From assembly GCA_013425455.1 (NCBI GenBank), contig JACCLI010000077.1, forward strand, positions 1 through 51,203: a DNA stretch of 51,203 nt, given 5' to 3'. The first letter of the stretch is position 1. Every line of letters begins with the position of its first letter. Position numbers and translations under genes: made by a program. Below are positions 1 through 51,203 of this stretch, piece by piece. The notes beneath the pieces were generated by a model. It saw nothing but the letters and a program-made list of their open reading frames with translations. It did not search any database and was not told where the DNA came from. Source of the DNA: Candidatus Micrarchaeota archaeon (GTDB taxonomy: Archaea; Micrarchaeota; Micrarchaeia; Anstonellales; Bilamarchaeaceae).

Positions 1-1063
1 ATGTCTTGAGCCCGCCGTATTTGGTGTAGCTCTTTCCCCGTATCGCGACGTCCGCGTCCCCGACAAGTGCGTCGGGTTCCGGATAGAGGAAGCTGCAGGC
101 CCTCGATGAGTCGATGGCATATAGTTTCCCCTCCTGCGTACCCAGGATTATCTGGCTCCTTATCACGGAGGGCGGGTGGGGCCAGTCGCTGAACTGCCTT
201 TTCATCACCACTGTCCCATCGCTTCCGCTTATCCCGTAGAGGCTCTTGCGGGTGGAGAAATACACCACGTTTCCGTCCACCGCAACCTCGCCCTCCGGCA
301 TGCTGTCCACCCTTGCCTTCCAGGCGAGCTCCCCGTTGTTCATCGCGTATACCCATCCGTTTGCGGTCCCGAAAATTATGTATGCCCCAGCGTGCGCCGG
401 GGTCGTCGTGATGATTTCGCCCGCGTTGTAGCCCCAGAGCACCCTGTTCTGCGCTACATCCACCGCATAGAGTATGCCCTCGCTCGTTCCAGCATAGGCG
501 ATTCCTGACCAGACCATCGGCCTTGTGTTCCAGAACGGGCCGGTCTCAATCTCCAGGAATTTCTCGCCCGTGCTCCTTAGGGCGACCAGTTTCCTCCCAG
601 AGCCAAAAACAACATATCCCGCGAGTTCCGCAGAAGGCTCGTTCGCATCCGTGGTATTGTAATTCCAGGCGAGCCGCCCCATGTCGTCCAGGGCAGCCAC
701 CCCCTTCGAGGTTGCCACATATACCTTGTCCGTGGCTGCGGTGATGCCACGCACATCCCTCGTAGTGTATGTCCAGGCAATTCCGCCCGCCGAATTAAGC
801 GCATACACGGTTGTGCCAGTAGCGAATACAATCTTGTCCCCAAAAACCGCCGGGTCGCCCACGATGCTCCCGTTGAATTTCTGCGTCCACTTCTGCACCC
901 CAGCCTCTATGCCATAGACTGCGCCCTTCTCGGTGCCGACAACTATGGTGTTGCCGAAAAGCGCGGGCCTCGTCGTAACGGCGCCATCGGCACCGAAAAC
1001 CCAAAGCTGGCCCGCGAAAGAAAGAGAAATAAAAAGCAAAAACAGGAGATGGAGCGCCCTCAT
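1..1063 (-). CDS. Secreted PQQ-like (BamB-type) beta-propeller repeat protein; C-terminal end runs off the window
   Basis: Absent from the ORF track because it is open to the window edge. Hand translation of the minus strand from ATG at 1063..1061 gives MRALHLLFLLFISLSFAGQLWVFGADG (signal-peptide-like). Uninterrupted blade-like repeats follow (GAVYGIEAGVQKW, TVYALNSAGGIAW, ILYAVDVAQNRVLW, WVYAMNNGELAW, KLYAIDSS), with no stop down to position 2. Confidence 0.7.
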   Translation of the reverse strand, partial: MRALHLLFLLFISLSFAGQLWVFGADGAVTTRPALFGNTIVVGTEKGAVYGIEAGVQKWTQKFNGSIVGDPAVFGDKIVFATGTTVYALNSAGGIAWTYTTRDVRGITAATDKVYVATSKGVAALDDMGRLAWNYNTTDANEPSAELAGYVVFGSGRKLVALRSTGEKFLEIETGPFWNTRPMVWSGIAYAGTSEGILYAVDVAQNRVLWGYNAGEIITTTPAHAGAYIIFGTANGWVYAMNNGELAWKARVDSMPEGEVAVDGNVVYFSTRKSLYGISGSDGTVVMKRQFSDWPHPPSVIRSQIILGTQEGKLYAIDSSRACSFLYPEPDALVGDADVAIRGKSYTKYGGLKT

Positions 1064-1067
1064 CGGC

Positions 1068-1541
1068 TCACTTCAGCAACGAATCGTGCTTCCCGCCGTC
1101 AATTTCCCTTATCACGACCCTTGCATCCTTCCCGTCTATCTTCACGCCGAGGCTCTTGCACGTGCCCGCGACCTCCTTGGCTACATCCTTCAGGTGCTTG
1201 CCGAGGGAGTTGCTGCTCTTCCCCTTCGCGATGCGCACGAGCGCCTCGAATGAGATTTCGCCCGCAGGGGCCTCCGCGTTCCCCGCGCCCTTCTCTATCC
1301 CAGCCTCCTTCTTCACGAGCTCGGAGGTGGGCGGGCTGCCCACGTGGACCTCGAACGACTTGTCGTCCGTGTTTACGACTACCTTTACCGGGACCTTCAT
1401 CCCTGAGAAAGCATGAGTCATCTCATTTATCTTCGCGACAACCGGGCCGGCGTTTATGCCCATGGGGCCGAGCGCCGGGCCGAGTGGCGGGCCCGAGGTT
1501 GCCTTTCCGCCTTCAACAATCGCATCAATCGTCTTCTTCAT
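1068..1541 (-). CDS. rpl11: 50S ribosomal protein L11 (uL11)
   Basis: 157-aa ORF; MKKTIDAIVEGGKATSGPPLGPALGPMGINAGPVVAKINE is the canonical uL11 N-terminal domain. Confidence 0.95.
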   Translation of the reverse strand: MKKTIDAIVEGGKATSGPPLGPALGPMGINAGPVVAKINEMTHAFSGMKVPVKVVVNTDDKSFEVHVGSPPTSELVKKEAGIEKGAGNAEAPAGEISFEALVRIAKGKSSNSLGKHLKDVAKEVAGTCKSLGVKIDGKDARVVIREIDGGKHDSLLK

Positions 1542-1592
1542 AGAATCTACCGTTGAACTTTATATTCCCTTAGACGTCTTTTTAAAGGATTT

Positions 1593-3428
1593 CTATTTGC
1601 CTTCCATCGCCTTTTTCAGCTCCCCCGCGTCCACCCTCAGCCTGTATTCCCTCATTATCGCCCCGAAATCCTTCTTCTCCCTCACCAGCTTCTTCAGCTC
1701 CGCTCCGGAGATGTGCTCAAGCCCCTTCGCAGCTTCCCGCACTCCTTTCCCAGCGCACATTCCGCGCAAAACATCCGGAATCGCAGCCTTCACAAACAAT
1801 CCCTTTCCGTACTCGGCAAACAATTCCATCAACTGTTCCCGCGGCCTCGCCAATTCCAATCCTTCCCTGCGCAATTCCACCAATGTTTGCTCGAGCGTGC
1901 TTGCGGCGAGCATCGGCTCCGCGCCCGCTTTCACCAATTCCTCAAATAATTGCAAATTCCTGGATTTGAGCATCCTCCCCGCCATCTCCGGATTAAGGAC
2001 GCCCGCGAGCCATTCGCTCTTCTTCTCCAATCCACCTCCCGCAGCCGCCTTCGCTTCCTCCAGCAATTTATCCGTAATAGTAATCGTCTTCAAATCCGTT
2101 TCCGGATACATTCTCGAGCGCCCTGCGAGAGGGCGCATGAAAGAAGATGTCCCATCGGGATTAGCTTTCCTGGTCTCCTCCGGAACCTTCCTCATGTTAG
2201 CCCTTTCCAAAACCTTGTGCAATGCGCGCTCCGCGGTGGTTTTGTGCGCGACCACCATCGCAAAAGCATCCCCTTTCTTCACTCCCAGCTCTTTCCGCAC
2301 CGCCTCCTTCTCCGAATCGCTAATCTTGTATTTCGCAAAATCCTCGTCACTATGGATGATTCCCTTCACTCCCGCGCTCTTCGCATAATCGCTCAATTCG
2401 GTTCCGTACCTCCTTCCTGGCAGAAGCTCATGCCCGATAAGCCCCTCGTGCCCCTCCAAGCGGGCACCCAGCACACAGCCACCAGCATCCATCCCTTTTT
2501 TGATGAGCCCGCACTCGGTTTTTTCAAAAGTTTTCGTAAGGTCCACAATCTTCGGCTTCAACTCTTTTTCCCCGACCCTCTTCTTTATTTCCGCAAGCAA
2601 TTTTAGCAGTTCCTCCTGCCTCTTCACTTCATTTTGCACATAAAGCGGGAGCGTCTTCAAATCCTGCGCGCCCTTTATCTCCACGCGCGTCCCTTTTTCC
2701 GTGGAAACGTTCACGTCCTGCCGTATGGTCCCTATTCCCCGCGCAACCTTTCCCGTCGCACGCAAAATGAGCCCAATCTTTTCCGCCGTTTCCTTGCAAT
2801 GCTCCGCATCCACAATGTCCGGCTCCGTAGCCAGCTCAATCAATGGTATTCCCAGCCTATCCAACCTATAATGTTTGATGTGCGCCTCCTCGGAAACAAT
2901 TCCGGAGCTCTCCTCCTCCACCGCAACCGAAGAAATCCGAACTTTCCCCTTGCTCGTCTCCAGATATCCGCCCGTAGCCACAAGGCACGTGCGCTGGAAG
3001 CCGGAAGTGTTGCTCCCGTCCACAACTATTTTCCTCATTATATGCAGCTCATCAAAAATGTCCATGTGCAATTGCTGTGCAATCCCAAGCACAATGCGAA
3101 GCGCCTCGGCATCCGCCTCCAAGGGCGGCTCCTCGTCCGCCTCCACCAGGCAGCAGCTCTCCGCGAACCCGTCGTAGTGGAATTCCTTCTCCTTCTCCTG
3201 CTCGGTCTTCGCGGCCAAATCCACCTCCCCGGTCTCGCCCGCGCTCGCCCTCAATCTCCTTTTGAATTTGTAATCAGGTTCGCGCTCCGCAAGCTCGGAG
3301 GAGCACCTGCAGAACAGCTTGCCAGTGTCAAGGCGCTGGTGGATCTCAAGCCCGCACTTCATGCGCTGCATTTGTTGGGCAAGATTTATAGAGGATAAGG
3401 CACTTTCGTAGTGGGTAACTTTTTCCAT
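1593..3428 (-). CDS. gatE: Glu-tRNA(Gln) amidotransferase subunit E (GatE)
   Basis: 611-aa ORF with GLEIHQRLDTGKLFCRC and the GatB/E-like core and tail. The real start is probably the internal ATG at 3371 (MQRMKCGLEIHQ) or 3362. The ORF-track N-terminus MEKVTHYE... reads through an inverted-repeat arm. Confidence 0.93.
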   Translation of the reverse strand: MEKVTHYESALSSINLAQQMQRMKCGLEIHQRLDTGKLFCRCSSELAEREPDYKFKRRLRASAGETGEVDLAAKTEQEKEKEFHYDGFAESCCLVEADEEPPLEADAEALRIVLGIAQQLHMDIFDELHIMRKIVVDGSNTSGFQRTCLVATGGYLETSKGKVRISSVAVEEESSGIVSEEAHIKHYRLDRLGIPLIELATEPDIVDAEHCKETAEKIGLILRATGKVARGIGTIRQDVNVSTEKGTRVEIKGAQDLKTLPLYVQNEVKRQEELLKLLAEIKKRVGEKELKPKIVDLTKTFEKTECGLIKKGMDAGGCVLGARLEGHEGLIGHELLPGRRYGTELSDYAKSAGVKGIIHSDEDFAKYKISDSEKEAVRKELGVKKGDAFAMVVAHKTTAERALHKVLERANMRKVPEETRKANPDGTSSFMRPLAGRSRMYPETDLKTITITDKLLEEAKAAAGGGLEKKSEWLAGVLNPEMAGRMLKSRNLQLFEELVKAGAEPMLAASTLEQTLVELRREGLELARPREQLMELFAEYGKGLFVKAAIPDVLRGMCAGKGVREAAKGLEHISGAELKKLVREKKDFGAIMREYRLRVDAGELKKAMEGK

Positions 3429-3454
3429 TTTTACGCAAATTTATTACCCACTAC
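3408..3454. repeat. Perfect 11-bp inverted repeat GTAGTGGGTAA-N25-TTACCCACTAC (copy 1), at the gatE 5' region
   Basis: Arms at 3408..3418 and 3444..3454 read directly from the sequence, with an AT-rich 25-nt spacer. The same architecture recurs at 4407..4453. Confidence 0.9.
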
Positions 3455-3480
3455 AAATCAGCACCGCGGGTTCATCCCAT

Positions 3481-4398
3481 TCACTCCGCCGCCCCAATCC
3501 AAAGGTCCAGCGCCACGCCAAGCTCCTTCGCAACCATCGAAGAAAGGGGCCTGAAATCCCCATCATCCGCGCTTTCCAGCGCATCGTAATAGGACTTGCG
3601 CACCCTCCTCCGCAGAACTATTGGTGGAAACCCTGCCCTCATCAACCTCAGGTTCGAAAGCAGCCGCGCCATCCTCCCGTTTCCGTCCACGAAGGGGTGT
3701 ATCCACGAAACAAGGTGGTGGATTTTTACCGCGGATTCAACCGCCGCGGCGCCCTGCCTCTTTGAGTTCAGCTCGGTTATGGCCTCTTTCATCAGCCCCG
3801 GGACATCCTTCCATTTCGGCGGCATGTGCCTGGACTGCGTTATGAACACCTGCTCCCTTCGATAAAACCCCGCATTCCCCGGGCTTATCCGGTCAAGGAT
3901 CGCCGCGTGCAGCGCCAAAACGTCGCATTCAGCCACCTTCGCCTTCCTGTCCGCGATTTTTCCAAGCAGATGGAGCGCCTCGCGGTGGTTGGTCGCCTCA
4001 AGGTGCTCCCTCATGCTTTTCCCCCCTATCGTTATCCCTTTCTCAAGCACCAGGTAGGTCTCCTTGAGCGAAAGCCTGTTGCCCTCTATCGCGTTTGAGT
4101 TGTAGGTCATATCCACGTCGAATTTCTTCGCAAGGCTTTCAAGCGTATTCCTGGGCAGGGGCCGCAGCCCGTTCAGTTTTTTCAGCTTCCCTTCCAGCGC
4201 GAATGCGGTCCCCTTGTCAAGCATCGCGTATTTCATCGTAGGCGGCTTCAGCCCGTGCCTTTTGCAGTGTTCCAGCATCTTTTCGCGGTTCCCCAGATAC
4301 CTGAGAACGTGCTGCCTCGCCTTGCCGCCCTCCCGCACGCTCTCCACAAGCTCGTAGTAGAATGTTGAGCCTTTCTTCCTTTCCCGCACGAATGCCAT
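3481..4398 (-). CDS. Fic family protein (AMPylase-type), class II with an internal inhibitory helix
   Basis: 305-aa ORF. The canonical Fic motif HPFVDGNGRMARLL matches HxFx(D/E)GNGRxxR. SNAIEGN upstream matches the (S/T)xxxE(G/N) inhibitory motif. The N-terminus KGSTFYYELVESVREGGKARQHVLRYLG is a segment common in Fic proteins. Confidence 0.9.
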   Translation of the reverse strand: MAFVRERKKGSTFYYELVESVREGGKARQHVLRYLGNREKMLEHCKRHGLKPPTMKYAMLDKGTAFALEGKLKKLNGLRPLPRNTLESLAKKFDVDMTYNSNAIEGNRLSLKETYLVLEKGITIGGKSMREHLEATNHREALHLLGKIADRKAKVAECDVLALHAAILDRISPGNAGFYRREQVFITQSRHMPPKWKDVPGLMKEAITELNSKRQGAAAVESAVKIHHLVSWIHPFVDGNGRMARLLSNLRLMRAGFPPIVLRRRVRKSYYDALESADDGDFRPLSSMVAKELGVALDLWIGAAE

Positions 4399-4406
4399 GG
4401 GAAAAT

Positions 4407-4453
4407 GTAGTGGGTAAGAATTTTTAAAATTATCATTTTAGTTTACCCACTAC
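4407..4453. repeat. Perfect 11-bp inverted repeat GTAGTGGGTAA-N25-TTACCCACTAC (copy 2), 8 nt upstream of the Fic start
   Basis: Arms at 4407..4417 and 4443..4453. The spacing is the same 25 nt as copy 1, but the spacer sequence differs. Confidence 0.9.
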
Positions 4454-4463
4454 ATTAGCAGGC

Positions 4464-4492
4464 CGCTGGTGGATCTCGAGGCCGCATTTCAT
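4464..4492 (-). pseudogene. Remnant of a gatE 5' end (encodes MKCGLEIHQR)
   Basis: The 29 nt cgctggtggatctcGagGccgcaTttcat match 3334..3362 of the live gatE at 26 of 29 positions. All 3 differences fall on third codon positions. The reading frame does not continue into a gatE body. Confidence 0.65.
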
Positions 4493-4543
4493 ATACTCAG
4501 CATAATGAATAAAACCTAAAGAAATAATAAAGATGCTGGACGG

Positions 4544-4993
4544 CTATTCTCTGAGCTCTTCTTGTAGGCGCTTTAGCACTCCTTGGATTGTTGCCGGATC
4601 CATAGACCCGAATTCAAAATTCCCACTGTTCTCCATATTAAATTGCATATTGCCTAAAAGGTCTCTCCAACTATCGTTTATCGCATGCCTTGCAGCCACC
4701 ATTGCGTCAAGTGCGCCTGGCAGGCACCTCACATCCTGCTCGTATGCCTCTTTTACAACCCTCATTAATTCCAGAGCCTGCCCATAATTAATATCAAGGG
4801 TCCCCTCCCGCGCCCTCCTGCCGAGCTCATTTACAGCCTGCAGCCGGACTTCCGGGTCCTGATTTTTGCAGAATTGTACGAGCCATTCTGCAGATTGTTC
4901 CGCCATGGGCCCCATGGGATGAATTTCCCTTATGGGAACTGTTGTTGGAAATTGGACTTCCGGAGTTCTTTCCTTTTGTTTAGGTTCAGGCAT
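4544..4993 (-). CDS. Hypothetical protein, paralog of the 9956..10651 product (one copy of a shared ~60-aa helical module)
   Basis: The ORF track gives 4544..5056. I prefer the ATG at 4993 (MPEPKQKERTPEVQFP) because it aligns with MPQPVQKSKEGVEWP of the paralog and sits behind the conserved promoter-like block. Shared module: AVNELGRRAREGTLDINYGQALEL versus AIGELNRRIQNGSLVLSDEQKQNL. Confidence 0.6.
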   Translation of the reverse strand: MPEPKQKERTPEVQFPTTVPIREIHPMGPMAEQSAEWLVQFCKNQDPEVRLQAVNELGRRAREGTLDINYGQALELMRVVKEAYEQDVRCLPGALDAMVAARHAINDSWRDLLGNMQFNMENSGNFEFGSMDPATIQGVLKRLQEELRE

Positions 4994-4999
4994 AGCTTC

Positions 5000-5034
5000 A
5001 CCGTGCAATAGTTCCTTCTCAACATTTATAATAT
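5000..5034 (-). promoter_or_regulatory. Conserved promoter/5'UTR block (TATA-like ATTATAAAT plus GGTG near the ATG), copy 1
   Basis: Plus strand accgtgcaatagttccttctcaacatttataatat versus 10658..10691 accatgcaatattccttctcaatatttataatat. There are two mismatches and one indel, and both copies sit at the same distance from the ATG. Confidence 0.5.
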
Positions 5035-5229
5035 AATAATATCCAGCCAATTTCAAATCTTATCCGTACATCACAACCAACACATATTAGGCTCGCTACT
5101 GCAGATAAAGTTTATAGATTATTCAGCCGCGCAAAATACGCAACCCCAGCGCATAATAATAGGATTTCGCGTATTCTTGCTCGATATAATCCGAGGTGAG
5201 CCTGCCTGCATTAGCCGCAGCAGGAAAAA

Positions 5230-5502
5230 TCATCCTGACTGTTCGCCCGTGACCTCCCTTCTGTAAGTCCTTCTCCTGAACTCGTCCCCACTCTCACTAG
5301 TTACTGAGGGGCGCATCCACCTGTTCCCATCGCTGAATCCGCGGAAACCCCTGTCCATGTCCTCTACCATGATTTCCATCAGTTCAAACATCCTGGCCGA
5401 GCCAGGTAGGAGGGCTTCTTGGCTCTCCCGCTTTGGCATCTTCTTTGAGGCCATTAATTTCCTTGCAGCATCAGCAGGGGCGTTGATTTGTTTTGTGGAC
5501 AT
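5230..5502 (-). CDS. Hypothetical 90-aa protein
   Basis: ORF only, with no motif I can name. Divergent from the giant gene. A hairpin-like cctgcctgc...gcagcagg lies just downstream of its stop. Confidence 0.4.
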   Translation of the reverse strand: MSTKQINAPADAARKLMASKKMPKRESQEALLPGSARMFELMEIMVEDMDRGFRGFSDGNRWMRPSVTSESGDEFRRRTYRREVTGEQSG

Positions 5503-5540
5503 AAGTAATATACTGCAATAGAGTTTTTAAATGTTACGTT

Positions 5541-5557
5541 TTGACACTTATTGACAC
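5541..5557. promoter_or_regulatory. Tandem TTGACAC-N3-TTGACAC direct repeat in a divergent promoter region
   Basis: TTGACAC at 5541..5547 and 5551..5557, a 10-bp period, in the AT-rich 132-bp spacer between the 90-aa gene and the 1314-aa gene. Confidence 0.3.
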
Positions 5558-5634
5558 ATATAACTGAAAAATAATCCGAATCAGGAAACTATTAAAATAG
5601 TCTTTGGGTAATCCAATGCATGGAAGGGATGTGA

Positions 5635-8600
5635 ATGCCTGCCGGAGCGCTGATGGAGCAACCTGGAACTTCTGCAGCCCATATGGTTGAGGAGACCCAG
5701 GCGATGGCCGCCGCCCTGCGCAGCCAGCTTTCCCAGAATTCCAATGCGCTTGCGGGAACTCCCTGCCCCGCCGATATTTTCAGCGGGCTGGATGGGCTCG
5801 CCGAGGAGCGCGTGCATCAGTTTGAGAGCTTCGTGCGTGGGGAATCCTTCTCGGTTTCAGGAAGCGGGATGGGCCGCGAGAACCTTGAGCGCCTTCAGGG
5901 GATTTCTGCCGCTCTTGAGCAATATGGCATAGTAGTTGAAGTGGATCCGGAAGGAGGCAGCTTCACCTTAACCAACAACAATTACATCCCGTTGAGCGTA
6001 ATAACGGAAGAAACGCGTGTTGCGCTCGCCGAGGCCAACAATTTTGCTTCAGGCTGCCTCGAGCAGGCGGATTCCCTGATTTCCCAGGGAAGGCTTGGTG
6101 AGGCAGATGCATACCTTCGGTGGGCCGGGGCAATACAGGCGAGATATTCGGAATATGTGGAGGGCGCAAGGTTCCTGGATGAATTATTTTCCGAGAAGGA
6201 CGGGCTTTCTTCGCTTCCCTCCGAAGGAATTGACGATCCGGGCCGCGCAAGGGAAAAGCTAAGCGAAATCGTAGGATATCCTATTTCCGCGCAGGATTTC
6301 CCTGCGGAATTTGAGCGCAGGATGGGAGTAAGCTGGGAAGATTTCAAGGATAGAGGGTTCGCCTCTTTGGTGGTGCGGAGCATTGACGATGCGATTGGGA
6401 AGATGCAGGAAGGGCTTTCCGCGCTGGAAACGCGGCTGCGCGAGATGTGCGCCGCATCCTCCGAAGCCATAATTGGTGCAGATATGCAGGCATACCTCCC
6501 GCCGCAGGAATATTTGGAGGATGTTTTATTTGCGAGGGATTCTGCCCTTTTTTCTACGGGCATAAAGAAGGACATACTCACAGTAACGGAAGTGAGGGAT
6601 GTAGCGGGAAAACTTAGGGATGAGCGGTTTGAGGGCGTACATGAGTCTGATCTACTTGATATGCTTGATGAAGAAAGGGACCGCATTAAGGGAATGTACG
6701 TGGAGGCGGCGAGCAATCTTGTGGAATCCATTTTACTGAAGGCTCTGATTCCGGTGGGCGAAGGGGCGGAACGCAATGCCGAGATGGAGAGCAATTACGC
6801 GCGGGCACAGGAGGCAAGGCTGAGGGGAGCAGAATTCCTCGCAAGGGGGGAAGGGATGATTCCAGGGCTGAATGCGAAGTATGCTCTTGCCTCCCGGTAT
6901 GCTGGGGTGCAGGATGCGCTGATGGCTAATGATTTTGGGAATGTCGGCACATCGGACCGCGAAGAGCTCATTACAGAGAGGAACAACCTTGTAGATGAAA
7001 TCTCACGCGCGGTAAGGGAAGGCGGCGAAGTGGAAAACCTTGAAGGCAGGATGGCTTCGCTGGACAGGAGCTACACATATATGCAAATCAGGGATTTCTG
7101 GGCGGCCTACCAGTTCGAAGGGGTCGAGGGTGTTGCTGGGAAATTTCGCCTGGAAAGGGACAGGGATGCACTGTTGGATTCCCTTGAGGCTTCACTGCAG
7201 AGCGGCAGCGAGATAGTTAACCTTGACGCGCGGCAGGGTGAGCTGCTTGCAATGCACGAGCGGTGCGCCGCATACGAGCTGCTCGTGAAAACGATTTATG
7301 CCAGCCAGAAGGAAAGGATAGAGGGCATCCAAAATCAATTTTATGAATGGAACGATTCTGTGGAGTACAACCTCAACAGAATTCCCGGGGAAGTGAGGGG
7401 GATAATAGCAACCCCTGGCTTTGAATTTGCCTCCACAGGAGACTACTGCGTTGACACCAATGCCCTTCTTGCGGATTATACCCAAACAAAAAGGCAAATC
7501 AAGAATGATATGTACGGCCTTAGGGACGAAGTGAGAATAGGGTTGGGGGCACTGCTGGGCAATCTTGATGCGTGGTATAACGAGGCGATGGGATACGCGC
7601 CGGTTGATATCGAACTCGACGATTCAGGGGACAACATCACAAATCTCCGCGAGCGCTTCTCATTTGATACGAACCCTGCGCTGGCTAGGCTCAGGGATAT
7701 CCACCAGAACACGGAAGTGGCAGCTGCACACCTCTCGGAAAGGATAGCCGTCATAAATAATCCATTTAACCAGATGGTAAATGAACTCAACAAGATAGTG
7801 GAGTCGCAGCGAACCATCGCAGCCATGTACCAGCTGGCGAGCGCGCTTGACCTGGTGAGTACCGCAACTGTTGGTATATTGGCAGTATGGAACCTCCCCA
7901 CCGTATTCGCAGCAGGCAGGAGCATAGCCAATGCGGGTCGCTCGGCGCTTGCAAGCATAGAGGCAGTATCCCCGGCTGTTGCTACGGGAATAAGGCTTGG
8001 CGCCACCGGCTTATCCCTCGGGTTGAGCGCTTATGGGGGCGTGAAATTCAGTGAAGGGGTGAGCCGGTTAAGGTCGGCAGAAACCGCAGAAGAGAAAGTG
8101 GCCGCAGCCGAACAGATGTTCGAGGGGGCGCTATGGATAGGCTCGCTGGGCTTTGCCTCGCGGCTTTCCCCCGAACTTCTCCGTACGGCGCGCGCAATGT
8201 CAGTAGGGCTGGATCTGGCTTCGATTGCGGCCATTGCCCCTTCCGTTGCCTCCCTCGGCTACGCAATGAGCGAGAGAGGGGATGTAAGCGGATGGGATGT
8301 TGCGAAAATCGCTTTCTGGACCGGCCTGGCGATTACCGGCGCATATGTCGGGATAAGGGTAGCGGGAGGCATGAGGGCGGTTGCGAGGGAAGGCGCGGAG
8401 ATTGCAGGAGAGGCGAAAATAATTTCTATAGATGAATTTGCGCGCGCAATCAGGGAGGCGCCTCCGCCACAGGGGGCCAGGGTTGCGGCAGAAGCTGCTG
8501 CGCCTCCCGCGCCTTTTGTCAGGGAAGCGGAAGCGGCTGCGCCCCCAGGTGCGGTTGTGCCGGAGAGGGTTCCAGCTCCGCGCACAACTCCCGCGGGGCC

Positions 8601-9579
8601 GGCGGCTGCAGAACGGGCTGCTCCGGAAGTTGCGGAAGCGGAGGTTTCCGCGGCCGCAGGGAGGCCCAGCATTTCACTTGTCCCGCGTCCGCAGATGATG
8701 CCGGAACCGGAGGTGGCACAGCGCCTTAGGGAACTGCTCGGCATCGAAGAAGGGCAGGCCGCAACAATGGCACGCGAAGCCACGGCTCGAGGCGTGGACA
8801 TGGCCGAGAGGTTTCAATACATCCGGGACTTTGCAGAAGGGCAAGTCCTAAGGGCACTTCGAGCCCGTTTACTACAAGAACCCGAAGTCTTATATGGAGA
8901 GAAATTCTTTAAGGTGTTTAGCGATTTAGAAAAAAGTGTTCCAGATGCGATAGTAGCCGCGCATAACAGAGCCGGAATCAGGCCACCGGAGGAAGGGGTG
9001 GCCTTAACAAGGGAGGAAATCCGCAAGCTCAGTGATTTGGGGTTGGATTACTTCAGGGACCCCACTGTCCTGCTGCGGGACCTACGAGCTATTTCTAGGG
9101 CGCAAGAGCTTCCGGCTGAGCAGAGGCTGGCCAGGTATATAGACGACTATCAGACAGCCCCCCAAGGAATAAATACTGAAATAAGCACCACCACTGCAGG
9201 GGCTGTAGAGGCACTCCAAAGAATGGGATTCGAATTTGTAAGGGAAGTGAGGGGAAATCACGACGAGTATAGGCGTGCTCTTGCAGATGGAACAATCCAA
9301 ACAGTGGAACTGACCAGAAATCGTGATTATAGTGCTAAACTGCTTAGAACTTACCTACTTGATGATATACGGCGCGGCCAGCGGGAACATTTAATCGACC
9401 AGGGAAGGGAGAGGGAAGCATTCATTAATGAATTTGCCGAAGCTTTCCGCTCGCCACGTTCTTACGAACCGCCGCCGCAGATAACGCTGGCGGAGGCACA
9501 AGAACTTGCCCGGGCAAGGGGTGAGACAAGAAGGGCTGCCGGACAAGAAGGAAGAAGAAGACGTGCTGCGGGGGAGTGA
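5635..9579 (+). CDS. Giant (1314 aa) multi-domain protein: long helical N-region, Gly/Ala-rich TM cluster, Pro/Ala linker, HicA-like C-terminal domain
   Basis: Single uninterrupted ORF. Hydrophobic Gly/Ala-rich helices at about nt 7810..8390 (e.g. VAKIAFWTGLAITGAYVGIRVAGG). A PA-rich linker at about 8450..8700. Nt 9202..9378 encode AVEALQRMGFEFVREVRGNHDEYRRALADGTIQTVELTRNRDYSAKLLRTYLLDDIRRG, which follows the HicA/YcfA pattern (L..GF..vR..GSH......g..v.v........tl..il...g). Confidence 0.8.
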   Translation: MPAGALMEQPGTSAAHMVEETQAMAAALRSQLSQNSNALAGTPCPADIFSGLDGLAEERVHQFESFVRGESFSVSGSGMGRENLERLQGISAALEQYGIVVEVDPEGGSFTLTNNNYIPLSVITEETRVALAEANNFASGCLEQADSLISQGRLGEADAYLRWAGAIQARYSEYVEGARFLDELFSEKDGLSSLPSEGIDDPGRAREKLSEIVGYPISAQDFPAEFERRMGVSWEDFKDRGFASLVVRSIDDAIGKMQEGLSALETRLREMCAASSEAIIGADMQAYLPPQEYLEDVLFARDSALFSTGIKKDILTVTEVRDVAGKLRDERFEGVHESDLLDMLDEERDRIKGMYVEAASNLVESILLKALIPVGEGAERNAEMESNYARAQEARLRGAEFLARGEGMIPGLNAKYALASRYAGVQDALMANDFGNVGTSDREELITERNNLVDEISRAVREGGEVENLEGRMASLDRSYTYMQIRDFWAAYQFEGVEGVAGKFRLERDRDALLDSLEASLQSGSEIVNLDARQGELLAMHERCAAYELLVKTIYASQKERIEGIQNQFYEWNDSVEYNLNRIPGEVRGIIATPGFEFASTGDYCVDTNALLADYTQTKRQIKNDMYGLRDEVRIGLGALLGNLDAWYNEAMGYAPVDIELDDSGDNITNLRERFSFDTNPALARLRDIHQNTEVAAAHLSERIAVINNPFNQMVNELNKIVESQRTIAAMYQLASALDLVSTATVGILAVWNLPTVFAAGRSIANAGRSALASIEAVSPAVATGIRLGATGLSLGLSAYGGVKFSEGVSRLRSAETAEEKVAAAEQMFEGALWIGSLGFASRLSPELLRTARAMSVGLDLASIAAIAPSVASLGYAMSERGDVSGWDVAKIAFWTGLAITGAYVGIRVAGGMRAVAREGAEIAGEAKIISIDEFARAIREAPPPQGARVAAEAAAPPAPFVREAEAAAPPGAVVPERVPAPRTTPAGPAAAERAAPEVAEAEVSAAAGRPSISLVPRPQMMPEPEVAQRLRELLGIEEGQAATMAREATARGVDMAERFQYIRDFAEGQVLRALRARLLQEPEVLYGEKFFKVFSDLEKSVPDAIVAAHNRAGIRPPEEGVALTREEIRKLSDLGLDYFRDPTVLLRDLRAISRAQELPAEQRLARYIDDYQTAPQGINTEISTTTAGAVEALQRMGFEFVREVRGNHDEYRRALADGTIQTVELTRNRDYSAKLLRTYLLDDIRRGQREHLIDQGREREAFINEFAEAFRSPRSYEPPPQITLAEAQELARARGETRRAAGQEGRRRRAAGE

Positions 9580-9583
9580 TGAT

Positions 9584-9859
9584 ATGAAAAGGGCGATAAA
9601 AGTTGGGGATTACACTGCATATGTGGAGCCATATGGAAAGAGTGGCCAGATACGCATCACAATCAAGGAGCTGCCAGACTGCTCAGGCGTATACGATAAG
9701 GATTATTCAGGGATTGTGCCCGATGTGGCACGGAGCCTTATAGCAAGGAAACTGATTGAGATGCGCGCAGAGAGGCTTGAAAAGAAGCGCCCGAAACTGC
9801 GCGTAATAAATGGCGGAAAGGACGAACAAAAAGAAAAGGGAACGCCGCAGCGCAATTAG
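9584..9859 (+). CDS. Small protein (91 aa), HicB-like antitoxin/immunity candidate
   Basis: ATG at 9584 lies 5 nt after the giant gene stop and is preceded by GGGGAG. The ORF-track start at 9506 overlaps the giant gene and was rejected. YTAYVEPYGKSGQIRITIKELPDCSGVYDKDYSGIVPDVARSLIARKL resembles the HicB N-domain pattern (..v.fPdlPGC.t.G.t.eeA...a.eal). The C-terminus is a basic tail. Confidence 0.55.
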   Translation: MKRAIKVGDYTAYVEPYGKSGQIRITIKELPDCSGVYDKDYSGIVPDVARSLIARKLIEMRAERLEKKRPKLRVINGGKDEQKEKGTPQRN

Positions 9860-9955
9860 CCTTTCATCCCTGTAATGCCATCTGCTGTCCGCATGCCCAA
9901 GCAGCACTTCTGCAAGTAAGGTTTATAGAATATTACTAAAAGAAAGGCGCAAGCG

Positions 9956-10651
9956 TCATTCCTGCCCGAACACCATTCCGCCCGGTGGCATCCGCAGATT
10001 TTGCGAAGAGGCATAATCCCTCAATTCAATCGCCATCGGAACCTCATCCGAAGGCATGGACGAAACCCTCATGTTCGCGATGGCCCACCATAGCCTGCTC
10101 GCCTGGTCTCCGCTTAGCCTAAGAGTTCCATCCTCCATCGCCTTGTGGAGTGAGCTTATGGCGCGCAGGACAGCATCAGTATCAACGACCATCAGGCCAT
10201 CGCTGCGTTCCAGATATGGGGGGCTTTCAATCGTTTTTATCGCCTGTTCTGTGAACACAAGATAATTCTGCCTGCCTTGTGGCATTTCCTCTGCAGTTGG
10301 CACCCTCGTGCCAATTGAATTATATGCATCCCTGAGGTCCGTGACGCTTCTTGCCTCCTCTACACTCATGCCTCCAATATTCATATTTAACAGGGCCATC
10401 CGCAGGTTTTGTTTTTGTTCATCACTGAGGACAAGGCTCCCATTCTGTATTCTCCTGTTGAGCTCGCCTATCGCTTCCATGACAGCCTGATCGTCCCGTG
10501 TCAGGTTGCCGTATCTTTCCACATAAGGCGGCTGCATCAGCAAATCAATAAGCTGGCCGCTCGTGCGGCCGTCCATCCTCTGCATGTCGCTCATCGGGAT
10601 GCGTTCCGGCCATTCCACCCCTTCCTTTGATTTTTGTACAGGCTGCGGCAT
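9956..10651 (-). CDS. Hypothetical protein with two tandem copies of the module shared with 4544..4993
   Basis: Internal repeat PPYVERYGNLTRDDQAVMEAIGELNRRIQNGSLVLSDEQKQNLRMALLNMNIGGMSVEEARSVTDLRDAYNS versus PPYLERSDGLMVVDTDAVLRAISSLHKAMEDGTLRLSGDQASRLWWAIANMRVSSMPSDEVPMAIELRDYASS. The start is moved to the ATG at 10651 (MPQPVQK). Confidence 0.65.
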   Translation of the reverse strand: MPQPVQKSKEGVEWPERIPMSDMQRMDGRTSGQLIDLLMQPPYVERYGNLTRDDQAVMEAIGELNRRIQNGSLVLSDEQKQNLRMALLNMNIGGMSVEEARSVTDLRDAYNSIGTRVPTAEEMPQGRQNYLVFTEQAIKTIESPPYLERSDGLMVVDTDAVLRAISSLHKAMEDGTLRLSGDQASRLWWAIANMRVSSMPSDEVPMAIELRDYASSQNLRMPPGGMVFGQE

Positions 10652-10657
10652 AATCAC

Positions 10658-10691
10658 ACCATGCAATATTCCTTCTCAATATTTATAATAT
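10658..10691 (-). promoter_or_regulatory. Conserved promoter/5'UTR block, copy 2 (overlaps the gatD stop codon)
   Basis: See 5000..5034. The TATA-like ATTATAAAT is about 35 nt upstream of the ATG at 10651. Confidence 0.5.
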
Positions 10692-11951
10692 CTCACTTCT
10701 TTCCGTTATCTCGCCAGCAATATTCCCCATCATCTCTTCCTTAACTTTCTCCACTTTTTTCTCGTGCCCCAGAACCCAGCACATCTTCGCATACGCGCAC
10801 TCCGGAGTCCAGTCAGCCAGATGCCCGAACACGCCCGCCTCCTGCAGCATCCTCCCAGCGGCATACATGTCCATGTTGATTCTCCCGAAAATGCACTGGG
10901 AGGCAAATGCAACAGGTATCCCCGAATCAACCAGCGCCTTTAGGTTCGGGGTTATCTTCTTCGCCAATTTGTCCCCGAACGGGTTCGTTGGAACGTGCCC
11001 TATTCCCGTCCCCACAATCACTATCCCGTCATAATCCGACAGTTTGTCCACGAACTCCGGATGTATGCCCGGATATGTATAAACCATCGCAACGTTCTCA
11101 TTTACCCTATTGTCAAATTTCAGCTTCCCGCCCCTTTCCTTGTATTTCATATATGGCTCAATCAGGGAGGAGCGGTAATCCACCTTCGCCAGCGGAGGCA
11201 CATTAATGGACTGGAACGCATCCCTCCTGGAAGTGTGCATCTTGCGCGCCTTCGTCCCTAGATGGATGAGGCACTCCTCGTCGTCGCTCGTCGCGTGCAT
11301 GCATACTCCCACATTCGCCATGGGGCCATTCGCGGCGGCAAAACAGGCGTTCAGCATGTTTATGCGCGCATCAGTCGAGGGGCGGTCCGAGCTCCTCTGC
11401 GAGCCCACCAGATAGATTGGAACGGGCGAGTCCTGCAGCATGAAGGAAAGCGCCGCGGATGTGTAATGCATCGTATCTGTGCCGTGCAGCACCACCACGC
11501 CCTTCACACCGGCATCTATTTCCTTTTTTATTTCCGAGGCTGCCACCGACCAGTGGGCCGGCGTCATGTCTTCGGAGAGTATCGCGAAAACCTCCTTTGC
11601 ATGGAAGGTGCAGATCTTCTCCAGCCCTGGGATATTTTTTGCCAAATCCTCCGGGCTCGTTGACGGAAAAACGGCGCCTGTTTTGTATTCCACCTTGGAT
11701 GAAACCGTGCCCCCGGTCCCTATGATTGCGACGTCCCCCCGTCCTGCTTTCTGGGCATGCTTACCGCTTCCGGCATCTTGTTTTATCTCCACCTCGCCCA
11801 GCTCCTCCACCTTCGCCCCTTCCTTCCTTATGCCCACATTGTAGCCGGAATCCAATTTGAGCACGAGGAATTCCTTTTTCGGGGAAGGAAGCAGGAGCCC
11901 CTCGTATTTCCTCCCTTTCGTTGTTATGCGGACGCGCTTCAGTTTTTCCAT
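10683..11951 (-). CDS. gatD: Glu-tRNA(Gln) amidotransferase subunit D (GatD)
   Basis: 422-aa ORF. N-terminal GatD-specific domain (RVRITTKGRKYEGLLLP) plus an asparaginase-like core (GTGGTVSS, HGTDTM). Confidence 0.95.
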   Translation of the reverse strand: MEKLKRVRITTKGRKYEGLLLPSPKKEFLVLKLDSGYNVGIRKEGAKVEELGEVEIKQDAGSGKHAQKAGRGDVAIIGTGGTVSSKVEYKTGAVFPSTSPEDLAKNIPGLEKICTFHAKEVFAILSEDMTPAHWSVAASEIKKEIDAGVKGVVVLHGTDTMHYTSAALSFMLQDSPVPIYLVGSQRSSDRPSTDARINMLNACFAAANGPMANVGVCMHATSDDEECLIHLGTKARKMHTSRRDAFQSINVPPLAKVDYRSSLIEPYMKYKERGGKLKFDNRVNENVAMVYTYPGIHPEFVDKLSDYDGIVIVGTGIGHVPTNPFGDKLAKKITPNLKALVDSGIPVAFASQCIFGRINMDMYAAGRMLQEAGVFGHLADWTPECAYAKMCWVLGHEKKVEKVKEEMMGNIAGEITERSEIL

Positions 11952-12122
11952 GGAACCATCACTCAGTTTCCACCATTGGGATTAAACAGATTAAATCCTT
12001 TCCATTTTCCGGAAAGGGGGTGCAAAAAAGTGATTTTGCGTGTTGTGTAATGTTAAACTGAACAACACCCCTTTTTTTAATGCCATCACGAATCCAATTT
12101 CGGAGTGGCAAGGAGGGATAAC

Positions 12123-12527
12123 ATGAAGGACATTTGCGTAGTTACAGACGACCGTGTGGGGCTTTTGGCCGACATATCGTACATACTGGGCAAGTCCAGG
12201 GTCAATATTGATTCAATAGCGGTAAGCTCAGTGGGCGGGAAGGCGGTCTTCAGCATCATGGTCAAGGACCAGGAGAAGGCAAGGAGCGTTCTGGAGGGCA
12301 ACGGCTTCAGCGTAAGTTCCGGGAACGTCATTTTCGTCAAGCTGGAGGACCAGCCCGGCAGGCTCGCAGAGATAGCAAAGCTCCTCTCAGGCAACAGGAT
12401 AAGCGTGGAGAACCTTCACCTAATCTCCAGGGACGGAAAGAACTCCATAGTCGGGATAACCGTCTCCAGGCCGAGGAAGGCGAGGAAGCTCCTCTCCGGC
12501 TGCCTGATTGAGAACGACCTCCCCTAA
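12123..12527 (+). CDS. ACT-domain protein (two ACT-like halves), paralog 1
   Basis: ATG at 12123 is preceded by AGGAGG; the track's GVG start at 12105 was rejected. DDRVGLLADISYILGKSRVNIDSI and EDQPGRLAEIAKLLSGNRISVENL are ACT-type beta-alpha-beta motifs. Confidence 0.8.
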   Translation: MKDICVVTDDRVGLLADISYILGKSRVNIDSIAVSSVGGKAVFSIMVKDQEKARSVLEGNGFSVSSGNVIFVKLEDQPGRLAEIAKLLSGNRISVENLHLISRDGKNSIVGITVSRPRKARKLLSGCLIENDLP

Positions 12528-12557
12528 CCTTTTATTTCTTCTTTAATTATTCTACTT

Positions 12558-12854
12558 ATGTATTCCAAAATGCACGAGCGGGGCGGGCAGAAGGTGCTCG
12601 CCGCATGCGACAGGGAGCTGATAGGAAAGGTCCTTGAGGAAAAGGGCGCATATCTTGACCTCGCCAAATATTCTTCTTTTTACAAGGGAGAGATATGCAC
12701 AGAAAAGGAGCTGCTCTCCATGATGCCGGAGGCCTCGTCCCTCAACCTTGTCGGAAAAAAAGCAGTGGCCGCGGGCATGAAATCCGGGCTCTTTTCGCAG
12801 AAGGAAGTAAAGTATATAAATGGCATTCCCCATATCCAGGTTTACAGGATATAG
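12558..12854 (+). CDS. DUF424-family archaeal protein
   Basis: 98-aa ORF. The VLAACDRELIGKVLEE...NLVGKKAVAAG...IPHIQVYRI pattern is typical of DUF424, assigned from memory of the family. Confidence 0.7.
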   Translation: MYSKMHERGGQKVLAACDRELIGKVLEEKGAYLDLAKYSSFYKGEICTEKELLSMMPEASSLNLVGKKAVAAGMKSGLFSQKEVKYINGIPHIQVYRI

Positions 12855-12863
12855 GGGGATATC

Positions 12864-13265
12864 ATGAAGGAAATAAGCATAATCACGGACGACCGCGTAG
12901 GGCTTCTTGCGGACATCTCTTACATTCTGGGGAAGGCGAAAATAAACATAGAATCCATCGCGGCGAGCGCGGTGGGTGGTAAGGCGGTCCTGAGCATAGT
13001 GGTGAGGGACTACGACCGCGCAAAGAGCGTGCTGGAGAACAACGGATTCAAGATAACCGCCGGCAACGTGATTTTCGTAAAGCTGGAAGACAAGCCGGGA
13101 ATGCTCGCGGAGATAGCGAAGATGCTCGCGGACGAAGGGATAAACGTGGAGAACCTTCATCTCGTCTCCAAGGACGGCAAGCATACTATAGTCGGGCTGA
13201 CTGTCGCAAACCCGAAGAAAACAAAGGGCTTACTCGCGAATTATCTGATAGAGAAAGACAGTTAG
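12864..13265 (+). CDS. ACT-domain protein, paralog 2
   Basis: 133 aa, collinear with 12123..12527 and roughly two-thirds identical by eye (DDRVGLLADISYILGKAKINIESI, EDKPGMLAEIAKMLADEGINVENL). Confidence 0.8.
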   Translation: MKEISIITDDRVGLLADISYILGKAKINIESIAASAVGGKAVLSIVVRDYDRAKSVLENNGFKITAGNVIFVKLEDKPGMLAEIAKMLADEGINVENLHLVSKDGKHTIVGLTVANPKKTKGLLANYLIEKDS

Positions 13266-13295
13266 AGATCCATCTCCAAGAGAAAACGCGGGGAG

Positions 13296-14291
13296 CTATA
13301 ATTCCATTTCCAATTCTTTCTTCTTTTTGTCCAGATTCCAGCCTTTTTCCTTTGCTATTCTTCCTATCTCCGCCAGCCCGCCTTTTTTATAAGCGGAGAG
13401 GAGTTCCTCCACCTCCGCATATCTTTCGAAAATAAGGTCGCCCTTCGCCTTCGTTTCCTTTTCTTCAATATCCAGCTCGCGCAGCCTTTCCTCCTGCTTG
13501 GCGAGCGTCTCCTCCAGTTTTTTCAGCTCGGGATTCCCCTCCTCCGCAACCCCGAAGCATTCGTCCAGCGCCGCGGAGAGGGATTCGAACGGCTCGCCCT
13601 CAGCAAATAGGGAATAGTCTGCCGGATTGCCTCCAACGATTATCACGGAAGGAGAGAGGCTCTCCATCCTCCTCGCATAAACCTCCGCGATTTTCTTCTT
13701 CTCCGCGGGCGCCAGCTCGCTCCCCTTCTTCGCTTCCGGCACCCCCGCATCAGCCAATATTTTTTTTACATAAGTTATTCCTATATTCAGCGGAATAAGC
13801 TCGCTGGCAATAGACTTATCCCCCAGGTTCTTCAGTATCCCGTCCAGTTCCCTCTCATCTGAAGGCGGAAAGGAATAATTCTCGCCCGGCTTCAGGCTCC
13901 TGTCCTTCCACTCCTTCTTCTCATAAACATAATTTATCTTCCCGTTCTCCACTAGCACCATGTTGCCGCCGCCGAACATCTCCGCGACCAGCTCCATCCC
14001 GCCAAAATCGAAAATGATTATGCGGTCCCGCCCCTTCTGCCGAACCTCCTTCAATTTCCTTCCGCCCAGTTCCTTGCGCACCTTCATCACGAAGCCGGTG
14101 GGCTCGGGCGCCCCCTCCAATAGTTTGGTAATATGCAGCCTTTTCCCCAGCGCAATCAGAACGCTGTCGCTCCCGATTTTCATCCTAAAAACTCCCGAGC
14201 GGAGCTCGTAGAACTTGTCCAGGTGCTTCCCTTCCATGGGCTTCAGCTCCCGGATGATGTACGTGTATTCGAGGTTCGCCATCGGGCGCAT
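13296..14291 (-). CDS. NFACT-N domain protein (Rqc2/FbpA-like), short form lacking the NFACT-R/C part
   Basis: LEYTYIIRELKPMEGKHLDKFYELRSGVFRMKI...RIIIFDFGGMELVAEMFGGGNMVLV matches the NFACT-N pattern. The protein ends within a Lys/Glu coiled coil at 331 aa. Confidence 0.7.
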   Translation of the reverse strand: MRPMANLEYTYIIRELKPMEGKHLDKFYELRSGVFRMKIGSDSVLIALGKRLHITKLLEGAPEPTGFVMKVRKELGGRKLKEVRQKGRDRIIIFDFGGMELVAEMFGGGNMVLVENGKINYVYEKKEWKDRSLKPGENYSFPPSDERELDGILKNLGDKSIASELIPLNIGITYVKKILADAGVPEAKKGSELAPAEKKKIAEVYARRMESLSPSVIIVGGNPADYSLFAEGEPFESLSAALDECFGVAEEGNPELKKLEETLAKQEERLRELDIEEKETKAKGDLIFERYAEVEELLSAYKKGGLAEIGRIAKEKGWNLDKKKKELEMEL

Positions 14292-14293
14292 GG

Positions 14294-15301
14294 ATGGATT
14301 TGGACGGCGGGTTTAATAACGGTTTCTTGGATATCCCGTGGGGTGCGCAATTGGAGGATCATTTACCGCTCCTCTCCGAAAAATTCGGGAAGGAGGAGGC
14401 GGAACGGAAAATAGATGCGAAAATATCTTCCTTCAGCGGCCTCCTTACGCGGGAGGCGGCGGCAAAGCTCATCGCGGCGGAGGAGGGGCTCCTGAAGGAG
14501 AGGATGCTCCCGATCTCCGGAATAACGGACGGCGCCCGGGACGTAAACATACGCGGAAAGATAAAGAAAATCTATCCGATGCAGGAATACCGGACAGGGA
14601 AGCGCTCCCGTTCCTTCATCCTCAAGGATGAAACCGGGGAAGTGGAGGTAAAGCTCTGGAACGAGGAAGCGGATTCCATATATCATTACCATCTGGGCGA
14701 TACGCTGAAGATAAGCAACGGGTACATCCGGAATAAAATACTCAACATAGGATACAGGGGAAAAGTCGAACTGGAAGGGAGGGAGGCGCTGCTCACCCCC
14801 TCCAATCTCCACGAAGGCATAATCTCCAGCAAGGCGAGGGTCTCAAGCATAGGCGGCAGGAACGGCGACGAGTTCCTTTTCTCGATTTCCGACGGGGAAA
14901 AAGAGGCGCGGGTGTGCATAACCCACATCCCGGAGCGCGGGGAGAGGCTCGCGGTGGGCGACGTTGTGCTCCTGGAAGGGGCGGAATGCGACGGGGAGAG
15001 GCTTTTCATGGGCGAGCATTCCCGCATGCTGGTGAAAAAAAATTCGCCGGACATCTTCCGCGGCGAACTCGGGGATTCCGAGGTTGGGAATGAGGGCGCC
15101 CGCATACGGGTTGGAGGCGAGGAATTCGCCGTCTCTCCCGAACAATTAGTTAGGTTTTTAAAGTTGGAGGGGCTAAAAAAGGACATAGACCTTCCCGCAG
15201 TGGCACGCATGAAGCTCACGGGCCTGAAGGGAAAGTGGGCCACCGTTTTGTTCGAGGCGAGGGAGGGCGCGAAGCACGCGAAGGACATTTCATTGAGGTG
15301 A
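14294..15301 (+). CDS. OB-fold ssDNA-binding protein, RPA-like
   Basis: The N-terminal helical segment EEAERKIDAKISSFSGLLTREAAAKLIAAEEGLL is typical of archaeal RPA-type proteins. An OB-like block follows (VNIRGKIKKIYPMQEY...RSFILKDETGEVEVKLWNEEA). The start codon is uncertain. Confidence 0.6.
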   Translation: MDLDGGFNNGFLDIPWGAQLEDHLPLLSEKFGKEEAERKIDAKISSFSGLLTREAAAKLIAAEEGLLKERMLPISGITDGARDVNIRGKIKKIYPMQEYRTGKRSRSFILKDETGEVEVKLWNEEADSIYHYHLGDTLKISNGYIRNKILNIGYRGKVELEGREALLTPSNLHEGIISSKARVSSIGGRNGDEFLFSISDGEKEARVCITHIPERGERLAVGDVVLLEGAECDGERLFMGEHSRMLVKKNSPDIFRGELGDSEVGNEGARIRVGGEEFAVSPEQLVRFLKLEGLKKDIDLPAVARMKLTGLKGKWATVLFEAREGAKHAKDISLR

Positions 15302-15306
15302 GGAAA

Positions 15307-17529
15307 ATGCCCGAAGGCAAAACAATTCTTCTCAAGGTCGCGGAGGCGATGAGGAACGACGTAGGCAGGGGCATAGCCCGGATGGATGCGAAGAGCCGCG
15401 AGGAGCTGGGGATATCCACAGGAGACGTGGTGAAGCTCTCAGGAAAAAAAGTGGCCTACGCGCTCGTTTGGCCCTCCCATCCAGATGACGAGGGGCAGGA
15501 AATGATACGCGTGGACGGAATCCTGCGCCAGAACGCGGGCTCAGGCCTCGGGGAAAAAGTGCGCGTCGGGAAGTCGGACGTGAAGGACGCGAAAAAAGTC
15601 GTTCTTGCCCCCCGCGAGCCGGTGCGCTTCTACGCAGGGTTCGACCAGTACCTGAAGAGCAAACTTATAGGCAAGCCCGTGGTGAAGGGGAACATCCTTC
15701 CCGTAGGGGTTTTCGGAGCAGCCATTCCGCTCGTAGTGGTTAATACTTCGCCTGCCGGCGGAGTAATTATAGGGGAAAAGACCGAAGTGCTCCTCAGCCA
15801 GGAGGTTGAGGAGGCGGAGACTATAACTGGAATCACTTATGATGATATCGGCGGATTGGGCGAAACAATCCAGAAGATAAGGGAGATGGTCGAGCTTCCG
15901 CTCAGGCACCCGGAGCTTTTCGAAAAGCTGGGGATTGAGCCGCCAAAGGGCGTGCTGCTGCACGGACCTCCGGGCACCGGGAAAACACTGCTTGCGAAGG
16001 CGGTCGCGAACGAGAGCGAGGCCAACTTCTTCTACATCGGCGGCCCCGAGGTAGTGAGCAAATTCGTAGGGGAGAGCGAGCAGCGCCTCCGCGAAATCTT
16101 CAAGCAGGCGCAGGAGAACGCCCCCTCCATCCTTTTCATAGACGAGATTGACGCGATTGCGCCCAAGAGGGAGGAAGTGACCGGAGAAGTGGAGAGGAGG
16201 ATGGTGAGCCAGCTACTCACCACAATGGACGGCCTCAAATCAAGGGGGGAAGTGATAGTTATTGCGGCGACAAATAGGGTGGATTCAATAGACCCGGCGC
16301 TAAGGAGGCCGGGAAGGTTCGACCGCGAGATAGAGATAGGCGTGCCGGACAGGCAGGGAAGGAAGGAAATCCTCCAGATACACACGCGCAACATGCCGCT
16401 CATCCAGGACGAGCGTTCTACAGAGCCCGCAAGGCCTTCCGGGGAAGAGAAGAGGGAAGGGAAATCCAAAAACCCCGAGGCGGTGGATCTGGATGAGATT
16501 GCCGCGATTACCCATGGGTACACCGGTGCGGACCTTTCCGCGCTCACAAAGGAGGCGGCGATAAAGGCGCTGCGCAGGATACTCCCGAAAATAAAGATGG
16601 AAGAGGAGTTCATCCCTCCGGAAGTGCTTGATGAGCTGAAAGTGACGAAAGATGATTTCTTCACTGCGATGCACGGCATCCAGCCCTCCGCATTGAGGGA
16701 GGTTTTCGTAGAGAGGCCCAACGTCCACTGGGACGATGTGGGCGGATTGGACAGCCTGAAGATGGAGCTCAAGGAGGCGATTGACCTTCCGCTGAAGAAG
16801 CCCGAGGTGTTCGAGAAGATGGGGATACGCCCGCTCAAGGGAATTTTGCTTTTCGGCGCCCCGGGGACCGGAAAAACCATGCTCGCAAAGGCCGTCGCGA
16901 CCGAGAGCGAGGCGAACTTCATCGCAATCAACGGGCCGGAAGTGCTGAGCAAGTGGGTGGGCGAATCCGAAAAGACGCTCCGCGAGCTTTTCCGCAAGGC
17001 AAAGCAGGCCGCGCCATGCATCCTTTTCATCGACGAGATTGACGGGCTCGCGCCAATCCGCGGGGGCTCTGGAGAAGGCACGATGGTGAGCGAGCGCCTC
17101 GTGGACACCCTTCTCAGTGAGATGGACGGCCTCAGATCAATGAAAAAGGTAATCGTTCTCGGAGCGACAAACCGCCCGGACATCCTGGACAAGGCATTGA
17201 TGCGCGCGGGAAGGTTTGACAGGGTAATAGAGATTCCGCTTCCGGACGAGAAGACGCGCATGGAGATCTTCAAGGTGCACACCAAAAAAATGCCGCTAAA
17301 GGGCGTGGACCTCTCCGAACTCGCAAAAGTCACGGAGGGCTACACCGGGGCGGACATAGAGAACATATGCAGGGAGGCCGGTATGTTCGCGATAAGGCAC
17401 AACGCATCCAATGTCACGAAGCAGAACTTCGAGGATGCGATGAAATCCATCGCCCCCCGCATACAGAAGGCGGACGTGGAGAGGGTGAAGAAGTTCAAGT
17501 CCTCCCTCACGGAAATGATGTATAGGTGA
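15307..17529 (+). CDS. cdc48: Cdc48/VCP-type AAA+ ATPase (two AAA domains)
   Basis: ATG at 15307 follows GGTGAGG; the track's upstream extension was rejected. N-domain ([18 protein letters not shown]) and two Walker A motifs ([16 protein letters not shown]). Confidence 0.95.
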
Positions 17530-17915
17530 TTGGGATACTATTGATAAAAGCGGCGCAACTTTTCCTCGGGCTTTTCGCCGTTTCGCTAATCTACTTTGCG
17601 ATAACTCCGGGGCAGGGGCTGCTCGAGCTCGTCAAATTCATGGCGCTCTCGCTCGGCATCTCGATAGTGTTCCTTCTGGTTTACCCGAGGCTCAGGCAGG
17701 TGAGGAAGGGCGACCAGGTGGCCATAACCGGGTCGATGCCGGTGCCGTTCGCCTCCCTGCTCGGGTTCACAGCAATCGCGCTTTCCGATGCGGCGATGGG
17801 GGAGGAGGTCAAGGTAAGGCTCGGCAGGGGGAGCGAGGCGGTAGGGATGGTGGAATCCTACGAGGGGCTGCTTTCCCCGCCAAAGATAAGGCTTGTTTAC
17901 GAAGTGAAGGAATGA
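17526..17915 (+). CDS. Small membrane protein (2 TM plus soluble C-domain), hypothetical
   Basis: The GTG start overlaps the cdc48 stop (GTGA). Hydrophobic N-terminal helices. No family recognised. Confidence 0.5.
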   Translation: MIGILLIKAAQLFLGLFAVSLIYFAITPGQGLLELVKFMALSLGISIVFLLVYPRLRQVRKGDQVAITGSMPVPFASLLGFTAIALSDAAMGEEVKVRLGRGSEAVGMVESYEGLLSPPKIRLVYEVKE

Positions 17916-18592
17916 ACTTTTACATAACGGACAGGGAGGCGAAGGAGATAGCCATTTCGGTTTTCGCGATAGCAATAGCTTTTACAATTGCTAATTTTGG
18001 ACTTGGGATATTCTCAGTACCCCAGCAGGCAGTTGCGCTGGTCGCGCTTTCGCTCGCGACAATCGGAATCGGATTCATATTCCACGAGCTGGCGCACAAA
18101 ATAGTGGCGAACTTTTTCGGGGCCGCGGCGGAGTTCAGGATGTGGACGCAGGGGCTCATGCTGATGTTTTTCGTCTCCCTGATGGGGATGCTTTTCGCCG
18201 CGCCGGGGGCGGTGTACATCTATTCCCCCTACATCACGAAGAGGCAGAACGGGCTCATATCCCTCGCGGGCCCGGCGACAAACCTCGCGCTCACCGGGAT
18301 TTTCATAGCGCTCTATTTCATCCGCCCTCTCCCCATCCAGACCGGGGAGGGGCCGATGGATGCCTGGCTTTTCGGGGCGATGATAAATACCATACTCGGG
18401 TTCTTCAACATGCTGCCGATGTTCCCGCTGGACGGGAGCAAGATAATCAGGTGGAACTTTTTCATCTGGATATTCTTCATGGGCGTTTTCTTCGGGATTG
18501 GGTTCCTTCTGCTGGGCCCGGGCGTGCTCGTGAACTGGGGGATTATGCTGGCGATTGCGTACATCTTCTCCGCGGCGTTGTTCGGTCGATAG
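17912..18592 (+). CDS. Site-2 protease family (M50) zinc metalloprotease
   Basis: HELAHKIV (HExxH) within a TM helix, and FNMLPMFPLDGSKI (NxxPxxxLDG). The start overlaps the upstream stop (ATGA). Confidence 0.85.
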   Translation: MNFYITDREAKEIAISVFAIAIAFTIANFGLGIFSVPQQAVALVALSLATIGIGFIFHELAHKIVANFFGAAAEFRMWTQGLMLMFFVSLMGMLFAAPGAVYIYSPYITKRQNGLISLAGPATNLALTGIFIALYFIRPLPIQTGEGPMDAWLFGAMINTILGFFNMLPMFPLDGSKIIRWNFFIWIFFMGVFFGIGFLLLGPGVLVNWGIMLAIAYIFSAALFGR

Positions 18593-18593
18593 C

Positions 18594-19136
18594 ATGCGCG
18601 GAGCAGAAGCGGTCCTCTCGTTCGTAAATTTCCTCGGGAAGAGGATGGTCCTCAAGCACAGGAAGGAAAAATCCTACCGCGTCCCCGCGCTTGACCTGAA
18701 AATCCGGTCCGAGCGCACAAGGCGGGAGGCAAGGCTCCTGCACAAGGCGAAGCTCGCGGGCGTTTCCGCCCCGACCGTTTATGCGGTTGACGAGTATTCC
18801 ATTACCATGACATATCTTCGCGGCAGGAAGCTCGGAGAAAGCGAAAAAGAGCTAAAAGAGGCCGGAAAGTTGCTCGCATCTTTGCACAACGCAGGCATAA
18901 TACACGGGGACTTCACCCCCTACAATATTATAGTAAACAAGGAAGGTTTGCACGTGATTGATTTCGGGTTGGGTTTTTTCTCCTCTAGGATAGAAGACAG
19001 GGCGGACGACCTCATTACTATGCTAAAGGGAATAGAGGGAAAGGAAAAATTCCTATCCGGCTACCGCGCGTGCAGGGATTATGATGCGGTCCTGCGCAGG
19101 AAGGCGCAGATAGAGAAAAGGGCGCGATACCAGTAA
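18594..19136 (+). CDS. bud32: Bud32/PRPK-type Kae1-associated kinase
   Basis: ATG at 18594 is 2 nt after the M50 stop. Motifs REARLLHKAKLAGVSAPTVY, HNAGIIHGDFTPYNIIV and VIDFGLGF. Confidence 0.85.
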   Translation: MRGAEAVLSFVNFLGKRMVLKHRKEKSYRVPALDLKIRSERTRREARLLHKAKLAGVSAPTVYAVDEYSITMTYLRGRKLGESEKELKEAGKLLASLHNAGIIHGDFTPYNIIVNKEGLHVIDFGLGFFSSRIEDRADDLITMLKGIEGKEKFLSGYRACRDYDAVLRRKAQIEKRARYQ

Positions 19137-19166
19137 TCTATTTAAACGCCCTCTTCGTATTCATAC

Positions 19167-19431
19167 GTGATGGGCTAGGCGGGGGCCAGGGGTCCCCATT
19201 CCGCAAATCCCCTTTAGGCGGGCTGAACGCCCGGGGCGTGATTCGCCCGTTTTGCGTCTTTCATCTAAAGCGTCGAAGCCCTCCCTTCTGGGACAGGGGC
19301 TTTATGCGAACCGGGTCAGGCCGGAAGGAGCAGCCCTAAGCGTAGTGCCCCGTGCTCAGGAGCAAGGGGGTGGAGCTGATGGTGAAAGCTCCGCATGGCG
19401 GACGCTTCGCAATCCGGGAAGCCCATCACTC
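19167..19431 (+). ncRNA. Signal recognition particle RNA (archaeal 7S/SRP RNA)
   Basis: The 5' GATGGGCTAGGCGGGGG pairs with the 3' AGCCCATC. The conserved helix-8 region is ACCGGGTCAGGCCGGAAGGAGCAGCCCTAAG. It ends before a T5 run. Ends are estimated by eye (plus or minus 5 nt). Confidence 0.8.
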
Positions 19432-19580
19432 CTTTTTACATCGTGAACCTCGCCCAAGCTCGGTTCACTCTGCATTTGGGTTGCCTCGCTCGCGCCTGCT
19501 CGCTCGGCGCAAAAAGGAGACCAAAAACCTCAAGCCACGTAATCACTTACTCTTATTAAATCATCTTTTCATCTCTAATC

Positions 19581-20231
19581 ATGGACGCGAAGCTCAATGC
19601 CTGCATGGGCGCGATGAAATACCTGAAGGACGGGATGGTGCTCGGCCTCGGGACCGGCTCCACTGTTTTCCATTTCATAAACCTCGTCGGAGAGAAGATG
19701 AAAAAAGGCAAGAAATTTGTGTGCGTCGCCACCTCCTTCGACACGGAGATGCTCGCAAAGAAGAACGGAATCCCCATCGTTTCCCTGGACCAGGTTTCCA
19801 AGATAGACCTCGCGGTTGACGGCGCGGACATGGTTGCAAAGGATTATGTGCTGAAGGGGGGCGGGGGCGCGCTCGCACGCGAGAAGGTCGTGGACTATTT
19901 CGCGGAAAAATTCCTTGTAGTAATAGACGAGGGCAAGCTGAAGGCCAAATCCTATCCGGTGGTCGTGGAGTGCCTCCCGTTCGCCTACTCTACGGTGATG
20001 AAGGAATTGGAAAGGATGGGCGCGAGGCCGAAGCTCCGCACAGGGGGCGGAAAGGTCGGGCCGGTTGTCTCCGACAACGGGAACTTCCTCCTCGATTGCG
20101 AAATGAAAATCACGAATGCGAAGAAGATGGAGCAGGACATAAATTCCATCCCCGGCGTCGTGGAGAACGGCATATTCACCAGATTCTCAAAAGTGATAGT
20201 CGGCACGGAAACCGGATTCAGGGAACTTTAG
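19581..20231 (+). CDS. rpiA: Ribose-5-phosphate isomerase A
   Basis: GLGTGSTV, DLAVDGADMV and LKGGGGALAREKVV motifs. Confidence 0.9.
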   Translation: MDAKLNACMGAMKYLKDGMVLGLGTGSTVFHFINLVGEKMKKGKKFVCVATSFDTEMLAKKNGIPIVSLDQVSKIDLAVDGADMVAKDYVLKGGGGALAREKVVDYFAEKFLVVIDEGKLKAKSYPVVVECLPFAYSTVMKELERMGARPKLRTGGGKVGPVVSDNGNFLLDCEMKITNAKKMEQDINSIPGVVENGIFTRFSKVIVGTETGFREL

Positions 20232-21420
20232 ATACCTGCCAGCGCTTGCCGTCCTTCACGTAGAATTCCATCAGAAGCACCGATGCGCCGGCTATCAGGG
20301 CGGAAAGCACCAGGGGGGCGTGCGCGCCAAAGAGCATCACGTTCCAGAGAAGCCCCGCGATGATGTTGGCGGGGAGGAGAAGGACGCCGGTTATCCCCTG
20401 GTAGGCGCCTATCGCGCTTGCATACCTGTGCCCCTTGACCGTTTCCACGATATACACGCGCGGAGTCGTCTCTATTATCGCTATGAACAGGCCGAGAACT
20501 GCGAATCCTACGAAAGCCGTGAGCGGGCTGTTTGTGAATGCGAACACAAGCGAAGCCGAGGCAAAGAAGCAGTATGCCGCAATCATCATCCTCTTCGGCC
20601 CTACCCTGTCGGTCAACACCCCCATCGGAATCGCCATGGTCGCGTAAATGACGTTGTACGCAAGGTAGGCGATCGGTATCATCACCAGCGGAAGGAGCTC
20701 GTTGCTACGGAGGATGAAAAAGGCGGTGCCTATCTGCCCGATGGAAAAGAGTGCGGCCACCAGAATGAAGCCCTTCAATTCCCCGTTGAAAAGATTCTTC
20801 CCGTCCCTTATCCTCTCCAGCTTCTTTTCGTTCTCCTTGACGAAGAAGATGAATAGCACACCCAAGAACGCGGGAATCACCGCAATCATGAATATTGTCC
20901 TATATATGGCATCCTCGCCCATTCCGGAGAAAAACGCAAGGAAGAGTGCGGCGAGCAACGGCCCGATTATCGCACCCGCGGAGTCCATCATCTTCCTGAA
21001 GCCGAAAGCCCTCCCGAGCTGGCTGCCAGGCTCGGATTCACCGATCATCGCATCCCGCGGAGGGGTCCTTATCCCCTTGCCCACCCTTTCCACGGTCTTC
21101 AGCGTGAAGAACTGCGGCCAGCTGTTGCTGAACGGGAAAAATGCCTTCATCACAGCCGAAAGGGAATAGCCGAAAAGCACAAGCTTTTTCCTGCTCTTGT
21201 ATGTGTCGGACATCCAGCCCGAAAGGAAACGCATGATCGCAACGACTATTTCCGAAATCCCCTCAAGCAGGCCTACAACCAGTGCGCTTGCGCCCAGCAC
21301 ATTGACCATAAAAAGGGGGATTATGGGCTCGAGCATCTCACTGCTCGCATCGCTGAGCAGGCTTACTGCCCCGAGCAGCTTCGTGTTTGTTGAGAGTTTC
21401 CCGTTCCTTGGCTTTGCCAT
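20218..21420 (-). CDS. MFS transporter
   Basis: 400 aa with about 12 hydrophobic helices, and an MFS loop motif GWMSDTYKSRKK between TM2 and TM3. Confidence 0.8.
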   Translation of the reverse strand: MAKPRNGKLSTNTKLLGAVSLLSDASSEMLEPIIPLFMVNVLGASALVVGLLEGISEIVVAIMRFLSGWMSDTYKSRKKLVLFGYSLSAVMKAFFPFSNSWPQFFTLKTVERVGKGIRTPPRDAMIGESEPGSQLGRAFGFRKMMDSAGAIIGPLLAALFLAFFSGMGEDAIYRTIFMIAVIPAFLGVLFIFFVKENEKKLERIRDGKNLFNGELKGFILVAALFSIGQIGTAFFILRSNELLPLVMIPIAYLAYNVIYATMAIPMGVLTDRVGPKRMMIAAYCFFASASLVFAFTNSPLTAFVGFAVLGLFIAIIETTPRVYIVETVKGHRYASAIGAYQGITGVLLLPANIIAGLLWNVMLFGAHAPLVLSALIAGASVLLMEFYVKDGKRWQVSKVP

Positions 21421-21458
21421 GCAATCCCTTTTTTAAATTGCCAATCTAATTAAGCCCT

Positions 21459-21971
21459 ATGGTCCGCCTGAGTGAGGAATTGAAGACAATCCTTAAAAAA
21501 CCCCTTGGGAAAACCGGGCCGCTCGGGCAGCTCCTTCCGCTCACAAAGGGAAAGAGAATAATCGCTGTAGGGGACCAGGTGGTCTTCGCCCTCCTCTCGC
21601 ACGGGATAAGGCCGCACGTTGCGGTATTCGACTTCAAGACGCTGAGGAACCCTGTTGACATTGCGGTGAGGGAAAGGCTGGAGAAGGAATATCCGGACGC
21701 CAACAGAGTCCATAACCCGGCGGGAGAAATCACCAAGGGGCTGGCCCTTATCGCGCCTATCCTCATGAGGGACGGCGGCGCCCTTCTGGTGGAGGGCGAG
21801 GAGGACCTTGCCGCGCTGGTTTTCATAGACATAATGAAAAAAGGCTACGTGGTATTGTACGGCCAGCCCGGGGAAGGGGCCGTGCTTGTTGAAGAAAACG
21901 GCGAGGGGAAGAAATTAGTTAAAAAGATTGCAGGGAAGCTGAAATTAGCTTCCCTTGCCGACAGATTTTAG
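21459..21971 (+). CDS. DUF359 protein / archaeal GTP-dependent dephospho-CoA kinase candidate
   Basis: AVGDQVVFALLSHGIRPHVAVFDFKT.R, HNPAGEIT and VEGEEDLAALVFI...VLYGQPGEGAV match the DUF359 signature. Confidence 0.7.
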   Translation: MVRLSEELKTILKKPLGKTGPLGQLLPLTKGKRIIAVGDQVVFALLSHGIRPHVAVFDFKTLRNPVDIAVRERLEKEYPDANRVHNPAGEITKGLALIAPILMRDGGALLVEGEEDLAALVFIDIMKKGYVVLYGQPGEGAVLVEENGEGKKLVKKIAGKLKLASLADRF

Positions 21972-22127
21972 CAGAACGAACAGCAGCACTATGCTGATGA
22001 TGGTGACCGCTGCCACATTTGTCCAATCGTTCATTCCGAGCGGCGGGTTTATGTGCCAGAAGTAGCCTACGCCTGAGCCTACGACTATTGCTACAATCGC
22101 CCGCACGGCATCCATGAAGTCGCCCAT
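21945..22127 (-). CDS. Small 2-TM membrane protein, hypothetical
   Basis: 60-aa ORF with two hydrophobic helices. It lies directly downstream of the PRC-barrel gene on the same strand, and its 3' end overlaps the convergent DUF359 gene by 27 nt. Confidence 0.4.
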   Translation of the reverse strand: MGDFMDAVRAIVAIVVGSGVGYFWHINPPLGMNDWTNVAAVTIISIVLLFVLLKSVGKGS

Positions 22128-22137
22128 CGGGCTTCAC

Positions 22138-22371
22138 CTAAGCCCTGGCCCTTGCGACTACCATGACATCTTCGACGGATTTCACGTTCTTGTAGAGCAC
22201 GCTCTTTTCCTTAAGGATTTCCTTTCCCTTCGAGGAGGAGAAGGTCTCGAGGAGTACCCTTGCGACCTCGCCCGCTTCCATGTCCACAACAAAATCCTGC
22301 GCCGTGCCGACGTATTTGCCGCCATCGGTGAAGATTTCCATCCCGTACAGCTTCGACAGCTTAACACTCAT
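22138..22371 (-). CDS. PRC-barrel domain protein
   Basis: LYGMEIFTDGGKYVGTAQDFVVDMEAGEVARVLL is the PRC-barrel core pattern. Confidence 0.7.
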   Translation of the reverse strand: MSVKLSKLYGMEIFTDGGKYVGTAQDFVVDMEAGEVARVLLETFSSSKGKEILKEKSVLYKNVKSVEDVMVVARARA

Positions 22372-22428
22372 TGTTTCACCTTGCGCTCTAGTTACAAAGG
22401 TAAGAATTTATAAAAACATCGCCCGGGT

Positions 22429-23532
22429 TCAGATGTTTGTTTTGTGGAAGAAGAAAAGCTCCTGCGCCTCCCTGCTTCCCGGCTCTATGCCGAGGGCCTC
22501 GTAAACCCCGCAGATCCCCATCTTCCCAAGCGGGCACTTGCCGGGCTTCCTGTCCGCAGCCTTCCTCAGCCCGGCTGCCCGCGCCCTGTATTTTTCCTCG
22601 CTCGCAGGCAGCGGCTGTCCCGGCCCGCCCACGCACCCGTAAGGGCAGTTCATCACTTCAACGAAATGGTATTTCACCCCGTGCTTTATCTCGTCAAGGA
22701 CCTTGTCCAGGTTTGTTACCCCATATATGGAAACAACATTCAGCCGGTGCCTCCCTATCTGCACGCACAGGTGCTTCACCTGTTCGTCGCCCCTGAACCT
22801 GACCTTCTCAGGGCTCTCCCCGCACACGCACGCGAGCGTGCTCAAAAGCGCTTCCGTGATTCCTCCGGTCGCCCCGAATATGACTCCGTCCTTTGAGCTG
22901 TCCGGCAGGAGTTCCGTAAACTTACCCTCCTTCACTTTATTCATGTCCAGCCCCTTTTTCTTCGCCCAAATCCCGAGCTCGTGCGTTGTCAGCACATAAT
23001 CTATGTATCTTATCCCGGAGGGAAGCCTCTCGCGCGTCTCGTATTTCTTGAGCACGCACGGCATCACGCTCACCATGCAGATTTTTTCTATCGGAACCCC
23101 GAGTTTTTTCGCGAGTATGTGCTTCCCCAGGCTTCCGGCAACCATGTGCGGAGAGCCGATTGGGGAAACCAGATGGTAAAGTTCCGGGTGCTTGTTCTTG
23201 CAGTACAGCCTCCAGCCGATGCAGCAGGAGTTGAACACCGGGAAATATTTCTCATCCCCGCGCTCGAGCGCGTGCAGCACCTCCAAAGTCTCTTCATAAA
23301 TATTCACATCCGCCCCAAGGGGCGTGTCCATTACGTGGTCGAACCCGAGCGCATGCAGCAATCCGACCGTCTGGTAGGTAAGGTCCTCGCCAGGAGCGCG
23401 CCCGAACTCCTCGCCGATGGAAACGCGCACCGCGGGAGCGATCTGCACGACCATCACCTTTCCGTCTTTCTTCTCCTTCTCCAGCGCAGCAAAAAGCTCG
23501 TCCGGCTTGTTGAGGTAGATTTCATCTTCCAT
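22429..23532 (-). CDS. [FeFe]-hydrogenase H-cluster domain protein, minimal form (367 aa, no ferredoxin-like N-terminal domains)
   Basis: VVQIAPAVRVSIGEEFG. Signature 1 is NSCCIGW (canonical TSCCPxW). Signature 2 is VMPCVLKKYE (MPCxxKxxE). Signature 3 is EVMNCPYGCVGGPGQP (ExMxCxxGCxxGxGQP). Confidence 0.85.
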   Translation of the reverse strand: MEDEIYLNKPDELFAALEKEKKDGKVMVVQIAPAVRVSIGEEFGRAPGEDLTYQTVGLLHALGFDHVMDTPLGADVNIYEETLEVLHALERGDEKYFPVFNSCCIGWRLYCKNKHPELYHLVSPIGSPHMVAGSLGKHILAKKLGVPIEKICMVSVMPCVLKKYETRERLPSGIRYIDYVLTTHELGIWAKKKGLDMNKVKEGKFTELLPDSSKDGVIFGATGGITEALLSTLACVCGESPEKVRFRGDEQVKHLCVQIGRHRLNVVSIYGVTNLDKVLDEIKHGVKYHFVEVMNCPYGCVGGPGQPLPASEEKYRARAAGLRKAADRKPGKCPLGKMGICGVYEALGIEPGSREAQELFFFHKTNI

Positions 23533-23583
23533 ACGCTTCGCGTTTCCCGCATAACTAATATAATGTTTTGTTTCGGGTTTTGT

Positions 23584-23601
23584 ATGTAACCATGGTTACA
23601 T
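23584..23601. promoter_or_regulatory. Perfect 18-bp palindrome ATGTAACCATGGTTACAT in the hydrogenase/giant-gene divergent region
   Basis: Read directly from the sequence. It is flanked by the inverted 8-mers cgcgtttc (about 23538) and gaaacgcg (about 23637). Confidence 0.4.
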
Positions 23602-23655
23602 GCACCCCCCGCCCGCACGCCCCGGATTTTCAGAACGCGAAACGCGACCGGAGGG

Positions 23656-23665
23656 TATTTAAATA
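23656..23665 (+). promoter_or_regulatory. TATA-box-like TATTTAAATA about 21 nt upstream of the ATG at 23686 (leaderless or short-leader transcript)
   Basis: The position and sequence fit the archaeal TATA consensus. No Shine-Dalgarno sequence lies between it and the ATG. Confidence 0.4.
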
Positions 23666-23685
23666 GCTTTTCACAAAATATTATT

Positions 23686-26600
23686 ATGGGAAATGCTGGT
23701 AGAACGTGTGCAGTGACACTCTTATCCCTACTTCTCCTCATGCCCCTCGCGTTCTCCCTGTCCGCGACCGCCTGCGCCTCTTGCGGCCTGACCGAGATAT
23801 ATGCCGGCTTCACTCCTGAGGACGCCAGCATGAATGTCGTGCTCACCTCTGACTCCGTGGATTACAGCCAGGTGCGCGACCCTGAGCAGCTGCGCCAGCA
23901 GTACCTGGAGTTCCTTGAAGAAAATTACAACATAGATATCCCCTCCTCCGAGCGGACCGTAACGATCGGGCCGGTCCCAGACGCCAGCATATTCTTCTAC
24001 TACGAAACCTACTCCGTGGACTCAGCCACAGGCAAGCTTGTCTCCACCCGGGCCCAGCTCGAATGCGGCGGAGTCGCCGGCCCGGTCAAGACCGACTCCA
24101 ACGGGGTCGCGAAATGCAAGCTTGATCCCTCCATTTTCACCGGCAAGTGCACCCGCGTCTACATACAGTTCCAGGGCACGCCTTCCCTCAATCCCGCCAC
24201 TTCTTCGGTGCAGGTATGCGATTCCGAGAGCGACGCCTTCTCAGCCATGGCGTCCGCGCTTTCCGGCATAAGCCAGGCCTCCGTGGGCCAGCCGCTCTGC
24301 ATAGTCGCCTTCCTCATACTGGGCCTGTTCATCGCCTCCATGTTCTTCAGCGGCAGGAGCCCGCTCGCCCTCCTGGACATAACCACCCCCCTCCTGCCCA
24401 AGCCGAAGGCCATCTCGTACAGCGGAATGTCCTTCGGGACCGGATATATTCGGATGAGGCGGGAATTGGCGAGCAGGATAAACATATCCTCTAGCATACT
24501 CAAGAGCCAGGCCGCCTTCCTCAAGGCAGACCTGCTCCGCAAGGGCACTAGCCTCAGGGACATAAACGAGATACTCACGCTTGCCAAGGGGAGGCCCCAC
24601 ATAGCCTACCTGGCGCTCCGCGCTTTGAAGGAGGGGAAGACCATGCAGGAGGCTAAGGCGATCGCCGGCCTAAACCCGGGCTTTGGCAAGGGCCAGAAGG
24701 AGGAGGAGTTCGCGGAGGCCCGCAAATGGATAAAACTTCTCCAGAAAGGCGAGAAGGACAAGGCCCTGGACATGCTGACGGACAGGTTCACTGCAGAGAT
24801 GCTTGACAAGGAGGTCGGGCGCATAACCGGCAACGTGCCCGGCAAGCTCGCGAACACCCTGAAGACCGTCCTTGACCACAAATACTCCCCGCTCAAGTAC
24901 ATGATGCCCGAGACCATACGCGAGCAGATAAGGGTCGGCCTGGGCTCAGCATTTTTCGGCGGCCGCAGCGTTGTAGGCGTGACTAAGGTGGCGGCGAAGG
25001 GGCTGGTCCGCGCCGGAGCCGCCGGCCTCACAGCGCTCACAGGCAAGCAGTACAACATCCTCCCATACACCGAGGAGGAGAAAAAGGCGCGCCAGTTCTT
25101 TCTCATGGACATCCGCTCACGCATAGAGCAGTTCTACAAGGTGCAGATGCAGGAGGCGAAGGCCAACGTGGCCATGTACGTCACAAAAAGGCTTCTTGAG
25201 TCCAAGGGCGTCAAGTTTGACCTGAGCGAGAAGGAGCTCCTCGGCCTCGGAAAGATAGAGATCCTTGAGAAGATGAACCTCAAGAACAACCCCAAGGCGG
25301 CCCAGCTCGCCGCGGAGATAAGCAGGATACTGCAGTCCACCGACAAAATTGATGAAAAGATAAGGCTTCTCCGGGCCCTTGCGGATTCCAGCGGCGCCAG
25401 CTATGACAAGGCCGGAGTAAACAGCTTCCTCAACAAGCTTGCGTCTATAGACTCGTCCGGCTCCTACCGCACGAAGCTCCAGAGCCTCCATGACTATCTC
25501 GAAAACAAGTACGAGGTCCACAAGCTGAACTCGGACTTCCGCGGTACCGGGGACAATTTCTACCCGTGGGTCGGGAGGCACAGCTTCCGCTATGTTGTGG
25601 AGGGCGGAACAAAATACGACGACACCTGGAAATTCATGTTCCTCAGGAGCTTTGTCGAGCAGAACGAAAAGGGCCAGAAGGGCATCTCCCTGGGCGACAC
25701 GGCGAAAGTCCTCTGGCTGCGCCTCGTGAACGAGATGTGGGGCCTCTTCCCCTCGGACATGAAGGGCCTCCCGACCGAGCAGCGCCTGATGATGAAGCAG
25801 GCCGAGGAATACCTCCTGAGCCTCCTCTCAGAAAAGGGAAAGGAGATACTGAAGAACGGACTTGTCCTCCCTTCCAAATTCGACGAGAATGGCAATATAA
25901 TCCAGGAAGGCAAGCCAATAAAGATGACCAGCCCGCTCGAGCTCCTCTACAACCCGACAATCGCAAAATCCGGCCTTTTTGTGGGCCAGGAGCTGGCCCG
26001 CGAGATGGGCGCGGACGCCGCCCACTGGAATGTGGACATGCGCGGCTACTGGCGCACCCTGGTCCCGGGCTCCTCCGTCCTTGATTTCGACAACATAGGA
26101 AAGACATCCGTGATGGAGCAGGCATTCGGCGCCGCCTACCGCTCCCACATCGGGCGCAACGTAAGCCCCGAGGTCTTCATGAAGGAGCAGGCGCGGGAAA
26201 TGTTCTACAACCGCATCGTGAGCATGATAGGCTCCAAGTATCCGGACGCCTACCAAACCGGCAGGCAGGAATTCCGCTTCCTGGCCTCCACCTACGGCGC
26301 GTTCAAGGAAAGGTACGCGGAGATATTCGGCCTCACCCCGGAGCGGAAGAAGGACGCCAGCTGGGTGACGGACGACATGGTCGCGGAAATGGTCAAGAAG
26401 GGCGTCAACATAAACGATCTCCACAAATTCGTGTGGATACGCACCAGGGAGGGCAACTACGTCCCGTTCACCGAGGGAAGGGAAGGCTTCGGCATGAGGG
26501 TGAGCGACGGCGAGAGGATAATCAACGGCAAGTTCGTGTACAACGCCGGCAGCCACTGGGAGAGCTTCAACAGCACAAAGCTCCGTGAGAAATACGGAAG

Positions 26601-28587
26601 GCTCCTGGACCTTCCAGCAGAGAAGGGCGGCTTGCTTTCCGCCTCCCTGTTCAAGGAAATGAAGGAAATTGACAACCTTGTGAGGGCCTCCCAGCAGTCC
26701 ACGGAGGGGATGTTCAAGAAGAGGGAGCTCGACCCGAAGCTCAAGGAGCGCATGGTGAATTTTTCTAACGACGTGATAACCTGGGGCGGAAAGACCAGGA
26801 GGGACGCCGCCGCATACATCGTCTTCGACCTTTGCAAGAGGGTGAACGACTTCTCCATAGTGGAAAACAGCAAGTTCCTCTCCATACAGGCAACCAAGGA
26901 CGTCGGGTCAGTCGGCTTCAGGAAATTCCAGGAAAAGGTCTGGCTTCCGTTCGCAAAGGGCGCGGAGTCCCTCATGATATCCTCCTTCCTTCCCCAGCTC
27001 AACGAGCTCCAAAACGTGACGATGCTCTCGGAGCACCTGCGCGCCCGCACCGCTGAATACTCGGCGCGCTATGCAATGAGCCTCGCGGACCCGACATACC
27101 CGGACAAGTCCATCAACAGGGAGCTCCACAGCCAGATGATTGATCTCATGGACTCGATGAACCGCTACCGCTCGGTATGGGACAGCACAATCACCAGGGA
27201 CCCGCGCGGCAACTCATCCTCGTTCGGCCCCCAGCTCAATTTCGCTTCGTTCTACCACCACGGCCCCGCGCGCCCCTTCGCCCCGGTCACAACCCTCGGC
27301 GAGTTCAGCGGGCGCACCCTCAGGCAGTCCCTTGAGTCCCTCCGCATGATGCCGCTGACCATCAACTGGCTAATCGGGGAGCCGTTCGCCCTCATGGTGA
27401 GGGGTGCGATGACTTCCATGTACGGCTACCCAGGCAAGCACGACAAGACCTACCACCCGCTCCATCCCTACGCGATGACATCCGGCAGGCCCACGGACGC
27501 ACTCCGCTCTCTCTTCGACCCGTTCCATGCTGCCCTTGATTTCTCGTCCGGCACGTTCAGGAAGACTGCCGCCATGGGCCTTTCCATGTTCCACACGGCG
27601 GCAAGCCCGCTCACCCACTCCCTCGACTATGTTTCCGGAAAGATGGGCGAGTCCAGCATCCCGGGCATGGGGATGGCCTCAAGGGCCCTGGGCTGGGTCT
27701 CCGATGTCTTCAAGCCGGAAACCACGATGCATGCCAACCCGGAATTCTACCTCCCCAGCTACATCCAGAAGAGCAGGGTGCGCGAGCTGCTCGGCGGCGA
27801 CATGACCATGCGGGAGTACGGGGGGAAGGCGATGGCGGACGGCATAGTCAGGACGCACGAGGACCACACCTGGATGTACAAGAACATAAACGTCATCTGG
27901 AACGTCAACACCAACCCGGGGATATCATACATTGATTTCTACTACAACATGCATGCTGACCCGCGCCTCGCGTCCCACCTCGTGTCCGGCTCCCGCTACT
28001 CCTCCTTCTTCTCCCAGGACAACTACCTGCAGCAGCAGGCCAACCTTGGGATAGTGAAGAGGGATGTCTCGGCGTACGAGCTCGCGGAAGTGAGGGAGAG
28101 CGAGATGCGCCAATACATGAGCCCAAGGGAGAACCGCATGTGGGGCCTGCTCAACCCTATCTCCTTCCTGTACAACAACCCTATATTCCCGCTCTCCATC
28201 GCCTCATGGGACTTCATTACCCACCGTTCCTGGGAGAAGTTCAAGGACATCAAATCCTCCTGGTCCAAGAGGAGTGAGTACGCCCAGACCGGGGGCAGCC
28301 AGCAGTTCATGTCAGGAGTGCCCATCGGCCCGCTCTCGCAGACAAACTACGAGACGTTCCAGAGCCGCGAGATCCACCCCAGCGAGATAGAGAACGTGGC
28401 CGAGCGCTGGATAAGGAAGACCGGCCATTTCTTCTCCTCGGCGTTCACCTACAATACATATGCATACTGCCAGGTCTGCGGCTCCCCAATGCCAAGGGGC
28501 GGCACCTGCGGCGTCTGCTCGGGCAAATCCATTTTATTGCTTTGGAGCAAAAGGAAGTGGGCAAGGCCTCCGGGTGCTTCACCATGA
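23686..28587 (+). CDS. Giant (1633 aa) membrane-anchored protein: signal peptide, ~165-aa Cys-containing ectodomain, one TM helix, ~1400-aa uncharacterised region, C-terminal zinc ribbon
   Basis: Single ORF. N-terminus MGNAGRTCAVTLLSLLLLMPLAFSLSATA. TM helix QPLCIVAFLILGLFIASMFFSG. C-terminus YCQVCGSPMPRGGTCGVCSG (CxxC-x8-CxxC). No other domain recognised by eye. Confidence 0.8.
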   Translation: MGNAGRTCAVTLLSLLLLMPLAFSLSATACASCGLTEIYAGFTPEDASMNVVLTSDSVDYSQVRDPEQLRQQYLEFLEENYNIDIPSSERTVTIGPVPDASIFFYYETYSVDSATGKLVSTRAQLECGGVAGPVKTDSNGVAKCKLDPSIFTGKCTRVYIQFQGTPSLNPATSSVQVCDSESDAFSAMASALSGISQASVGQPLCIVAFLILGLFIASMFFSGRSPLALLDITTPLLPKPKAISYSGMSFGTGYIRMRRELASRINISSSILKSQAAFLKADLLRKGTSLRDINEILTLAKGRPHIAYLALRALKEGKTMQEAKAIAGLNPGFGKGQKEEEFAEARKWIKLLQKGEKDKALDMLTDRFTAEMLDKEVGRITGNVPGKLANTLKTVLDHKYSPLKYMMPETIREQIRVGLGSAFFGGRSVVGVTKVAAKGLVRAGAAGLTALTGKQYNILPYTEEEKKARQFFLMDIRSRIEQFYKVQMQEAKANVAMYVTKRLLESKGVKFDLSEKELLGLGKIEILEKMNLKNNPKAAQLAAEISRILQSTDKIDEKIRLLRALADSSGASYDKAGVNSFLNKLASIDSSGSYRTKLQSLHDYLENKYEVHKLNSDFRGTGDNFYPWVGRHSFRYVVEGGTKYDDTWKFMFLRSFVEQNEKGQKGISLGDTAKVLWLRLVNEMWGLFPSDMKGLPTEQRLMMKQAEEYLLSLLSEKGKEILKNGLVLPSKFDENGNIIQEGKPIKMTSPLELLYNPTIAKSGLFVGQELAREMGADAAHWNVDMRGYWRTLVPGSSVLDFDNIGKTSVMEQAFGAAYRSHIGRNVSPEVFMKEQAREMFYNRIVSMIGSKYPDAYQTGRQEFRFLASTYGAFKERYAEIFGLTPERKKDASWVTDDMVAEMVKKGVNINDLHKFVWIRTREGNYVPFTEGREGFGMRVSDGERIINGKFVYNAGSHWESFNSTKLREKYGRLLDLPAEKGGLLSASLFKEMKEIDNLVRASQQSTEGMFKKRELDPKLKERMVNFSNDVITWGGKTRRDAAAYIVFDLCKRVNDFSIVENSKFLSIQATKDVGSVGFRKFQEKVWLPFAKGAESLMISSFLPQLNELQNVTMLSEHLRARTAEYSARYAMSLADPTYPDKSINRELHSQMIDLMDSMNRYRSVWDSTITRDPRGNSSSFGPQLNFASFYHHGPARPFAPVTTLGEFSGRTLRQSLESLRMMPLTINWLIGEPFALMVRGAMTSMYGYPGKHDKTYHPLHPYAMTSGRPTDALRSLFDPFHAALDFSSGTFRKTAAMGLSMFHTAASPLTHSLDYVSGKMGESSIPGMGMASRALGWVSDVFKPETTMHANPEFYLPSYIQKSRVRELLGGDMTMREYGGKAMADGIVRTHEDHTWMYKNINVIWNVNTNPGISYIDFYYNMHADPRLASHLVSGSRYSSFFSQDNYLQQQANLGIVKRDVSAYELAEVRESEMRQYMSPRENRMWGLLNPISFLYNNPIFPLSIASWDFITHRSWEKFKDIKSSWSKRSEYAQTGGSQQFMSGVPIGPLSQTNYETFQSREIHPSEIENVAERWIRKTGHFFSSAFTYNTYAYCQVCGSPMPRGGTCGVCSGKSILLLWSKRKWARPPGASP

Positions 28588-30914
28588 AACCAAGAATCCC
28601 ATTTTTGCTCCTGCTCCTCACGCTCCTGATGTTCGGCTGCATCGACCCGCAGTATTACGAGCGCTCAACCGCGGGCGAGGGCGCGGTGCTCGACATGTCC
28701 CTCGCGAACGCCTGCCCGACAGGGGACTGCATGTGCATGGCCTGCGACGCGCACGGGATGGCCGACCCGGTGTATGCGAAATTCTACACCTTCTCCTATT
28801 ACTACGAGGAGTGCAAGTTCACGAAATGCAACGAGACGGACTTCAACACATACATGAACGCGGAGCCCAACAATGAAAAGATGAACTTTTTCATGATAGG
28901 GCAGGGAGGCTTTGGCGAATTCAACAAGGCCAACCCCTACTGCAACAATTCCCTGCGCATGCCGGTCAAATGGCTGGACAGCCGCTATGGCGCCGGAGAA
29001 TACCCGCTCCCGGACGCCAGGCGCGCGGGCTGCTTCCTAGACAAGGGGTCCATCCCCCTCTACATCCTCTACAGCCGCGGCCAAGCGGCCAGCCCCTCCC
29101 GCGCAGAGGAGATCGCCCACCTTTTTTCCGGGACCATCCTTGGCGACATGGGCCCGATAATCATCACCGCGGAGTTTGAGTTCAACTCCTCCAACCCCGC
29201 AATCCGCGAGAACGTCTCGGCCCAGGTGAAGGCCATGAAGCGCGCCTGCCCGGACTGCCTGATAGCTCTCGCCCCGCGCATATGGGACAACTCCACTGAA
29301 TTGGAAGAGATGTTCCAGGACCAGGCATTCAACAATTCCGTGGACCTTTTCGCCTTTGGGATAAATTCCCATGACTTTAACACCTGCGACCCGACCCGCA
29401 TATATTCGGACGCGGTCCAGTATTCCGAATATCTCCTTTACAAATACAAAAAGCCGTCCGTGTGGGCGTACATCCTTTTCGACAACGACTGGAGCGCGGA
29501 CCAGAGCTGCCACTGGGACGAGTCCCTCCTTTCCAGGGCTTACACGGATTTCTACACGTACCAGCCCGCCTTCCCGTCCACCGGGGTCATCGGCGCGTCC
29601 CTCTATTCAATGTACGGAATAGGCTCCCTCAACTGCACGGACTGCGGCCTTTTCAACATCTCCGGGGACCCCATCGCCTCCAGGCAGGCCTCCTGGTTCT
29701 CCAACTGCCAGGGGCTATTCGCAACATCCAGCGTCCTTCCCATCGTTTTCAGCAACGCCCCGGGCACAACGTGCGCCTTCGGCCAGTCTGCATACAGCTA
29801 CACCGGGGATTCCAGCTTCTACACGGAGCAGCCCGTCCCCACGGAGCCTGCCGGCGCCTGGCCCCAGTTCTACAGCTGCGACTCCTGCATGGTCGAGGTC
29901 AGGCCGGCCTCGATAATGATTTCCCCGAACACGGCATTCAGCGACAGGGCATGCACAGACTTCCCTGTCCTTGACGTATACTCAGACATCCGGGACATAG
30001 ACCCCGCGTACGTGCGCGCCCTTGTCTGGTGGGAAAGCGGAGGCTTCGACGACTGCGAAGTCGGCACCTCAGGCGCACCATGCGGCCGCGTAACGCCCAT
30101 GTATGAGGTTATTGATCCCGACGGACGCTGCCCGGCATACGCGACCCCGTCCTACCAGCGCCCGTCCAAGCATGCCTGCGACATGGGGCTCATCCCGGTC
30201 TTCTCGCCCCCAGAGGACTATTGGGCCGGAATCACCTTCAAGGACTGGATGTATGCCCCGGAAGGAGAGCTTGCAATCGCAAAAGCATGCGCCGGGGATG
30301 AGAAGTTCAACCCCTTCAACGTTGAGCACAACGTCTGCCTTGGCACCTACGAGGTCGCCCAGCACATAAAAACTGCCGAAGGCATTGTCGCATCGAACGA
30401 GGGCCGCCTCGGCCTCACGGCAATAAAGAACGAATACGGCGAGGAGGAATACGAAAACGCAAAAGGCCTCGTTACCCTTTTCATCGCCCGCACGCAGTTC
30501 ATAGCCCCGGAGGTCTGGTCCACCTATGGAAACAAATGGATGAACGATTTTACCAAATATTCAAATTATGACGACCATTTCTGCAGCGGAACTTCTGACC
30601 ACCAGTGCTGCGACAGCGGCCATGTCAGGTATGACCTGAGGAACTGCTGCGGAAGCTCCGATTTCATAAGTTTCGTGACCGACGACACCTGCTGGACGCT
30701 CACGGGCACCAATGTGGAAGAAAAATACAGGGACCCGATCATGAACGCAAAGAAAATAATGGCTCTTTATCTGGGCGTGCGCGAGAAATGCGGAATCTGC
30801 GACGGAGAAAAGTGGAGGGAAAACGTTGAGGAATGGGCGTCCCGGACACCCGAGGGCCCGCGCCCGGCGGTCCCTTCCGTAACAGTTGTTCCGGCTACCT
30901 CCATAATCCCCTAA
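28584..30914 (+). CDS. Cys-rich lipoprotein-like secreted protein (776 aa) with a possible SLT/lysozyme-like domain
   Basis: ATG at 28584 overlaps the upstream stop (ATGA). MKPRIPFLLLLLTLLMFGC is a lipobox-like signal. VRALVWWESGGFDD ... ACDMGLIPV ... FNPFNVEHNVCLGTYEVAQHI resembles SLT motifs ES..F / GLMQ / NI..G..YL. The N-half shows alternating beta/alpha blocks (IPLYILYS, GPIIITAEFEFN, CLIALAPR, VDLFAFGINSH, SVWAYILFD). Confidence 0.75.
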   Translation: MKPRIPFLLLLLTLLMFGCIDPQYYERSTAGEGAVLDMSLANACPTGDCMCMACDAHGMADPVYAKFYTFSYYYEECKFTKCNETDFNTYMNAEPNNEKMNFFMIGQGGFGEFNKANPYCNNSLRMPVKWLDSRYGAGEYPLPDARRAGCFLDKGSIPLYILYSRGQAASPSRAEEIAHLFSGTILGDMGPIIITAEFEFNSSNPAIRENVSAQVKAMKRACPDCLIALAPRIWDNSTELEEMFQDQAFNNSVDLFAFGINSHDFNTCDPTRIYSDAVQYSEYLLYKYKKPSVWAYILFDNDWSADQSCHWDESLLSRAYTDFYTYQPAFPSTGVIGASLYSMYGIGSLNCTDCGLFNISGDPIASRQASWFSNCQGLFATSSVLPIVFSNAPGTTCAFGQSAYSYTGDSSFYTEQPVPTEPAGAWPQFYSCDSCMVEVRPASIMISPNTAFSDRACTDFPVLDVYSDIRDIDPAYVRALVWWESGGFDDCEVGTSGAPCGRVTPMYEVIDPDGRCPAYATPSYQRPSKHACDMGLIPVFSPPEDYWAGITFKDWMYAPEGELAIAKACAGDEKFNPFNVEHNVCLGTYEVAQHIKTAEGIVASNEGRLGLTAIKNEYGEEEYENAKGLVTLFIARTQFIAPEVWSTYGNKWMNDFTKYSNYDDHFCSGTSDHQCCDSGHVRYDLRNCCGSSDFISFVTDDTCWTLTGTNVEEKYRDPIMNAKKIMALYLGVREKCGICDGEKWRENVEEWASRTPEGPRPAVPSVTVVPATSIIP

Positions 30915-31258
30915 TGCTTGTGCCCGTTCAATCTCTTTTTCCAATAGTAGTAAGTCCTTCTGGACATCCCGAGCGCTTCCAGCCTCTCCTTCTCGCCCTT
31001 CGCCTCTTTCAGGACGCGCAGGAACTCCTTCTCGTCGAATTCCCTGGGCCTTCCTCTCTTCCCTTCCCTCACTTCCACATTGATGCTTCTCCTGAGGCTC
31101 TCCATGACCTTTTCCGGCACGGTCTTCGCAATCCCGCTGTTCATGCAGACCCTTTTCGCCTTGGTCGCATCCAGCAGGAGCGCGAACACCTTCACGCTCG
31201 GCTTGGTCTTTATGAAGAACTCCTCGCCCCTGGGGTGGGCTAGTATCGTATCCAGCAT
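30911..31258 (-). CDS. Small protein with a C-terminal Hin/resolvase-type HTH
   Basis: GRPREFDEKEFLRVLKEAKGEKERLEALGMSRRTYYYWKKRL. The start is moved to the ATG at 31258 (MLDTIL) to remove a 71-nt overlap with the upstream gene. Its stop codon overlaps the stop of the convergent 776-aa gene. Confidence 0.55.
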   Translation of the reverse strand: MLDTILAHPRGEEFFIKTKPSVKVFALLLDATKAKRVCMNSGIAKTVPEKVMESLRRSINVEVREGKRGRPREFDEKEFLRVLKEAKGEKERLEALGMSRRTYYYWKKRLNGHKH

Positions 31259-31280
31259 CTCCCTCCTGCTCCCCCTGAGC

Positions 31281-32591
31281 TCAATTTCCCTTGATTCTTC
31301 TGACAAATTCTGCACCACGTTTTCCCTCTTTGAAATTTTTGAGCACTTCAAATGCGCCGCGCGCCTTCCCCTCGTCTATCCCGATGTATCCGGAGACCCA
31401 CTTCGCATCCTTCCCGCCGCCTTCCAGCAGCACAGCCGCCCCGAGCTCCTTGCCCCCAAGTGGAACGCTTCCTTCCAGCCCGAGCTTCCTTTTGAGCATG
31501 GACCTCGCAGGCACCCCTTCTTCCTCTATGTAAGAGAACAGCATAAGGTGGTTCTCCCCCGGCGTAACCGCCAGCGAGGGATAAAGGTTCTCCTTCCTCC
31601 TTCCTTCCTCATTGTTCGTAAGGTAAAACTTGAATATCGGCGAAAGGAGCAGCAACGCCGCCCTCCTCTGCGTCTCCTCCCTTCTCTTCCTCCTCCTCGC
31701 CATAATCTCCTTCTTGATGCCCTCCTTCATCATGAACTCGCTGTCCTTCCTCGCGAGGAACCCCCTCTTCACAAGCGCGGCCTTCACCTCCGTGAAACCC
31801 TCCACCGTATCCATCCGCACGTCCGGCCTTATCCCGAAATTCTTCAATATGGAGTTGTATTCGCCCACTTCCCCCTCCGCGTTCTCCATGCCCCTGCCCA
31901 CGCTCTTCGCGGCATAATGCACTATGGAGGAAAGCAGGGAGATGCGTACTCCTTTTGAGGAAATGATAGGAACCCTCTTGAACCCGGGCCTGGTCGAAAC
32001 CACTTCCGCGCCCACCCCGAACATTTTCGAAACTTTGAGCTCCAGGTTCTCGTTGTCCGCAACCTGCACAGTCTCCGTCTCCCCGTTGAACTTAACCTTT
32101 GCGATGAAGCACCCCTTCCTCTCGCTCGCCTGCTCCACCTTGTCCGATAGTTCCCTATACGCTATAATCCCGTCATCCCCAGCGTCCATCAGCAACCTTA
32201 TATGGTTCCCGTCCAGGGGGAGGTGGTTTGCGATGTCCGAATATCCCATCTTGAGGAATCCCTTCGCGACCCGGTGCGCGTCCAGCGCGATGCTCACCCT
32301 CGCCAAACTATATTTCTTCAAATTGGCAATATACCTGAAGTAACCCATCTGCTTCTTCAGGTCCGCCCAGTCCGCCTCGCTCAGCTCGTCCGCCTCGTCC
32401 ACCGTCTTCTGCACAAGGCCCCTGAACGGGCTGTTGAACCCGGACTCGCCCATCTTTTCCTTGAGCGCCTCCAGCTCCCCCACATTCTCCTCATCATATG
32501 CGCTTATCCCTTTCAATAGTTCGTTCGCCTTCTGCACGTAAGCCATCGAGGGCAGCACTTCCAATTCCTTTTCGCTGATCACGGCAACCAC
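31281..32591 (-). CDS. Hypothetical 436-aa protein immediately downstream of top6A
   Basis: Long ORF with no motif recognised. The GTG start at 32591 overlaps the top6A stop; an alternative ATG is at 32546. Contains a basic KKEIMARRRKRREETQRR segment. Confidence 0.65.
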   Translation of the reverse strand: MVAVISEKELEVLPSMAYVQKANELLKGISAYDEENVGELEALKEKMGESGFNSPFRGLVQKTVDEADELSEADWADLKKQMGYFRYIANLKKYSLARVSIALDAHRVAKGFLKMGYSDIANHLPLDGNHIRLLMDAGDDGIIAYRELSDKVEQASERKGCFIAKVKFNGETETVQVADNENLELKVSKMFGVGAEVVSTRPGFKRVPIISSKGVRISLLSSIVHYAAKSVGRGMENAEGEVGEYNSILKNFGIRPDVRMDTVEGFTEVKAALVKRGFLARKDSEFMMKEGIKKEIMARRRKRREETQRRAALLLLSPIFKFYLTNNEEGRRKENLYPSLAVTPGENHLMLFSYIEEEGVPARSMLKRKLGLEGSVPLGGKELGAAVLLEGGGKDAKWVSGYIGIDEGKARGAFEVLKNFKEGKRGAEFVRRIKGN

Positions 32592-33685
32592 TGTTTTTTC
32601 GAAATCTTTTCCTGCACGTATTCCCCCACGAACGTCAATCTCTCGCCCTGGAGGGCGTCCTGCTCAATTTTCTTCTTGGTTTTAAGAACCTTTTGGAGCT
32701 CCACCACCCACTCCTTGTGCCTGTTTATCCACGGGTAGCCGAGCATCTCCTCCGCCCTTTTCAAATCAATCTCTTTTGCGTTAATCGTTAATTTCTTAAG
32801 GAAGTCATATTTCTCTATATCCGCCATCGTCACTCCCAAGAACCTCGACTCCGGTATTGAGAAATCCCGCCCAAGGTACGCGAGGTTCATGCTCCCTGTC
32901 TTTATGGTCCAGTAAATATACCACCCCCAGGCATCGCAGTCCGTCATCACGTAGACCGGCAGCTTCTGGTCCGCCAATTTTCGCAGCAGCCTCCTGGTCC
33001 CCCTGCTCGCCTGCCCCTTCGGCGTCACGAGCACGCAATTCTCCTTTTTCCAGAACCTGTCCTCGTTGAGCCTCTGCCAGAGCGCGTCCTTCTCCACCAC
33101 GAGCACGTAATCCGCATCCACTTCCACGAACTCCATGCCGTTGTCCACGTCGCTCGGAATCATCCACCCGCTTCTCCCCTGCTTCGCGCAATCAATAGTA
33201 GTTTCCTCGCCCGCGAAATTGTCCTTCACCACCATGGGGCCCGCGACCACCCCCTTCCTGTCCGTGGTCAGGTGCAAATCTTCCCGTTTTATCCCAAGTG
33301 AAACCTCCAAATCCTCAATCAGCACATTAGATTCGCTCTGCTCCTCAAACAAGCTCTCGTCCACATCTTCCCCCAAGCTGAATTTCAATTGATAATAAAG
33401 GCCCCTTATGCTCGTGTGCAAATTCTCGGAAATGAATTTCTTCGTCTTGTTCGCCACCGCGACCGTCTGCATAAAGGTTCTGGCCTGGCTCACATTGAGG
33501 AACGTCCTCTCCTCCTTTTTGCTCCCGAGCTGCAGGTAGCCCAGCCCTTCCTGGAACTCCACATTCCCCCTGCTTCTCAGAGGAGTCTCAAAAGTCGGCG
33601 ATTCCCCTCTCTTCACCTGGCCGAGCATGCTCTTCCCGAGCCCTTCGAGCTTCTCCATCGCCTTCTTCTCGCTCATATGAACCAA
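32579..33685 (-). CDS. top6A: DNA topoisomerase VI subunit A (Spo11-like)
   Basis: 368 aa. YYQLKFSL region and Toprim VVEKDALWQRL ... VMTDCDAWGWYI. Confidence 0.95.
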   Translation of the reverse strand: MVHMSEKKAMEKLEGLGKSMLGQVKRGESPTFETPLRSRGNVEFQEGLGYLQLGSKKEERTFLNVSQARTFMQTVAVANKTKKFISENLHTSIRGLYYQLKFSLGEDVDESLFEEQSESNVLIEDLEVSLGIKREDLHLTTDRKGVVAGPMVVKDNFAGEETTIDCAKQGRSGWMIPSDVDNGMEFVEVDADYVLVVEKDALWQRLNEDRFWKKENCVLVTPKGQASRGTRRLLRKLADQKLPVYVMTDCDAWGWYIYWTIKTGSMNLAYLGRDFSIPESRFLGVTMADIEKYDFLKKLTINAKEIDLKRAEEMLGYPWINRHKEWVVELQKVLKTKKKIEQDALQGERLTFVGEYVQEKISKKQWLP

Positions 33686-33758
33686 ACCTCCGCATATATC
33701 CGTATCGCTTCGCGATAACTAGCAGAAACTCCCGTTTCCGCTATCGCTGCGGTTTGCT

Positions 33759-35408
33759 TCATTCTTCCGCCTCTTCCTTCCCGTTCAGGGTCTCTTGTTT
33801 TCCTTTATCTTCATTCTTTTTCTCTTCCGCCCCCTCTTTAGTAGGCTCCACGGCTTCAGCCGCAGCCTCCGCTTCCTCTATTTTCCCGACCGAATATTTC
33901 CCCTCCACCAGCTTGAGCAGTTTCTCCTTCAGTTTTTCGCTATCCGCCTTATTTCCGCACAGCTCCGCAAGGTCCCGCGACAGCTGCCCCACATACCTTA
34001 GGATTGCGGTCCTCTTGCTCACCATCTCCTTTGCCTTTCTTTTTCCGGAAAGGTGCCTGTCCAGCCCGCGCGCAGCCTCCATCACCGCATTCTTTATCTC
34101 GTCCACCACTTCCTCCTCGTCGGAAATGGATTGCTTCCCCGCGGAAGTATACGGCACATGCACGGACGCAAAATGCACAAATATGCTCAACGGCTCCTCA
34201 TCCAAATTCTTTATCCCGTACCTCTTCCAGTCCACGCTCTTAATCGTCTGCGTGATGGCGCACCCCCCCGCATCGAACAGCAACGGCGCTCGGTTCGCAA
34301 ACCTCAATATCTCCCCGTTCGCCCCCTTTCCATTATACGCGAGCCCGACCTCCACCACAAAAGGTATCCCCCCGCGGTAGATTTTCGGCGCCCTCTCCGT
34401 AACCTGCATGAACTCCGGGCTGATTACGCTGCTGAGCGAGCTCGTAATCTGCTTCGTGCCTATTGGGACAACGCTGTCCGTAGCGGGCGCAATCCACTTG
34501 ATTTTCCTGAAGCCCGCAACCAGCTTCTCCGCGTCCTCCCAGCTCATCGCCGAGGGCTTCTTTCCCAAATCCACCTCCGGCACCGCCTCCTGCAATTCCT
34601 TTATCTTGTTCAAAGTAACGCGCGTGAACTCCTCCTGCAAAAATGAAGATATCTTCTGGTAAGGCGCGCTCCTTGCCTTCTCAATCAAATCGTGCGCGCC
34701 GATCCCCAAGGGATGCGGCTTCACCTCCACCGGCTTCGGGGGTATCTCGTCCACCGATTTCGGGAACACGAACCTCTCCCCGTCCGGTGAATTGAAAATA
34801 ATTGTCGCATGCGGGTTCGCAATCGCCGTCCTCCTCAAGTATTCATAGACCCCGTACGCGCTCTTGTCGTGCTTCACGTCCCCGAAAATCCCTTCTATCT
34901 CCAGCCCGCTCTTTCCCCCCTCCGCCGGCCCCTCCGAAACCATGTTTATGAGCGGCTTGTTGTTCTTGAAATCCATGCTTATCTCGCACTCTATCCTCTT
35001 CCCCTCGTGCGAAGATATAACCTTTATCGGCTTACCCGTGGTGATGAGCGCATACATGGTGCAGCCCGTCGCCCCGATCCCCTGCTGGCCCCGCTGCTGC
35101 ATATACCTGTTGAACTTCGTCCCGGCGAGCATCATCCCCAGCGCCTTCCCTATGTGCGTTTTCGGAATCCCGGGCCCGTTGTCCTTTGTCCTGACCTTGT
35201 ACTTGTTCTCGCCCTCGCCGCTCACCCACACCTCAATCTCCGGGTAAGTCCCGGCCTCGCCACAGGCATCAAGGCTATTCGTGCAATATTCATGCACAAT
35301 AGTGGTAAGGCTCCTCACCTTCCCCGAGAAGCCCAGCATCTGCCTGTTCTTCTTGAAGAACTCCGCCACGGAATACTCCTTGAACTTCGAGAATAGCCCA
35401 TCGCCCAT
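33759..35408 (-). CDS. top6B: DNA topoisomerase VI subunit B (GHKL ATPase)
   Basis: 549 aa. SVAEFFKKNRQMLGF, IVHEYCTNSLDA and DNGPGIP Bergerat-fold motifs. Confidence 0.95.
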   Translation of the reverse strand: MGDGLFSKFKEYSVAEFFKKNRQMLGFSGKVRSLTTIVHEYCTNSLDACGEAGTYPEIEVWVSGEGENKYKVRTKDNGPGIPKTHIGKALGMMLAGTKFNRYMQQRGQQGIGATGCTMYALITTGKPIKVISSHEGKRIECEISMDFKNNKPLINMVSEGPAEGGKSGLEIEGIFGDVKHDKSAYGVYEYLRRTAIANPHATIIFNSPDGERFVFPKSVDEIPPKPVEVKPHPLGIGAHDLIEKARSAPYQKISSFLQEEFTRVTLNKIKELQEAVPEVDLGKKPSAMSWEDAEKLVAGFRKIKWIAPATDSVVPIGTKQITSSLSSVISPEFMQVTERAPKIYRGGIPFVVEVGLAYNGKGANGEILRFANRAPLLFDAGGCAITQTIKSVDWKRYGIKNLDEEPLSIFVHFASVHVPYTSAGKQSISDEEEVVDEIKNAVMEAARGLDRHLSGKRKAKEMVSKRTAILRYVGQLSRDLAELCGNKADSEKLKEKLLKLVEGKYSVGKIEEAEAAAEAVEPTKEGAEEKKNEDKGKQETLNGKEEAEE

Positions 35409-35418
35409 CTGGTCGCCT

Positions 35419-35457
35419 CTACTTGCCTTTCAACCTGTCAAACATCAAGGTTTCCCT
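35419..35457 (-). pseudogene. Remnant of the KH-protein gene 3' end (encodes RETLMFDRLKGK-stop)
   Basis: The 39 nt match 35537..35575 at 32 of 39 positions. All 12 sense codons give the same amino acids, so every coding difference is synonymous. Two of the 7 differences lie in the stop codon, which is TAG here and TGA in the live gene. The frame is closed about 24 codons upstream. Confidence 0.6.
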
Positions 35458-35468
35458 CGGAAAAACGC

Positions 35469-35487
35469 GGAGGGGGACACCCCCTCC
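35469..35487. terminator. GC hairpin GGAGGGGG-aca-CCCCCTCC flanked by T5 runs on both strands (bidirectional terminator-like)
   Basis: An 8-bp perfect stem. T5 lies at 35491..35495 on the plus strand, and A5 at 35461..35465 gives T5 on the minus strand. It sits between the KH gene stop and top6B. Confidence 0.5.
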
Positions 35488-35536
35488 CCATTTTTACCGG
35501 TCATTCTGACCCTCCCCCGTTGTTCTGCCATTGCCA

Positions 35537-36049
35537 TCACTTTCCCTTTAACCGGTCGAACATCAAGGTTTCCCTTATTCTACCTAAATAATTTATAACC
35601 GTTGTGTGGGGCGCGCCCTCCATTATCATCCGTATAGCCTCCTTGGTGTATTCCATCGCATCCGCGGGCGCAATTATTCCTACGGTGTGCCCATAAACCT
35701 CTATTGTGGATTCAGTCGCCTTCTCAATATCCTCCTTCACCTTGCCCTTCTCGCCGATAATCCTCCCCTTCACCCTCCTCATCGCATTCTCCGTTGAGAA
35801 ATGTTCCCGCAAATCTATCACATAAAATGAATAATTATCCTTGAACAGCTTCCTCGCCTCCTGCGGTGAGAATCCCCTTCCAATCGCTTGCACCACGTCC
35901 TTCGCAAGGTAGGTCCATACGCTCTCGCCCCTCAGTTCCACTTCACCCTCCTCGCTTACCACGACCTTCACTTCATACTTCTTTTCGATCTGTGGCTTCG
36001 CCTGGAGCAGCGCGCCAACTCTCTCCTTCGGAATCCTTATGATCTCCAT
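35537..36049 (-). CDS. KH-domain RNA-binding protein (archaeal Dim2/Pno1-like)
   Basis: Start moved to ATG at 36049 (MEIIRIPKERVGALL). IIGEKGKVKEDIE is a GxxG KH motif. The two-KH layout is typical of aDim2. Confidence 0.75.
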   Translation of the reverse strand: MEIIRIPKERVGALLQAKPQIEKKYEVKVVVSEEGEVELRGESVWTYLAKDVVQAIGRGFSPQEARKLFKDNYSFYVIDLREHFSTENAMRRVKGRIIGEKGKVKEDIEKATESTIEVYGHTVGIIAPADAMEYTKEAIRMIMEGAPHTTVINYLGRIRETLMFDRLKGK

Positions 36050-36062
36050 TCTTTCGCCTTGC

Positions 36063-37040
36063 CTACGGAAGCTCCACCGGCTTCCCGGTTTCCAGCTTCC
36101 GGTTTTCAGTTCCCTGTTTTCCGCTTCCAGTTCCCAGTTCACCTATTAATTCTTTCGCAGCCTTCTTGCCGTACACAGATTCTGCGAGGTCCCGGAGCTC
36201 CTTATTTACCTTTTCATTATATTTCCCCGCATACTTCCCGAACTCGCCCCTAGCCGCCTCCTTGTTATTTTTGATGATCTCCTTCAGGAGGTTTTTCGAA
36301 TACGGGTCGAACTCATACACATACGCGGCCATCGCCTTCCTCCCCACGTCCGCGTCCTCCACGCCCGAGAGGTTCTCCAGCACCACTTTCTTCGCCCGCA
36401 CATCCCAGTCGTCCATCAGGTCTATGAAAACCTTCTTCACCTGCGCGTCCTCCCTCACTATCACTGACAGCGCCTCCAGCGCATAAAGCTGCGGCTCGTT
36501 TATCTCGCTCTTCGCAATGAACATCAGCTGTTCCTTGAGCGCCTCCACCAGCCTCCTGTCGCCCAGGTGGGAAACGTACGCAAGGACGGATTCCGAGGGC
36601 CTCCCCTCGCCGAGCAGCTCCTTCATCCATGCAAGCAGCTCCGGCCTGCTCTCCGCCGCATGCCCCAGCGCAAGCATCATGTTGAGGTTCGGGCCCCTCC
36701 TCCTGTCATAAAGGTTGTCCAGGAGCCTGTCCAGCACGTCCTTCCATCCGCCCGCAATGACCATGTCGAGGATGCACTCCGCCAGCTTCGCCTTCGCCAT
36801 CTTCACATGGTAGGTCCTCTCGTCTTCCAGAAGGACGGTCGCGCCGATGTTCACCAGCGCCTCCCTCAGCTTCGCGCTCTTTTTCAGAAGCTCATCCAGC
36901 CCGCTCTTCTCCTTGTATGCCCGCACAATCTCCCAGAAGAGCTCCCGCGGGTTCCTGTCAGCATCCGTCTTGTACTTTGAGAGCTTGGATATCTCATCCG
37001 GTACCTCCGGCGGCTTCTCCTCTTTCGCATCCTGAACCAT
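36063..37040 (-). CDS. Helical-repeat (HEAT/ARM-like) protein, hypothetical
   Basis: 325-aa ORF of helical repeat character. The C-terminal Gly/Lys/Glu-rich tail is encoded by a purine-rich quasi-repeat at 36063..36140. Confidence 0.55.
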   Translation of the reverse strand: MVQDAKEEKPPEVPDEISKLSKYKTDADRNPRELFWEIVRAYKEKSGLDELLKKSAKLREALVNIGATVLLEDERTYHVKMAKAKLAECILDMVIAGGWKDVLDRLLDNLYDRRRGPNLNMMLALGHAAESRPELLAWMKELLGEGRPSESVLAYVSHLGDRRLVEALKEQLMFIAKSEINEPQLYALEALSVIVREDAQVKKVFIDLMDDWDVRAKKVVLENLSGVEDADVGRKAMAAYVYEFDPYSKNLLKEIIKNNKEAARGEFGKYAGKYNEKVNKELRDLAESVYGKKAAKELIGELGTGSGKQGTENRKLETGKPVELP

Positions 37041-37102
37041 AGAAATCTACACCCTTATTATTTGCACAACTTTACTTAAACCTTGCCCCGTGCCCTCTCT
37101 CG

Positions 37103-38854
37103 TCAATCAAGGATGAAATTAATCAACATCGTTTTCAGCCCACCGGCACCCCTTCCCTCCTTATGCACCTTCTCCTTCAGCTTCCTCTTGAATATCTCGC
37201 CCGCGGTCATGATGGTCTCCACAAAGAACACCCCCGCCAGTATGTAGAACACGAACAGGAAGTAAAAGAACACACGTGGGAGCATGAGCAGGGAAAATAC
37301 GAACGCAAGGCCTACCGAGGCGACAAGCAGAAGCACCACCGCGACGCTCCTCGTCATCATCTTCTGGTCCAGGTCCTCGTATGGCGCCTCCGCATGCAGG
37401 AAGGCCTTGCTTATCCCGTGCGTTATCTGGATGGCGGACTTGAAGAATTTGGGCGCCTCGTACGCAATCCCCGCAAGAGCCAGAACCGCGGCCAGCACTT
37501 CTATCCATATGGCATACTCTGTCGCGATCCCCAATTCCCCGACTCTCAGCAGGAACAGCGCGAACGCCACGTATATCACCACGTTCATCACACTCGTCCC
37601 TACCCTGCCCAGCTCCTTTACGAACACGTTGTGGAAAGTCCCCCCTGGCTCGAACGCCCCCGCGACCTGCGACATGTACCTTGAGACCCTTCTCATCGCC
37701 ATCTTGCTGTTCGCGGGTATCAATTTTTCTATGGAGGAACTTATCAGCGTCATGTTGTTTATTGAAACGGATGAAACTATCGCCGTAATGAATACTATCG
37801 CGCCCACCAGGGACGTCATGTCCATCCCGTAGGCCGCCGCCTCCTTCGCAATCAAAAGCGAGAACTCGCCCGTGGAAAGCATCAATGCGCCCGCGCCCAG
37901 GGCCGCGGTGCTCTCCACGCCCATGAAGTACATCGCGGACGCGGTCCCGAAATATTTCCCGAATATGCACACCAGCGAGAACACCGCTATCTCCACCGGG
38001 TTCGCCATTATCCACTGCGGGTTCAGGCTCATCCCCACGGAGAGGAAGAAGAAAGACGAGAATATGCTCGTGAACGGCTTGAGGGTTGCATACACCTCCT
38101 CCTGCCCGCGCAGGCTCGCCATCACGTTCCCCGCAAGGAACGCACCTATCGCCGCCGCCAGCCCAACCGCCTCCGCCCCGAAGCTCAGGATGAAGCACAG
38201 CGCCAGCGATGCGTACAAAATGCTTTCTTTATTCCCGCTCTCTATGAAGATGGGCATCGCCAGCTTCAGCACCTCCCTCGCGGCAAGATACCCTCCTACC
38301 AGTATTAGGAAGGAAACCGCCATGGAGAACAGGGCGCCCAGCTGGCCCGCATCCACGTGCCCCAGCCCCGGGATCATCGCCAGTACGAATATGGAAAATA
38401 TATCCTCTATTATGAGCACGGTCACCAGCAAATCCTTCTCGTTGCTCACGCCCTTGCTCATCATCGCATAAATCGCCGTGCTCGTAACCGAGAGCATTGA
38501 GCCGAGCAGGAGTGATTCCATCAATCCCAGCCCCATCAGCAACGAGGTCTCATATACTATTGTGAAAACAATCGCGAGCTTCAGCACCGCAACGACTATC
38601 GCGCGCAGCCCCTTGTTCAGCATCGTGTGCGGGTCCACTTCCAGGCCGATTCCAAAAATAAGCAATATCGCCCCGACCTCCGCAAGAAAAGTTATGAGTT
38701 CGCTCTGTTGGACGATTCCCAGTATTCCCGGACCTGCGACTAAACCGAGCAGGAGGAGCCCTGCAATCGGGTGTAACTTCAGCCGGAGTGCGATTACGCT
38801 CCCTACGAGGGAGAGCAGGATAGCCACTCCCAGACTGAACAGCTGGTCTGCCAT
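37103..38854 (-). CDS. Cation:proton antiporter (CPA2/Kef-type Na+/H+ exchanger family) with extra C-terminal TM helices
   Basis: 583 aa. The N-terminus LKLHPIAGLLLLGLVAGPGILGIV is typical of the family. More than 12 hydrophobic helices. Confidence 0.8.
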   Translation of the reverse strand: MADQLFSLGVAILLSLVGSVIALRLKLHPIAGLLLLGLVAGPGILGIVQQSELITFLAEVGAILLIFGIGLEVDPHTMLNKGLRAIVVAVLKLAIVFTIVYETSLLMGLGLMESLLLGSMLSVTSTAIYAMMSKGVSNEKDLLVTVLIIEDIFSIFVLAMIPGLGHVDAGQLGALFSMAVSFLILVGGYLAAREVLKLAMPIFIESGNKESILYASLALCFILSFGAEAVGLAAAIGAFLAGNVMASLRGQEEVYATLKPFTSIFSSFFFLSVGMSLNPQWIMANPVEIAVFSLVCIFGKYFGTASAMYFMGVESTAALGAGALMLSTGEFSLLIAKEAAAYGMDMTSLVGAIVFITAIVSSVSINNMTLISSSIEKLIPANSKMAMRRVSRYMSQVAGAFEPGGTFHNVFVKELGRVGTSVMNVVIYVAFALFLLRVGELGIATEYAIWIEVLAAVLALAGIAYEAPKFFKSAIQITHGISKAFLHAEAPYEDLDQKMMTRSVAVVLLLVASVGLAFVFSLLMLPRVFFYFLFVFYILAGVFFVETIMTAGEIFKRKLKEKVHKEGRGAGGLKTMLINFILD

Positions 38855-39000
38855 TGCAACCTAAACGCTCTTCCTGATGATTTATAAATGTTCTTGCGCT
38901 CCCTCGTCGGTTTTTCCTATTTTCCGCCCCTCTCCCCCACGTTGTTTAACCTTGATGCCCACCTTGATTGTTTTTAAAATGTTATCCGCCAGAGATTTTC

Positions 39001-39351
39001 ATGTTTCATGGGATGAGGCTATCGCCGGGGGTTGGCGGCGGCACTGCTTTTCCAAAAAAGGAGGTTGTAATCGAGGGCCTCGCGGCGAAAGAGCGCAGGG
39101 AAATTCCTCTAAGGGAGGGAGAAAGCCTGAAAATTTACGGAAGCAGGCTGCGCGTGGAAAAAATAACCCCGGCTATACGAGAGGCCTGGCTCACCCACCC
39201 GCCCGAAGCGTCCTTTTCAGTGAACATCCCGGGCGCCCTGACCCTGGACGAGACCGTCTCCACAGACAGGCCGTACCGCATCGGCGCATACACAATAGGA
39301 ATCCTCGACGCAGGCAAAGGAACCGCAACCTTCGAGGTCAAACGGCTCTGA
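39001..39351 (+). CDS. Hypothetical protein
   Basis: ORF only. I prefer the ATG at 39001 over the track's TTG at 38968, which sits inside a TATA-like TTTTTAAAA. Confidence 0.4.
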   Translation: MFHGMRLSPGVGGGTAFPKKEVVIEGLAAKERREIPLREGESLKIYGSRLRVEKITPAIREAWLTHPPEASFSVNIPGALTLDETVSTDRPYRIGAYTIGILDAGKGTATFEVKRL

Positions 39352-39421
39352 CCCTTCGCCTTTTTCCAAATCATTTTCCCATCCTTTTTATACTCTCGCT
39401 TCCATCTCTCTCCGTGGTAAA

Positions 39422-40117
39422 ATGGCACGCAATAAATTTTCCCTGATGGCGCTCGTGTTTCTTTTCGGCTCCGCATTTGCGATGGCGATGATGCCGAACC
39501 CCGCATCCGTCTTCTGCGAATCCCAGGGCTACACTTTGGAAATACGCGACGGCGAAGGCGGCCAATACGGCGTCTGCGTCTTCCCTTCCGGTGAATGCGA
39601 AGAATGGAAATATTTCCGCGGCGAGTGCCTCGGCCCAGGCGACACTGGGATGCGCCCGCCCGCAGATTCATTCGGGCAAAACCTCTCATCATGCGACGAA
39701 TTCCGGGATGCGGAAGTCTGCCCCTCCCTTTGGCAACCTGTGTGCGCAAGAATAGAGAAGGGAAATTCCGCGCCTTATGAGATAGAGTGGAAAACCTTAG
39801 CCAATTCCTGCACAGCCTGTACCTCCTCAACTCGCATGGCAGTAGTATCCGGTTATTACATGGGCGCCTGCACACCTCCCGCAAATTCCGCATGCGACGG
39901 CCACGCGCTCGGCGAAAGTTACCCAGCGCCAGATGGCTGCAACACCTGCACCTGCACCGAAACCGGCTCAGCCTGCACGGAGATGTACTGCCTGAACGAT
40001 TCAGGGCCGCAGCCCGACGGCCACGGAGAGCCCGGCGCGGACTTGTGCCAGTCCCTATTCATTCTCTCCGGGGCGCTCGCATTCGCAGGCTTCGCACGCG
40101 CGGGGAAGTTCTTTTAA
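39422..40117 (+). CDS. Secreted, C-terminally anchored Cys-rich protein: DUF333 plus Kazal-like plus pacifastin-like modules
   Basis: Signal peptide MARNKFSLMALVFLFGSAFA. NPASVFCESQGYTLEI...CEEWKYFRGEC (DUF333). CPSLWQPVCA...ANSCTAC (Kazal-like). DGCNTCTCTETGSACTEMYC (CNxCxC..G..CT...C, pacifastin-like). C-terminal hydrophobic helix SLFILSGALAFAGFA. Confidence 0.7.
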   Translation: MARNKFSLMALVFLFGSAFAMAMMPNPASVFCESQGYTLEIRDGEGGQYGVCVFPSGECEEWKYFRGECLGPGDTGMRPPADSFGQNLSSCDEFRDAEVCPSLWQPVCARIEKGNSAPYEIEWKTLANSCTACTSSTRMAVVSGYYMGACTPPANSACDGHALGESYPAPDGCNTCTCTETGSACTEMYCLNDSGPQPDGHGEPGADLCQSLFILSGALAFAGFARAGKFF

Positions 40118-40132
40118 TTTTTGCCTGCATAT
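40111..40132 (+). promoter_or_regulatory. 22-nt perfect repeat CTTTTAATTTTTGCCTGCATAT (copy 1), promoter-like, 8 nt upstream of the ATG at 40140
   Basis: Identical 22-mer at 40579..40600. It contains a TATA-like TTTTAATTTTT and overlaps the stop of the upstream gene. Confidence 0.5.
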
Positions 40133-40139
40133 CTTTCAT

Positions 40140-40541
40140 ATGAGCCAGACACAAAACACAGGCCTAAGCCTGCCGCAGAAATTATTGCTTGCCTACTTTT
40201 CGGCAAACATTGTAGTCATGTTTCTTGTGCTCATAAAGCTCTCGACATCAGTTGAGGATTGGAGCGATTCGCTCAGCATTGATTCCATGCTTTCCGGAAC
40301 ATTTTTCACATTCTTTTTCCTGGTCTCCCTCGCCGGACCCCTGATATCCCATTTCTTTTCCAGGAAGATAAAGTCAATAAAATACGGTGACATTATCCTA
40401 ATGGCTTTTCTTGTTTACATCCCCATATTCGGTTTCTCGGCGTCCTTTTTAGCACGCAACACGATGGTTTTCATCCCGTTCTTGCTGCTTTGGGTCATTT
40501 CAGAAGTGTTGGCTTTTAAGGAAGAAATGCTCGGAAAATAG
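40140..40541 (+). CDS. Small 4-TM membrane protein, tandem paralog 1
   Basis: Shares FLARNT..F.PFLLLW and overall topology with 40608..40991. Confidence 0.6.
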   Translation: MSQTQNTGLSLPQKLLLAYFSANIVVMFLVLIKLSTSVEDWSDSLSIDSMLSGTFFTFFFLVSLAGPLISHFFSRKIKSIKYGDIILMAFLVYIPIFGFSASFLARNTMVFIPFLLLWVISEVLAFKEEMLGK

Positions 40542-40578
40542 CGATCCCTGTGCCTGCCTGCCCCTCAGCCAAGAAACC

Positions 40579-40600
40579 CTTTTAATTTTTGCCTGCATAT
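40579..40600 (+). promoter_or_regulatory. 22-nt perfect repeat CTTTTAATTTTTGCCTGCATAT (copy 2), upstream of the ATG at 40608
   Basis: See 40111..40132. Confidence 0.5.
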
Positions 40601-40607
40601 TTTTTCC

Positions 40608-40991
40608 ATGGATTCCAAATCAAGAATGAAACTCCTGCTCTGCGTGCTCCCTATCAACGGCTTCATACTGGCTTTCGTATTGCTCTTCTTTTCTTCCAGG
40701 GCCTCATGGGCCTCTGATTTCAGCTCTTCGGCTTTTAGCTCACCTTTAGTAGCCGCCTTCTTCCTTATCTCCATGCTCACGCTTCTGGCCGGATACAAAT
40801 TATCCGGAAAGTTCCTCTCCGCCCCATCCGGCGGCATGGTGCTGGTAGCCCTCCCGGAAACAGTAGTAATCTTAGGCTTCGTCGCAGCATTTCTTGCAAG
40901 GAACACCGCAATCTTCTGGCCTTTCTTCCTGCTATGGCTTGCCGCCACCGGGCTCGCCCTAAAGGCGGCCCTGCAAAGAATAGAAGGCTAG
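40608..40991 (+). CDS. Small 4-TM membrane protein, tandem paralog 2
   Basis: GFVAAFLARNTAIFWPFFLLWLAATGLALK versus GFSASFLARNTMVFIPFLLLWVISEVLAFK in paralog 1. Confidence 0.6.
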   Translation: MDSKSRMKLLLCVLPINGFILAFVLLFFSSRASWASDFSSSAFSSPLVAAFFLISMLTLLAGYKLSGKFLSAPSGGMVLVALPETVVILGFVAAFLARNTAIFWPFFLLWLAATGLALKAALQRIEG

Positions 40992-41479
40992 CCCAGCACA
41001 TCTATCAACCGGCGCAAGGCCCCTCCCAGCCAGCGCAAGGCTCCGGAGAGGCGGCTTTCCCCTTCCTTTTCCGCCTCGCACGAAACCGCTGGAGCCGCAT
41101 CCTCCTCCCCAACGCGCCCCTTCTCCGCCATTGCCATGCCCATTATCTCAACCGGATAAAACATCTGGGTCGCGCCCCTCTCGTCCTCATCAAGCACGCC
41201 GGAATTGCACCCGTATTTCCACATCTCCACCGCAAAGGTAGCGCTGAGCCCCGCCCCGAACGCCTCGTCCGCGAGCACCGTCGCCAATTTCGAGCGCTCG
41301 CCCACATCGTTCCTAAAGGTTCCAAGGGGCCCGCTCACCTCCCGCACCTTTTCAAATGCATTGCGGAAAAGGGCCTCGCTATCCTTGCGCCTCCCTTTCC
41401 TTGCAAGCTCGGCCGCATCCCCGGCCAGCTTCCACGCAATGGATGCCGGGTCCTTCGCGGCCTTCCCATTAAATATCAT
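40988..41479 (-). CDS. Hypothetical 163-aa protein
   Basis: ORF only, with no recognised motif. Confidence 0.45.
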   Translation of the reverse strand: MIFNGKAAKDPASIAWKLAGDAAELARKGRRKDSEALFRNAFEKVREVSGPLGTFRNDVGERSKLATVLADEAFGAGLSATFAVEMWKYGCNSGVLDEDERGATQMFYPVEIMGMAMAEKGRVGEEDAAPAVSCEAEKEGESRLSGALRWLGGALRRLIDVLG

Positions 41480-41565
41480 ATTAATATATTGATAACCACA
41501 TTCTTAAATCCTTTTCCATCCAGCAACTCTTTAAAACAAAACCGCAGATATACTCCTGTGATACC

Positions 41566-42012
41566 ATGCGCACAATCCAGATAAAACTCGCATTAATAAT
41601 TTGCCTCGCCCTTTTCTCGGGCGCGTGCTGGGCCCGCGGAACGACCGTGGGCGTAGGCGAAACGGTCCCGCTCGGGGGCACAACCACGACTACGACCACC
41701 ACAACCAATACGACCACCACGACCACGCAGGGTGATGGATCCTCCGAACCAACTCCGCAGATGCAGATCACTCCCGCGGACGGCAGCACTCCCTCCTCCA
41801 CAGAGGGCTCATCCTGGGAAAACCTTGGAATAGTTGGCGGCGGTGATTCAGGCAATGGCACCTCAGGTTCCGGCGCGGCGGGTACGGGCGACGGCACAGC
41901 CGCTTCCACTGCCCAGCAAAACCAGCAATCCGGTTCCACAAGCGGCTCGGGCTGCGCTCCAGCATTGGTTCTCGCAGGAATCGGGCTCTCGCTGTTCATT
42001 TCCAGAAAATAA
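41566..42012 (+). CDS. Secreted Thr/Ser/Gly-rich (mucin-like) protein with a C-terminal membrane anchor
   Basis: Signal peptide MRTIQIKLALIICLALFSGACWA. GGTTTTTTTTTNTTTTTTQG tract. C-terminus GCAPALVLAGIGLSLFISRK. Confidence 0.65.
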   Translation: MRTIQIKLALIICLALFSGACWARGTTVGVGETVPLGGTTTTTTTTTNTTTTTTQGDGSSEPTPQMQITPADGSTPSSTEGSSWENLGIVGGGDSGNGTSGSGAAGTGDGTAASTAQQNQQSGSTSGSGCAPALVLAGIGLSLFISRK

Positions 42013-42026
42013 AATTAGAAAAAGAG

Positions 42027-42098
42027 AGCCCCGGACGAGGATTGAACTCGCGGCCTCGTGCTTACCAAGCACGCGCTCTGCCACTGAGCTACCGGGGC
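42027..42098 (-). tRNA. tRNA-Thr (anticodon GGU)
   Basis: Hand-folded as GCCCCGG-TA-GCTC-AGTGGCA-GAGC-G-CGTGC-TTGGTAA-GCACG-AGGCC-GCGAG-TTCAATC-CTCGT-CCGGGGC-T. All four stems pair (one G-T wobble). No encoded CCA. Confidence 0.93.
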
Positions 42099-42107
42099 GA
42101 CTAATCT

Positions 42108-42587
42108 TCATTTCTTTTTAGAAAGAATTATTTTCTGCTCTTCTATCTTCTCTAGAACCTTTTTTATATTTTTCCAATGCCCGCCTTCCCAATAGTTCTT
42201 CCCGCATCCTGTGCACTTCCAGCACCTCCTCTTCTCCGCAACCACATCATCCGGAATCCCTTCCAAAGAAGCGCAATCCTTCCCTTCCAATTCTCCATTG
42301 CACTCCGGGCATCGGGTCTTCTCCGGGAACCCCATTTTCAAATCATATTTATCCATAATTATGGCAAGGTCCTCCTCCAGCCTCTCCTGCTTCAAAAAAA
42401 GAAACGGAATCCCCGCCGCCCGCGCCCTCTCAGCCAGTTCCTCATCCTTCGTAAGCAGTATCCTCCCGCTCCTCTTCGCCTCATTCAACACAGCCGTATC
42501 ATTTCCCGTAAAGAATTCCGTATCATACCCAAGAAGCCGCAGCCACTTGGCTGTCTTCTTTATCATCTCGTCAGCGAGAAACCTCAT
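42108..42587 (-). CDS. Mut7-C (PIN-like) RNase domain protein with a zinc ribbon
   Basis: MRFLADEMIKKTAKWLRLLGYDT ... RCPECNGEL ... CWKCTGCGKNYWEGGHW is the DUF82/Mut7-C pattern. Confidence 0.8.
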   Translation of the reverse strand: MRFLADEMIKKTAKWLRLLGYDTEFFTGNDTAVLNEAKRSGRILLTKDEELAERARAAGIPFLFLKQERLEEDLAIIMDKYDLKMGFPEKTRCPECNGELEGKDCASLEGIPDDVVAEKRRCWKCTGCGKNYWEGGHWKNIKKVLEKIEEQKIILSKKK

Positions 42588-42639
42588 GCACACTGATATG
42601 AAAGAAAACTAAAATAAGGTGGAAGGATGGGCTTCCCGC

Positions 42640-42948
42640 TCATCCGACCAGCGAAATCTTAACGAAAACGGAATCCGGGATTTTAATCCTAAGCAGTTGC
42701 CTGATGGTCTTCTCGTCCCCGTCCACCACTATGAGCCTCTTTGAAATCCTCTTTTCCCAGTGCTCATAGGTATCGGACCCATCTCCGCAGGGAGTCCTCC
42801 TGCAATTCACGCTCAATCTCCTGCGCGGCATCGGGACGGGCCCAACGACCTTCATGTTCAATGCCGTGGAAAGCTCCCTTATCTGGCTAACCACGGTGTT
42901 CAGGTCGACAGGCTTCTCGCCTTTCAGTGTAATCTTTGCCTTAGTCAT
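42640..42948 (-). CDS. rps10: 30S ribosomal protein S10 (uS10)
   Basis: Start at ATG 42948 (MTKAKITLKG). The track's 40-aa upstream extension overlaps tuf and was rejected. Confidence 0.95.
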   Translation of the reverse strand: MTKAKITLKGEKPVDLNTVVSQIRELSTALNMKVVGPVPMPRRRLSVNCRRTPCGDGSDTYEHWEKRISKRLIVVDGDEKTIRQLLRIKIPDSVFVKISLVG

Positions 42949-42961
42949 CCAATCCCTTTGT

Positions 42962-44233
42962 TCACATCTTTTTCGGAACCACGTCCAGGACCACGCCCGC
43001 GGCGACGGTCTGGCCCATGTCCCTGATCGCGAACCTTCCCAGCGGCGGGAACTCGCTGAACTTTTCAATGACCACGGGCTTCAATGGCTTCATCTTTATG
43101 ATCGCCACGTCGCCGGTCTTGATAAAGTCCGGGTTCTTCTGCAGTGTCAGGCCCGTTTTCGGGTCCTTCTTCTCCACTATTTCCGTAACCCTCGCAGCGA
43201 ACTGCGCGGTGTGTATGTGGAGGACCGGAGTGTATCCGATTGAAATCGCGGTCGGGTGGTTGAGAACGACGATCTGCGCGGTGAACTCCTCGGCCACAGT
43301 TGGCGGCTTGTCCGCCGGGCCGATGACATCACCCCTCTTAATGTCCTTCTTGTCCACGCCCTTCACGTTGAACCCTACGTTGTCCCCGGGCACTGCCTCT
43401 GCCATCTCCTGGTGGTGCATCTCAATCTTCTTCACTTCCCCCTTCACTCCCGCGGGCATGAAGATAATCGCCATGTTCTGCTTCAGGATTCCCGTCTCCA
43501 CCCTTCCGACCGGCACCGTTCCGTGCCCGGTAATGGTGTAAACATCCTGCACAGGGAGCCTGAGCGGTTTGTCCGTTGGCTTCGCTGGCGGGACAAAATG
43601 GTCGATAAGCTCGAGCAGCGTCTGGCCCGTGTACCACGGCATGTTTGTGGATTTCTTCGCGATGTTGTCTCCGAGGTATGCGGAAGTGGGCACAAAGTGG
43701 ACCTTGTCCATCTTCCATCCCATCCCCGCGAGGAGCTTCGTGACCTCCTCCTTTACCTTGTCGAACGCAGCTTTATCGTAGTTCACCGCGTCCATCTTGT
43801 TCATGTTCACGATCATCTGGTTCATTCCCAGGACCTTCGCGAGGAAAGCGTGCTCCTTCGTCTGCGGCTGCACGCCATCCTTCACGGAAATCACGAGCAC
43901 CGCAGCATCTGCCTGGCTCGCGCCTGTAATCATGTTCTTGATGAAGTCCCTGTGGCCAGGGGCGTCGATGATTGTGCAGTGGTACTTCGCGGTCTCGAAC
44001 TCCTTGTGCGAAACCTCTATCGTCACTCCCCTCTCCCTCTCTTCTTTGAGGGTGTCCATGACGAATGCATATTCAAAAGTGGCCTTTCCGAGCCTCTCCG
44101 CCTCTTCCTTGAGCTTCCTCATCACGTTCTCCGGAAGTGCGCCGGTGTCGTAAAGCACCCTACCCACAGACGTAGACTTTCCAGAGTCCACGTGCCCGAT
44201 AAACACTACGTTCAAGTGTTCTTTCTTTGCCAT
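42962..44233 (-). CDS. tuf: Translation elongation factor aEF-1alpha
   Basis: [29 protein letters not shown] and NKMD GTPase motifs; 423 aa. Confidence 0.97.
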
Positions 44234-44392
44234 ATCTACACCTCAATTTTTAACATTTCACACCGCTATCGCGATGCCTAGCGGAATTCTGATGAATTCC
44301 ACCATAATCTCCTGCTCCGCGTATAAACGCGAGAAAGAGTGTAATTCTTATTTATGGATTAGTTTTTAAACCTTGTTTTCGCTTGCTCATTT

Positions 44393-45109
44393 ATGTTGGG
44401 CATAATTGCCGGAAGCGGCTTGTATAATATAGGTAAAATGAAGGAGAAATCCGTCCCCACCCCCTACGGGAAGGCGCTCGTCTACAACGGGAAACTCGGG
44501 GGCGACGAAGTCCTCTTCATCCCCCGCCACAGGCCGGACCACTCCATACCCGCCCACATGGTAAATTACAAGGCAAACCTCTGGGCCATGGAGGAGGAGG
44601 GCGCCACCGCCCTGCTCACCTTCTATGCCGCAGGAGTAGTTTCCACCTACAAGCCCGGCGACCTCGTTCTCCTGCGCGACTTCATAGGCCTCTTCGGCCC
44701 CGCCACGTTCTACGATTCCTTCGAGTCCGGCATCCGCCACGCGGACATGTACAAGCCCTATGACAAGAAATTATGCGACATGGTGAAGGAGGCCGCCTCC
44801 GCGAACAGGTTGAAAATAAAGGACAAGGGCATAATCGCCACCACCCGCGGCCCCCGCTTCGAAACGGCAGCAGAAATCAGGGTTTTGGGGAAAATGGGCG
44901 CCAGTTTAGTAAATATGACCGCTTCTTATGAAGTCTCCCTCGCGAACGAATTGGAGCTTCCCCTCGCCTCCCTCGCAATCTGCACCAACTATGCCTGCGG
45001 AGTCAAGACTGGCAAGCACATGCTCCACGAGGAGGTAACAGCCGCAGTAAAAAAGAAGGAATTTGATGTGAACAAGATAGCAACCCTTCTGGCGCGGGAA
45101 GTCCTCTGA
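44393..45109 (+). CDS. MTA/purine nucleoside phosphorylase family protein
   Basis: GIIAGSGLY, FIPRHRPDHSIPAHMVNYKANLWAM and TRGPRFETAAEIRVLGKMGASLVNMT. Confidence 0.8.
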   Translation: MLGIIAGSGLYNIGKMKEKSVPTPYGKALVYNGKLGGDEVLFIPRHRPDHSIPAHMVNYKANLWAMEEEGATALLTFYAAGVVSTYKPGDLVLLRDFIGLFGPATFYDSFESGIRHADMYKPYDKKLCDMVKEAASANRLKIKDKGIIATTRGPRFETAAEIRVLGKMGASLVNMTASYEVSLANELELPLASLAICTNYACGVKTGKHMLHEEVTAAVKKKEFDVNKIATLLAREVL

Positions 45110-45174
45110 GCCGCCGTCTTTCTCTATTCGATAACTTTATAAATAGTTTTAGAGTATGTTAATTAGTGTAATAT

Positions 45175-46626
45175 ATGTCCGGACCGGAGGGTTTATCCAT
45201 AGAGCTTCCCAAGCACCGCGCAGCCGTTACCCAGCTCGTGAAGCAGTGCGGCCCGAGGAAGAGAAACAATTTCGCCATATGCGGTGGCGCAGCCGTAGAC
45301 ATACTGATGAATGCCGACAAGGTGGAAGGCGCAACTCTCAAAAGCCAGAAAAGGGCCGACCGCCCTTTCGGCGACGTGGACATCGTATCATTTAGGGGCA
45401 ATCCTCTGCACATTGACTGCAAAACCCCCCACGTCCATAAGATGCTTGTTGTTAATGCGGATGGAGAAGAAATTCCCGTCCATCTCGACCATATCCGCAG
45501 CCCAGCCAACTATTTCGATTTCAGGCCCATCACGATTGATGATACCGTGGTTGCAACAGTCAATGGAACAAAATTCCGCGTAATGTCCCCGGAAACACAC
45601 ATCGCCGCGGTACTCTCCGCATCCGCTTGCATCCCAAAGAACGCTGCAGACATAATCTCCCTTTCGCGCAGGTTCAGGCTGGACAGGGAAAAGCTTGCCG
45701 CCCTCTGCGCAGGCACTCACGCTGCCAAGTTATTCTTTGGCGACGAAATCGCAAACCCGGCGAAATTCTTCGGGGCTGAGGATTATGAGGCGAGGCTGAA
45801 GCAGAGGCTGATCGCTCGGCTCTCGCGCCCTCCCTACCTGTTCGACCCTTCCGAACTGGGCGAGTTCAGCATATACAATCTCTATAACCTCTCGCTGGTG
45901 CACAAGGGTGTTTTTTCATCCCTGCCAGAAGTCCCGCACCTGCCCTGGAGGGTTTCTTCTTTTGTTGAAGTGGTCCTGTTCCACGGGCTGCGCACTTTCA
46001 GTGTTGGCGGCAGGCCGATGCGCTATAGGGAAGATAGGCCGCTCGCCATCAACCTGGAAAACGGCTACGACAAGGGCCGCTTAGACGCGGGCTGCATAAT
46101 GGATGTCCTCAGCCGCTATGGCGATTACCACAAGCATCACTACGCGGGCGATTTTCCCGAAATGTTCTCACGGTTCCTGCACGCATATCTCTCCCTTCTT
46201 GCCTCCCCGTGCCAGAGGATTGGAGGCGTTGGCCTCGCGCGCAATACTGAAAAGAACGTGGCCCGTTCCCTGCCCACATTCACCTTCGGCAATCATGACC
46301 TGTATCTCCCATACAACACAAGGATGCTGAACCTCGCCTTTGAATTATGCTCCCTCAGGCAGGAGCTCTGCGCCGCAGCAAAGGAACGCGGCGCGCCAGC
46401 CTGGTCCGGCCCACAGATAACCGCATTAACAAAAGATGCCATTGCATGCCTGCCAGGCGCCTTGTTTGAGATATTCCCGTTCATGGCCGAGTTCCGGGCC
46501 AGGATTTCAAAGATGAGGGGCATGCTTGCAGACGGTGCTGATTTCGAAAAAATAATTTATAAATTCAGCCGCCTTTTCTCGGGCAGGGGCGTTGAGGAAA
46601 TGAAGAAGAGGTGGAAATCATGGTAG
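45175..46626 (+). CDS. Nucleotidyltransferase-fold protein (AbiEii/MNT-like N-domain) with a ~300-aa unknown C-region
   Basis: FAICGGAAVDIL ...(about 20 aa)... RPFGDVDIVSF fits the GG...DxD pol-beta NTase motif. A later RVMSPETHIAAVL helix is present. TATA-like CTTTATAAATA lies about 30 nt upstream. Confidence 0.6.
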   Translation: MSGPEGLSIELPKHRAAVTQLVKQCGPRKRNNFAICGGAAVDILMNADKVEGATLKSQKRADRPFGDVDIVSFRGNPLHIDCKTPHVHKMLVVNADGEEIPVHLDHIRSPANYFDFRPITIDDTVVATVNGTKFRVMSPETHIAAVLSASACIPKNAADIISLSRRFRLDREKLAALCAGTHAAKLFFGDEIANPAKFFGAEDYEARLKQRLIARLSRPPYLFDPSELGEFSIYNLYNLSLVHKGVFSSLPEVPHLPWRVSSFVEVVLFHGLRTFSVGGRPMRYREDRPLAINLENGYDKGRLDAGCIMDVLSRYGDYHKHHYAGDFPEMFSRFLHAYLSLLASPCQRIGGVGLARNTEKNVARSLPTFTFGNHDLYLPYNTRMLNLAFELCSLRQELCAAAKERGAPAWSGPQITALTKDAIACLPGALFEIFPFMAEFRARISKMRGMLADGADFEKIIYKFSRLFSGRGVEEMKKRWKSW

Positions 46627-47906
46627 GACGCCCGCATCTCGCGATGTTCGTCACCGACCTGCACGGCAACAGGCGGGTGAGGGAGGCGGCTTTCCGCAGG
46701 GCAGCGGAAGCGGGGGTCAAAACGCTCATAATAGGCGGCGACCTCAACCCGAAGAAAATCCACATAAGGCTCAACGATGGCGGGTTCCTTTTCCCGGATA
46801 CGGTCCTTTTGCATGGCCTCATCCACAGCATAAGGGACGGGACCCTCTACTCGGAAACTCCGAAGTTTCCCTTCGCAAGCGACTCGGATGTTGACGCATA
46901 CATAGATGTCCCCCACAAGAACGCATCCAGGAAATGGCTTCAATCCGCGGTGGAGGGGATTAAATGGCTTTCATTCTGGCCCCATTCCGCCTACCCTCCG
47001 CACAGGGAAAGAATCCTTGCGGACTTAGGTACACTGGACCAGATAGTCATCCCATCCGTAAGGAAGGCCCTGCCGAAAGACAAGGACAATGTATTCTATC
47101 GCGCGCCAACGAGCAGGCTGAGGACCTCATTCCTAGCGAAGGAAGCATCTGGATACCAGTATGACATCTTCTCTCAGGCACTGATGCAGCCCATTGTGAG
47201 GAGCGCGGTCGGGATTGCTGAGAAGGGCATCGCCAAGCTTTTGTCCGATATGCTCAAGCTTCTTGAGAGCTATGGAAAGATAGAAGAGGCGCAGAGGAGG
47301 TATGTGCGCGAAACCCTGCTCCCAAGCCTCCGTGAATTCTCCGCCAGCACGGGCGCCAATGTCTTCATAATGCCGGGCAACGACGACGTTTTGGCGGTTG
47401 AAAAAGAGCTGGAGGAAGGCTCCCCCGGCCGCATTAGGCAAATCAACCAAAAGGCGTTCGAAATTGAGGCAGGAGTCTGGATTGCGGGCTATTCCGCAGT
47501 TTCATTCCTAAGCGATAATGTCACTATGAGAGACTGGGTAAGGCCGGAAGGCAAAGTGGCCGATGACCTCAGGAGGCTCGCATCCCTTTCGGACCCGACC
47601 AGAACAATCTACTCAATCCATGTGCCGCCCTCAGGCGTTCCTTTCTCGCGCTTCTATCTGGAAGGAAGAGAATTTGACGGCGGCAGCACGGCAGTGAGGG
47701 AGTTCATCACATTGAACGCCCCCCGCCTCACCCTGCACGGACATATCCACAGCGGGCCGGATTCCAGCGGAGTATGGAAGGTCAGCCTTGCGCCCGGCTC
47801 AATATCCGCAAATCCGGGGGCTAATCAGGAGATTTTCGCTGACACGCTGATATTTGACATCCACAATCCAGAAAACATGCAGAGGGTAAAGATACCCCTC
47901 ATCTAG
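46620..47906 (+). CDS. Calcineurin-like metallophosphoesterase with a ~200-aa insertion
   Basis: Motifs in order: FVTDLHGN, IIGGDL, FIMPGNDD, IHVPP, LHGHIHSG. The ATG at 46620 overlaps the upstream stop by 7 nt. Confidence 0.8.
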   Translation: MVGRPHLAMFVTDLHGNRRVREAAFRRAAEAGVKTLIIGGDLNPKKIHIRLNDGGFLFPDTVLLHGLIHSIRDGTLYSETPKFPFASDSDVDAYIDVPHKNASRKWLQSAVEGIKWLSFWPHSAYPPHRERILADLGTLDQIVIPSVRKALPKDKDNVFYRAPTSRLRTSFLAKEASGYQYDIFSQALMQPIVRSAVGIAEKGIAKLLSDMLKLLESYGKIEEAQRRYVRETLLPSLREFSASTGANVFIMPGNDDVLAVEKELEEGSPGRIRQINQKAFEIEAGVWIAGYSAVSFLSDNVTMRDWVRPEGKVADDLRRLASLSDPTRTIYSIHVPPSGVPFSRFYLEGREFDGGSTAVREFITLNAPRLTLHGHIHSGPDSSGVWKVSLAPGSISANPGANQEIFADTLIFDIHNPENMQRVKIPLI

Positions 47907-48972
47907 TCACTTTTATCTTTTCCATCTCTTTCAGGTATTCCTCGTGCTTCCCGAAGTACTCCCTCGCCGGCTTAAGCATTGAGCAAAGCTCCCTCGCCAC
48001 CGCGTTCTTCAGGTCCATCGGATGCAATTTCCCTTCCGCATACTCGCTCTTCAGCTGCGCAACATCCGCAATCTCAAGGTCCCCGCCGAATTTCGCGGGC
48101 CTCTCTATTTTGAGCGCCCTGTCCCTCAGCACGAGCATCTCCGCATACTGCACAACCGGGTTCCCCTCCAGAATTTTGGGCGCACAATTCGCCTTCCCTA
48201 TCTTCCTTCTAATCTCTTCCTCGCTCTCATGGATGAATATCGCGGAATCCGGAACGCTCTTGCTCATCTTCGCATCAATAACCTCATCCTCGGTAGGGTT
48301 CATCCTGAGGGAGCTCTGCAATCCCGCCAATAATCCAGTGTGCAATGCAATCGGCTTCTCCTTCCCCAATTTCGGCGCAATCTCGCGTGCGAGCATGTGG
48401 ATTTTCCTCTGGTCCATCCCCCCGTGCGCGATATCCACCCCGAGCATGAAGATGTCCGCGGCTTGCATCGCAGGGTAAAGCACCCCGGCGCTGCTCAGAT
48501 TGTCCGTCTCCTTCCTCCCCATGATGGTGACGCACCTCATCATCCTGTTCATTGTCGTATTGCGGGAAATGTCCAGCACCATCTTCCAGTACTCATCATT
48601 GTACATCCTGCTCGCAAGTACGTAATCCACTTTGTCCTCCGGCAATCCCAATGCCACAAACGCGTGCTTGAAGTACCCCGCCGCAATCTTCCTGATTAAT
48701 TCCAAATCCCCGCCCATCTTCCCATTTATCCACGTATGGTAATCAGCAAGGAATATGGTCGGCTTCACCCCGGCCGCAATCAAATCCTTCAATTTAAGAG
48801 AGGTAAGCAATCCCGTCCCCAGGTGCACATAACCCGAAATCTCGAACCCTATATAGTGCTTCGGATGGGCCTTCGTCTCGAATAAGCTCTTCAGCTCCTC
48901 ATCCGTCACCAATTCAATGGTGGGAGTCCTTTTCACAAGTTCGACCTTTCCTTCCACGTCCATTAAATCCAC
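47899..48972 (-). CDS. tyrS: Tyrosyl-tRNA synthetase
   Basis: GFEISGYVHLG (HIGH-type), FLADYHTWIN, YPAMQAADI, GGMDQRKIHMLAREI and KMSKS. Confidence 0.88.
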   Translation of the reverse strand: MDLMDVEGKVELVKRTPTIELVTDEELKSLFETKAHPKHYIGFEISGYVHLGTGLLTSLKLKDLIAAGVKPTIFLADYHTWINGKMGGDLELIRKIAAGYFKHAFVALGLPEDKVDYVLASRMYNDEYWKMVLDISRNTTMNRMMRCVTIMGRKETDNLSSAGVLYPAMQAADIFMLGVDIAHGGMDQRKIHMLAREIAPKLGKEKPIALHTGLLAGLQSSLRMNPTEDEVIDAKMSKSVPDSAIFIHESEEEIRRKIGKANCAPKILEGNPVVQYAEMLVLRDRALKIERPAKFGGDLEIADVAQLKSEYAEGKLHPMDLKNAVARELCSMLKPAREYFGKHEEYLKEMEKIKVTR

Positions 48973-50739
48973 CTAAATCTTAGAAATGAACCAAAGCGCG
49001 GTTATTACCCCTCCAAATATTATTAATGGCGCCGCAATCCTCGCCACCGCCACTATTGCGTTCACCGTGCTCACCATCTCTATTGCCTGCCTTACCCCGA
49101 ACGCCTTTATCCCGACAATGGTCCTCTCCCCATGGAATTGCGCATCCCCCAGGTCAAAGTAAGCCGCAGTCACCAGCTCCTTTATCTTCGTGGTAATCCT
49201 GTCATCCTCCTGCAATGGATTCACCACCCCCTTCACCGTATTCACTTTATGGGTATCCGTGGTATAAATCGCAGGAACAGCTTCGCCCCATCCTGTCCGC
49301 TTGAACATGCCTGCAACTTCTCCAATCAGCTTCTCCCGGAATTTGGGCGTAATCCCATTAGAATCCAATAATATGATCACATACTTAGGCTCGGTATCAA
49401 AAACCGCCACCTTTATCCCCGCAGGCCCGATTGTCGCATTCTCCAGCAACCCTTCCGCGCTCCCAATCCTTAATTTCCTCTCCTTCCCCTTCGCCTCGCA
49501 TGCCTTCCCCACCGCGGACATATACCTGAACCCAAACGGCGTCCCCGGCTCCACATATTGAATCTCGCCCGTTTCCGAATTATGCTCATCCGCCAGCGCC
49601 GCCACTTTTACTCGTTTCTCCGCCTCGGATGTGAGCGCAATCCCCATCCCCAGAGAAAAGTCCTCGCAAGTCTCCGGCGCCCGCGTCAATCCCATAAAAG
49701 CCGCATCCCCTATCCTGAGGCACTCTGCCCTGCACTCCCCCTCCTTTCCCTCCACGAATGCCGCCTTTGCCTCTTTTGGCTTCGCCCCAACAAGGATCTC
49801 CCTGCACTTATCCGTGATCTTCCTCAGCTCGCTCACCGAAACCGGGTTCATGTCGTGCGTCGCGAGCCCGTGAAAAACAAACACCTCCCTCTCCTTCTTC
49901 TCCCCATTATCCCCAAGCGCCTTCGCAATCAAATATGAAAAGTTGCTTCCCCCCAATTCTCCGAACGGCCCAAAGTGCACATACGGAACCACGAACGCAA
50001 TCTCCTTCTTCTCTTTCCTAAACAGAAAAACAGATAAGTAGGTCTCCACGTCCTCCCCCACCTTCCTGAACGCATTCTCAATGTCCTTCGCATTGTAGAA
50101 CCACTGCCCAAAAAACATGGACACCGCGTCCGTGCTCGCCACCCCGAACGTCCTCTTCATCGGCGCATTAATTATCCAGAAAAACAGGTAGAGCGCCCCC
50201 AGCAGAATGAGCGACGCCGCATAGAACTTTATGATTACGCTCTCCGGCGTCCCTTCAAACGGCAATAATCCATTCGTTATAAGGAAGAACGCGTGCAGCA
50301 GCAACTGCAGGAACGCAAAAATTAGAGACCTCCATCTCAGCACAAATACTATTCTCGCAATCAGATACCAAAGTATGAACACGAATGCGCTCCCCAAAAA
50401 TACTATCTCCAGCCCAAGCGGAATCCCAAAAATTGGCAGGGAAACCGCCACCATATACGTGGCCGCATAAATGAATTCCCCAATCAGCGCAACCGCGGTG
50501 ATCCTCCTTATGGGCACCTTCATCATCATCGCTTTCCCCACAAGGATTGAGAGGAACCCGGGCACCGCAAGCACATAGAAGGAAGTCAGCCCCGCCTCCA
50601 GGAAGTTCTGCCCTGTGAGCGCGGCGAGCGCCATCCCGAACCCTATCGCGACCACTAGTATGGCCGCCGCAAGGGTCCTTGCGCGTGGGAGGGCCACAAA
50701 ATATTTCGTGAGCCCCACCGCCTTCTCCATGCTGCTCAT
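48973..50739 (-). CDS. Multi-pass membrane protein with a large soluble C-domain (DUF2070-like)
   Basis: 588 aa with about 6 N-terminal TM helices, a soluble domain and a terminal TM helix. The family name is from memory and has low certainty. Confidence 0.65.
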   Translation of the reverse strand: MSSMEKAVGLTKYFVALPRARTLAAAILVVAIGFGMALAALTGQNFLEAGLTSFYVLAVPGFLSILVGKAMMMKVPIRRITAVALIGEFIYAATYMVAVSLPIFGIPLGLEIVFLGSAFVFILWYLIARIVFVLRWRSLIFAFLQLLLHAFFLITNGLLPFEGTPESVIIKFYAASLILLGALYLFFWIINAPMKRTFGVASTDAVSMFFGQWFYNAKDIENAFRKVGEDVETYLSVFLFRKEKKEIAFVVPYVHFGPFGELGGSNFSYLIAKALGDNGEKKEREVFVFHGLATHDMNPVSVSELRKITDKCREILVGAKPKEAKAAFVEGKEGECRAECLRIGDAAFMGLTRAPETCEDFSLGMGIALTSEAEKRVKVAALADEHNSETGEIQYVEPGTPFGFRYMSAVGKACEAKGKERKLRIGSAEGLLENATIGPAGIKVAVFDTEPKYVIILLDSNGITPKFREKLIGEVAGMFKRTGWGEAVPAIYTTDTHKVNTVKGVVNPLQEDDRITTKIKELVTAAYFDLGDAQFHGERTIVGIKAFGVRQAIEMVSTVNAIVAVARIAAPLIIFGGVITALWFISKI

Positions 50740-50772
50740 AGGGAGAGAGTTCCCATTCAGGAATTTAAAAAT

Positions 50773-51203
50773 CTACCTCTCTGCAAACCCATACTTTCCA
50801 ATGAGCGGAACAAACATTACCGGAAGAATCCTCTCCGTTCTCCCGCCCCTCTTCTCAAAAAGAACCAGGTCCTGCACGTACTCCCCCACCGGCGCAACCA
50901 ATTTCCCATCCTTCTTCAATTGCGCAACCAAGGGATGATCCAAATCCAAAGAGGGAAGCGCCGCAGTCACAATCACCCTGTCATAAGGCGCCCCTGGCGC
51001 ATACCCCCCGCTCCCATCACCCACTATAATCTCTATATTATCCATACTAATGCCCACAGAAGCAATATTCGCCTTCGCCAATTCCGCCAGCTCCGGCACC
51101 CTTTCCACGCTCACCACCTTTCCCCCGCTACCAACCAACACCGAAAGAAGGGCACAATTATACCCGCTCCCAGCCCCCACTTCCAATACCCTCATCCCCT
51201 CCC
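50773..51203 (-). CDS. pcm: Protein-L-isoaspartate O-methyltransferase; N-terminus off the window
   Basis: VLEVGAGSGYNCALLS (SAM motif I), GDG..GY....PYDRIIVTAA-type motif and PLV.QLK.GG.LV-type motif. The ORF is open to the window edge. Confidence 0.9.
   Translation of the reverse strand, partial: EGMRVLEVGAGSGYNCALLSVLVGSGGKVVSVERVPELAELAKANIASVGISMDNIEIIVGDGSGGYAPGAPYDRVIVTAALPSLDLDHPLVAQLKKDGKLVAPVGEYVQDLVLFEKRGGRTERILPVMFVPLIGKYGFAER

Follow-up and report, generated by a model that had tools for sequence, protein, structure and literature searches.

On a contig of a Micrarchaeota (DPANN) archaeon, described here as a tiny symbiont, we found a giant protein of 1314 aa that ends in a divergent HicA-like domain and is directly followed by a small gene, o91; the carrier part of the protein is conserved among its relatives, while the C-terminus is swapped. 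We tentatively favour the reading that the two genes form a toxin-antidote module on a lineage-specific modular carrier, with toxicity and export both being presumed. Neither frame is a chance one, since homologs of the giant share the same layering and o91 has 26 relatives, making a family of 27 members. Coordinates are given in Table 1; the window is the whole analysed stretch of 51,203 nt.

Table 1. The gene pair, the surrounding insertion and its flanks (positions in the window)
Feature	Position	Strand	Basis
gatE	1593..3428, true start near 3362		
7.25-kb insertion between gatE and gatD; holds Fic, o170, o90, giant, o91, o236	3429..10682	.	gatD/gatE adjacency elsewhere
Left copy of 23-nt direct repeat (copies 96% identical), covering the last gatD codons	5012..5034	.	
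AT-rich divergent intergenic region, o90 (-) versus giant (+); presumed promoter region	5503..5634	.	sequence reading; promoter function presumed
Giant ORF, ATG start, 1314 aa: modular carrier with C-terminal HicA-like domain	5635..9579	+	ORF reading; homologs P0001, P0002, P0004, P0005
N-terminal acidic helical carrier, residues 1-725; no signal peptide or known domain	5635..7809	+	charge profile; conserved in P0001 (34-35% identity), P0002, P0004, P0005
Gly/Ala-rich hydrophobic region, residues 726-912, 3-5 weakly hydrophobic helices; candidate membrane-insertion/anchor module	7810..8370	+	hydropathy; conserved glycines; membrane role presumed
Ala/Pro-rich low-complexity linker, ~residues 913-1022	8371..8700	+	composition; aligns poorly between homologs
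Helical "pre-toxin" region, ~residues 1023-1154	8701..9096	+	alignment A14; hhalign
HicA-like domain with extra helix at N- and C-side, residues 1155-1283; core 1187-1243; invariant His1209 in G-N-H	9097..9483	+	Pfam, hhalign, AlphaFold, alignment
Arg/Ala-rich C-terminal tail, missing from homologs	9484..9576	+	alignments A1, A14
GGGGGAG, Shine-Dalgarno-like, 7 nt upstream of the o91 ATG	9570..9576	+	sequence reading; function presumed
o91 (NCBI H0O01_04615), 91-aa partner gene, candidate antitoxin/immunity protein	9584..9859	+	homolog family, linkage
Right copy of 23-nt direct repeat, at the real gatD end / o236 start	10669..10691	.	
gatD	10683..11951		

The layered build that the first-pass annotation had read in the giant was borne out by hydropathy, charge and composition. 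The net charge is -6 to -12 per 100 aa across residues 1-700; the hydropathy profile has no hydrophobic signal at the N-terminus, and profile searches with the N-region retrieved no family or PDB match. Hydrophobic Gly/Ala-rich segments span residues 733-759, 854-879 and 889-907, interspersed with weaker ones, and the region contains Gly and Ala columns that are invariant across five homologs. The 19-aa Kyte-Doolittle peaks reach only 1.4-1.67, borderline for true transmembrane helices, so that membrane insertion is presumptive. The linker is of low complexity, with Ala at 30 and Pro at 14 of the positions 901-1000. The pre-toxin region is common only to giants with the HicA-like tip and to the famC proteins (hhalign of alignment A14 against famC, 92.3%, E 5.4e-7), i.e. 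stand-alone versions of the C-terminal module (256-331 aa) that are followed by a homologous 88-aa partner and do not contain the histidine discussed below. The giant has neither a signal peptide nor a known domain of the trafficking, processing or pre-toxin kind, and no secretion system or apparatus is encoded within the window.

The only Pfam match of the giant is HicA_toxin (PF07927) at residues 1191-1238, coinciding with nt 9202-9378, where a HicA pattern had been noticed by eye. Its E-value was 0.03 with the whole protein, 0.0015 with the last 159 aa and 2.6e-4 with the 67-aa core, although the score (21.5 bits) does not reach the curated cut-off (27). Among five divergent members of the C-domain family, the cores of three (window protein; P0007, E 6.4e-3; P0006, 1.3e-2) have this family as the sole or best match, below threshold, and two have no Pfam match. 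The best PDB match of the family profile is 1WHZ (TTHA1913, a solved HicA), the matched fragment of which scores HicA_toxin at E 1.2e-12; hhalign of the domain to this fragment gave 94.9% probability, with G-N-H aligned to G-G-H and with the D-G turn aligned. The AlphaFold model (pLDDT 82.4, pTM 0.78) has an alpha-beta-beta-beta-alpha core, but Foldseek searches of PDB and BFVD with this confident model yielded no significant match and did not retrieve HicA, and no similarity to E. coli HicA was observed. The histidine aligned with that of the HicA G-x-H motif, along with the polar residues Y, R, D, Q, Y, E, N and E, is invariant in all members fused to giants or resembling them. Several weak but convergent tests thus point to a divergent HicA-superfamily domain.

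The small gene is strictly linked to this domain. Its homolog directly follows the HicA-like C-domain in all five loci (window, L082/L083, L088/L091-L093, L089, L090), either 0-25 nt past the domain or overlapping its stop. In the window it starts 4 nt past the TGA of the giant (9577-9579), not 5 nt as first counted. The o91 product is 46% identical to that of the gene following P0005. The syntenic locus L086 has neither a second giant nor the small gene; the pair is gained and lost as a unit. In P0006 and P0007 the domain adjoins a tRNA synthetase gene, with no downstream partner. The similarities of domain and partner are discordant (window versus L088, 51% and 26%; window versus L082, 30% and 46%), and the o88-type partners are ~80-90% identical across samples, far more conserved than is usual for arms-race immunity proteins. 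The likeness to the HicB N-domain claimed earlier is only suggested by the sequence: profile comparison with TTHA1756 and solved HicB N-domains gave marginal matches only, and no protein of the 27-member family has a match in Pfam, NCBIfam, PHROG or PADLOC.

The giant family is very rare, with seven matches among 1.84 billion representative proteins (HMMER): three to the carrier only (P0001, P0002, P0004), three to the C-domain only (P0003, P0006, P0007) and one to both (P0005). Common to the carrier relatives are the N-terminal helical part and the hydrophobic Gly/Ala-rich part. The HicA-like tip (C-domain of ~130 aa) ends the window protein, P0005 and the giants of L088 and L089, whereas in P0001, P0002 and P0004 its place is taken by an unrelated C-region of ~800 aa. 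Thus, as the first-pass annotation had anticipated, C-termini vary on a conserved N-region, with two types seen so far; the small partner gene follows the HicA-like tips, but giants with the alternative C-terminus precede a convergent gene rather than a co-directional, immunity-like one. The nearest relative of the window carrier is P0001 (34% identity), with the other C-terminus, whereas that of the tip is the L088 giant (51-54%), which indicates domain shuffling. In other genomes, the family adjoins several secreted Cys-rich paralogs.

The pair lies in an inserted island. Whereas 7.25 kb separates gatD from gatE in the window, the two genes are direct neighbours in ~70 archaeal loci, among them that of the closest relative L001; tblastn matched none of the island genes in the 80 loci compared. 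Between the copies of the 23-nt repeat, att-like duplications at the borders, lie o90, the giant, o91 and o236. The Fic/Doc-family gene of the island matches the PADLOC candidates PDC-S04 (E 4e-32) and SoFic (7.6e-25). This setting next to a defence candidate, the absence of a signal peptide or trafficking domain from the giant, and a gene order as tight as in hicAB are consistent with a serious rival, which we consider somewhat unlikely: an intracellular, membrane-anchored multidomain HicAB-type TA or abortive-infection module, with the N-region as sensor or scaffold and nothing exported, in which virus attack or stress would free the tip from the small antitoxin. Defence toxins that combine several domains with a TA toxin fold are documented for RelE/ParE (PMC11980606). 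However, the different ~800-aa C-region of P0001 and P0002 is more readily explained by an effector-swapping carrier than by a single-toxin sensor, the Cys-rich paralogs hint at an extracellular function, the Pro/Ala-rich linker after the hydrophobic region is stalk-like, and neither the giant nor o91 has a PADLOC match.

A non-toxic role of the giant, as a structural protein of the symbiont or in its interaction with the host, is rather improbable; in this reading the HicA-like domain would only bind RNA or protein and the small protein would act as chaperone or adaptor. The conserved chromosomal position of the family in L082, L086 and L091, the high identity of the o88-type partners, the histidine-free famC copies, the partnerless P0006 and P0007 and the discordant similarities would all suit such a role; on the other hand, the HicA-position His and the polar set are invariant in giant-fused or giant-like members, the partner comes and goes with the domain, and the window pair belongs to an island of recent insertion rather than to a core locus. 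A tape-measure-like protein or other part of an integrated archaeal virus or plasmid, the alternative raised at first on account of the helical and Gly-rich hydrophobic layout, to which the short duplications flanking the island might be added, is very improbable, as the sole PHROG match is the same weak "toxin" one (E 0.078) with no tape-measure family, 50,697 phage records and 72,556 plasmids gave no tblastn match, three IMG/VR queries returned no relative, genes for capsid, terminase, portal, integrase or replication are missing from the island, and the homologs are situated among housekeeping genes.

Among known systems, the pair is close to HicA-HicB (type II TA; PF07927 and PF15919, HicB_lk_antitox), for which TTHA1913 (1WHZ), TTHA1756 (2YZT) and the E. 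coli HicAB complex (6HPB) are solved examples. Common to both are the alpha-beta3-alpha core with the G-x-H His between strands 1 and 2 and the D-G turn before strand 3, the order of toxin gene and then partner in near-overlap, and the N-terminal pattern of o91 (two strands, P-x-C turn, helix), in register with HicB N-domains. Unlike HicA, a free 60-aa toxin, the domain here is the tip of a 1314-aa protein, remains below the Pfam cut-off, has an extra helix on each side and an invariant Tyr in place of the canonical P-x-H after strand 3; unlike HicB, o91 matches no HicB model and has a basic tail instead of an HTH or RHH DNA-binding domain.

Nuclease colicins and pyocins (for example colicins E3, E5 and D) similarly have no signal peptide, a long helical body and a C-terminal RNase-type killing domain, and the colicin immunity gene is directly downstream, its product staying bound until target entry, as that of o91 would. 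The Gly/Ala-rich block resembles the hydrophobic hairpin of pore-forming rather than nuclease colicins; no sequence or detectable structural relation is known, and there is no lysis gene.

Bacterial polymorphic toxins (PMC9424270; Zhang et al. 2012, PMC3482391) likewise combine a large conserved N-terminal carrier and alternative C-terminal effectors with a small cognate gene directly downstream, and have stand-alone C-terminal modules with their own partner in the same locus, comparable to famC, although the stand-alone module here is upstream, not downstream. The present carrier has no relationship to RHS/YD, BetaH, LXG, filamentous haemagglutinin, PAAR or other carriers of this sort, the giant has no signal peptide, S8 peptidase, other processing domain or associated secretion system, and the host is archaeal, with only the two C-terminal types.

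If the two genes are indeed a toxin-antidote module, the ~725-aa acidic scaffold would form the N-part of the giant, the ~190-aa Gly/Ala-rich module may anchor it in, or insert it into, a membrane, and the flexible linker and the pre-toxin region would lead to the exchangeable effector, in the window the putative dsRBD-like HicA-superfamily domain. Since His1209 is retained at the catalytic position, this tip most likely cuts RNA. The partner, presumably co-translated with the giant, would bind the tip and hold it inactive in the producer cell, so that the effector would act on RNA only once separated from it, whether in a neighbouring or host cell, to which the hydrophobic module would deliver it, or in the producer itself once the partner is lost.

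The first-pass annotation had considered a HicA domain on a large carrier to be undescribed, but such domains are already known at the C-termini of bacterial polymorphic toxins, namely S8-PTS BetaH toxins and one RHS toxin (PMC9424270), and the recruitment of the HicA fold as an effector is hence shared with them. The novelty therefore narrows to the archaeal host and the new carrier, on which such a tip may play a role between cells.

The window, a contig of chromosomal DNA from a DPANN archaeon, encodes an archaeal SRP RNA, a tRNA-Thr and a set of housekeeping proteins (GatD/GatE, Cdc48, topoisomerase VI and EF-1alpha). GatD shares 78% identity with its counterpart in a Candidatus Micrarchaeota MAG (locus L001), and NCBI lists the product of the 91-aa gene o91, located directly downstream of the giant gene, as H0O01_04615, a hypothetical protein from a Candidatus Micrarchaeota archaeon. 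The giant and o91 are a real feature of this contig. The giant has the extent and the length (1314 aa) given in the first-pass annotation, and o91 starts with an ATG behind GGGGGAG; the gap after the TGA of the giant is 4 nt and not 5.

Features of the window and of the loci of relatives (L-numbers), with their coordinates
Feature	Sequence	Coordinates	Strand	Remark
gatE, longest ORF	window	1593-3428		
gatE start, 34 nt	window	3329-3362; 4459-4492		two copies
Palindrome	window	3405-3457; 4404-4456		one on either side of the Fic gene
gatD-gatE gap (island)	window	3429-10682		7.25 kb
Fic/Doc-family gene	window	3481-4398	-	in the gap
o170	window	4544-5056	-	in the gap
o90	window		-	in the gap
~45-nt duplication	window	4990-5034; 10646-10691		upstream of o170 and o236
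23-nt repeat	window	5012-5034; 10669-10691		two copies
Giant (1314 aa)	window	5635-9579	+	in the gap
Tip, HicA-like	window	9097-9483	+	C-terminal domain of the giant
o91 (91 aa)	window	9584-9859	+	in the gap
o236	window	9956-10666	-	in the gap
SRP RNA	window	19168-19428		archaeal
Large ORF (1633 aa)	window	23686-28587	+	
Large ORF (790 aa)	window	28542-30914	+	
famA and CxxC genes	L082	511-2304		upstream of giant-1
famA and CxxC genes	L086	1090-2332; 2377-2535		upstream of giant-1
famA and CxxC genes	L087	1047-1202		upstream of giant-1
~800-aa C-region	L082	5774-8029		
~800-aa C-region	L091	2110-4506		
famC	L082	8757-10000		followed by 88-aa partner
famC	L086	9220-10253		followed by 88-aa partner
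famC	L088	500-1758		followed by 88-aa partner
o91 homolog	L082	13304-13576		downstream of P0005
P0006/P0007	L084; L085	175-972; 127-996		265-289 aa

The layered build proposed earlier for the giant is real: an acidic scaffold is followed by a Gly/Ala block, an Ala/Pro stretch, a helical region and the C-terminal domain, the tip. Residues 1-700 are acidic and lack a signal peptide, residues 726-912 form weakly hydrophobic Gly/Ala-rich helices whose Kyte-Doolittle peaks (1.4-1.67) are borderline for membrane helices, and residues 901-1000 are rich in Ala (n = 30) and Pro (n = 14). In the first 1150 residues we observed no signal peptide and no match to Pfam, NCBIfam or the PDB; secretion genes are absent from the window, and the giant has no recognizable trafficking element (RHS, LXG, PAAR, TPS and similar). 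For the Gly/Ala block (positions 737-823 of the alignment profile A4, residues ~726-912 of the giant) the only PDB matches were the Tim17/22/23-type complex I subunits B14.7 and NUJM (E 5-7), and this similarity is probably compositional, arising from glycine-zipper-like helices.

Relatives of the giant are few. A word-index search with the full giant against 5.8 billion proteins yielded no match, the giant itself included, and none was found among the genomes representing each GTDB species. The o91 product is present in the former set (from NCBI) although the giant is not; the giant may be unannotated or differently annotated in the source record. A HMMER scan with residues 115-1314 against 1.84 billion representative proteins produced only seven relatives (P0001-P0007). 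Three of them, P0001 (1949 aa, E 1.6e-114), P0002 (1812 aa) and P0004 (1283 aa, truncated at the contig end), match the giant solely over the N-region and the hydrophobic region and run on into an unrelated C-region, which is ~800 aa long and common to P0001 and P0002. P0005 (1094 aa) matches both the N-region and the C-terminal domain, and P0003 (a fragment), P0006 (265 aa) and P0007 (289 aa) match the C-terminal domain alone. In metagenomes, the scan with the N-terminal alignment gave no match, and the scan with the C-domain alignment A3 gave one locus, L088, encoding a giant of 1197 aa whose tip is ~51-54% identical to the window tip.

In the alignment of five proteins all members are built alike, with the scaffold, the Gly/Ala block with invariant glycines, the poorly conserved Ala/Pro linker and a variable end. 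The N-terminal scaffold and the Gly/Ala block, hence the carrier, are common to P0001, P0002, P0004, P0005 and the window giant, and this carrier bears two unrelated C-terminal types, so the variation of C-termini that the first-pass annotation had proposed to look for is indeed found. The window carrier is closest to that of P0001, which has the other tip, and the window tip is closest to that of L088; this is the pattern expected from C-terminal domains being exchanged on a conserved carrier. Apart from weak matches to HicA_toxin, the giant and its relatives have no Pfam match at E <= 0.1, and no significant match came from profile searches of the PDB, whether the query was the whole-family alignment or the ~800-aa C-region. 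For the latter (residues ~1000-1949 of P0001) Pfam has no match either, and the top PDB profile match is a dCMP deaminase, a kind of enzyme often found as a toxin tip, at a non-significant E of 0.21. Judging from these searches, the carrier family appears to be confined to a few Micrarchaeota-like metagenome contigs. Like the extended HicA-like domain family and the partner family, the carrier is very rare and lacks annotation.

The first-pass annotation had likened the tip to the HicA mRNA interferase. HicA_toxin is the only Pfam match of the giant (residues 1191-1238), but its score is 21.5 bits for the 67-aa core (E 2.6e-4) and 14.9 bits for the full giant (E 0.03), below the curated gathering threshold of PF07927 (27 bits); the last 159 aa give E 0.0015. 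All HicA scores at the sequence level remain under this threshold, including those of the P0007 (17.0 bits, E 6.4e-3) and P0006 (16.0 bits, E 1.3e-2) cores, both ~27% identical to the window core, and the cores of L088 and P0005 have no HicA_toxin match. The same residues are matched by PHROG 353, described as a toxin (E 0.078). Among 177,635 PDB sequences the best match of the family profile is 1WHZ_A, the solved HicA TTHA1913 (E 0.26); the matched fragment itself scores E 1.2e-12 with HicA_toxin. The hhalign comparison of the tip family with this fragment yields a probability of 94.9% over 43 columns and pairs MGF with LGF, G-N-H with G-G-H, and D-G with D-G. No similarity was observed between the tip and the E. 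coli HicA, and phmmer found no canonical hicA among the 6093 ORFs of the fetched loci.

The AlphaFold2 model of the tip from the alignment of five sequences (pLDDT 82.4, pTM 0.78) has the core order H38-47, E51-56, E60-67, E72-78, H85-94, that is, the predicted core has the dsRBD-like alpha-beta-beta-beta-alpha order of HicA with one extra helix on each side. The last 159 aa modeled from the single sequence gave an all-helix artefact (pLDDT 49). The expected fold order is present in the model from the alignment, but Foldseek with that model against the PDB and BFVD gave no significant match and no HicA among the first 50, likely because the core comprises ~55 residues of the 136-residue query. 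His1209, at the position of the HicA catalytic histidine in G-N-H, is invariant in the family together with Y, R, D, Q, Y, E, N and E positions; the famC paralogs, the stand-alone version of the C-terminal module, lack it. We consider it probable that the tip belongs to the HicA superfamily, outside the curated Pfam family.

The linkage of the 91-aa gene to the HicA-like domain is strong. Every o91-type gene with upstream sequence lies directly downstream of this domain, in five of five loci (the window, L082/L083, L088/L091-L093, L089 and L090). The gene following P0005, 19 nt past its stop, encodes a protein 46% identical to that of o91. The L088 giant is followed by an o91 homolog of 89-92 aa, where a GTG-started ORF overlaps the stop codon of the giant and the first ATG lies 5 nt past it. 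Profile search yields 27 members of the partner family, in two subtypes. The syntenic locus L086 contains the first giant, famC, its 88-aa partner o88 and the same flanking genes, but neither the second giant nor the small gene that goes with it; hence the pair is gained or lost as a unit.

The assignment of the 91-aa protein to the HicB fold is weak. At the level of family models the proposed resemblance to the HicB N-domain was not borne out: there is no match to the HicB models PF15919 and PF05534, and o91 and all 27 family members have no Pfam match at E <= 10. NCBIfam, PHROG and PADLOC yielded no match for o91, and NCBIfam none for P0008 and P0012. The best or second-best PDB match of the partner profile is TTHA1756, 2YZT (E 0.48 and 0.089), and the matched fragment scores only E 0.004 with HicB_lk_antitox. 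The hhalign probability is 85% with 2YZT, and 26% (P 7e-4, in register) in a comparison, fixed beforehand, with four solved HicB N-domains. No HTH or RHH match was found in o91, whose helix is followed by a basic, low-complexity tail of ~30 residues; TTHA1756 and some other single-domain HicB-like proteins likewise lack a C-terminal DNA-binding domain.

The pair resides in an insertion. Across ~70 archaeal loci retrieved with GatD as the query, gatD directly adjoins gatE, usually with a gap of 0-60 bp, and in L001, the closest relative, the two overlap; the window has 7.25 kb between them, with six genes inside. None of these six genes has a tblastn match in 80 loci. The borders of this island bear att-like duplications, and since gatD and gatE are split here, we conclude that the giant and o91 were acquired within an insertion. 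The 34-nt true start of gatE (ATGAAGTGCGGGCTTGAGATCCACC...) has a second copy (85% identity) beyond the Fic gene, and the perfect palindrome GTAGTGGGTAA-N25-TTACCCACTAC, with 0.15 occurrences expected by chance, is seen twice, flanking the Fic gene. Together these look like an att-type scar, as if a Fic cassette had been inserted at the 5' end of gatE. A 23-nt repeat (96% identity), which includes the last codons of gatD, encloses o90, the giant, o91 and o236. Neither an integrase nor a transposase was found in the island.

The longest gatE ORF begins 22 codons upstream of the L001 start (MKCGLEIHQR), and as this extension overlaps the palindrome, the true start is probably near 3362. The ~45-nt duplication comprises the last codons of gatD, a TATA-like ATATTATAAAT and the ORF start. 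The N-termini of the o170 and o236 proteins are paralogous (30% identity over 79 aa), and o236, inspected by eye, appears to harbor two tandemly repeated internal units of ~80 aa each (PPY[VL]ER...); kinship of either protein with famA or famB, the families found at other loci, was rejected. The two large ORFs elsewhere in the window (1633 and 790 aa) have signal-peptide- or lipobox-like N-termini and no Pfam match, and BLAST ruled them out as kin of the giant family.

In relatives, the family occupies one conserved chromosomal site (L082, L086, L091). There, two to four paralogous Cys-rich secreted proteins (famA, 176-194 aa) and a 51-aa CxxC protein precede giant-1 with the ~800-aa C-region; then come a convergent gene of 187-240 aa (famB), famC (256-331 aa) with its 88-aa partner and, optionally, giant-2 with a HicA-like tip and an o91-type partner. 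Giant-1 has no co-directional gene downstream, the convergent famB being there instead. The famA proteins carry signal peptides, and the CxxC...CxxC protein (51-52 aa) is 92% identical between samples; neither is encoded in the window, which also lacks famC and has only the pair resembling giant-2.

famC matches the C-terminal module of the giant, that is, the pre-toxin helices and the HicA-like domain (hhalign 92.3%, E 5.4e-7), and is devoid of the G-x-H histidine. famC with o88 thus resembles the stand-alone cassettes of polymorphic toxins, but differs in its upstream position and in the absence of the histidine. The o88-type partners are ~80-90% identical across many samples, which is unusual for an immunity protein. 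In P0006 and P0007 an N-domain is joined to a HicA-like domain that keeps the histidine, and in two different assemblies the genes immediately precede a class II aminoacyl-tRNA synthetase gene; there is no partner gene within 10 kb downstream, and both contigs end just upstream. The N-domain of P0007 was rejected as a fused partner-like domain (hhalign 0.1%). The similarities of tips and partners are discordant: the window and L088 share 51% identity in the tips and 26% in the partners, whereas for the window and L082 these values are 30% and 46%. This suggests that tips and partners may recombine or that their specificity may be loose.

The most plausible reading, which we adopt tentatively, is that of a modular carrier with an exchangeable effector. 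The Gly/Ala-rich block would anchor the giant in the membrane or insert it there, the HicA-type RNase tip would be neutralized by the presumably co-translated 91-aa partner, and the target would be either another cell, in a polymorphic-toxin or bacteriocin-like role, or the producer itself. In favor of delivery to other cells are the swapping of effectors, the stalk-like linker and the secreted paralogs encoded at related loci. A bolder version, which we hold to be unlikely, is that Micrarchaeota, being DPANN episymbionts, have their own class of signal-peptide-less effector delivery, where a helical scaffold and a self-inserting module carry exchangeable effectors across a membrane, in this instance a HicA-type RNase with a HicB-like immunity protein. 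The glycine-zipper-like module would then insert unaided into the membrane of a host archaeon or a competitor, and the effectors would cross that membrane by way of it.

An intracellular toxin-antitoxin or defence module is a serious, if less likely, alternative; it agrees with the absence of an export signal in the giant and with the neighboring Fic gene. The Fic/Doc protein matches the PADLOC candidates PDC-S04 (E 4e-32) and SoFic (E 7.6e-25), as well as PHROG 11900 and the NCBIfam family 'mobile mystery protein B' (E 4e-11, under the cut-off), and may be encoded by a defence or mobile-element gene. A non-toxic structural role of the giant is quite unlikely, and the viral tape-measure role suggested by the first-pass annotation is highly improbable: no relative was found in PHROGs, including tape-measure families, INPHARED phages, PLSDB plasmids or IMG/VR, and there are no viral genes nearby and no tail-gene neighborhood.

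Bacterial polymorphic toxin/immunity systems are well mapped. How DPANN symbionts combat competitors or manipulate their hosts is, to our knowledge, almost entirely uncharted. In archaea, polymorphic toxin systems are described as rare, with an apparent origin from those of bacteria (PMC3482391). The initial claim that HicA on a large carrier is an undescribed configuration was too broad, because HicA was reported in 2022 as the C-terminal toxin domain of bacterial polymorphic toxins, namely the S8-PTS BetaH toxins and one RHS toxin (PMC9424270). In our literature search no publication connected HicA fusions with DPANN or Micrarchaeota.

Returning to the exchangeable-effector carrier, the locus is a compact testable candidate, with a small expressible effector domain, one predicted catalytic histidine and a 91-aa partner. 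It is also a probable case of HicA, a fold of toxin-antitoxin systems, being recruited to a large carrier in archaea, in parallel to what was described for Gram-positive bacteria in 2022 (PMC9424270). Even without export, this would be the first membrane-anchored giant HicA-type module described, as far as the literature searched is concerned. If the self-delivery version were true, archaea would have an independently evolved mechanism of toxin translocation that owes nothing to the known bacterial secretion systems.

Follow-up and report, generated by a model that had tools for sequence, protein, structure and literature searches.

The locus described here raises the question of whether a short reading frame in archaeal DNA encodes a functional [FeFe]-hydrogenase, to which class such an enzyme would belong and how it would be supplied with electrons, protons and its cofactor. 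The window, i.e., the whole stretch of DNA that was analysed, comprises 51,203 nucleotides. The preferred reading, held with a probability of roughly 0.82, is that of a monomeric, H-domain-only (M1-type) [FeFe]-hydrogenase of Micrarchaeota (HydA) from the archaeal minimal group A1 clade, and it is directly supported by the sequence, the fold, the conservation of residues, purifying selection and the archaeal host. The archaeal context that a sequence-only reading of the window had claimed was borne out by an archaeal SRP RNA at 19168-19428 and by the archaeal markers GatD/GatE, Topo VI A/B, aEF-1alpha, CDC48, DUF530 and DUF2070. The GC content at hydA is that of its surroundings, and the window is syntenic with relatives on NCBI MAG, Logan, JGI and ENA contigs, the syntenic loci encoding, among others, proteins P0003 (NCBI assembly GCA_975961585.1) and P0007 (NCBI record: Ca. 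Bilamarchaeaceae). The host is a DPANN archaeon of the Micrarchaeota (Bilamarchaeaceae), tiny and symbiotic.

The gene at the centre of the analysis is the following:

22429..23532, minus strand: hydA, 367-aa H-domain-only (M1-type) [FeFe]-hydrogenase (open reading frame listing, PF02906, PDB match and AF2 model)

The ATG start of hydA is the most upstream start in frame in the open reading frame listing, and the N-terminus of the protein, MEDEIYLNKPDELF, is common to its homologues. The Pfam profile PF02906 (Fe_hyd_lg_C) covers residues 25-304 over its full length (positions 1-245 of 245, E = 1.3e-65), with a score of 221.9 bits against a cutoff of 22.1, so that the match lies far beyond chance. 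No second domain was found in the Pfam scan, no N-terminal Cys motif was present, and accessory CxxCxxCxxxC or 2Fe-2S motifs were likewise absent by Pfam and Cys-motif scans, in agreement with the initial description of an H-domain lacking F-cluster ferredoxin domains. The best PDB match was 8a6t_A (TkHydA1, E = 1e-66), and the E-values of the matches to TkHydA1, DdH, CpI and CrHydA1 ranged between 1e-66 and 1e-48. The last 60 residues of the protein are aligned with the small-subunit-like tail found in CpI and DdH. The H-domain of CpI (209-574) measures 366 aa against the 367 aa of HydA and the two were aligned almost without gaps, which indicates that HydA is minimal through loss of the F-domain and not through trimming of the H-domain. 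The possibility that a Cys pair near the C-terminus (C333/C341) forms an additional metal site was rejected, since the pair is not conserved in relatives as close as 84% and 80%.

The AF2 model of HydA had a pLDDT of 92.9 and, when compared by Foldseek with 8a6t, 9gbu, 4xdc and 1feh, gave query-normalised TM values of 0.86-0.90 and rmsd values of ~2.1-2.5 Å; the predicted H-domain fold thus matches those of CpI, DdH and TkHydA1. The dN/dS ratio of hydA was 0.07 against the 93% relative and 0.06 against the 84% relative, which indicates strong purifying selection. Only these close pairs were used, since dS has reached saturation in comparisons with the 61-62% relatives.

Residues were mapped by alignment to the PDB-verified sequences of CpI and CrHydA1, and the equivalent positions are given in CpI numbering. 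All three H-cluster signatures, which had been reported as slightly divergent, were recovered:

23212..23232, minus strand: L1 motif NSCCIGW, residues 101-107 (C103 = CpI C299, C104 = CpI C300)
23038..23067, minus strand: L2 motif VMPCVLKKYE, residues 156-165 (M157 = M353, C159 = C355, K162 = K358, E165 = E361)
22612..22659, minus strand: L3 motif EVMNCPYGCVGGPGQP, residues 292-307 (M294 = M497, C296 = C499, C300 = C503)

The L3 motif reads EVMNCPYGCVGGPGQP, and the canonical wording of L1 (TSCCPxW) and L3 (GCxxGGGQP) is absent, HydA having NSCCIGW and GCVGGPGQP in their place. The divergence amounts to T297N and P301I in L1 and to G507P (P304) in L3, all of which are clade-wide variants. The alignment that had been proposed as a check retained the four H-cluster ligands (C104, C159, C296 and C300, the last at the position of CpI C503, which bridges to [2Fe]H), the proton-transfer cysteine C103, i.e., all five H-cluster cysteines, and the lysine K162. 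The second-sphere residues E165, M157, M294, A32/P33 (A230/P231) and F219 (F417) are also kept. Over 54 clade members, the cluster ligands and second-sphere residues are invariant down to 36% identity. Residues S102, C103, C104, G106 and W107 of L1 are identical in 54/54, as are M157, P158, C159, K162 and E165 of L2 and E292, M294, C296, G299, C300, G302, G303 and Q306 of L3; P304 is found in at least 90%. HydA looks functional.

The same alignment to CpI and CrHydA1 located the proton path:

23281..23295, minus strand: proton-path helix E80-E81-T-L-E84 (CpI E278, E279, E282)
23164-23166, minus strand: S123 (CpI S319), proton-path residue

The inner path is kept, with C103 (C299), E81 (E279), S123 (S319) and E84 (E282). 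At the entrance, E80 (E278) is retained and HydA differs from CpI at A88 (R286A), P124 (S320P), Q357 (H565Q) and F361 (H569F), the C-terminal positions of H565 and H569 being aligned by sequence only. Of the 'SHE' entry motif (S320, H569 and E278) of highly active group A enzymes, HydA has E278 only. In a 2026 preprint (10.64898/2026.09.22.753672), S320 and H569 were needed for high turnover, so the activity of HydA may be lower or its proton entry different.

Related sequences form a clade of ~100 database clusters (90% identity) of 343-394-aa proteins with the signatures NSCC[I/V]GW and GGPGQP, the members of which carry the names Micrarchaeota, Bilamarchaeaceae, Anstonellales and Iainarchaeota. 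The clade was monophyletic in 60/60 NJ bootstraps of a tree in which CpI, CrHydA1 and bacterial group A sequences served as the references. With NCBIfam profiles, HydA scored 262-279 bits for group A and 108 bits for group B1; the group A values lie under the curated cutoffs (TIGR02512, 262 against 406 bits; NF040763, group A6, 279 against 765), and both profiles match only via their C-terminal H-domain part. A contig scan with the clade alignment returned at least two Micrarchaeota loci, with the UBA95 'Mu' locus not among the matches listed, and its pattern APAVR..GE also matched bacterial hydrogenases. Small DPANN [FeFe]-hydrogenases had been named beforehand as a recent discovery, correctly so (Greening et al., Cell 2024, PMC11216029). 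In that work, the archaeal group A1 was reported from Micrarchaeota, Iainarchaeota and Nanoarchaeota (n = 26, mean 363 aa), the Micrarchaeota enzyme 'Mu', once matured with [2Fe]adt, made H2 at half the lysate rate of CrHydA1, and the role suggested was fermentative and coupled to ferredoxin. By its sequence, HydA is probably a member of this archaeal 'group A1 minimal' class, and it is not one of the 'ultraminimal' group E.

The likeness to the archaeal minimal group A1, exemplified by 'Mu' (Micrarchaeota UBA95) and 'Ia' (Ca. Iainarchaeum andersonii; PMC11216029), extends to the host phylum, the H-domain-only architecture, the length (367 aa against a mean of 363), the lack of accessory clusters and the absence of maturases nearby. 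All H-cluster cysteines are present and the proton-transfer residues differ, Mu and Ia being compared by class description. Some group A1 loci carry HydC-like, hyd6TM or OFOR genes (PMC11216029), whereas the hydA locus is without them. Group E (e.g., Fm from Ca. Forterrea multitransposorum; PMC11216029) resembles HydA in being from DPANN, monomeric, H-domain-only and without maturases, but has a mean of 286 aa, condensed loops and a sister relationship to the sensory group C, whereas HydA has a full-size H-domain and groups with group A by profile score.

Similarly, CrHydA1 (PDB 3lx4, 2n0s) is H-domain-only and takes electrons directly from ferredoxin, as is proposed for HydA. The two proteins share the five cysteines, the lysine, the glutamate, two methionines and the inner proton pathway, and both have A at CpI position 232 and T at 268. 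HydA is 74 residues shorter than mature CrHydA1, as expected from the earlier statement that it is smaller than the algal enzyme, and lacks the ~45-residue algal insertion and the N-terminal extension. CrHydA1 keeps TSCCPGW, GGGGQP, R286, S320 and H569, whereas HydA has N101, I105, P304, A88, P124 and F361; algae, moreover, encode HydEF and HydG. The closest H-domain relatives are the bacterial group A HydA proteins (TkHydA1 of HydABC, 8a6t; NF040763, A6; CpI), with 39% identity, a TM of 0.89 and an rmsd of 2.1 Å. They share the same set of catalytic residues with HydA; their ~200 N-terminal residues, with 3-4 accessory Fe-S clusters, and their partner subunits have no counterpart in the HydA of this locus.

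In the proposed mechanism, HydA would bind one [4Fe-4S] cluster via C104, C159, C296 and C300, with C300 bridging to the [2Fe]H subcluster. The lack of relay clusters would leave the [4Fe-4S]H side exposed to direct delivery by a soluble low-potential donor, so electrons would be taken straight from such a donor, as in algal HydA1. This donor would most likely be ferredoxin reduced by a 2-oxoacid:ferredoxin oxidoreductase whose gene would lie in another part of the genome. Protons would reach the azadithiolate bridge via E84, S123, E81 and C103, and the release of H2 would re-oxidise ferredoxin during fermentation. H-cluster binding and H2 production are expected by analogy with the clade member studied earlier (PMC11216029), and we infer the electron donor, the physiological direction and the maturation in vivo.

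The genes that would supply the cofactor and the electrons were sought in the window. No hydE, hydF or hydG was found in the 51 kb by Pfam and Cys-motif scans, as had been noted before, and no radical-SAM protein, HydF-like GTPase, ferredoxin or OFOR was detected by Pfam on 40 open reading frames or by the Cys-motif scan of all open reading frames of at least 40 aa. The sole match of the latter scan (ferredoxin, radical-SAM or 2Fe-2S) was an antisense open reading frame inside hydA. The local context thus supports neither maturation nor an electron donor. An apo-like or [4Fe-4S]-only protein devoid of hydrogenase activity in vivo (Nar1/CIA-like or a relic), from an organism lacking the HydEFG needed to build the [2Fe] subcluster, would fit this absence, the presence of a full HydEFG set in only 5/130 hydrogenase-encoding archaeal genomes (PMC11216029) and the divergent L1 and L3 motifs. 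It was considered unlikely, since the residues that serve only [2Fe]H or catalysis (C299, K358, E361, M353, M497, A230/P231 and E279) are invariant to 36% identity, dN/dS is ~0.07, the Nar1-type N-terminal Cys cluster is missing and a clade member became active once given [2Fe]adt (PMC11216029).

HydA could instead be the catalytic subunit of a multisubunit complex, e.g., a bifurcating, HydABC-like one, with its partners encoded elsewhere. The closest bacterial relatives are bifurcating or NADH-dependent HydA proteins (TkHydA1, 8a6t_A, 39% identity; group A6, 279 bits), and a HydC-like gene adjoins hydA in the UBA95 cluster (PMC11216029). However, HydA is devoid of the F-clusters and 2Fe-2S domains that wire HydA to HydB/HydC, no NuoE/NuoF-like genes were found in the 51-kb window by Pfam scans, a HydA-HydC complex did not emerge from modelling of group A1 (PMC11216029) and gene neighbourhoods vary among clade members. 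Such a role is accordingly very unlikely.

The immediate neighbours of hydA had been described as a PRC-barrel protein and a tiny membrane protein, a description that fits the genes found:

22138..22371, minus strand: PRC-barrel protein, 77 aa (PF05239; PDB matches 8qzo_A and 8onw)
22407-22414: TATA-like box TTTATAAA of the PRC-barrel gene, its own box
21945..22127, minus strand: 60-aa protein with two hydrophobic segments (hydrophobic open reading frame)

The 60-aa open reading frame had no Pfam match. The structures 8qzo and 8onw, matched by the 77-aa neighbour, are stand-alone archaeal PRC-barrel structures, which we take to be CdpB cell-division proteins. The PRC-barrel gene adjoins hydA only where the relative has 76% identity or more and is absent at 62%, 58% and 47%, and the 60-aa gene accompanies hydA only in close relatives. 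The gene 3' of hydA in the 62% relative likewise encodes 77 aa, yet it gave no alignment by BLASTP and is unrelated; in the relatives at 58% and 47%, hydA is flanked by other genes. A functional link between hydA, the PRC-barrel protein and the 60-aa membrane protein was rejected because the three genes stay together only down to 76% identity, and both neighbours are probably unrelated to the hydrogenase system.

Two elements were identified upstream of hydA:

23556..23564, minus strand: TATA-like box ATTATATTA, read from the sequence, centred ~28 nt upstream of the hydA ATG
23584..23601, no strand assigned: perfect 18-bp palindrome ATGTAACCATGGTTACAT, 52-69 nt upstream of the hydA start

The TTATA core of the TATA-like box is aligned in the relatives, and its distance from the ATG suggests an archaeal transcript with no leader or a very short one. 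The palindrome occurs once in the window with up to three mismatches, against 0.04 expected, and is kept at the same place 5' of hydA in the loci L091 (93% aa identity), L002 (84%) and L003/L004 (76%), with a different gene beyond its far side in L002 and L003. A dimeric transcription factor may use the palindrome as its operator, and the conservation of the palindrome suggests that hydA expression is regulated by a transcription factor.

Sensory hydrogenases of groups C and D, as well as Nar1/NARF proteins, are recognised by signalling domains, by the loss of C299 or of [2Fe]H contacts, or by an N-terminal Nar1 Cys cluster. In HydA, PF02906 is the sole domain, and C103, K162, M157 and M294 are retained. 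In the group C and D enzymes, C299 is replaced and a different proton pathway is used (cf. PMC10407848). The least likely reading is that of a sensory or regulatory, low-turnover hydrogenase (group C/D-like) in place of a metabolic enzyme, for although the remodelled entrance (R286A, S320P and H569F) could reduce turnover and an operator-like palindrome is conserved nearby, signalling domains (PAS, HAMP, phosphatase or others) are absent from HydA, the proton-transfer cysteine and the inner path E279/S319/E282 are retained, prototypical group A enzymes give the best matches by profile and by structure and the CpI variant R286A retains 30-90% activity (PMC6226526). A Nar1-like or sensory grouping, raised beforehand as a possible outcome, was not seen: the group A profile gave 262 bits against 108 for B1, the best PDB matches were TkHydA1, DdH and CpI, and neither PAS or other sensory domains nor a Nar1-type cluster were present, the tree references being from group A only.

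HydA being read as a metabolic group A1 enzyme, its H-cluster might be active without HydE, HydF and HydG, by an unknown archaeal route or with a [2Fe] precursor scavenged from the host, and this might be combined with a re-wired proton entrance (A88, P124 and F361) and a non-canonical L1 (P301I), both fixed across the clade, and with operator control through ATGTAACCATGGTTACAT. This combination is put forward tentatively, as possible but doubtful.

The class and its activity were already reported in 2024, and HydA adds one further member; the new points, both minor, are the remodelled proton-path entrance (R286A, S320P and H569F) and the conserved 18-bp palindrome 5' of hydA. Archaeal H-cluster maturation without HydEFG is the most important question, and it is not answered by this window. 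The locus represents a well-supported, full-length archaeal minimal [FeFe]-hydrogenase with 51 kb of genomic context, from a clade that now counts ~100 clusters (90% identity) against the 26 sequences first reported. The clade-wide P301I, T297N and G507P, together with the lost R286, S320 and H569, may be of interest to enzymologists concerned with scaffold tuning and to designers of small H2 catalysts.

The 367-aa protein encoded by hydA (22429..23532, minus strand) belongs to an already known and recently characterised kind of enzyme. [FeFe]-hydrogenases have been reported in nine archaeal phyla (Greening et al., Cell 2024, PMC11216029), and the query matches the "archaeal group A1" defined there (mean of 363 residues; Iainarchaeota, Micrarchaeota and Nanoarchaeota) in host, length, architecture and residue pattern, whereas it does not fit the "ultraminimal" group E (mean of 286 residues). 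The sequence-only reading of a minimal archaeal [FeFe]-hydrogenase was upheld. The ORF listing contained the gene with its ATG start as that reading had described it, and the three motifs it had named were found at residues 101–107 (NSCCIGW), 156–165 (VMPCVLKKYE) and 292–307 (EVMNCPYGCVGGPGQP). For hydA, the direct observations are its sequence, its fold and a complete, conserved H-cluster site; cofactor binding and H2 formation are taken from the literature on a clade member (PMC11216029). In the same study a Micrarchaeota group A1 enzyme, Mu, was matured with [2Fe]adt and then formed H2 half as fast as the CrHydA1 lysate.

The sole Pfam domain in hydA was PF02906 (Fe_hyd_lg_C), matched over its full profile at residues 25–304 (E=1.3e-65). 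The best NCBIfam scores were obtained with group A models (A6, 279 bits; TIGR02512, 262 bits), with 108 bits for group B1, and hydA remained under the curated full-length cutoffs of every model scored because it corresponds to no more than their H-domain half. A PDB sequence search matched 43 [FeFe]-hydrogenase sequences, the top one being Thermoanaerobacter kivui HydA1, a subunit of the HydABC complex (8a6t_A, E=1e-66), followed by DdH, CpI and CrHydA1 (E 1e-59 to 1e-48). The clade alignment was used to build an AlphaFold2 model (mean pLDDT 92.9, pTM 0.92), and when this model was compared with the PDB using Foldseek, the top matches were exclusively [FeFe]-hydrogenases, with query-normalised TM values of 0.86–0.90 and rmsd of ~2.1–2.5 Å to TkHydA1, DdH, CpI and CbA5H. 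Over its whole length the protein, equal in size to CpI 209–574, therefore corresponds to a complete H-domain, with the small-subunit-like tail at the C-terminus included. Purifying selection on the gene is strong, with dN/dS values of 0.073 against the 93% identical relative (dS 0.60) and 0.064 against the 84% identical one.

The CpI (209–574) and CrHydA1 sequences were checked letter for letter against their PDB entries before alignment with the query and 120 homologues. The query (residues in brackets after CpI numbering) retained the [4Fe-4S]H ligands C300 (C104), C355 (C159), C499 (C296) and C503 (C300), the last bridging to [2Fe]H, together with the proton-transfer cysteine C299 (C103). 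Also conserved were the second-sphere residues K358 (K162), E361 (E165), M353 (M157), M497 (M294), A230/P231 (A32/P33), F417 (F219), R449 (R247) and P324 (P128) and the inner proton-path residues E279 (E81), S319 (S123) and E282 (E84). All of these were invariant in 54 aligned clade members (down to 36% identity) except E81, E84, S123 and R247, E81 being conserved in at least 90%. The changes relative to CpI were T297N, P301I, Q325H, G507P, R286A, S320P, H565Q and H569F; the clade is marked by N-S-C-C-[I/V]-G-W and G-G-P-G-Q-P, where the bacterial matches have TSCCP[G/A]W and GGGGQP. Four of the changes lie at the proton-path entrance:

~23267-23269, minus strand: residue 88, A for CpI R286
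~23161-23163, minus strand: residue 124, P for CpI S320
~22462-22464, minus strand: residue 357, Q for CpI H565
~22450-22452, minus strand: residue 361, F for CpI H569

At position 569, Y or F predominates in the archaeal clade: of 101 members, 56 have Y, 9 have H and 8 have F. The CpI R286A variant keeps 30–90% of its activity (PMC6226526). A 2026 preprint (10.64898/2026.09.22.753672), in which archaeal enzymes are not discussed, makes the case for a proton-entry ("SHE") motif of S320, H569 and E278 that high turnover requires; the query retains only E278 (E80).

The large protein search returned ~100 clusters (90% identity) of H-domain-only proteins of 343–394 aa, the named ones assigned to Micrarchaeota, Bilamarchaeaceae, Anstonellales, Iainarchaeota or Parvarchaeota. 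The next-best matches (~39% identity) were bacterial multidomain group A enzymes of 570–580 aa. The 102 short sequences formed one clade in 60 of 60 neighbour-joining bootstraps, against a limited outgroup of CpI, CrHydA1 and 17 bacterial group A matches, without group B–G or Nar1 references. A basal subgroup (locus L013 and proteins P0092, P0097, P0098 and P0102–P0104) retained the bacterial-like T297 and H569 and, P0092 excepted, R286 and Q325; I301 was already present in all, and P507 in all but P0092. Its members look transitional, standing between bacterial group A and the core clade of Micrarchaeota.

Upstream, a TATA-like ATTATATTA lies ~28 nt 5' of the hydA ATG, a spacing that suggests a leaderless transcript. 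The perfect 18-bp palindrome ATGTAACCATGGTTACAT (23584-23601, 52–69 nt 5' of the ATG) has a single copy in the window, where 0.04 would be expected, and is kept at the equivalent place in the relatives of 93%, 84% and 76% identity, in two of which a different gene lies on its far side. It is a candidate transcription-factor operator of hydA.

The surroundings of hydA include the following features:

22138-22371, minus strand: stand-alone PRC-barrel protein, 77 aa, matching PDB 8qzo_A (E=8e-10) and 8onw
23686-28587, plus strand: giant ORF, 1633 aa, no Pfam match, divergent from hydA
28542-30914, plus strand: giant ORF, 790 aa, no Pfam match, directly after the former, divergent from hydA
5635-9579, plus strand: large ORF, 1314 aa, no Pfam match
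3481-4398, minus strand: Fic/DOC-domain protein, 305 aa, between gatE (1593-3428) and unannotated ORFs
19168-19428, plus strand: archaeal SRP RNA, 98.8 bits, barely over the Rfam gathering score of 96.5

Structures are available for stand-alone archaeal proteins similar to the 77-aa PRC-barrel protein, which are CdpB-type cell-division proteins. A functional tie of hydA to this gene and the 60-aa gene was considered and dropped: the two come after hydA only in relatives at or above 76% identity, clade members further removed have unrelated neighbours, and the PRC-barrel gene has its own TATA-like box (22407-22414). Both neighbours were concluded to be incidental. Pfam scans of 40 ORFs and a Cys-motif scan of every window ORF of at least 40 aa found no HydE, HydF, HydG, ferredoxin, OFOR or NuoE/F-like genes in the window, which bears out the earlier remark on the maturases. 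In the literature, OFOR genes often adjoin hydA in Micrarchaeota MAGs, full HydEFG was present in only 5 of 130 genomes, and an alternative maturation route was proposed (PMC11216029).

The window is archaeal: besides the SRP RNA, it encodes GatD, GatE, both subunits (A and B) of topoisomerase VI, aEF-1alpha, CDC48, DUF530 and DUF2070. GC near hydA (0.55) equals that of the remaining window and so gives no hint of recent transfer or mis-assembly; a Logan contig from run ERR4334728 encodes an identical protein. The order TopoVI-A, DUF530, giant ORFs, hydA, PRC, 60-aa ORF, DUF359, MFS and RpiA is common to the window and the 84% and 76% identical relatives, one on an NCBI MAG contig and the other on Logan and JGI contigs, Ca. 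Bilamarchaeaceae per the NCBI record (Micrarchaeia/Anstonellales, DPANN kingdom Nanobdellati in NCBI taxonomy). The giant ORFs, kept in position and size in both (1641/772 aa in the 84% and 1630/763 aa in the 76% relative), may encode DPANN proteins of the cell surface or of host interaction; the 1633-aa product has a signal-peptide-like N-terminal segment and a C-terminal CxxC...CxxC pair. GatE and GatD (10683-11951) lie ~7 kb apart with the 1314-aa ORF in the gap, and the SRP RNA appears shorter than the consensus (261 nt against a 317-position model).

As algal HydA1 does, the enzyme would receive reduced ferredoxin directly on the side where [4Fe-4S]H is exposed, and protons would reach the bridging amine by way of E84, S123, E81 and C103, through an entrance unlike that of CpI. 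Maturation in vivo could depend on HydEFG encoded elsewhere in the genome or follow another route, and the role of the enzyme would be to discharge reductant from fermentation in the form of H2. What hydA adds to the literature is confined to the clade-wide motif variants, an entrance lacking S320, H569 and R286, and the conserved upstream palindrome.

Follow-up and report, generated by a model that had tools for sequence, protein, structure and literature searches.

The gene pair and its genomic setting

The window considered here, a stretch of 51,203 nucleotides on contig JACCLI010000077.1, is chromosomal DNA of an archaeon of the Micrarchaeia, a lineage of the DPANN group that bears out an earlier guess of a host-dependent archaeon. 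Two of its open reading frames, both on the forward strand and verified by translation, are discussed below: gene 1 (23686–28587, +) encodes a bitopic giant of 1633 aa from a Micrarchaeia-specific family, and gene 2 (28584–30914, +) a secreted, Cys-rich lipobox protein of 776 aa. The two overlap on an ATGA, as the initial annotation had claimed, with the gene 2 ATG (28584) sharing letters with the gene 1 TGA in the context caccATGAaa. An alternative in-frame TTG start lies upstream at 28542 and would give a protein of 790 aa, the same length as the near-identical database entry P0017; the ATG is favoured over this TTG because of the N-termini of the homologues. By sequence comparison both open reading frames are genuine genes, since the homologues of each exclude chance open reading frames. 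A TATA-box-like element of archaeal type, TTTAAATA (23658–23665, +), was read from the sequence and flagged by a consensus scan. This putative promoter element has its centre some 25 nt ahead of the ATG of gene 1, a position that would leave the gene 1 mRNA leaderless.

A gene 2 homologue directly follows the gene 1 homologue, in the same order and on the same strand, in all 20 of the 20 loci fetched, so that the expected co-occurrence of the pair across genomes is borne out. The overlap of the two genes is also seen at loci L001, L005 and L009, and at L002, L003 and L005 the two genes are still adjacent at ~20–27% identity amid unrelated neighbours. The neighbours in the window are housekeeping genes, and synteny involving DUF530 and Topo VI is seen repeatedly among the loci, which speaks for a chromosomal and against a mobile location. 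No third gene conserved beside the pair was found in the related loci compared; the pair itself lacks an ATPase and any pore-forming or multi-pass component, and none recurs as a neighbour.

Gene 1, a predicted single-pass giant

The N-terminal hydrophobic segment or signal peptide of gene 1 (aa 1–29; 23686–23772, +) was delimited from hydropathy, which places a signal-like stretch at residues 9–29, and from the family consensus, which reads MGxAGxKxLxxLLLLLLL...SPCxxC, with a conserved C30-xx-C33 directly after the segment. The ectodomain that follows (aa 30–200, ~170 aa; 23773–24285, +), recognised from its Cys positions and composition, is acidic, rich in Ser/Thr and of disulfide type, and its Cys 127, 144, 155 and 178 are invariant or near-invariant in the family. 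A distant member, P0125, shows a weak Big_3_5 match in its N-terminal region and is named "Ig-like domain-containing" by NCBI; a small beta domain of Ig-like type is probable within the ectodomain of the window protein. Beyond the N-terminal segment, hydropathy indicates exactly one further hydrophobic helix, the TM helix (aa 203–222; 24292–24351, +), which is marked by the hydropathy maximum (2.64) and by invariant columns, carries the invariant C205 at its outer end and is kept in all divergent loci. It is succeeded by a juxtamembrane motif, SGRSPLALLDITTPLLPKPK (aa 222–241; 24352–24408, +), which is conserved more strongly than any other part of the protein: the block 201–250 tops the conservation profile at 0.82, the G, P, D, P, P and K hardly vary among 62 sequences, and the motif is found in L002, L003, L005, L007 and L009 despite an overall identity of 20–30%. 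In L005, the most divergent locus, BLAST on the giant detects only the ectodomain and TM region, and the partner retains its barrel. Together with the tight constraint at the TM helix and juxtamembrane motif, this pattern is compatible with an interface that lies at the membrane or on its outer side.

Several properties support a topology in which a small part of gene 1 lies outside and the bulk inside the cell. Eight Cys fall in the first 205 residues, and later there are only C1050 and the terminal four; in the family (n = 36), the stretch before the TM helix contains 2.65 Cys per 100 aa and the body 0.14, net charge changes from −0.4 ahead of the helix to +2.1 beyond it, and 27 of 36 tails contain exactly four Cys. 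The small ectodomain and cytoplasmic bulk originally proposed are thus in line with Cys density, charge and Cys4 tails across 36 members, and the bulk is predicted to be cytoplasmic rather than outside.

The cytoplasmic body (aa 242–1527, ~1300 aa; 24409–28266, +) was characterised by AF2, Foldseek and a repeat scan. The AF2 model of aa 434–1633, built from a 62-sequence alignment, reaches a pLDDT of 82.4 and a pTM of 0.84, and depicts the part of the body it covers (aa 434–1527) as compact and mostly alpha-helical; the body is Cys-poor, and a search for internal repeats found none. With Foldseek the model has no match in the PDB (best E 0.32, probability 0.05), and a structure search of BFVD likewise gave none (best E 0.17), so that the modelled fold appears to be without counterpart in the libraries of solved structures and viral models searched. 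The sequence matches nothing in Pfam, NCBIfam, PHROGs or PADLOC, and the impression of a protein without recognisable domains is therefore upheld in all six resources. The body is followed by a linker (aa 1528–1594; 28267–28467, +) that is probably disordered, the pLDDT being below 50 for model residues 1095–1161, and by a zinc ribbon (aa 1595–1611; 28468–28518, +) seen in sequence and conservation. Its motif, C1595-xx-C1598-x9-C1608-xx-C1611, corrects the spacing of x8 given in the initial annotation, which was right about the terminal Cys4 motif itself. None of the four Cys varies among 13 sequences, and each is at least 90% conserved among 62; zinc-ribbon Pfam matches among family members are weak, and some members have a second zinc knuckle. 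Twelve full-length homologues share 44–49% identity, and an exhaustive search yielded ~100 clusters (at 50% identity), nearly all of them similar-sized giants or their fragments.

Gene 2, a lipobox protein with two glycanase-like domains

Hydropathy and family conservation define a signal peptide in gene 2 (28584–28640, +) with a lipobox-like end, MKPRIPFLLLLLTLLMFG followed by C19. In this LLMFGC lipobox C19 never varies within the family and G18 hardly does, 21 homologues having been found for gene 2; a hydrophobic segment and then GC occur in every partner of the other loci, and two members show weak LPAM_1 matches. The protein contains 34 Cys and eight N-x-S/T sequons, and its AF2 model has a pLDDT of 80 overall, with most of the barrel region at 80–97.

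The first of its two large domains is a (β/α)8 barrel (aa ~46–400; 28719–29783, +), recognised by AF2 and Foldseek. Its PDB matches are enzymes of GH2 (beta-glucuronidase), GH5 and GH26 (mannanases), GH53 (galactanase) and GH10 (xylanase), with E 2e-7 to 3e-5 and a target TM-score of ~0.5, and the modelled barrel thus resembles glycoside hydrolases of clan GH-A. As in this clan (the 4/7 superfamily), the barrel has an invariant Glu after one strand and an acidic residue after a strand three further on. E197 is invariant, divergent partners included, and 8 of the 10 divergent partners carry D or E at position 300, L003 and L005 having lost it; E197 and D300 are candidate catalytic residues. The barrel departs from the clan in that its sequence is only ~10% identical, with no match of Pfam or CAZy type, the Asn before the putative acid/base Glu is missing, the nucleophile would be an Asp, and the domain is putatively heavily disulfide-bonded.

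The second domain (aa ~455–660; 29946–30563, +), delimited by alignment, hhalign and AF2, resembles lytic transglycosylases and lysozymes of the SLT/GH23 type. Like the family-1 enzymes (Pfam SLT, PF01464; Slt70, MltE), it has the motif order ES, GLMQ and an FNPFNPxHxxCxGT helix. Motif I is ES (E484), motif II is GLMQ in most members, and FNPFNxxHxxCLGT comes after it. The modelled order helix-strand-strand-helix fits the SLT fold and matches the helix, small beta-hairpin and helices of Slt70 and MltE. In hhalign E484 falls in register with the Glu that serves catalysis in the E. coli enzymes Slt70 and MltE (P = 0.0014–0.05), and it is kept in every aligned sequence, including 10 of 10 divergent partners. 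In contrast to the Pfam SLT enzymes, a Cys-rich insertion of ~35–45 aa separates motifs I and II, the window protein and its subclade have GLIP as motif II, and scores stay sub-threshold: six of 21 members match (best 20.6 bits, profile positions 5–84 of 117), all below the gathering cut-off of 21.3 bits, and the window protein has no SLT match in Pfam. The domain differs further from Slt70 and MltE in being fused to a GH-A-like barrel in an archaeon without murein, and most of it is missing from the L005 partner. A helical, Cys-rich C-terminal extension (aa 661–755; 30564–30848, +), seen in sequence and AF2, carries CC doublets at 675/676 and 688/689 and a CGIC at 736–739. The GH-A-like barrel and SLT-like domain agree with the prediction of an outward lipoprotein with glycan-hydrolase features; homology to known families accordingly exists for gene 2, at the level of fold and motif only, and not for gene 1.

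Comparison with known systems

Exported proteins with a murein-transglycosylase-like domain have been described in DPANN as family fam00969 of Pacearchaeota and Woesearchaeota (Castelle et al. 2021, PMC8204110). These single proteins reach 3000 aa and come from other DPANN phyla, with a module said to be mostly absent elsewhere (PMC8204110). Judged by that description, gene 2 is set apart by its 776 aa, its lipobox anchor, its fused barrel and its constant pairing with a cytoplasmic giant. A functional analogy may also be drawn to systems in which a membrane-spanning component is co-encoded with an outward glycan-cleaving enzyme. FtsEX-EnvC-amidase and the specialised lytic transglycosylases VirB1, EtgA and FlgJ of secretion and flagellar machines belong to bacterial systems that position or control extracellular wall hydrolases. 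The pair shows no sequence or fold similarity to them and has no ABC ATPase or secretion-system genes, and on its membrane side there is a lone bitopic protein whose 1400-aa body has an unmatched fold. Another comparison is with the SPEARE proteins of Nanohaloarchaeum, which Hamm and colleagues are said to have described in 2019 as mainly extracellular and multi-domain, with protease, adhesion and nuclease domains, and which are suspected to act in host contact. Gene 1 resembles them as a very large, lineage-specific protein of a host-dependent archaeon, and differs in being mainly cytoplasmic and without a recognisable domain.

Possible roles of the pair

The initial annotation saw in the pair a trans-envelope apparatus, that is, a conduit or cell-cell bridge in which oligomers of the giant would form a platform while the lipoprotein opens the partner envelope for passage. 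Bacterial envelope-spanning machines are accompanied by specialised SLT enzymes (VirB1, EtgA, FlgJ), and the pair is a membrane-spanning module whose cytoplasmic body is very large and rigid (pTM 0.84), with a lytic-type enzyme outside, strict pairing and a host-dependent organism. The term apparatus is nevertheless not sustained, since each giant has a single TM helix, neither an ATPase motif or domain nor a pore-forming or multi-pass partner is present, and the pair has no further gene conserved with it; moreover, cells of the cultivated Micrarchaeon ARM-1 were not observed to form direct cytoplasmic connections (PMC8784108), and we regard a conduit as improbable. Hardly credible, and already disfavoured, are a remnant of a virus or mobile element (a tape-measure-like giant and a lysin) and an S-layer/stalk pair. 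Phages do commonly pair a giant protein with a lytic enzyme, but neither a PHROG match nor a BFVD structural match was obtained, no integrase or other viral gene lies nearby, and chromosomal synteny is kept across orders. S-layers of Sulfolobales consist, as cited in one source (bioRxiv 10.1101/2021.04.28.441871), of a membrane stalk and an outer protein; the Micrarchaeal S-layer protein, however, is of ~101 kDa and nearly free of sulfur residues (bioRxiv 10.1101/2021.04.28.441871), as against 34 Cys in gene 2, and the bulk of gene 1 is cytoplasmic.

Both glycanase-like domains could have become carbohydrate-binding modules, the pair then acting only as an adhesin that attaches the cell to a glycan surface; the altered motif II, the barrel without the Asn-Glu pair, the loss of D300 in two lineages and the reduced SLT-like domain of the L005 partner would all suit this, whereas E197 and E484 are present in every sequence examined, down to ~20% identity, which is the pattern expected of catalytic residues, and pure adhesion seems quite improbable. 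Alternatively, the lipoprotein may cut the cell's own envelope glycan, be it a wall polymer or an S-layer coat, in growth or division, with the giant tying the cutting to a cytoplasmic process such as division, a logic resembling that of bacterial membrane complexes controlling extracellular wall hydrolases. In favour of this, the pair occurs as one copy, is passed on vertically and has housekeeping neighbours whose synteny recurs, its catalytic-position residues are kept over lineages whose hosts must differ, and an extra envelope layer of Micrarchaeota has been described as an S-layer or outer layer (bioRxiv 10.1101/2021.04.28.441871). Yet a protein S-layer is the only envelope layer shown (same source), Micrarchaeota are not known to have a glycan wall polymer, the pair has no conserved neighbour for division or wall synthesis, and profile and structure searches gave no recognisable link of the giant to FtsZ or ESCRT proteins. 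We consider such remodelling rather unlikely.

We tentatively prefer, as plausible if short of probable, a lineage-specific surface module that cuts glycans of a host or partner and is tied to a novel cytoplasmic scaffold. Some observations run counter to this reading: the best SLT score of the family lies below the gathering score, with no match in the window protein; GLIP replaces GLMQ in its subclade; and the barrel has an Asp as putative nucleophile and no canonical Asn-Glu. Archaea are not known to have murein. The known hosts of cultivated Micrarchaeota (Thermoplasmatales, Sulfolobales) are themselves archaea, and for both reasons there is no obvious substrate for a lytic transglycosylase. 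Strict conservation of the pair across a class with differing hosts argues equally for a self-target and a host target. For extracellular SLT-domain proteins of other DPANN, action on partner cell walls has been proposed (PMC8204110), and the cultivated Micrarchaeon A_DKE glycosylates its S-layer protein although a pathway for activated sugars was not detected in the genome (bioRxiv 10.1101/2021.04.28.441871).

According to this preferred reading, in which catalysis, substrate, physical interaction and biological role are all inferred, the pair would be a Micrarchaeia-specific, vertically inherited two-protein module of the cell surface, expressed from one probably leaderless transcript whose ATGA overlap may couple gene 2 translation to that of gene 1. 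Gene 2 would be exported, probably lipid-anchored via Cys19 and stabilised by many disulfides, and would bear two domains of glycan-cleaving type, the barrel with E197/D300 as candidate acid and nucleophile and the lysozyme/lytic-transglycosylase-like domain with E484. Gene 1 would cross the membrane once, setting a small disulfide-bonded, probably Ig-like ectodomain beside the enzyme, and its ~1400-residue cytoplasmic part would comprise the compact helical body, the flexible linker and the zinc ribbon. The ectodomain, TM helix and juxtamembrane segment may hold or position the lipoprotein, and the cytoplasmic body may couple its place or activity to something intracellular. The enzyme would then cut an extracellular beta-linked glycan polymer, by preference one belonging to the surface or matrix of a host or partner cell, and such cutting may serve attachment, local opening of the envelope, or the scavenging of sugars by a symbiont whose own sugar metabolism is poor.

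Organisation and linkage of the gene pair

Gene 1, listed among the ORFs with an ATG start and a product of 1633 aa, extends over positions 23686-28587 of the forward strand, and gene 2 lies in a forward frame spanning 28542-30914, in which an internal ATG at 28584 defines a protein of 776 aa beginning with MKPRIPFLLLLLTLLMFGC and containing 34 Cys and eight N-x-S/T sequons. At the junction, caccATGAaa, the TGA of gene 1 is overlapped by the ATG of gene 2, and the two genes are probably co-translated. Upstream, a TTTAAATA box is located at 23658-23665 (+), about 25 nt before the ATG of gene 1, a placement that would fit a leaderless archaeal transcript for this gene.

Genomic context was retrieved for six homologues, three via gene 1 and three via gene 2; in each case a gene for a protein of 1606-1860 aa is directly followed by one for a protein of 632-879 aa, and BLASTP identified the downstream proteins as homologues of gene 2, the most divergent loci included. 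A scan of the GTDB species representatives, performed with strict patterns and with the cultivated acidophilic Micrarchaeota outside its reach, added 11 more loci, all of them from Micrarchaeota. According to tblastn, both genes are adjacent, in the same order and on the same strand in 20 out of 20 loci; the co-occurrence that had been set beforehand as a check on the initial annotation was thus found without exception, and the pair is strictly linked. The neighbours of the pair in two of these loci (L002 and L005) are quite different from those elsewhere, which indicates that this linkage is more than frozen synteny. In one metagenome assembly (L008, 1380-6328), the giant gene is split into ORFs of 977 and 671 aa, which reflects a frameshift, and hence a pseudogene, or else a fault of the assembly; in its sister assembly (L007, 5019-9968), where the partner protein is identical, the giant is encoded by a single ORF of 1649 aa.

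The genes around the pair in the window are archaeal housekeeping genes, namely those for CDC48, an M50 peptidase, a RIO-type kinase, RpiA, an MFS transporter, DUF359, an Fe-hydrogenase-like protein, DUF530, Topo VI A and B, GatD/GatE and NFACT. The pair also lies beside Topo VI genes in L001, L003, L007 and L009, and near DUF530 in L001, L007 and L009; the window shares this context, which points to vertical inheritance. Every homologue with a named source comes from a Micrarchaeota-type MAG, Anstonellales and Bilamarchaeaceae among them, and NCBI taxonomy currently assigns these taxa to the class Micrarchaeia of the phylum Microcaldota.

Several other features of the contig deserve mention. 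An archaeal SRP RNA (19168-19428, +, 98.8 bits) and a tRNA-Thr(GGT) (42026-42098, -) are encoded, and the mechanical ORFs overlapping the former are probably not genes. A Fic/DOC-domain protein is encoded at 3481-4398 (-), adjoining gatE. A second large ORF (5635-9579, +; 1314 aa), with no match in Pfam, PHROG or PADLOC, contains a Gly/Ala-rich hydrophobic stretch at approximately 740-900 and a Pro/Ala-rich linker at approximately 930-1010, and may represent another lineage-specific large membrane protein. Finally, a small ORF of 128-146 aa without a Pfam match is found repeatedly on the opposite strand, between gene 2 and the gene for DUF530 (window 30911-31351 (-); L001 17165-17563; L007 12285-12671; L009 12405-12815), its end being convergent with that of gene 2 and slightly overlapping it.

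The giant protein: family, topology and modelled fold

A word-indexed search with gene 1 recovered 12 full-length relatives at 44-49% identity and a few distant ones. An exhaustive HMMER search, in which a profile of residues 434-1633 was compared with 1.84 billion representatives, yielded 101 clusters (72 at E <= 1e-30); nearly all of these correspond to proteins of 1500-2000 aa, whole or in fragments, and no other architecture was found. A third word-indexed search, using a 62-sequence profile, returned close relatives only and added a single taxon name, Bilamarchaeaceae. For both genes, all database entries are named 'hypothetical protein', except that one reads 'Ig-like domain-containing protein' and another 'Uncharacterised protein'. 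Conservation is strongest in the TM helix and in the segment that follows it, SGRSPLxLLDITTPLLPKPK, where it persists at about 20% overall identity; further conserved blocks are found at approximately 1160-1290 and 1370-1500.

The topology proposed in the initial annotation, with a small ectodomain outside and the bulk of the protein inside, is borne out by the family. A Kyte-Doolittle scan of gene 1 detects an N-terminal hydrophobic segment and one more helix at about 203-222, and the Cys residues are distributed accordingly: eight within residues 1-205 and, beyond these, only C1050 and the four terminal ones. In a set of 36 members, Cys residues occur at a density of 2.65 per 100 aa ahead of the TM helix and of 0.14 per 100 aa within the body, and the net charge changes from -0.4 before the helix to +2.1 after it; both features argue for a small external part and an internal bulk. 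In the ectodomain, a TDxNGxAxC pattern can be read from the sequence in the window protein, a pattern common in bacterial Ig-like domains, and a distant member gives a weak bacterial Ig-like match in its N-terminal region.

At the other end of the protein, the predicted zinc-ribbon tail was also found, albeit with the arrangement C1595-xx-C1598-x9-C1608-xx-C1611, that is, with a spacing of nine residues rather than the eight originally noted. The four Cys are invariant, short strands are modelled at model residues 1159-1161 and 1168-1170, and family members give weak Pfam zinc-ribbon matches; the tail thus shows two CxxC knuckles 8-20 residues apart together with a small beta-hairpin, as in a zinc ribbon, and is predicted to bind metal. 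Exactly four Cys are present in 27 of the 36 tails. Six or seven occur within the last 70 residues of seven members (L007, L009, P0038, P0039, P0060, P0063 and P0064, the last five being database homologues), which suggests a second zinc knuckle behind the conserved ribbon.

The body between these elements had been described as lacking any recognisable domain, and this description stands: gene 1 falls outside known families and folds, within Pfam, NCBIfam, PHROGs, PADLOC, PDB and BFVD. At the sequence level, no match was obtained in the first four of these collections; comparing each of 13 aligned members with Pfam gave only zinc-ribbon noise and HrpJ (two members, E = 0.003, judged to be a chance match), and comparing the gene 1 profile with PDB sequences gave only zinc-ribbon and coiled-coil noise. 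Pfam detects no ATPase/NTPase domain in gene 1 or its relatives. A metalloenzyme reading of an 'HEDH' stretch was rejected, since the His residues are not conserved in distant members. At the structural level, AF2 modelling of residues 434-1633 from a 62-sequence alignment (pLDDT 82.4, pTM 0.84) produced a single compact body, predominantly helical, after which come a low-confidence stretch (residues 1528-1594) and the ribbon. Foldseek comparison of this model reached at best E 0.32 against PDB (probability 0.05, TM < 0.1) and E 0.17 against BFVD. No internal repeats were detected in gene 1, so that the protein is not a repeat solenoid.

The partner: a predicted lipoprotein with two glycanase-type regions

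The signal peptide of gene 2 ends in LLMFG|C19, with G18 nearly invariant and C19 invariant, and GC follows the hydrophobic segment in all partners (the gene 2 homologues adjoining the giant); this combination of a small residue and an invariant Cys is that of a lipobox, and lipidation of the protein is predicted from it. Neither Pfam nor NCBIfam gives a family match for the window protein, none of the 21 gene 2 members matches a Pfam or NCBIfam GH model, and the gene 2 profile has no match among PDB sequences.

The AF2 model built from 21 homologues (pLDDT 80.4, pTM 0.82; 80-97 pLDDT in the barrel region) is more informative. Foldseek retrieved 207 PDB matches at E <= 0.001, and the best 50 of these 207 are all glycoside hydrolases, those with a family name belonging to clan GH-A (GH2 beta-glucuronidases, GH5/GH26 mannanases, GH53 galactanases and GH10 xylanases). 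The top barrel matches range from E 2e-7 to 3e-5 at a target TM of about 0.5, and gene 2 is accordingly modelled with a (β/α)8 barrel fold. In clan GH-A, the acid/base Glu ends strand 4 after an Asn and the nucleophile Glu ends strand 7. In the gene 2 barrel, with strand numbering taken from DSSP of the model only, the invariant E197 follows strand 193-195, and D300, invariant in the 21-sequence set, follows strand 292-298, a spacing compatible with the 4/7 arrangement. Position 300 is D or E in eight of the 10 divergent partners from distant loci, the acidic residue being absent in L003 and L005. Thus, gene 2 has in common with clan GH-A the (β/α)8 barrel and an invariant Glu, but E197 is preceded by T-A (consensus T-x-E) instead of Asn, and the candidate nucleophile is Asp300 rather than a Glu. 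Since the canonical Asn-Glu is missing, the barrel is better described as GH-A-like than as a member of the clan.

A lysozyme/SLT-like domain is probable, if unproven, in the C-terminal half of gene 2. This half is modelled as helical plus a small hairpin, with an order of secondary-structure elements that agrees with the lysozyme-like fold; barrel matches filled the whole-model Foldseek list. Its motifs follow one another as DPAxVRAxxxxES, a Cys-rich insertion of about 35-45 residues, GLMQ and FNPFNPxHxxCxGT. E484-S485 stands at the end of helix 474-485, as does the E-S motif carrying the catalytic Glu of SLT enzymes, and E484, which is invariant in 21 sequences and kept in 10 of 10 divergent partners, is the residue predicted to act in catalysis. 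Strand 530-534 is in the right position for SLT motif II, which reads G(L/I)MQ in 10 of 21 members and GLMM, GIMM or GLTQ in three more. The window protein and its seven closest relatives (8/21) have GLIP instead (window 30183-30203, gene 2 residues 534-540) and keep the Glu at the catalytic position; the substitution may mean an altered substrate or activity. Pfam SLT (PF01464) does not match the window protein but does match six of the 21 members at E <= 0.1, over profile positions 5-84 of 117, the best scoring 20.6 bits against a gathering cut-off of 21.3. When the profile of the C-terminal half is compared by hhalign with the single sequences of Slt70 and MltE from E. coli, E484 coincides with their catalytic Glu (P = 0.0014-0.05), in an alignment that covers the ES helix only and is too weak alone to prove membership. 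The comparison of gene 2 with fam00969, the large SLT proteins of DPANN (Castelle et al. 2021, PMC8204110), is by published description only. Taken together, gene 2 consists of known enzyme kinds in altered form. The most divergent partner (L005 5461-7359, 632 aa) keeps the barrel and lacks most of the SLT-like domain.

Proposed role and alternative explanations

The predicted lipoprotein would cut a glycan, the ectodomain, TM helix and juxtamembrane region of gene 1 would dock or position it, and the cytoplasmic body with its tethered zinc ribbon would link it to something inside the cell. Docking receives modest support from L005, in which BLAST similarity in the giant is confined to the ectodomain-plus-TM part while the partner keeps the barrel. 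The favoured role is an action on host or matrix glycans, serving attachment, local opening or sugar scavenging. Bearing on this role are the host dependence of the lineage, the SLT-type exoproteins of other DPANN, for which partner interaction has been proposed (PMC8204110), and the sugar gap of a cultivated Micrarchaeon (A_DKE), which glycosylates its S-layer protein and in whose genome the activated-sugar pathway was not found (bioRxiv 10.1101/2021.04.28.441871).

The main rival to this role is remodelling of the Micrarchaeon's own envelope, in favour of which the pair is inherited in a housekeeping-like manner and its catalytic-position residues are conserved across lineages with differing hosts; that the lipoprotein serves as a non-catalytic adhesin only is unlikely. 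The trans-envelope machine envisaged in the initial annotation, a conduit or bridge, is possible, but nothing found speaks directly for it; the giant has a single TM helix, and Pfam detects no ATPase domain in it. Across nine context loci, no secretion ATPase, multi-pass or pore-forming gene is conserved beside the pair, and a secretion-system component was rejected, as neither an ATPase nor a channel was found.

Archaeal S-layer proteins are typically low in Cys, carry S-layer domains and have their bulk outside the cell. An S-layer protein or stalk is hence improbable here and was rejected on Cys content (34 Cys in gene 2) and on topology (gene 1 mostly cytoplasmic), with no S-layer domain in the pair according to Pfam and NCBIfam; the Micrarchaeal SLP (bioRxiv 10.1101/2021.04.28.441871) is a different type of protein from gene 2. 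Equally unlikely is an origin in a virus or mobile element: no viral- or mobile-looking features occur around the pair, and a prophage or mobile element was rejected on synteny and the absence of viral matches in PHROGs and BFVD.

A bolder reading would make the giant the core of a Micrarchaeia-wide cell-contact machine, with the body oligomerising under the membrane, the ectodomain controlling a double glycanase dedicated to opening or gripping the partner surface, and the tethered zinc ribbon recruiting a cytoplasmic partner. That all of these should hold together is rather improbable; if true, the pair would constitute a new class of archaeal symbiosis apparatus, without bacterial or eukaryotic counterpart.

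Implications for Micrarchaeal biology

Giant hypothetical proteins confined to one lineage are frequent in DPANN genomes. Little is known at the molecular level of how DPANN archaea recognise, hold on to and exploit a host. The majority of the proteins specific to DPANN lineages carry no annotation (PMC8204110). No prior description of the pair was found in the literature searched, and we rate it as new at the system level, with the reservation that its function is inferred. Conserved across the sampled loci, it is a concrete candidate for Micrarchaeal surface biology. The gene 2 half offers a predicted enzymology that can be tested in vitro at two glycanase-type active sites, E197 and E484, and the gene 1 half, with a confident 1200-residue model and no structural relative in the searched libraries, is a target for structural biology. 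Should the pair turn out to be ordinary, for instance a housekeeping glycan trimmer and its anchor, a new protein family and fold would nevertheless be defined by it. Cultivated relatives of these archaea live on archaeal hosts devoid of murein, and the conservation of an SLT-type enzyme here raises the question of which glycan is involved, and the answer would bear on the composition of the Micrarchaeal envelope or on the recognition of the host surface.
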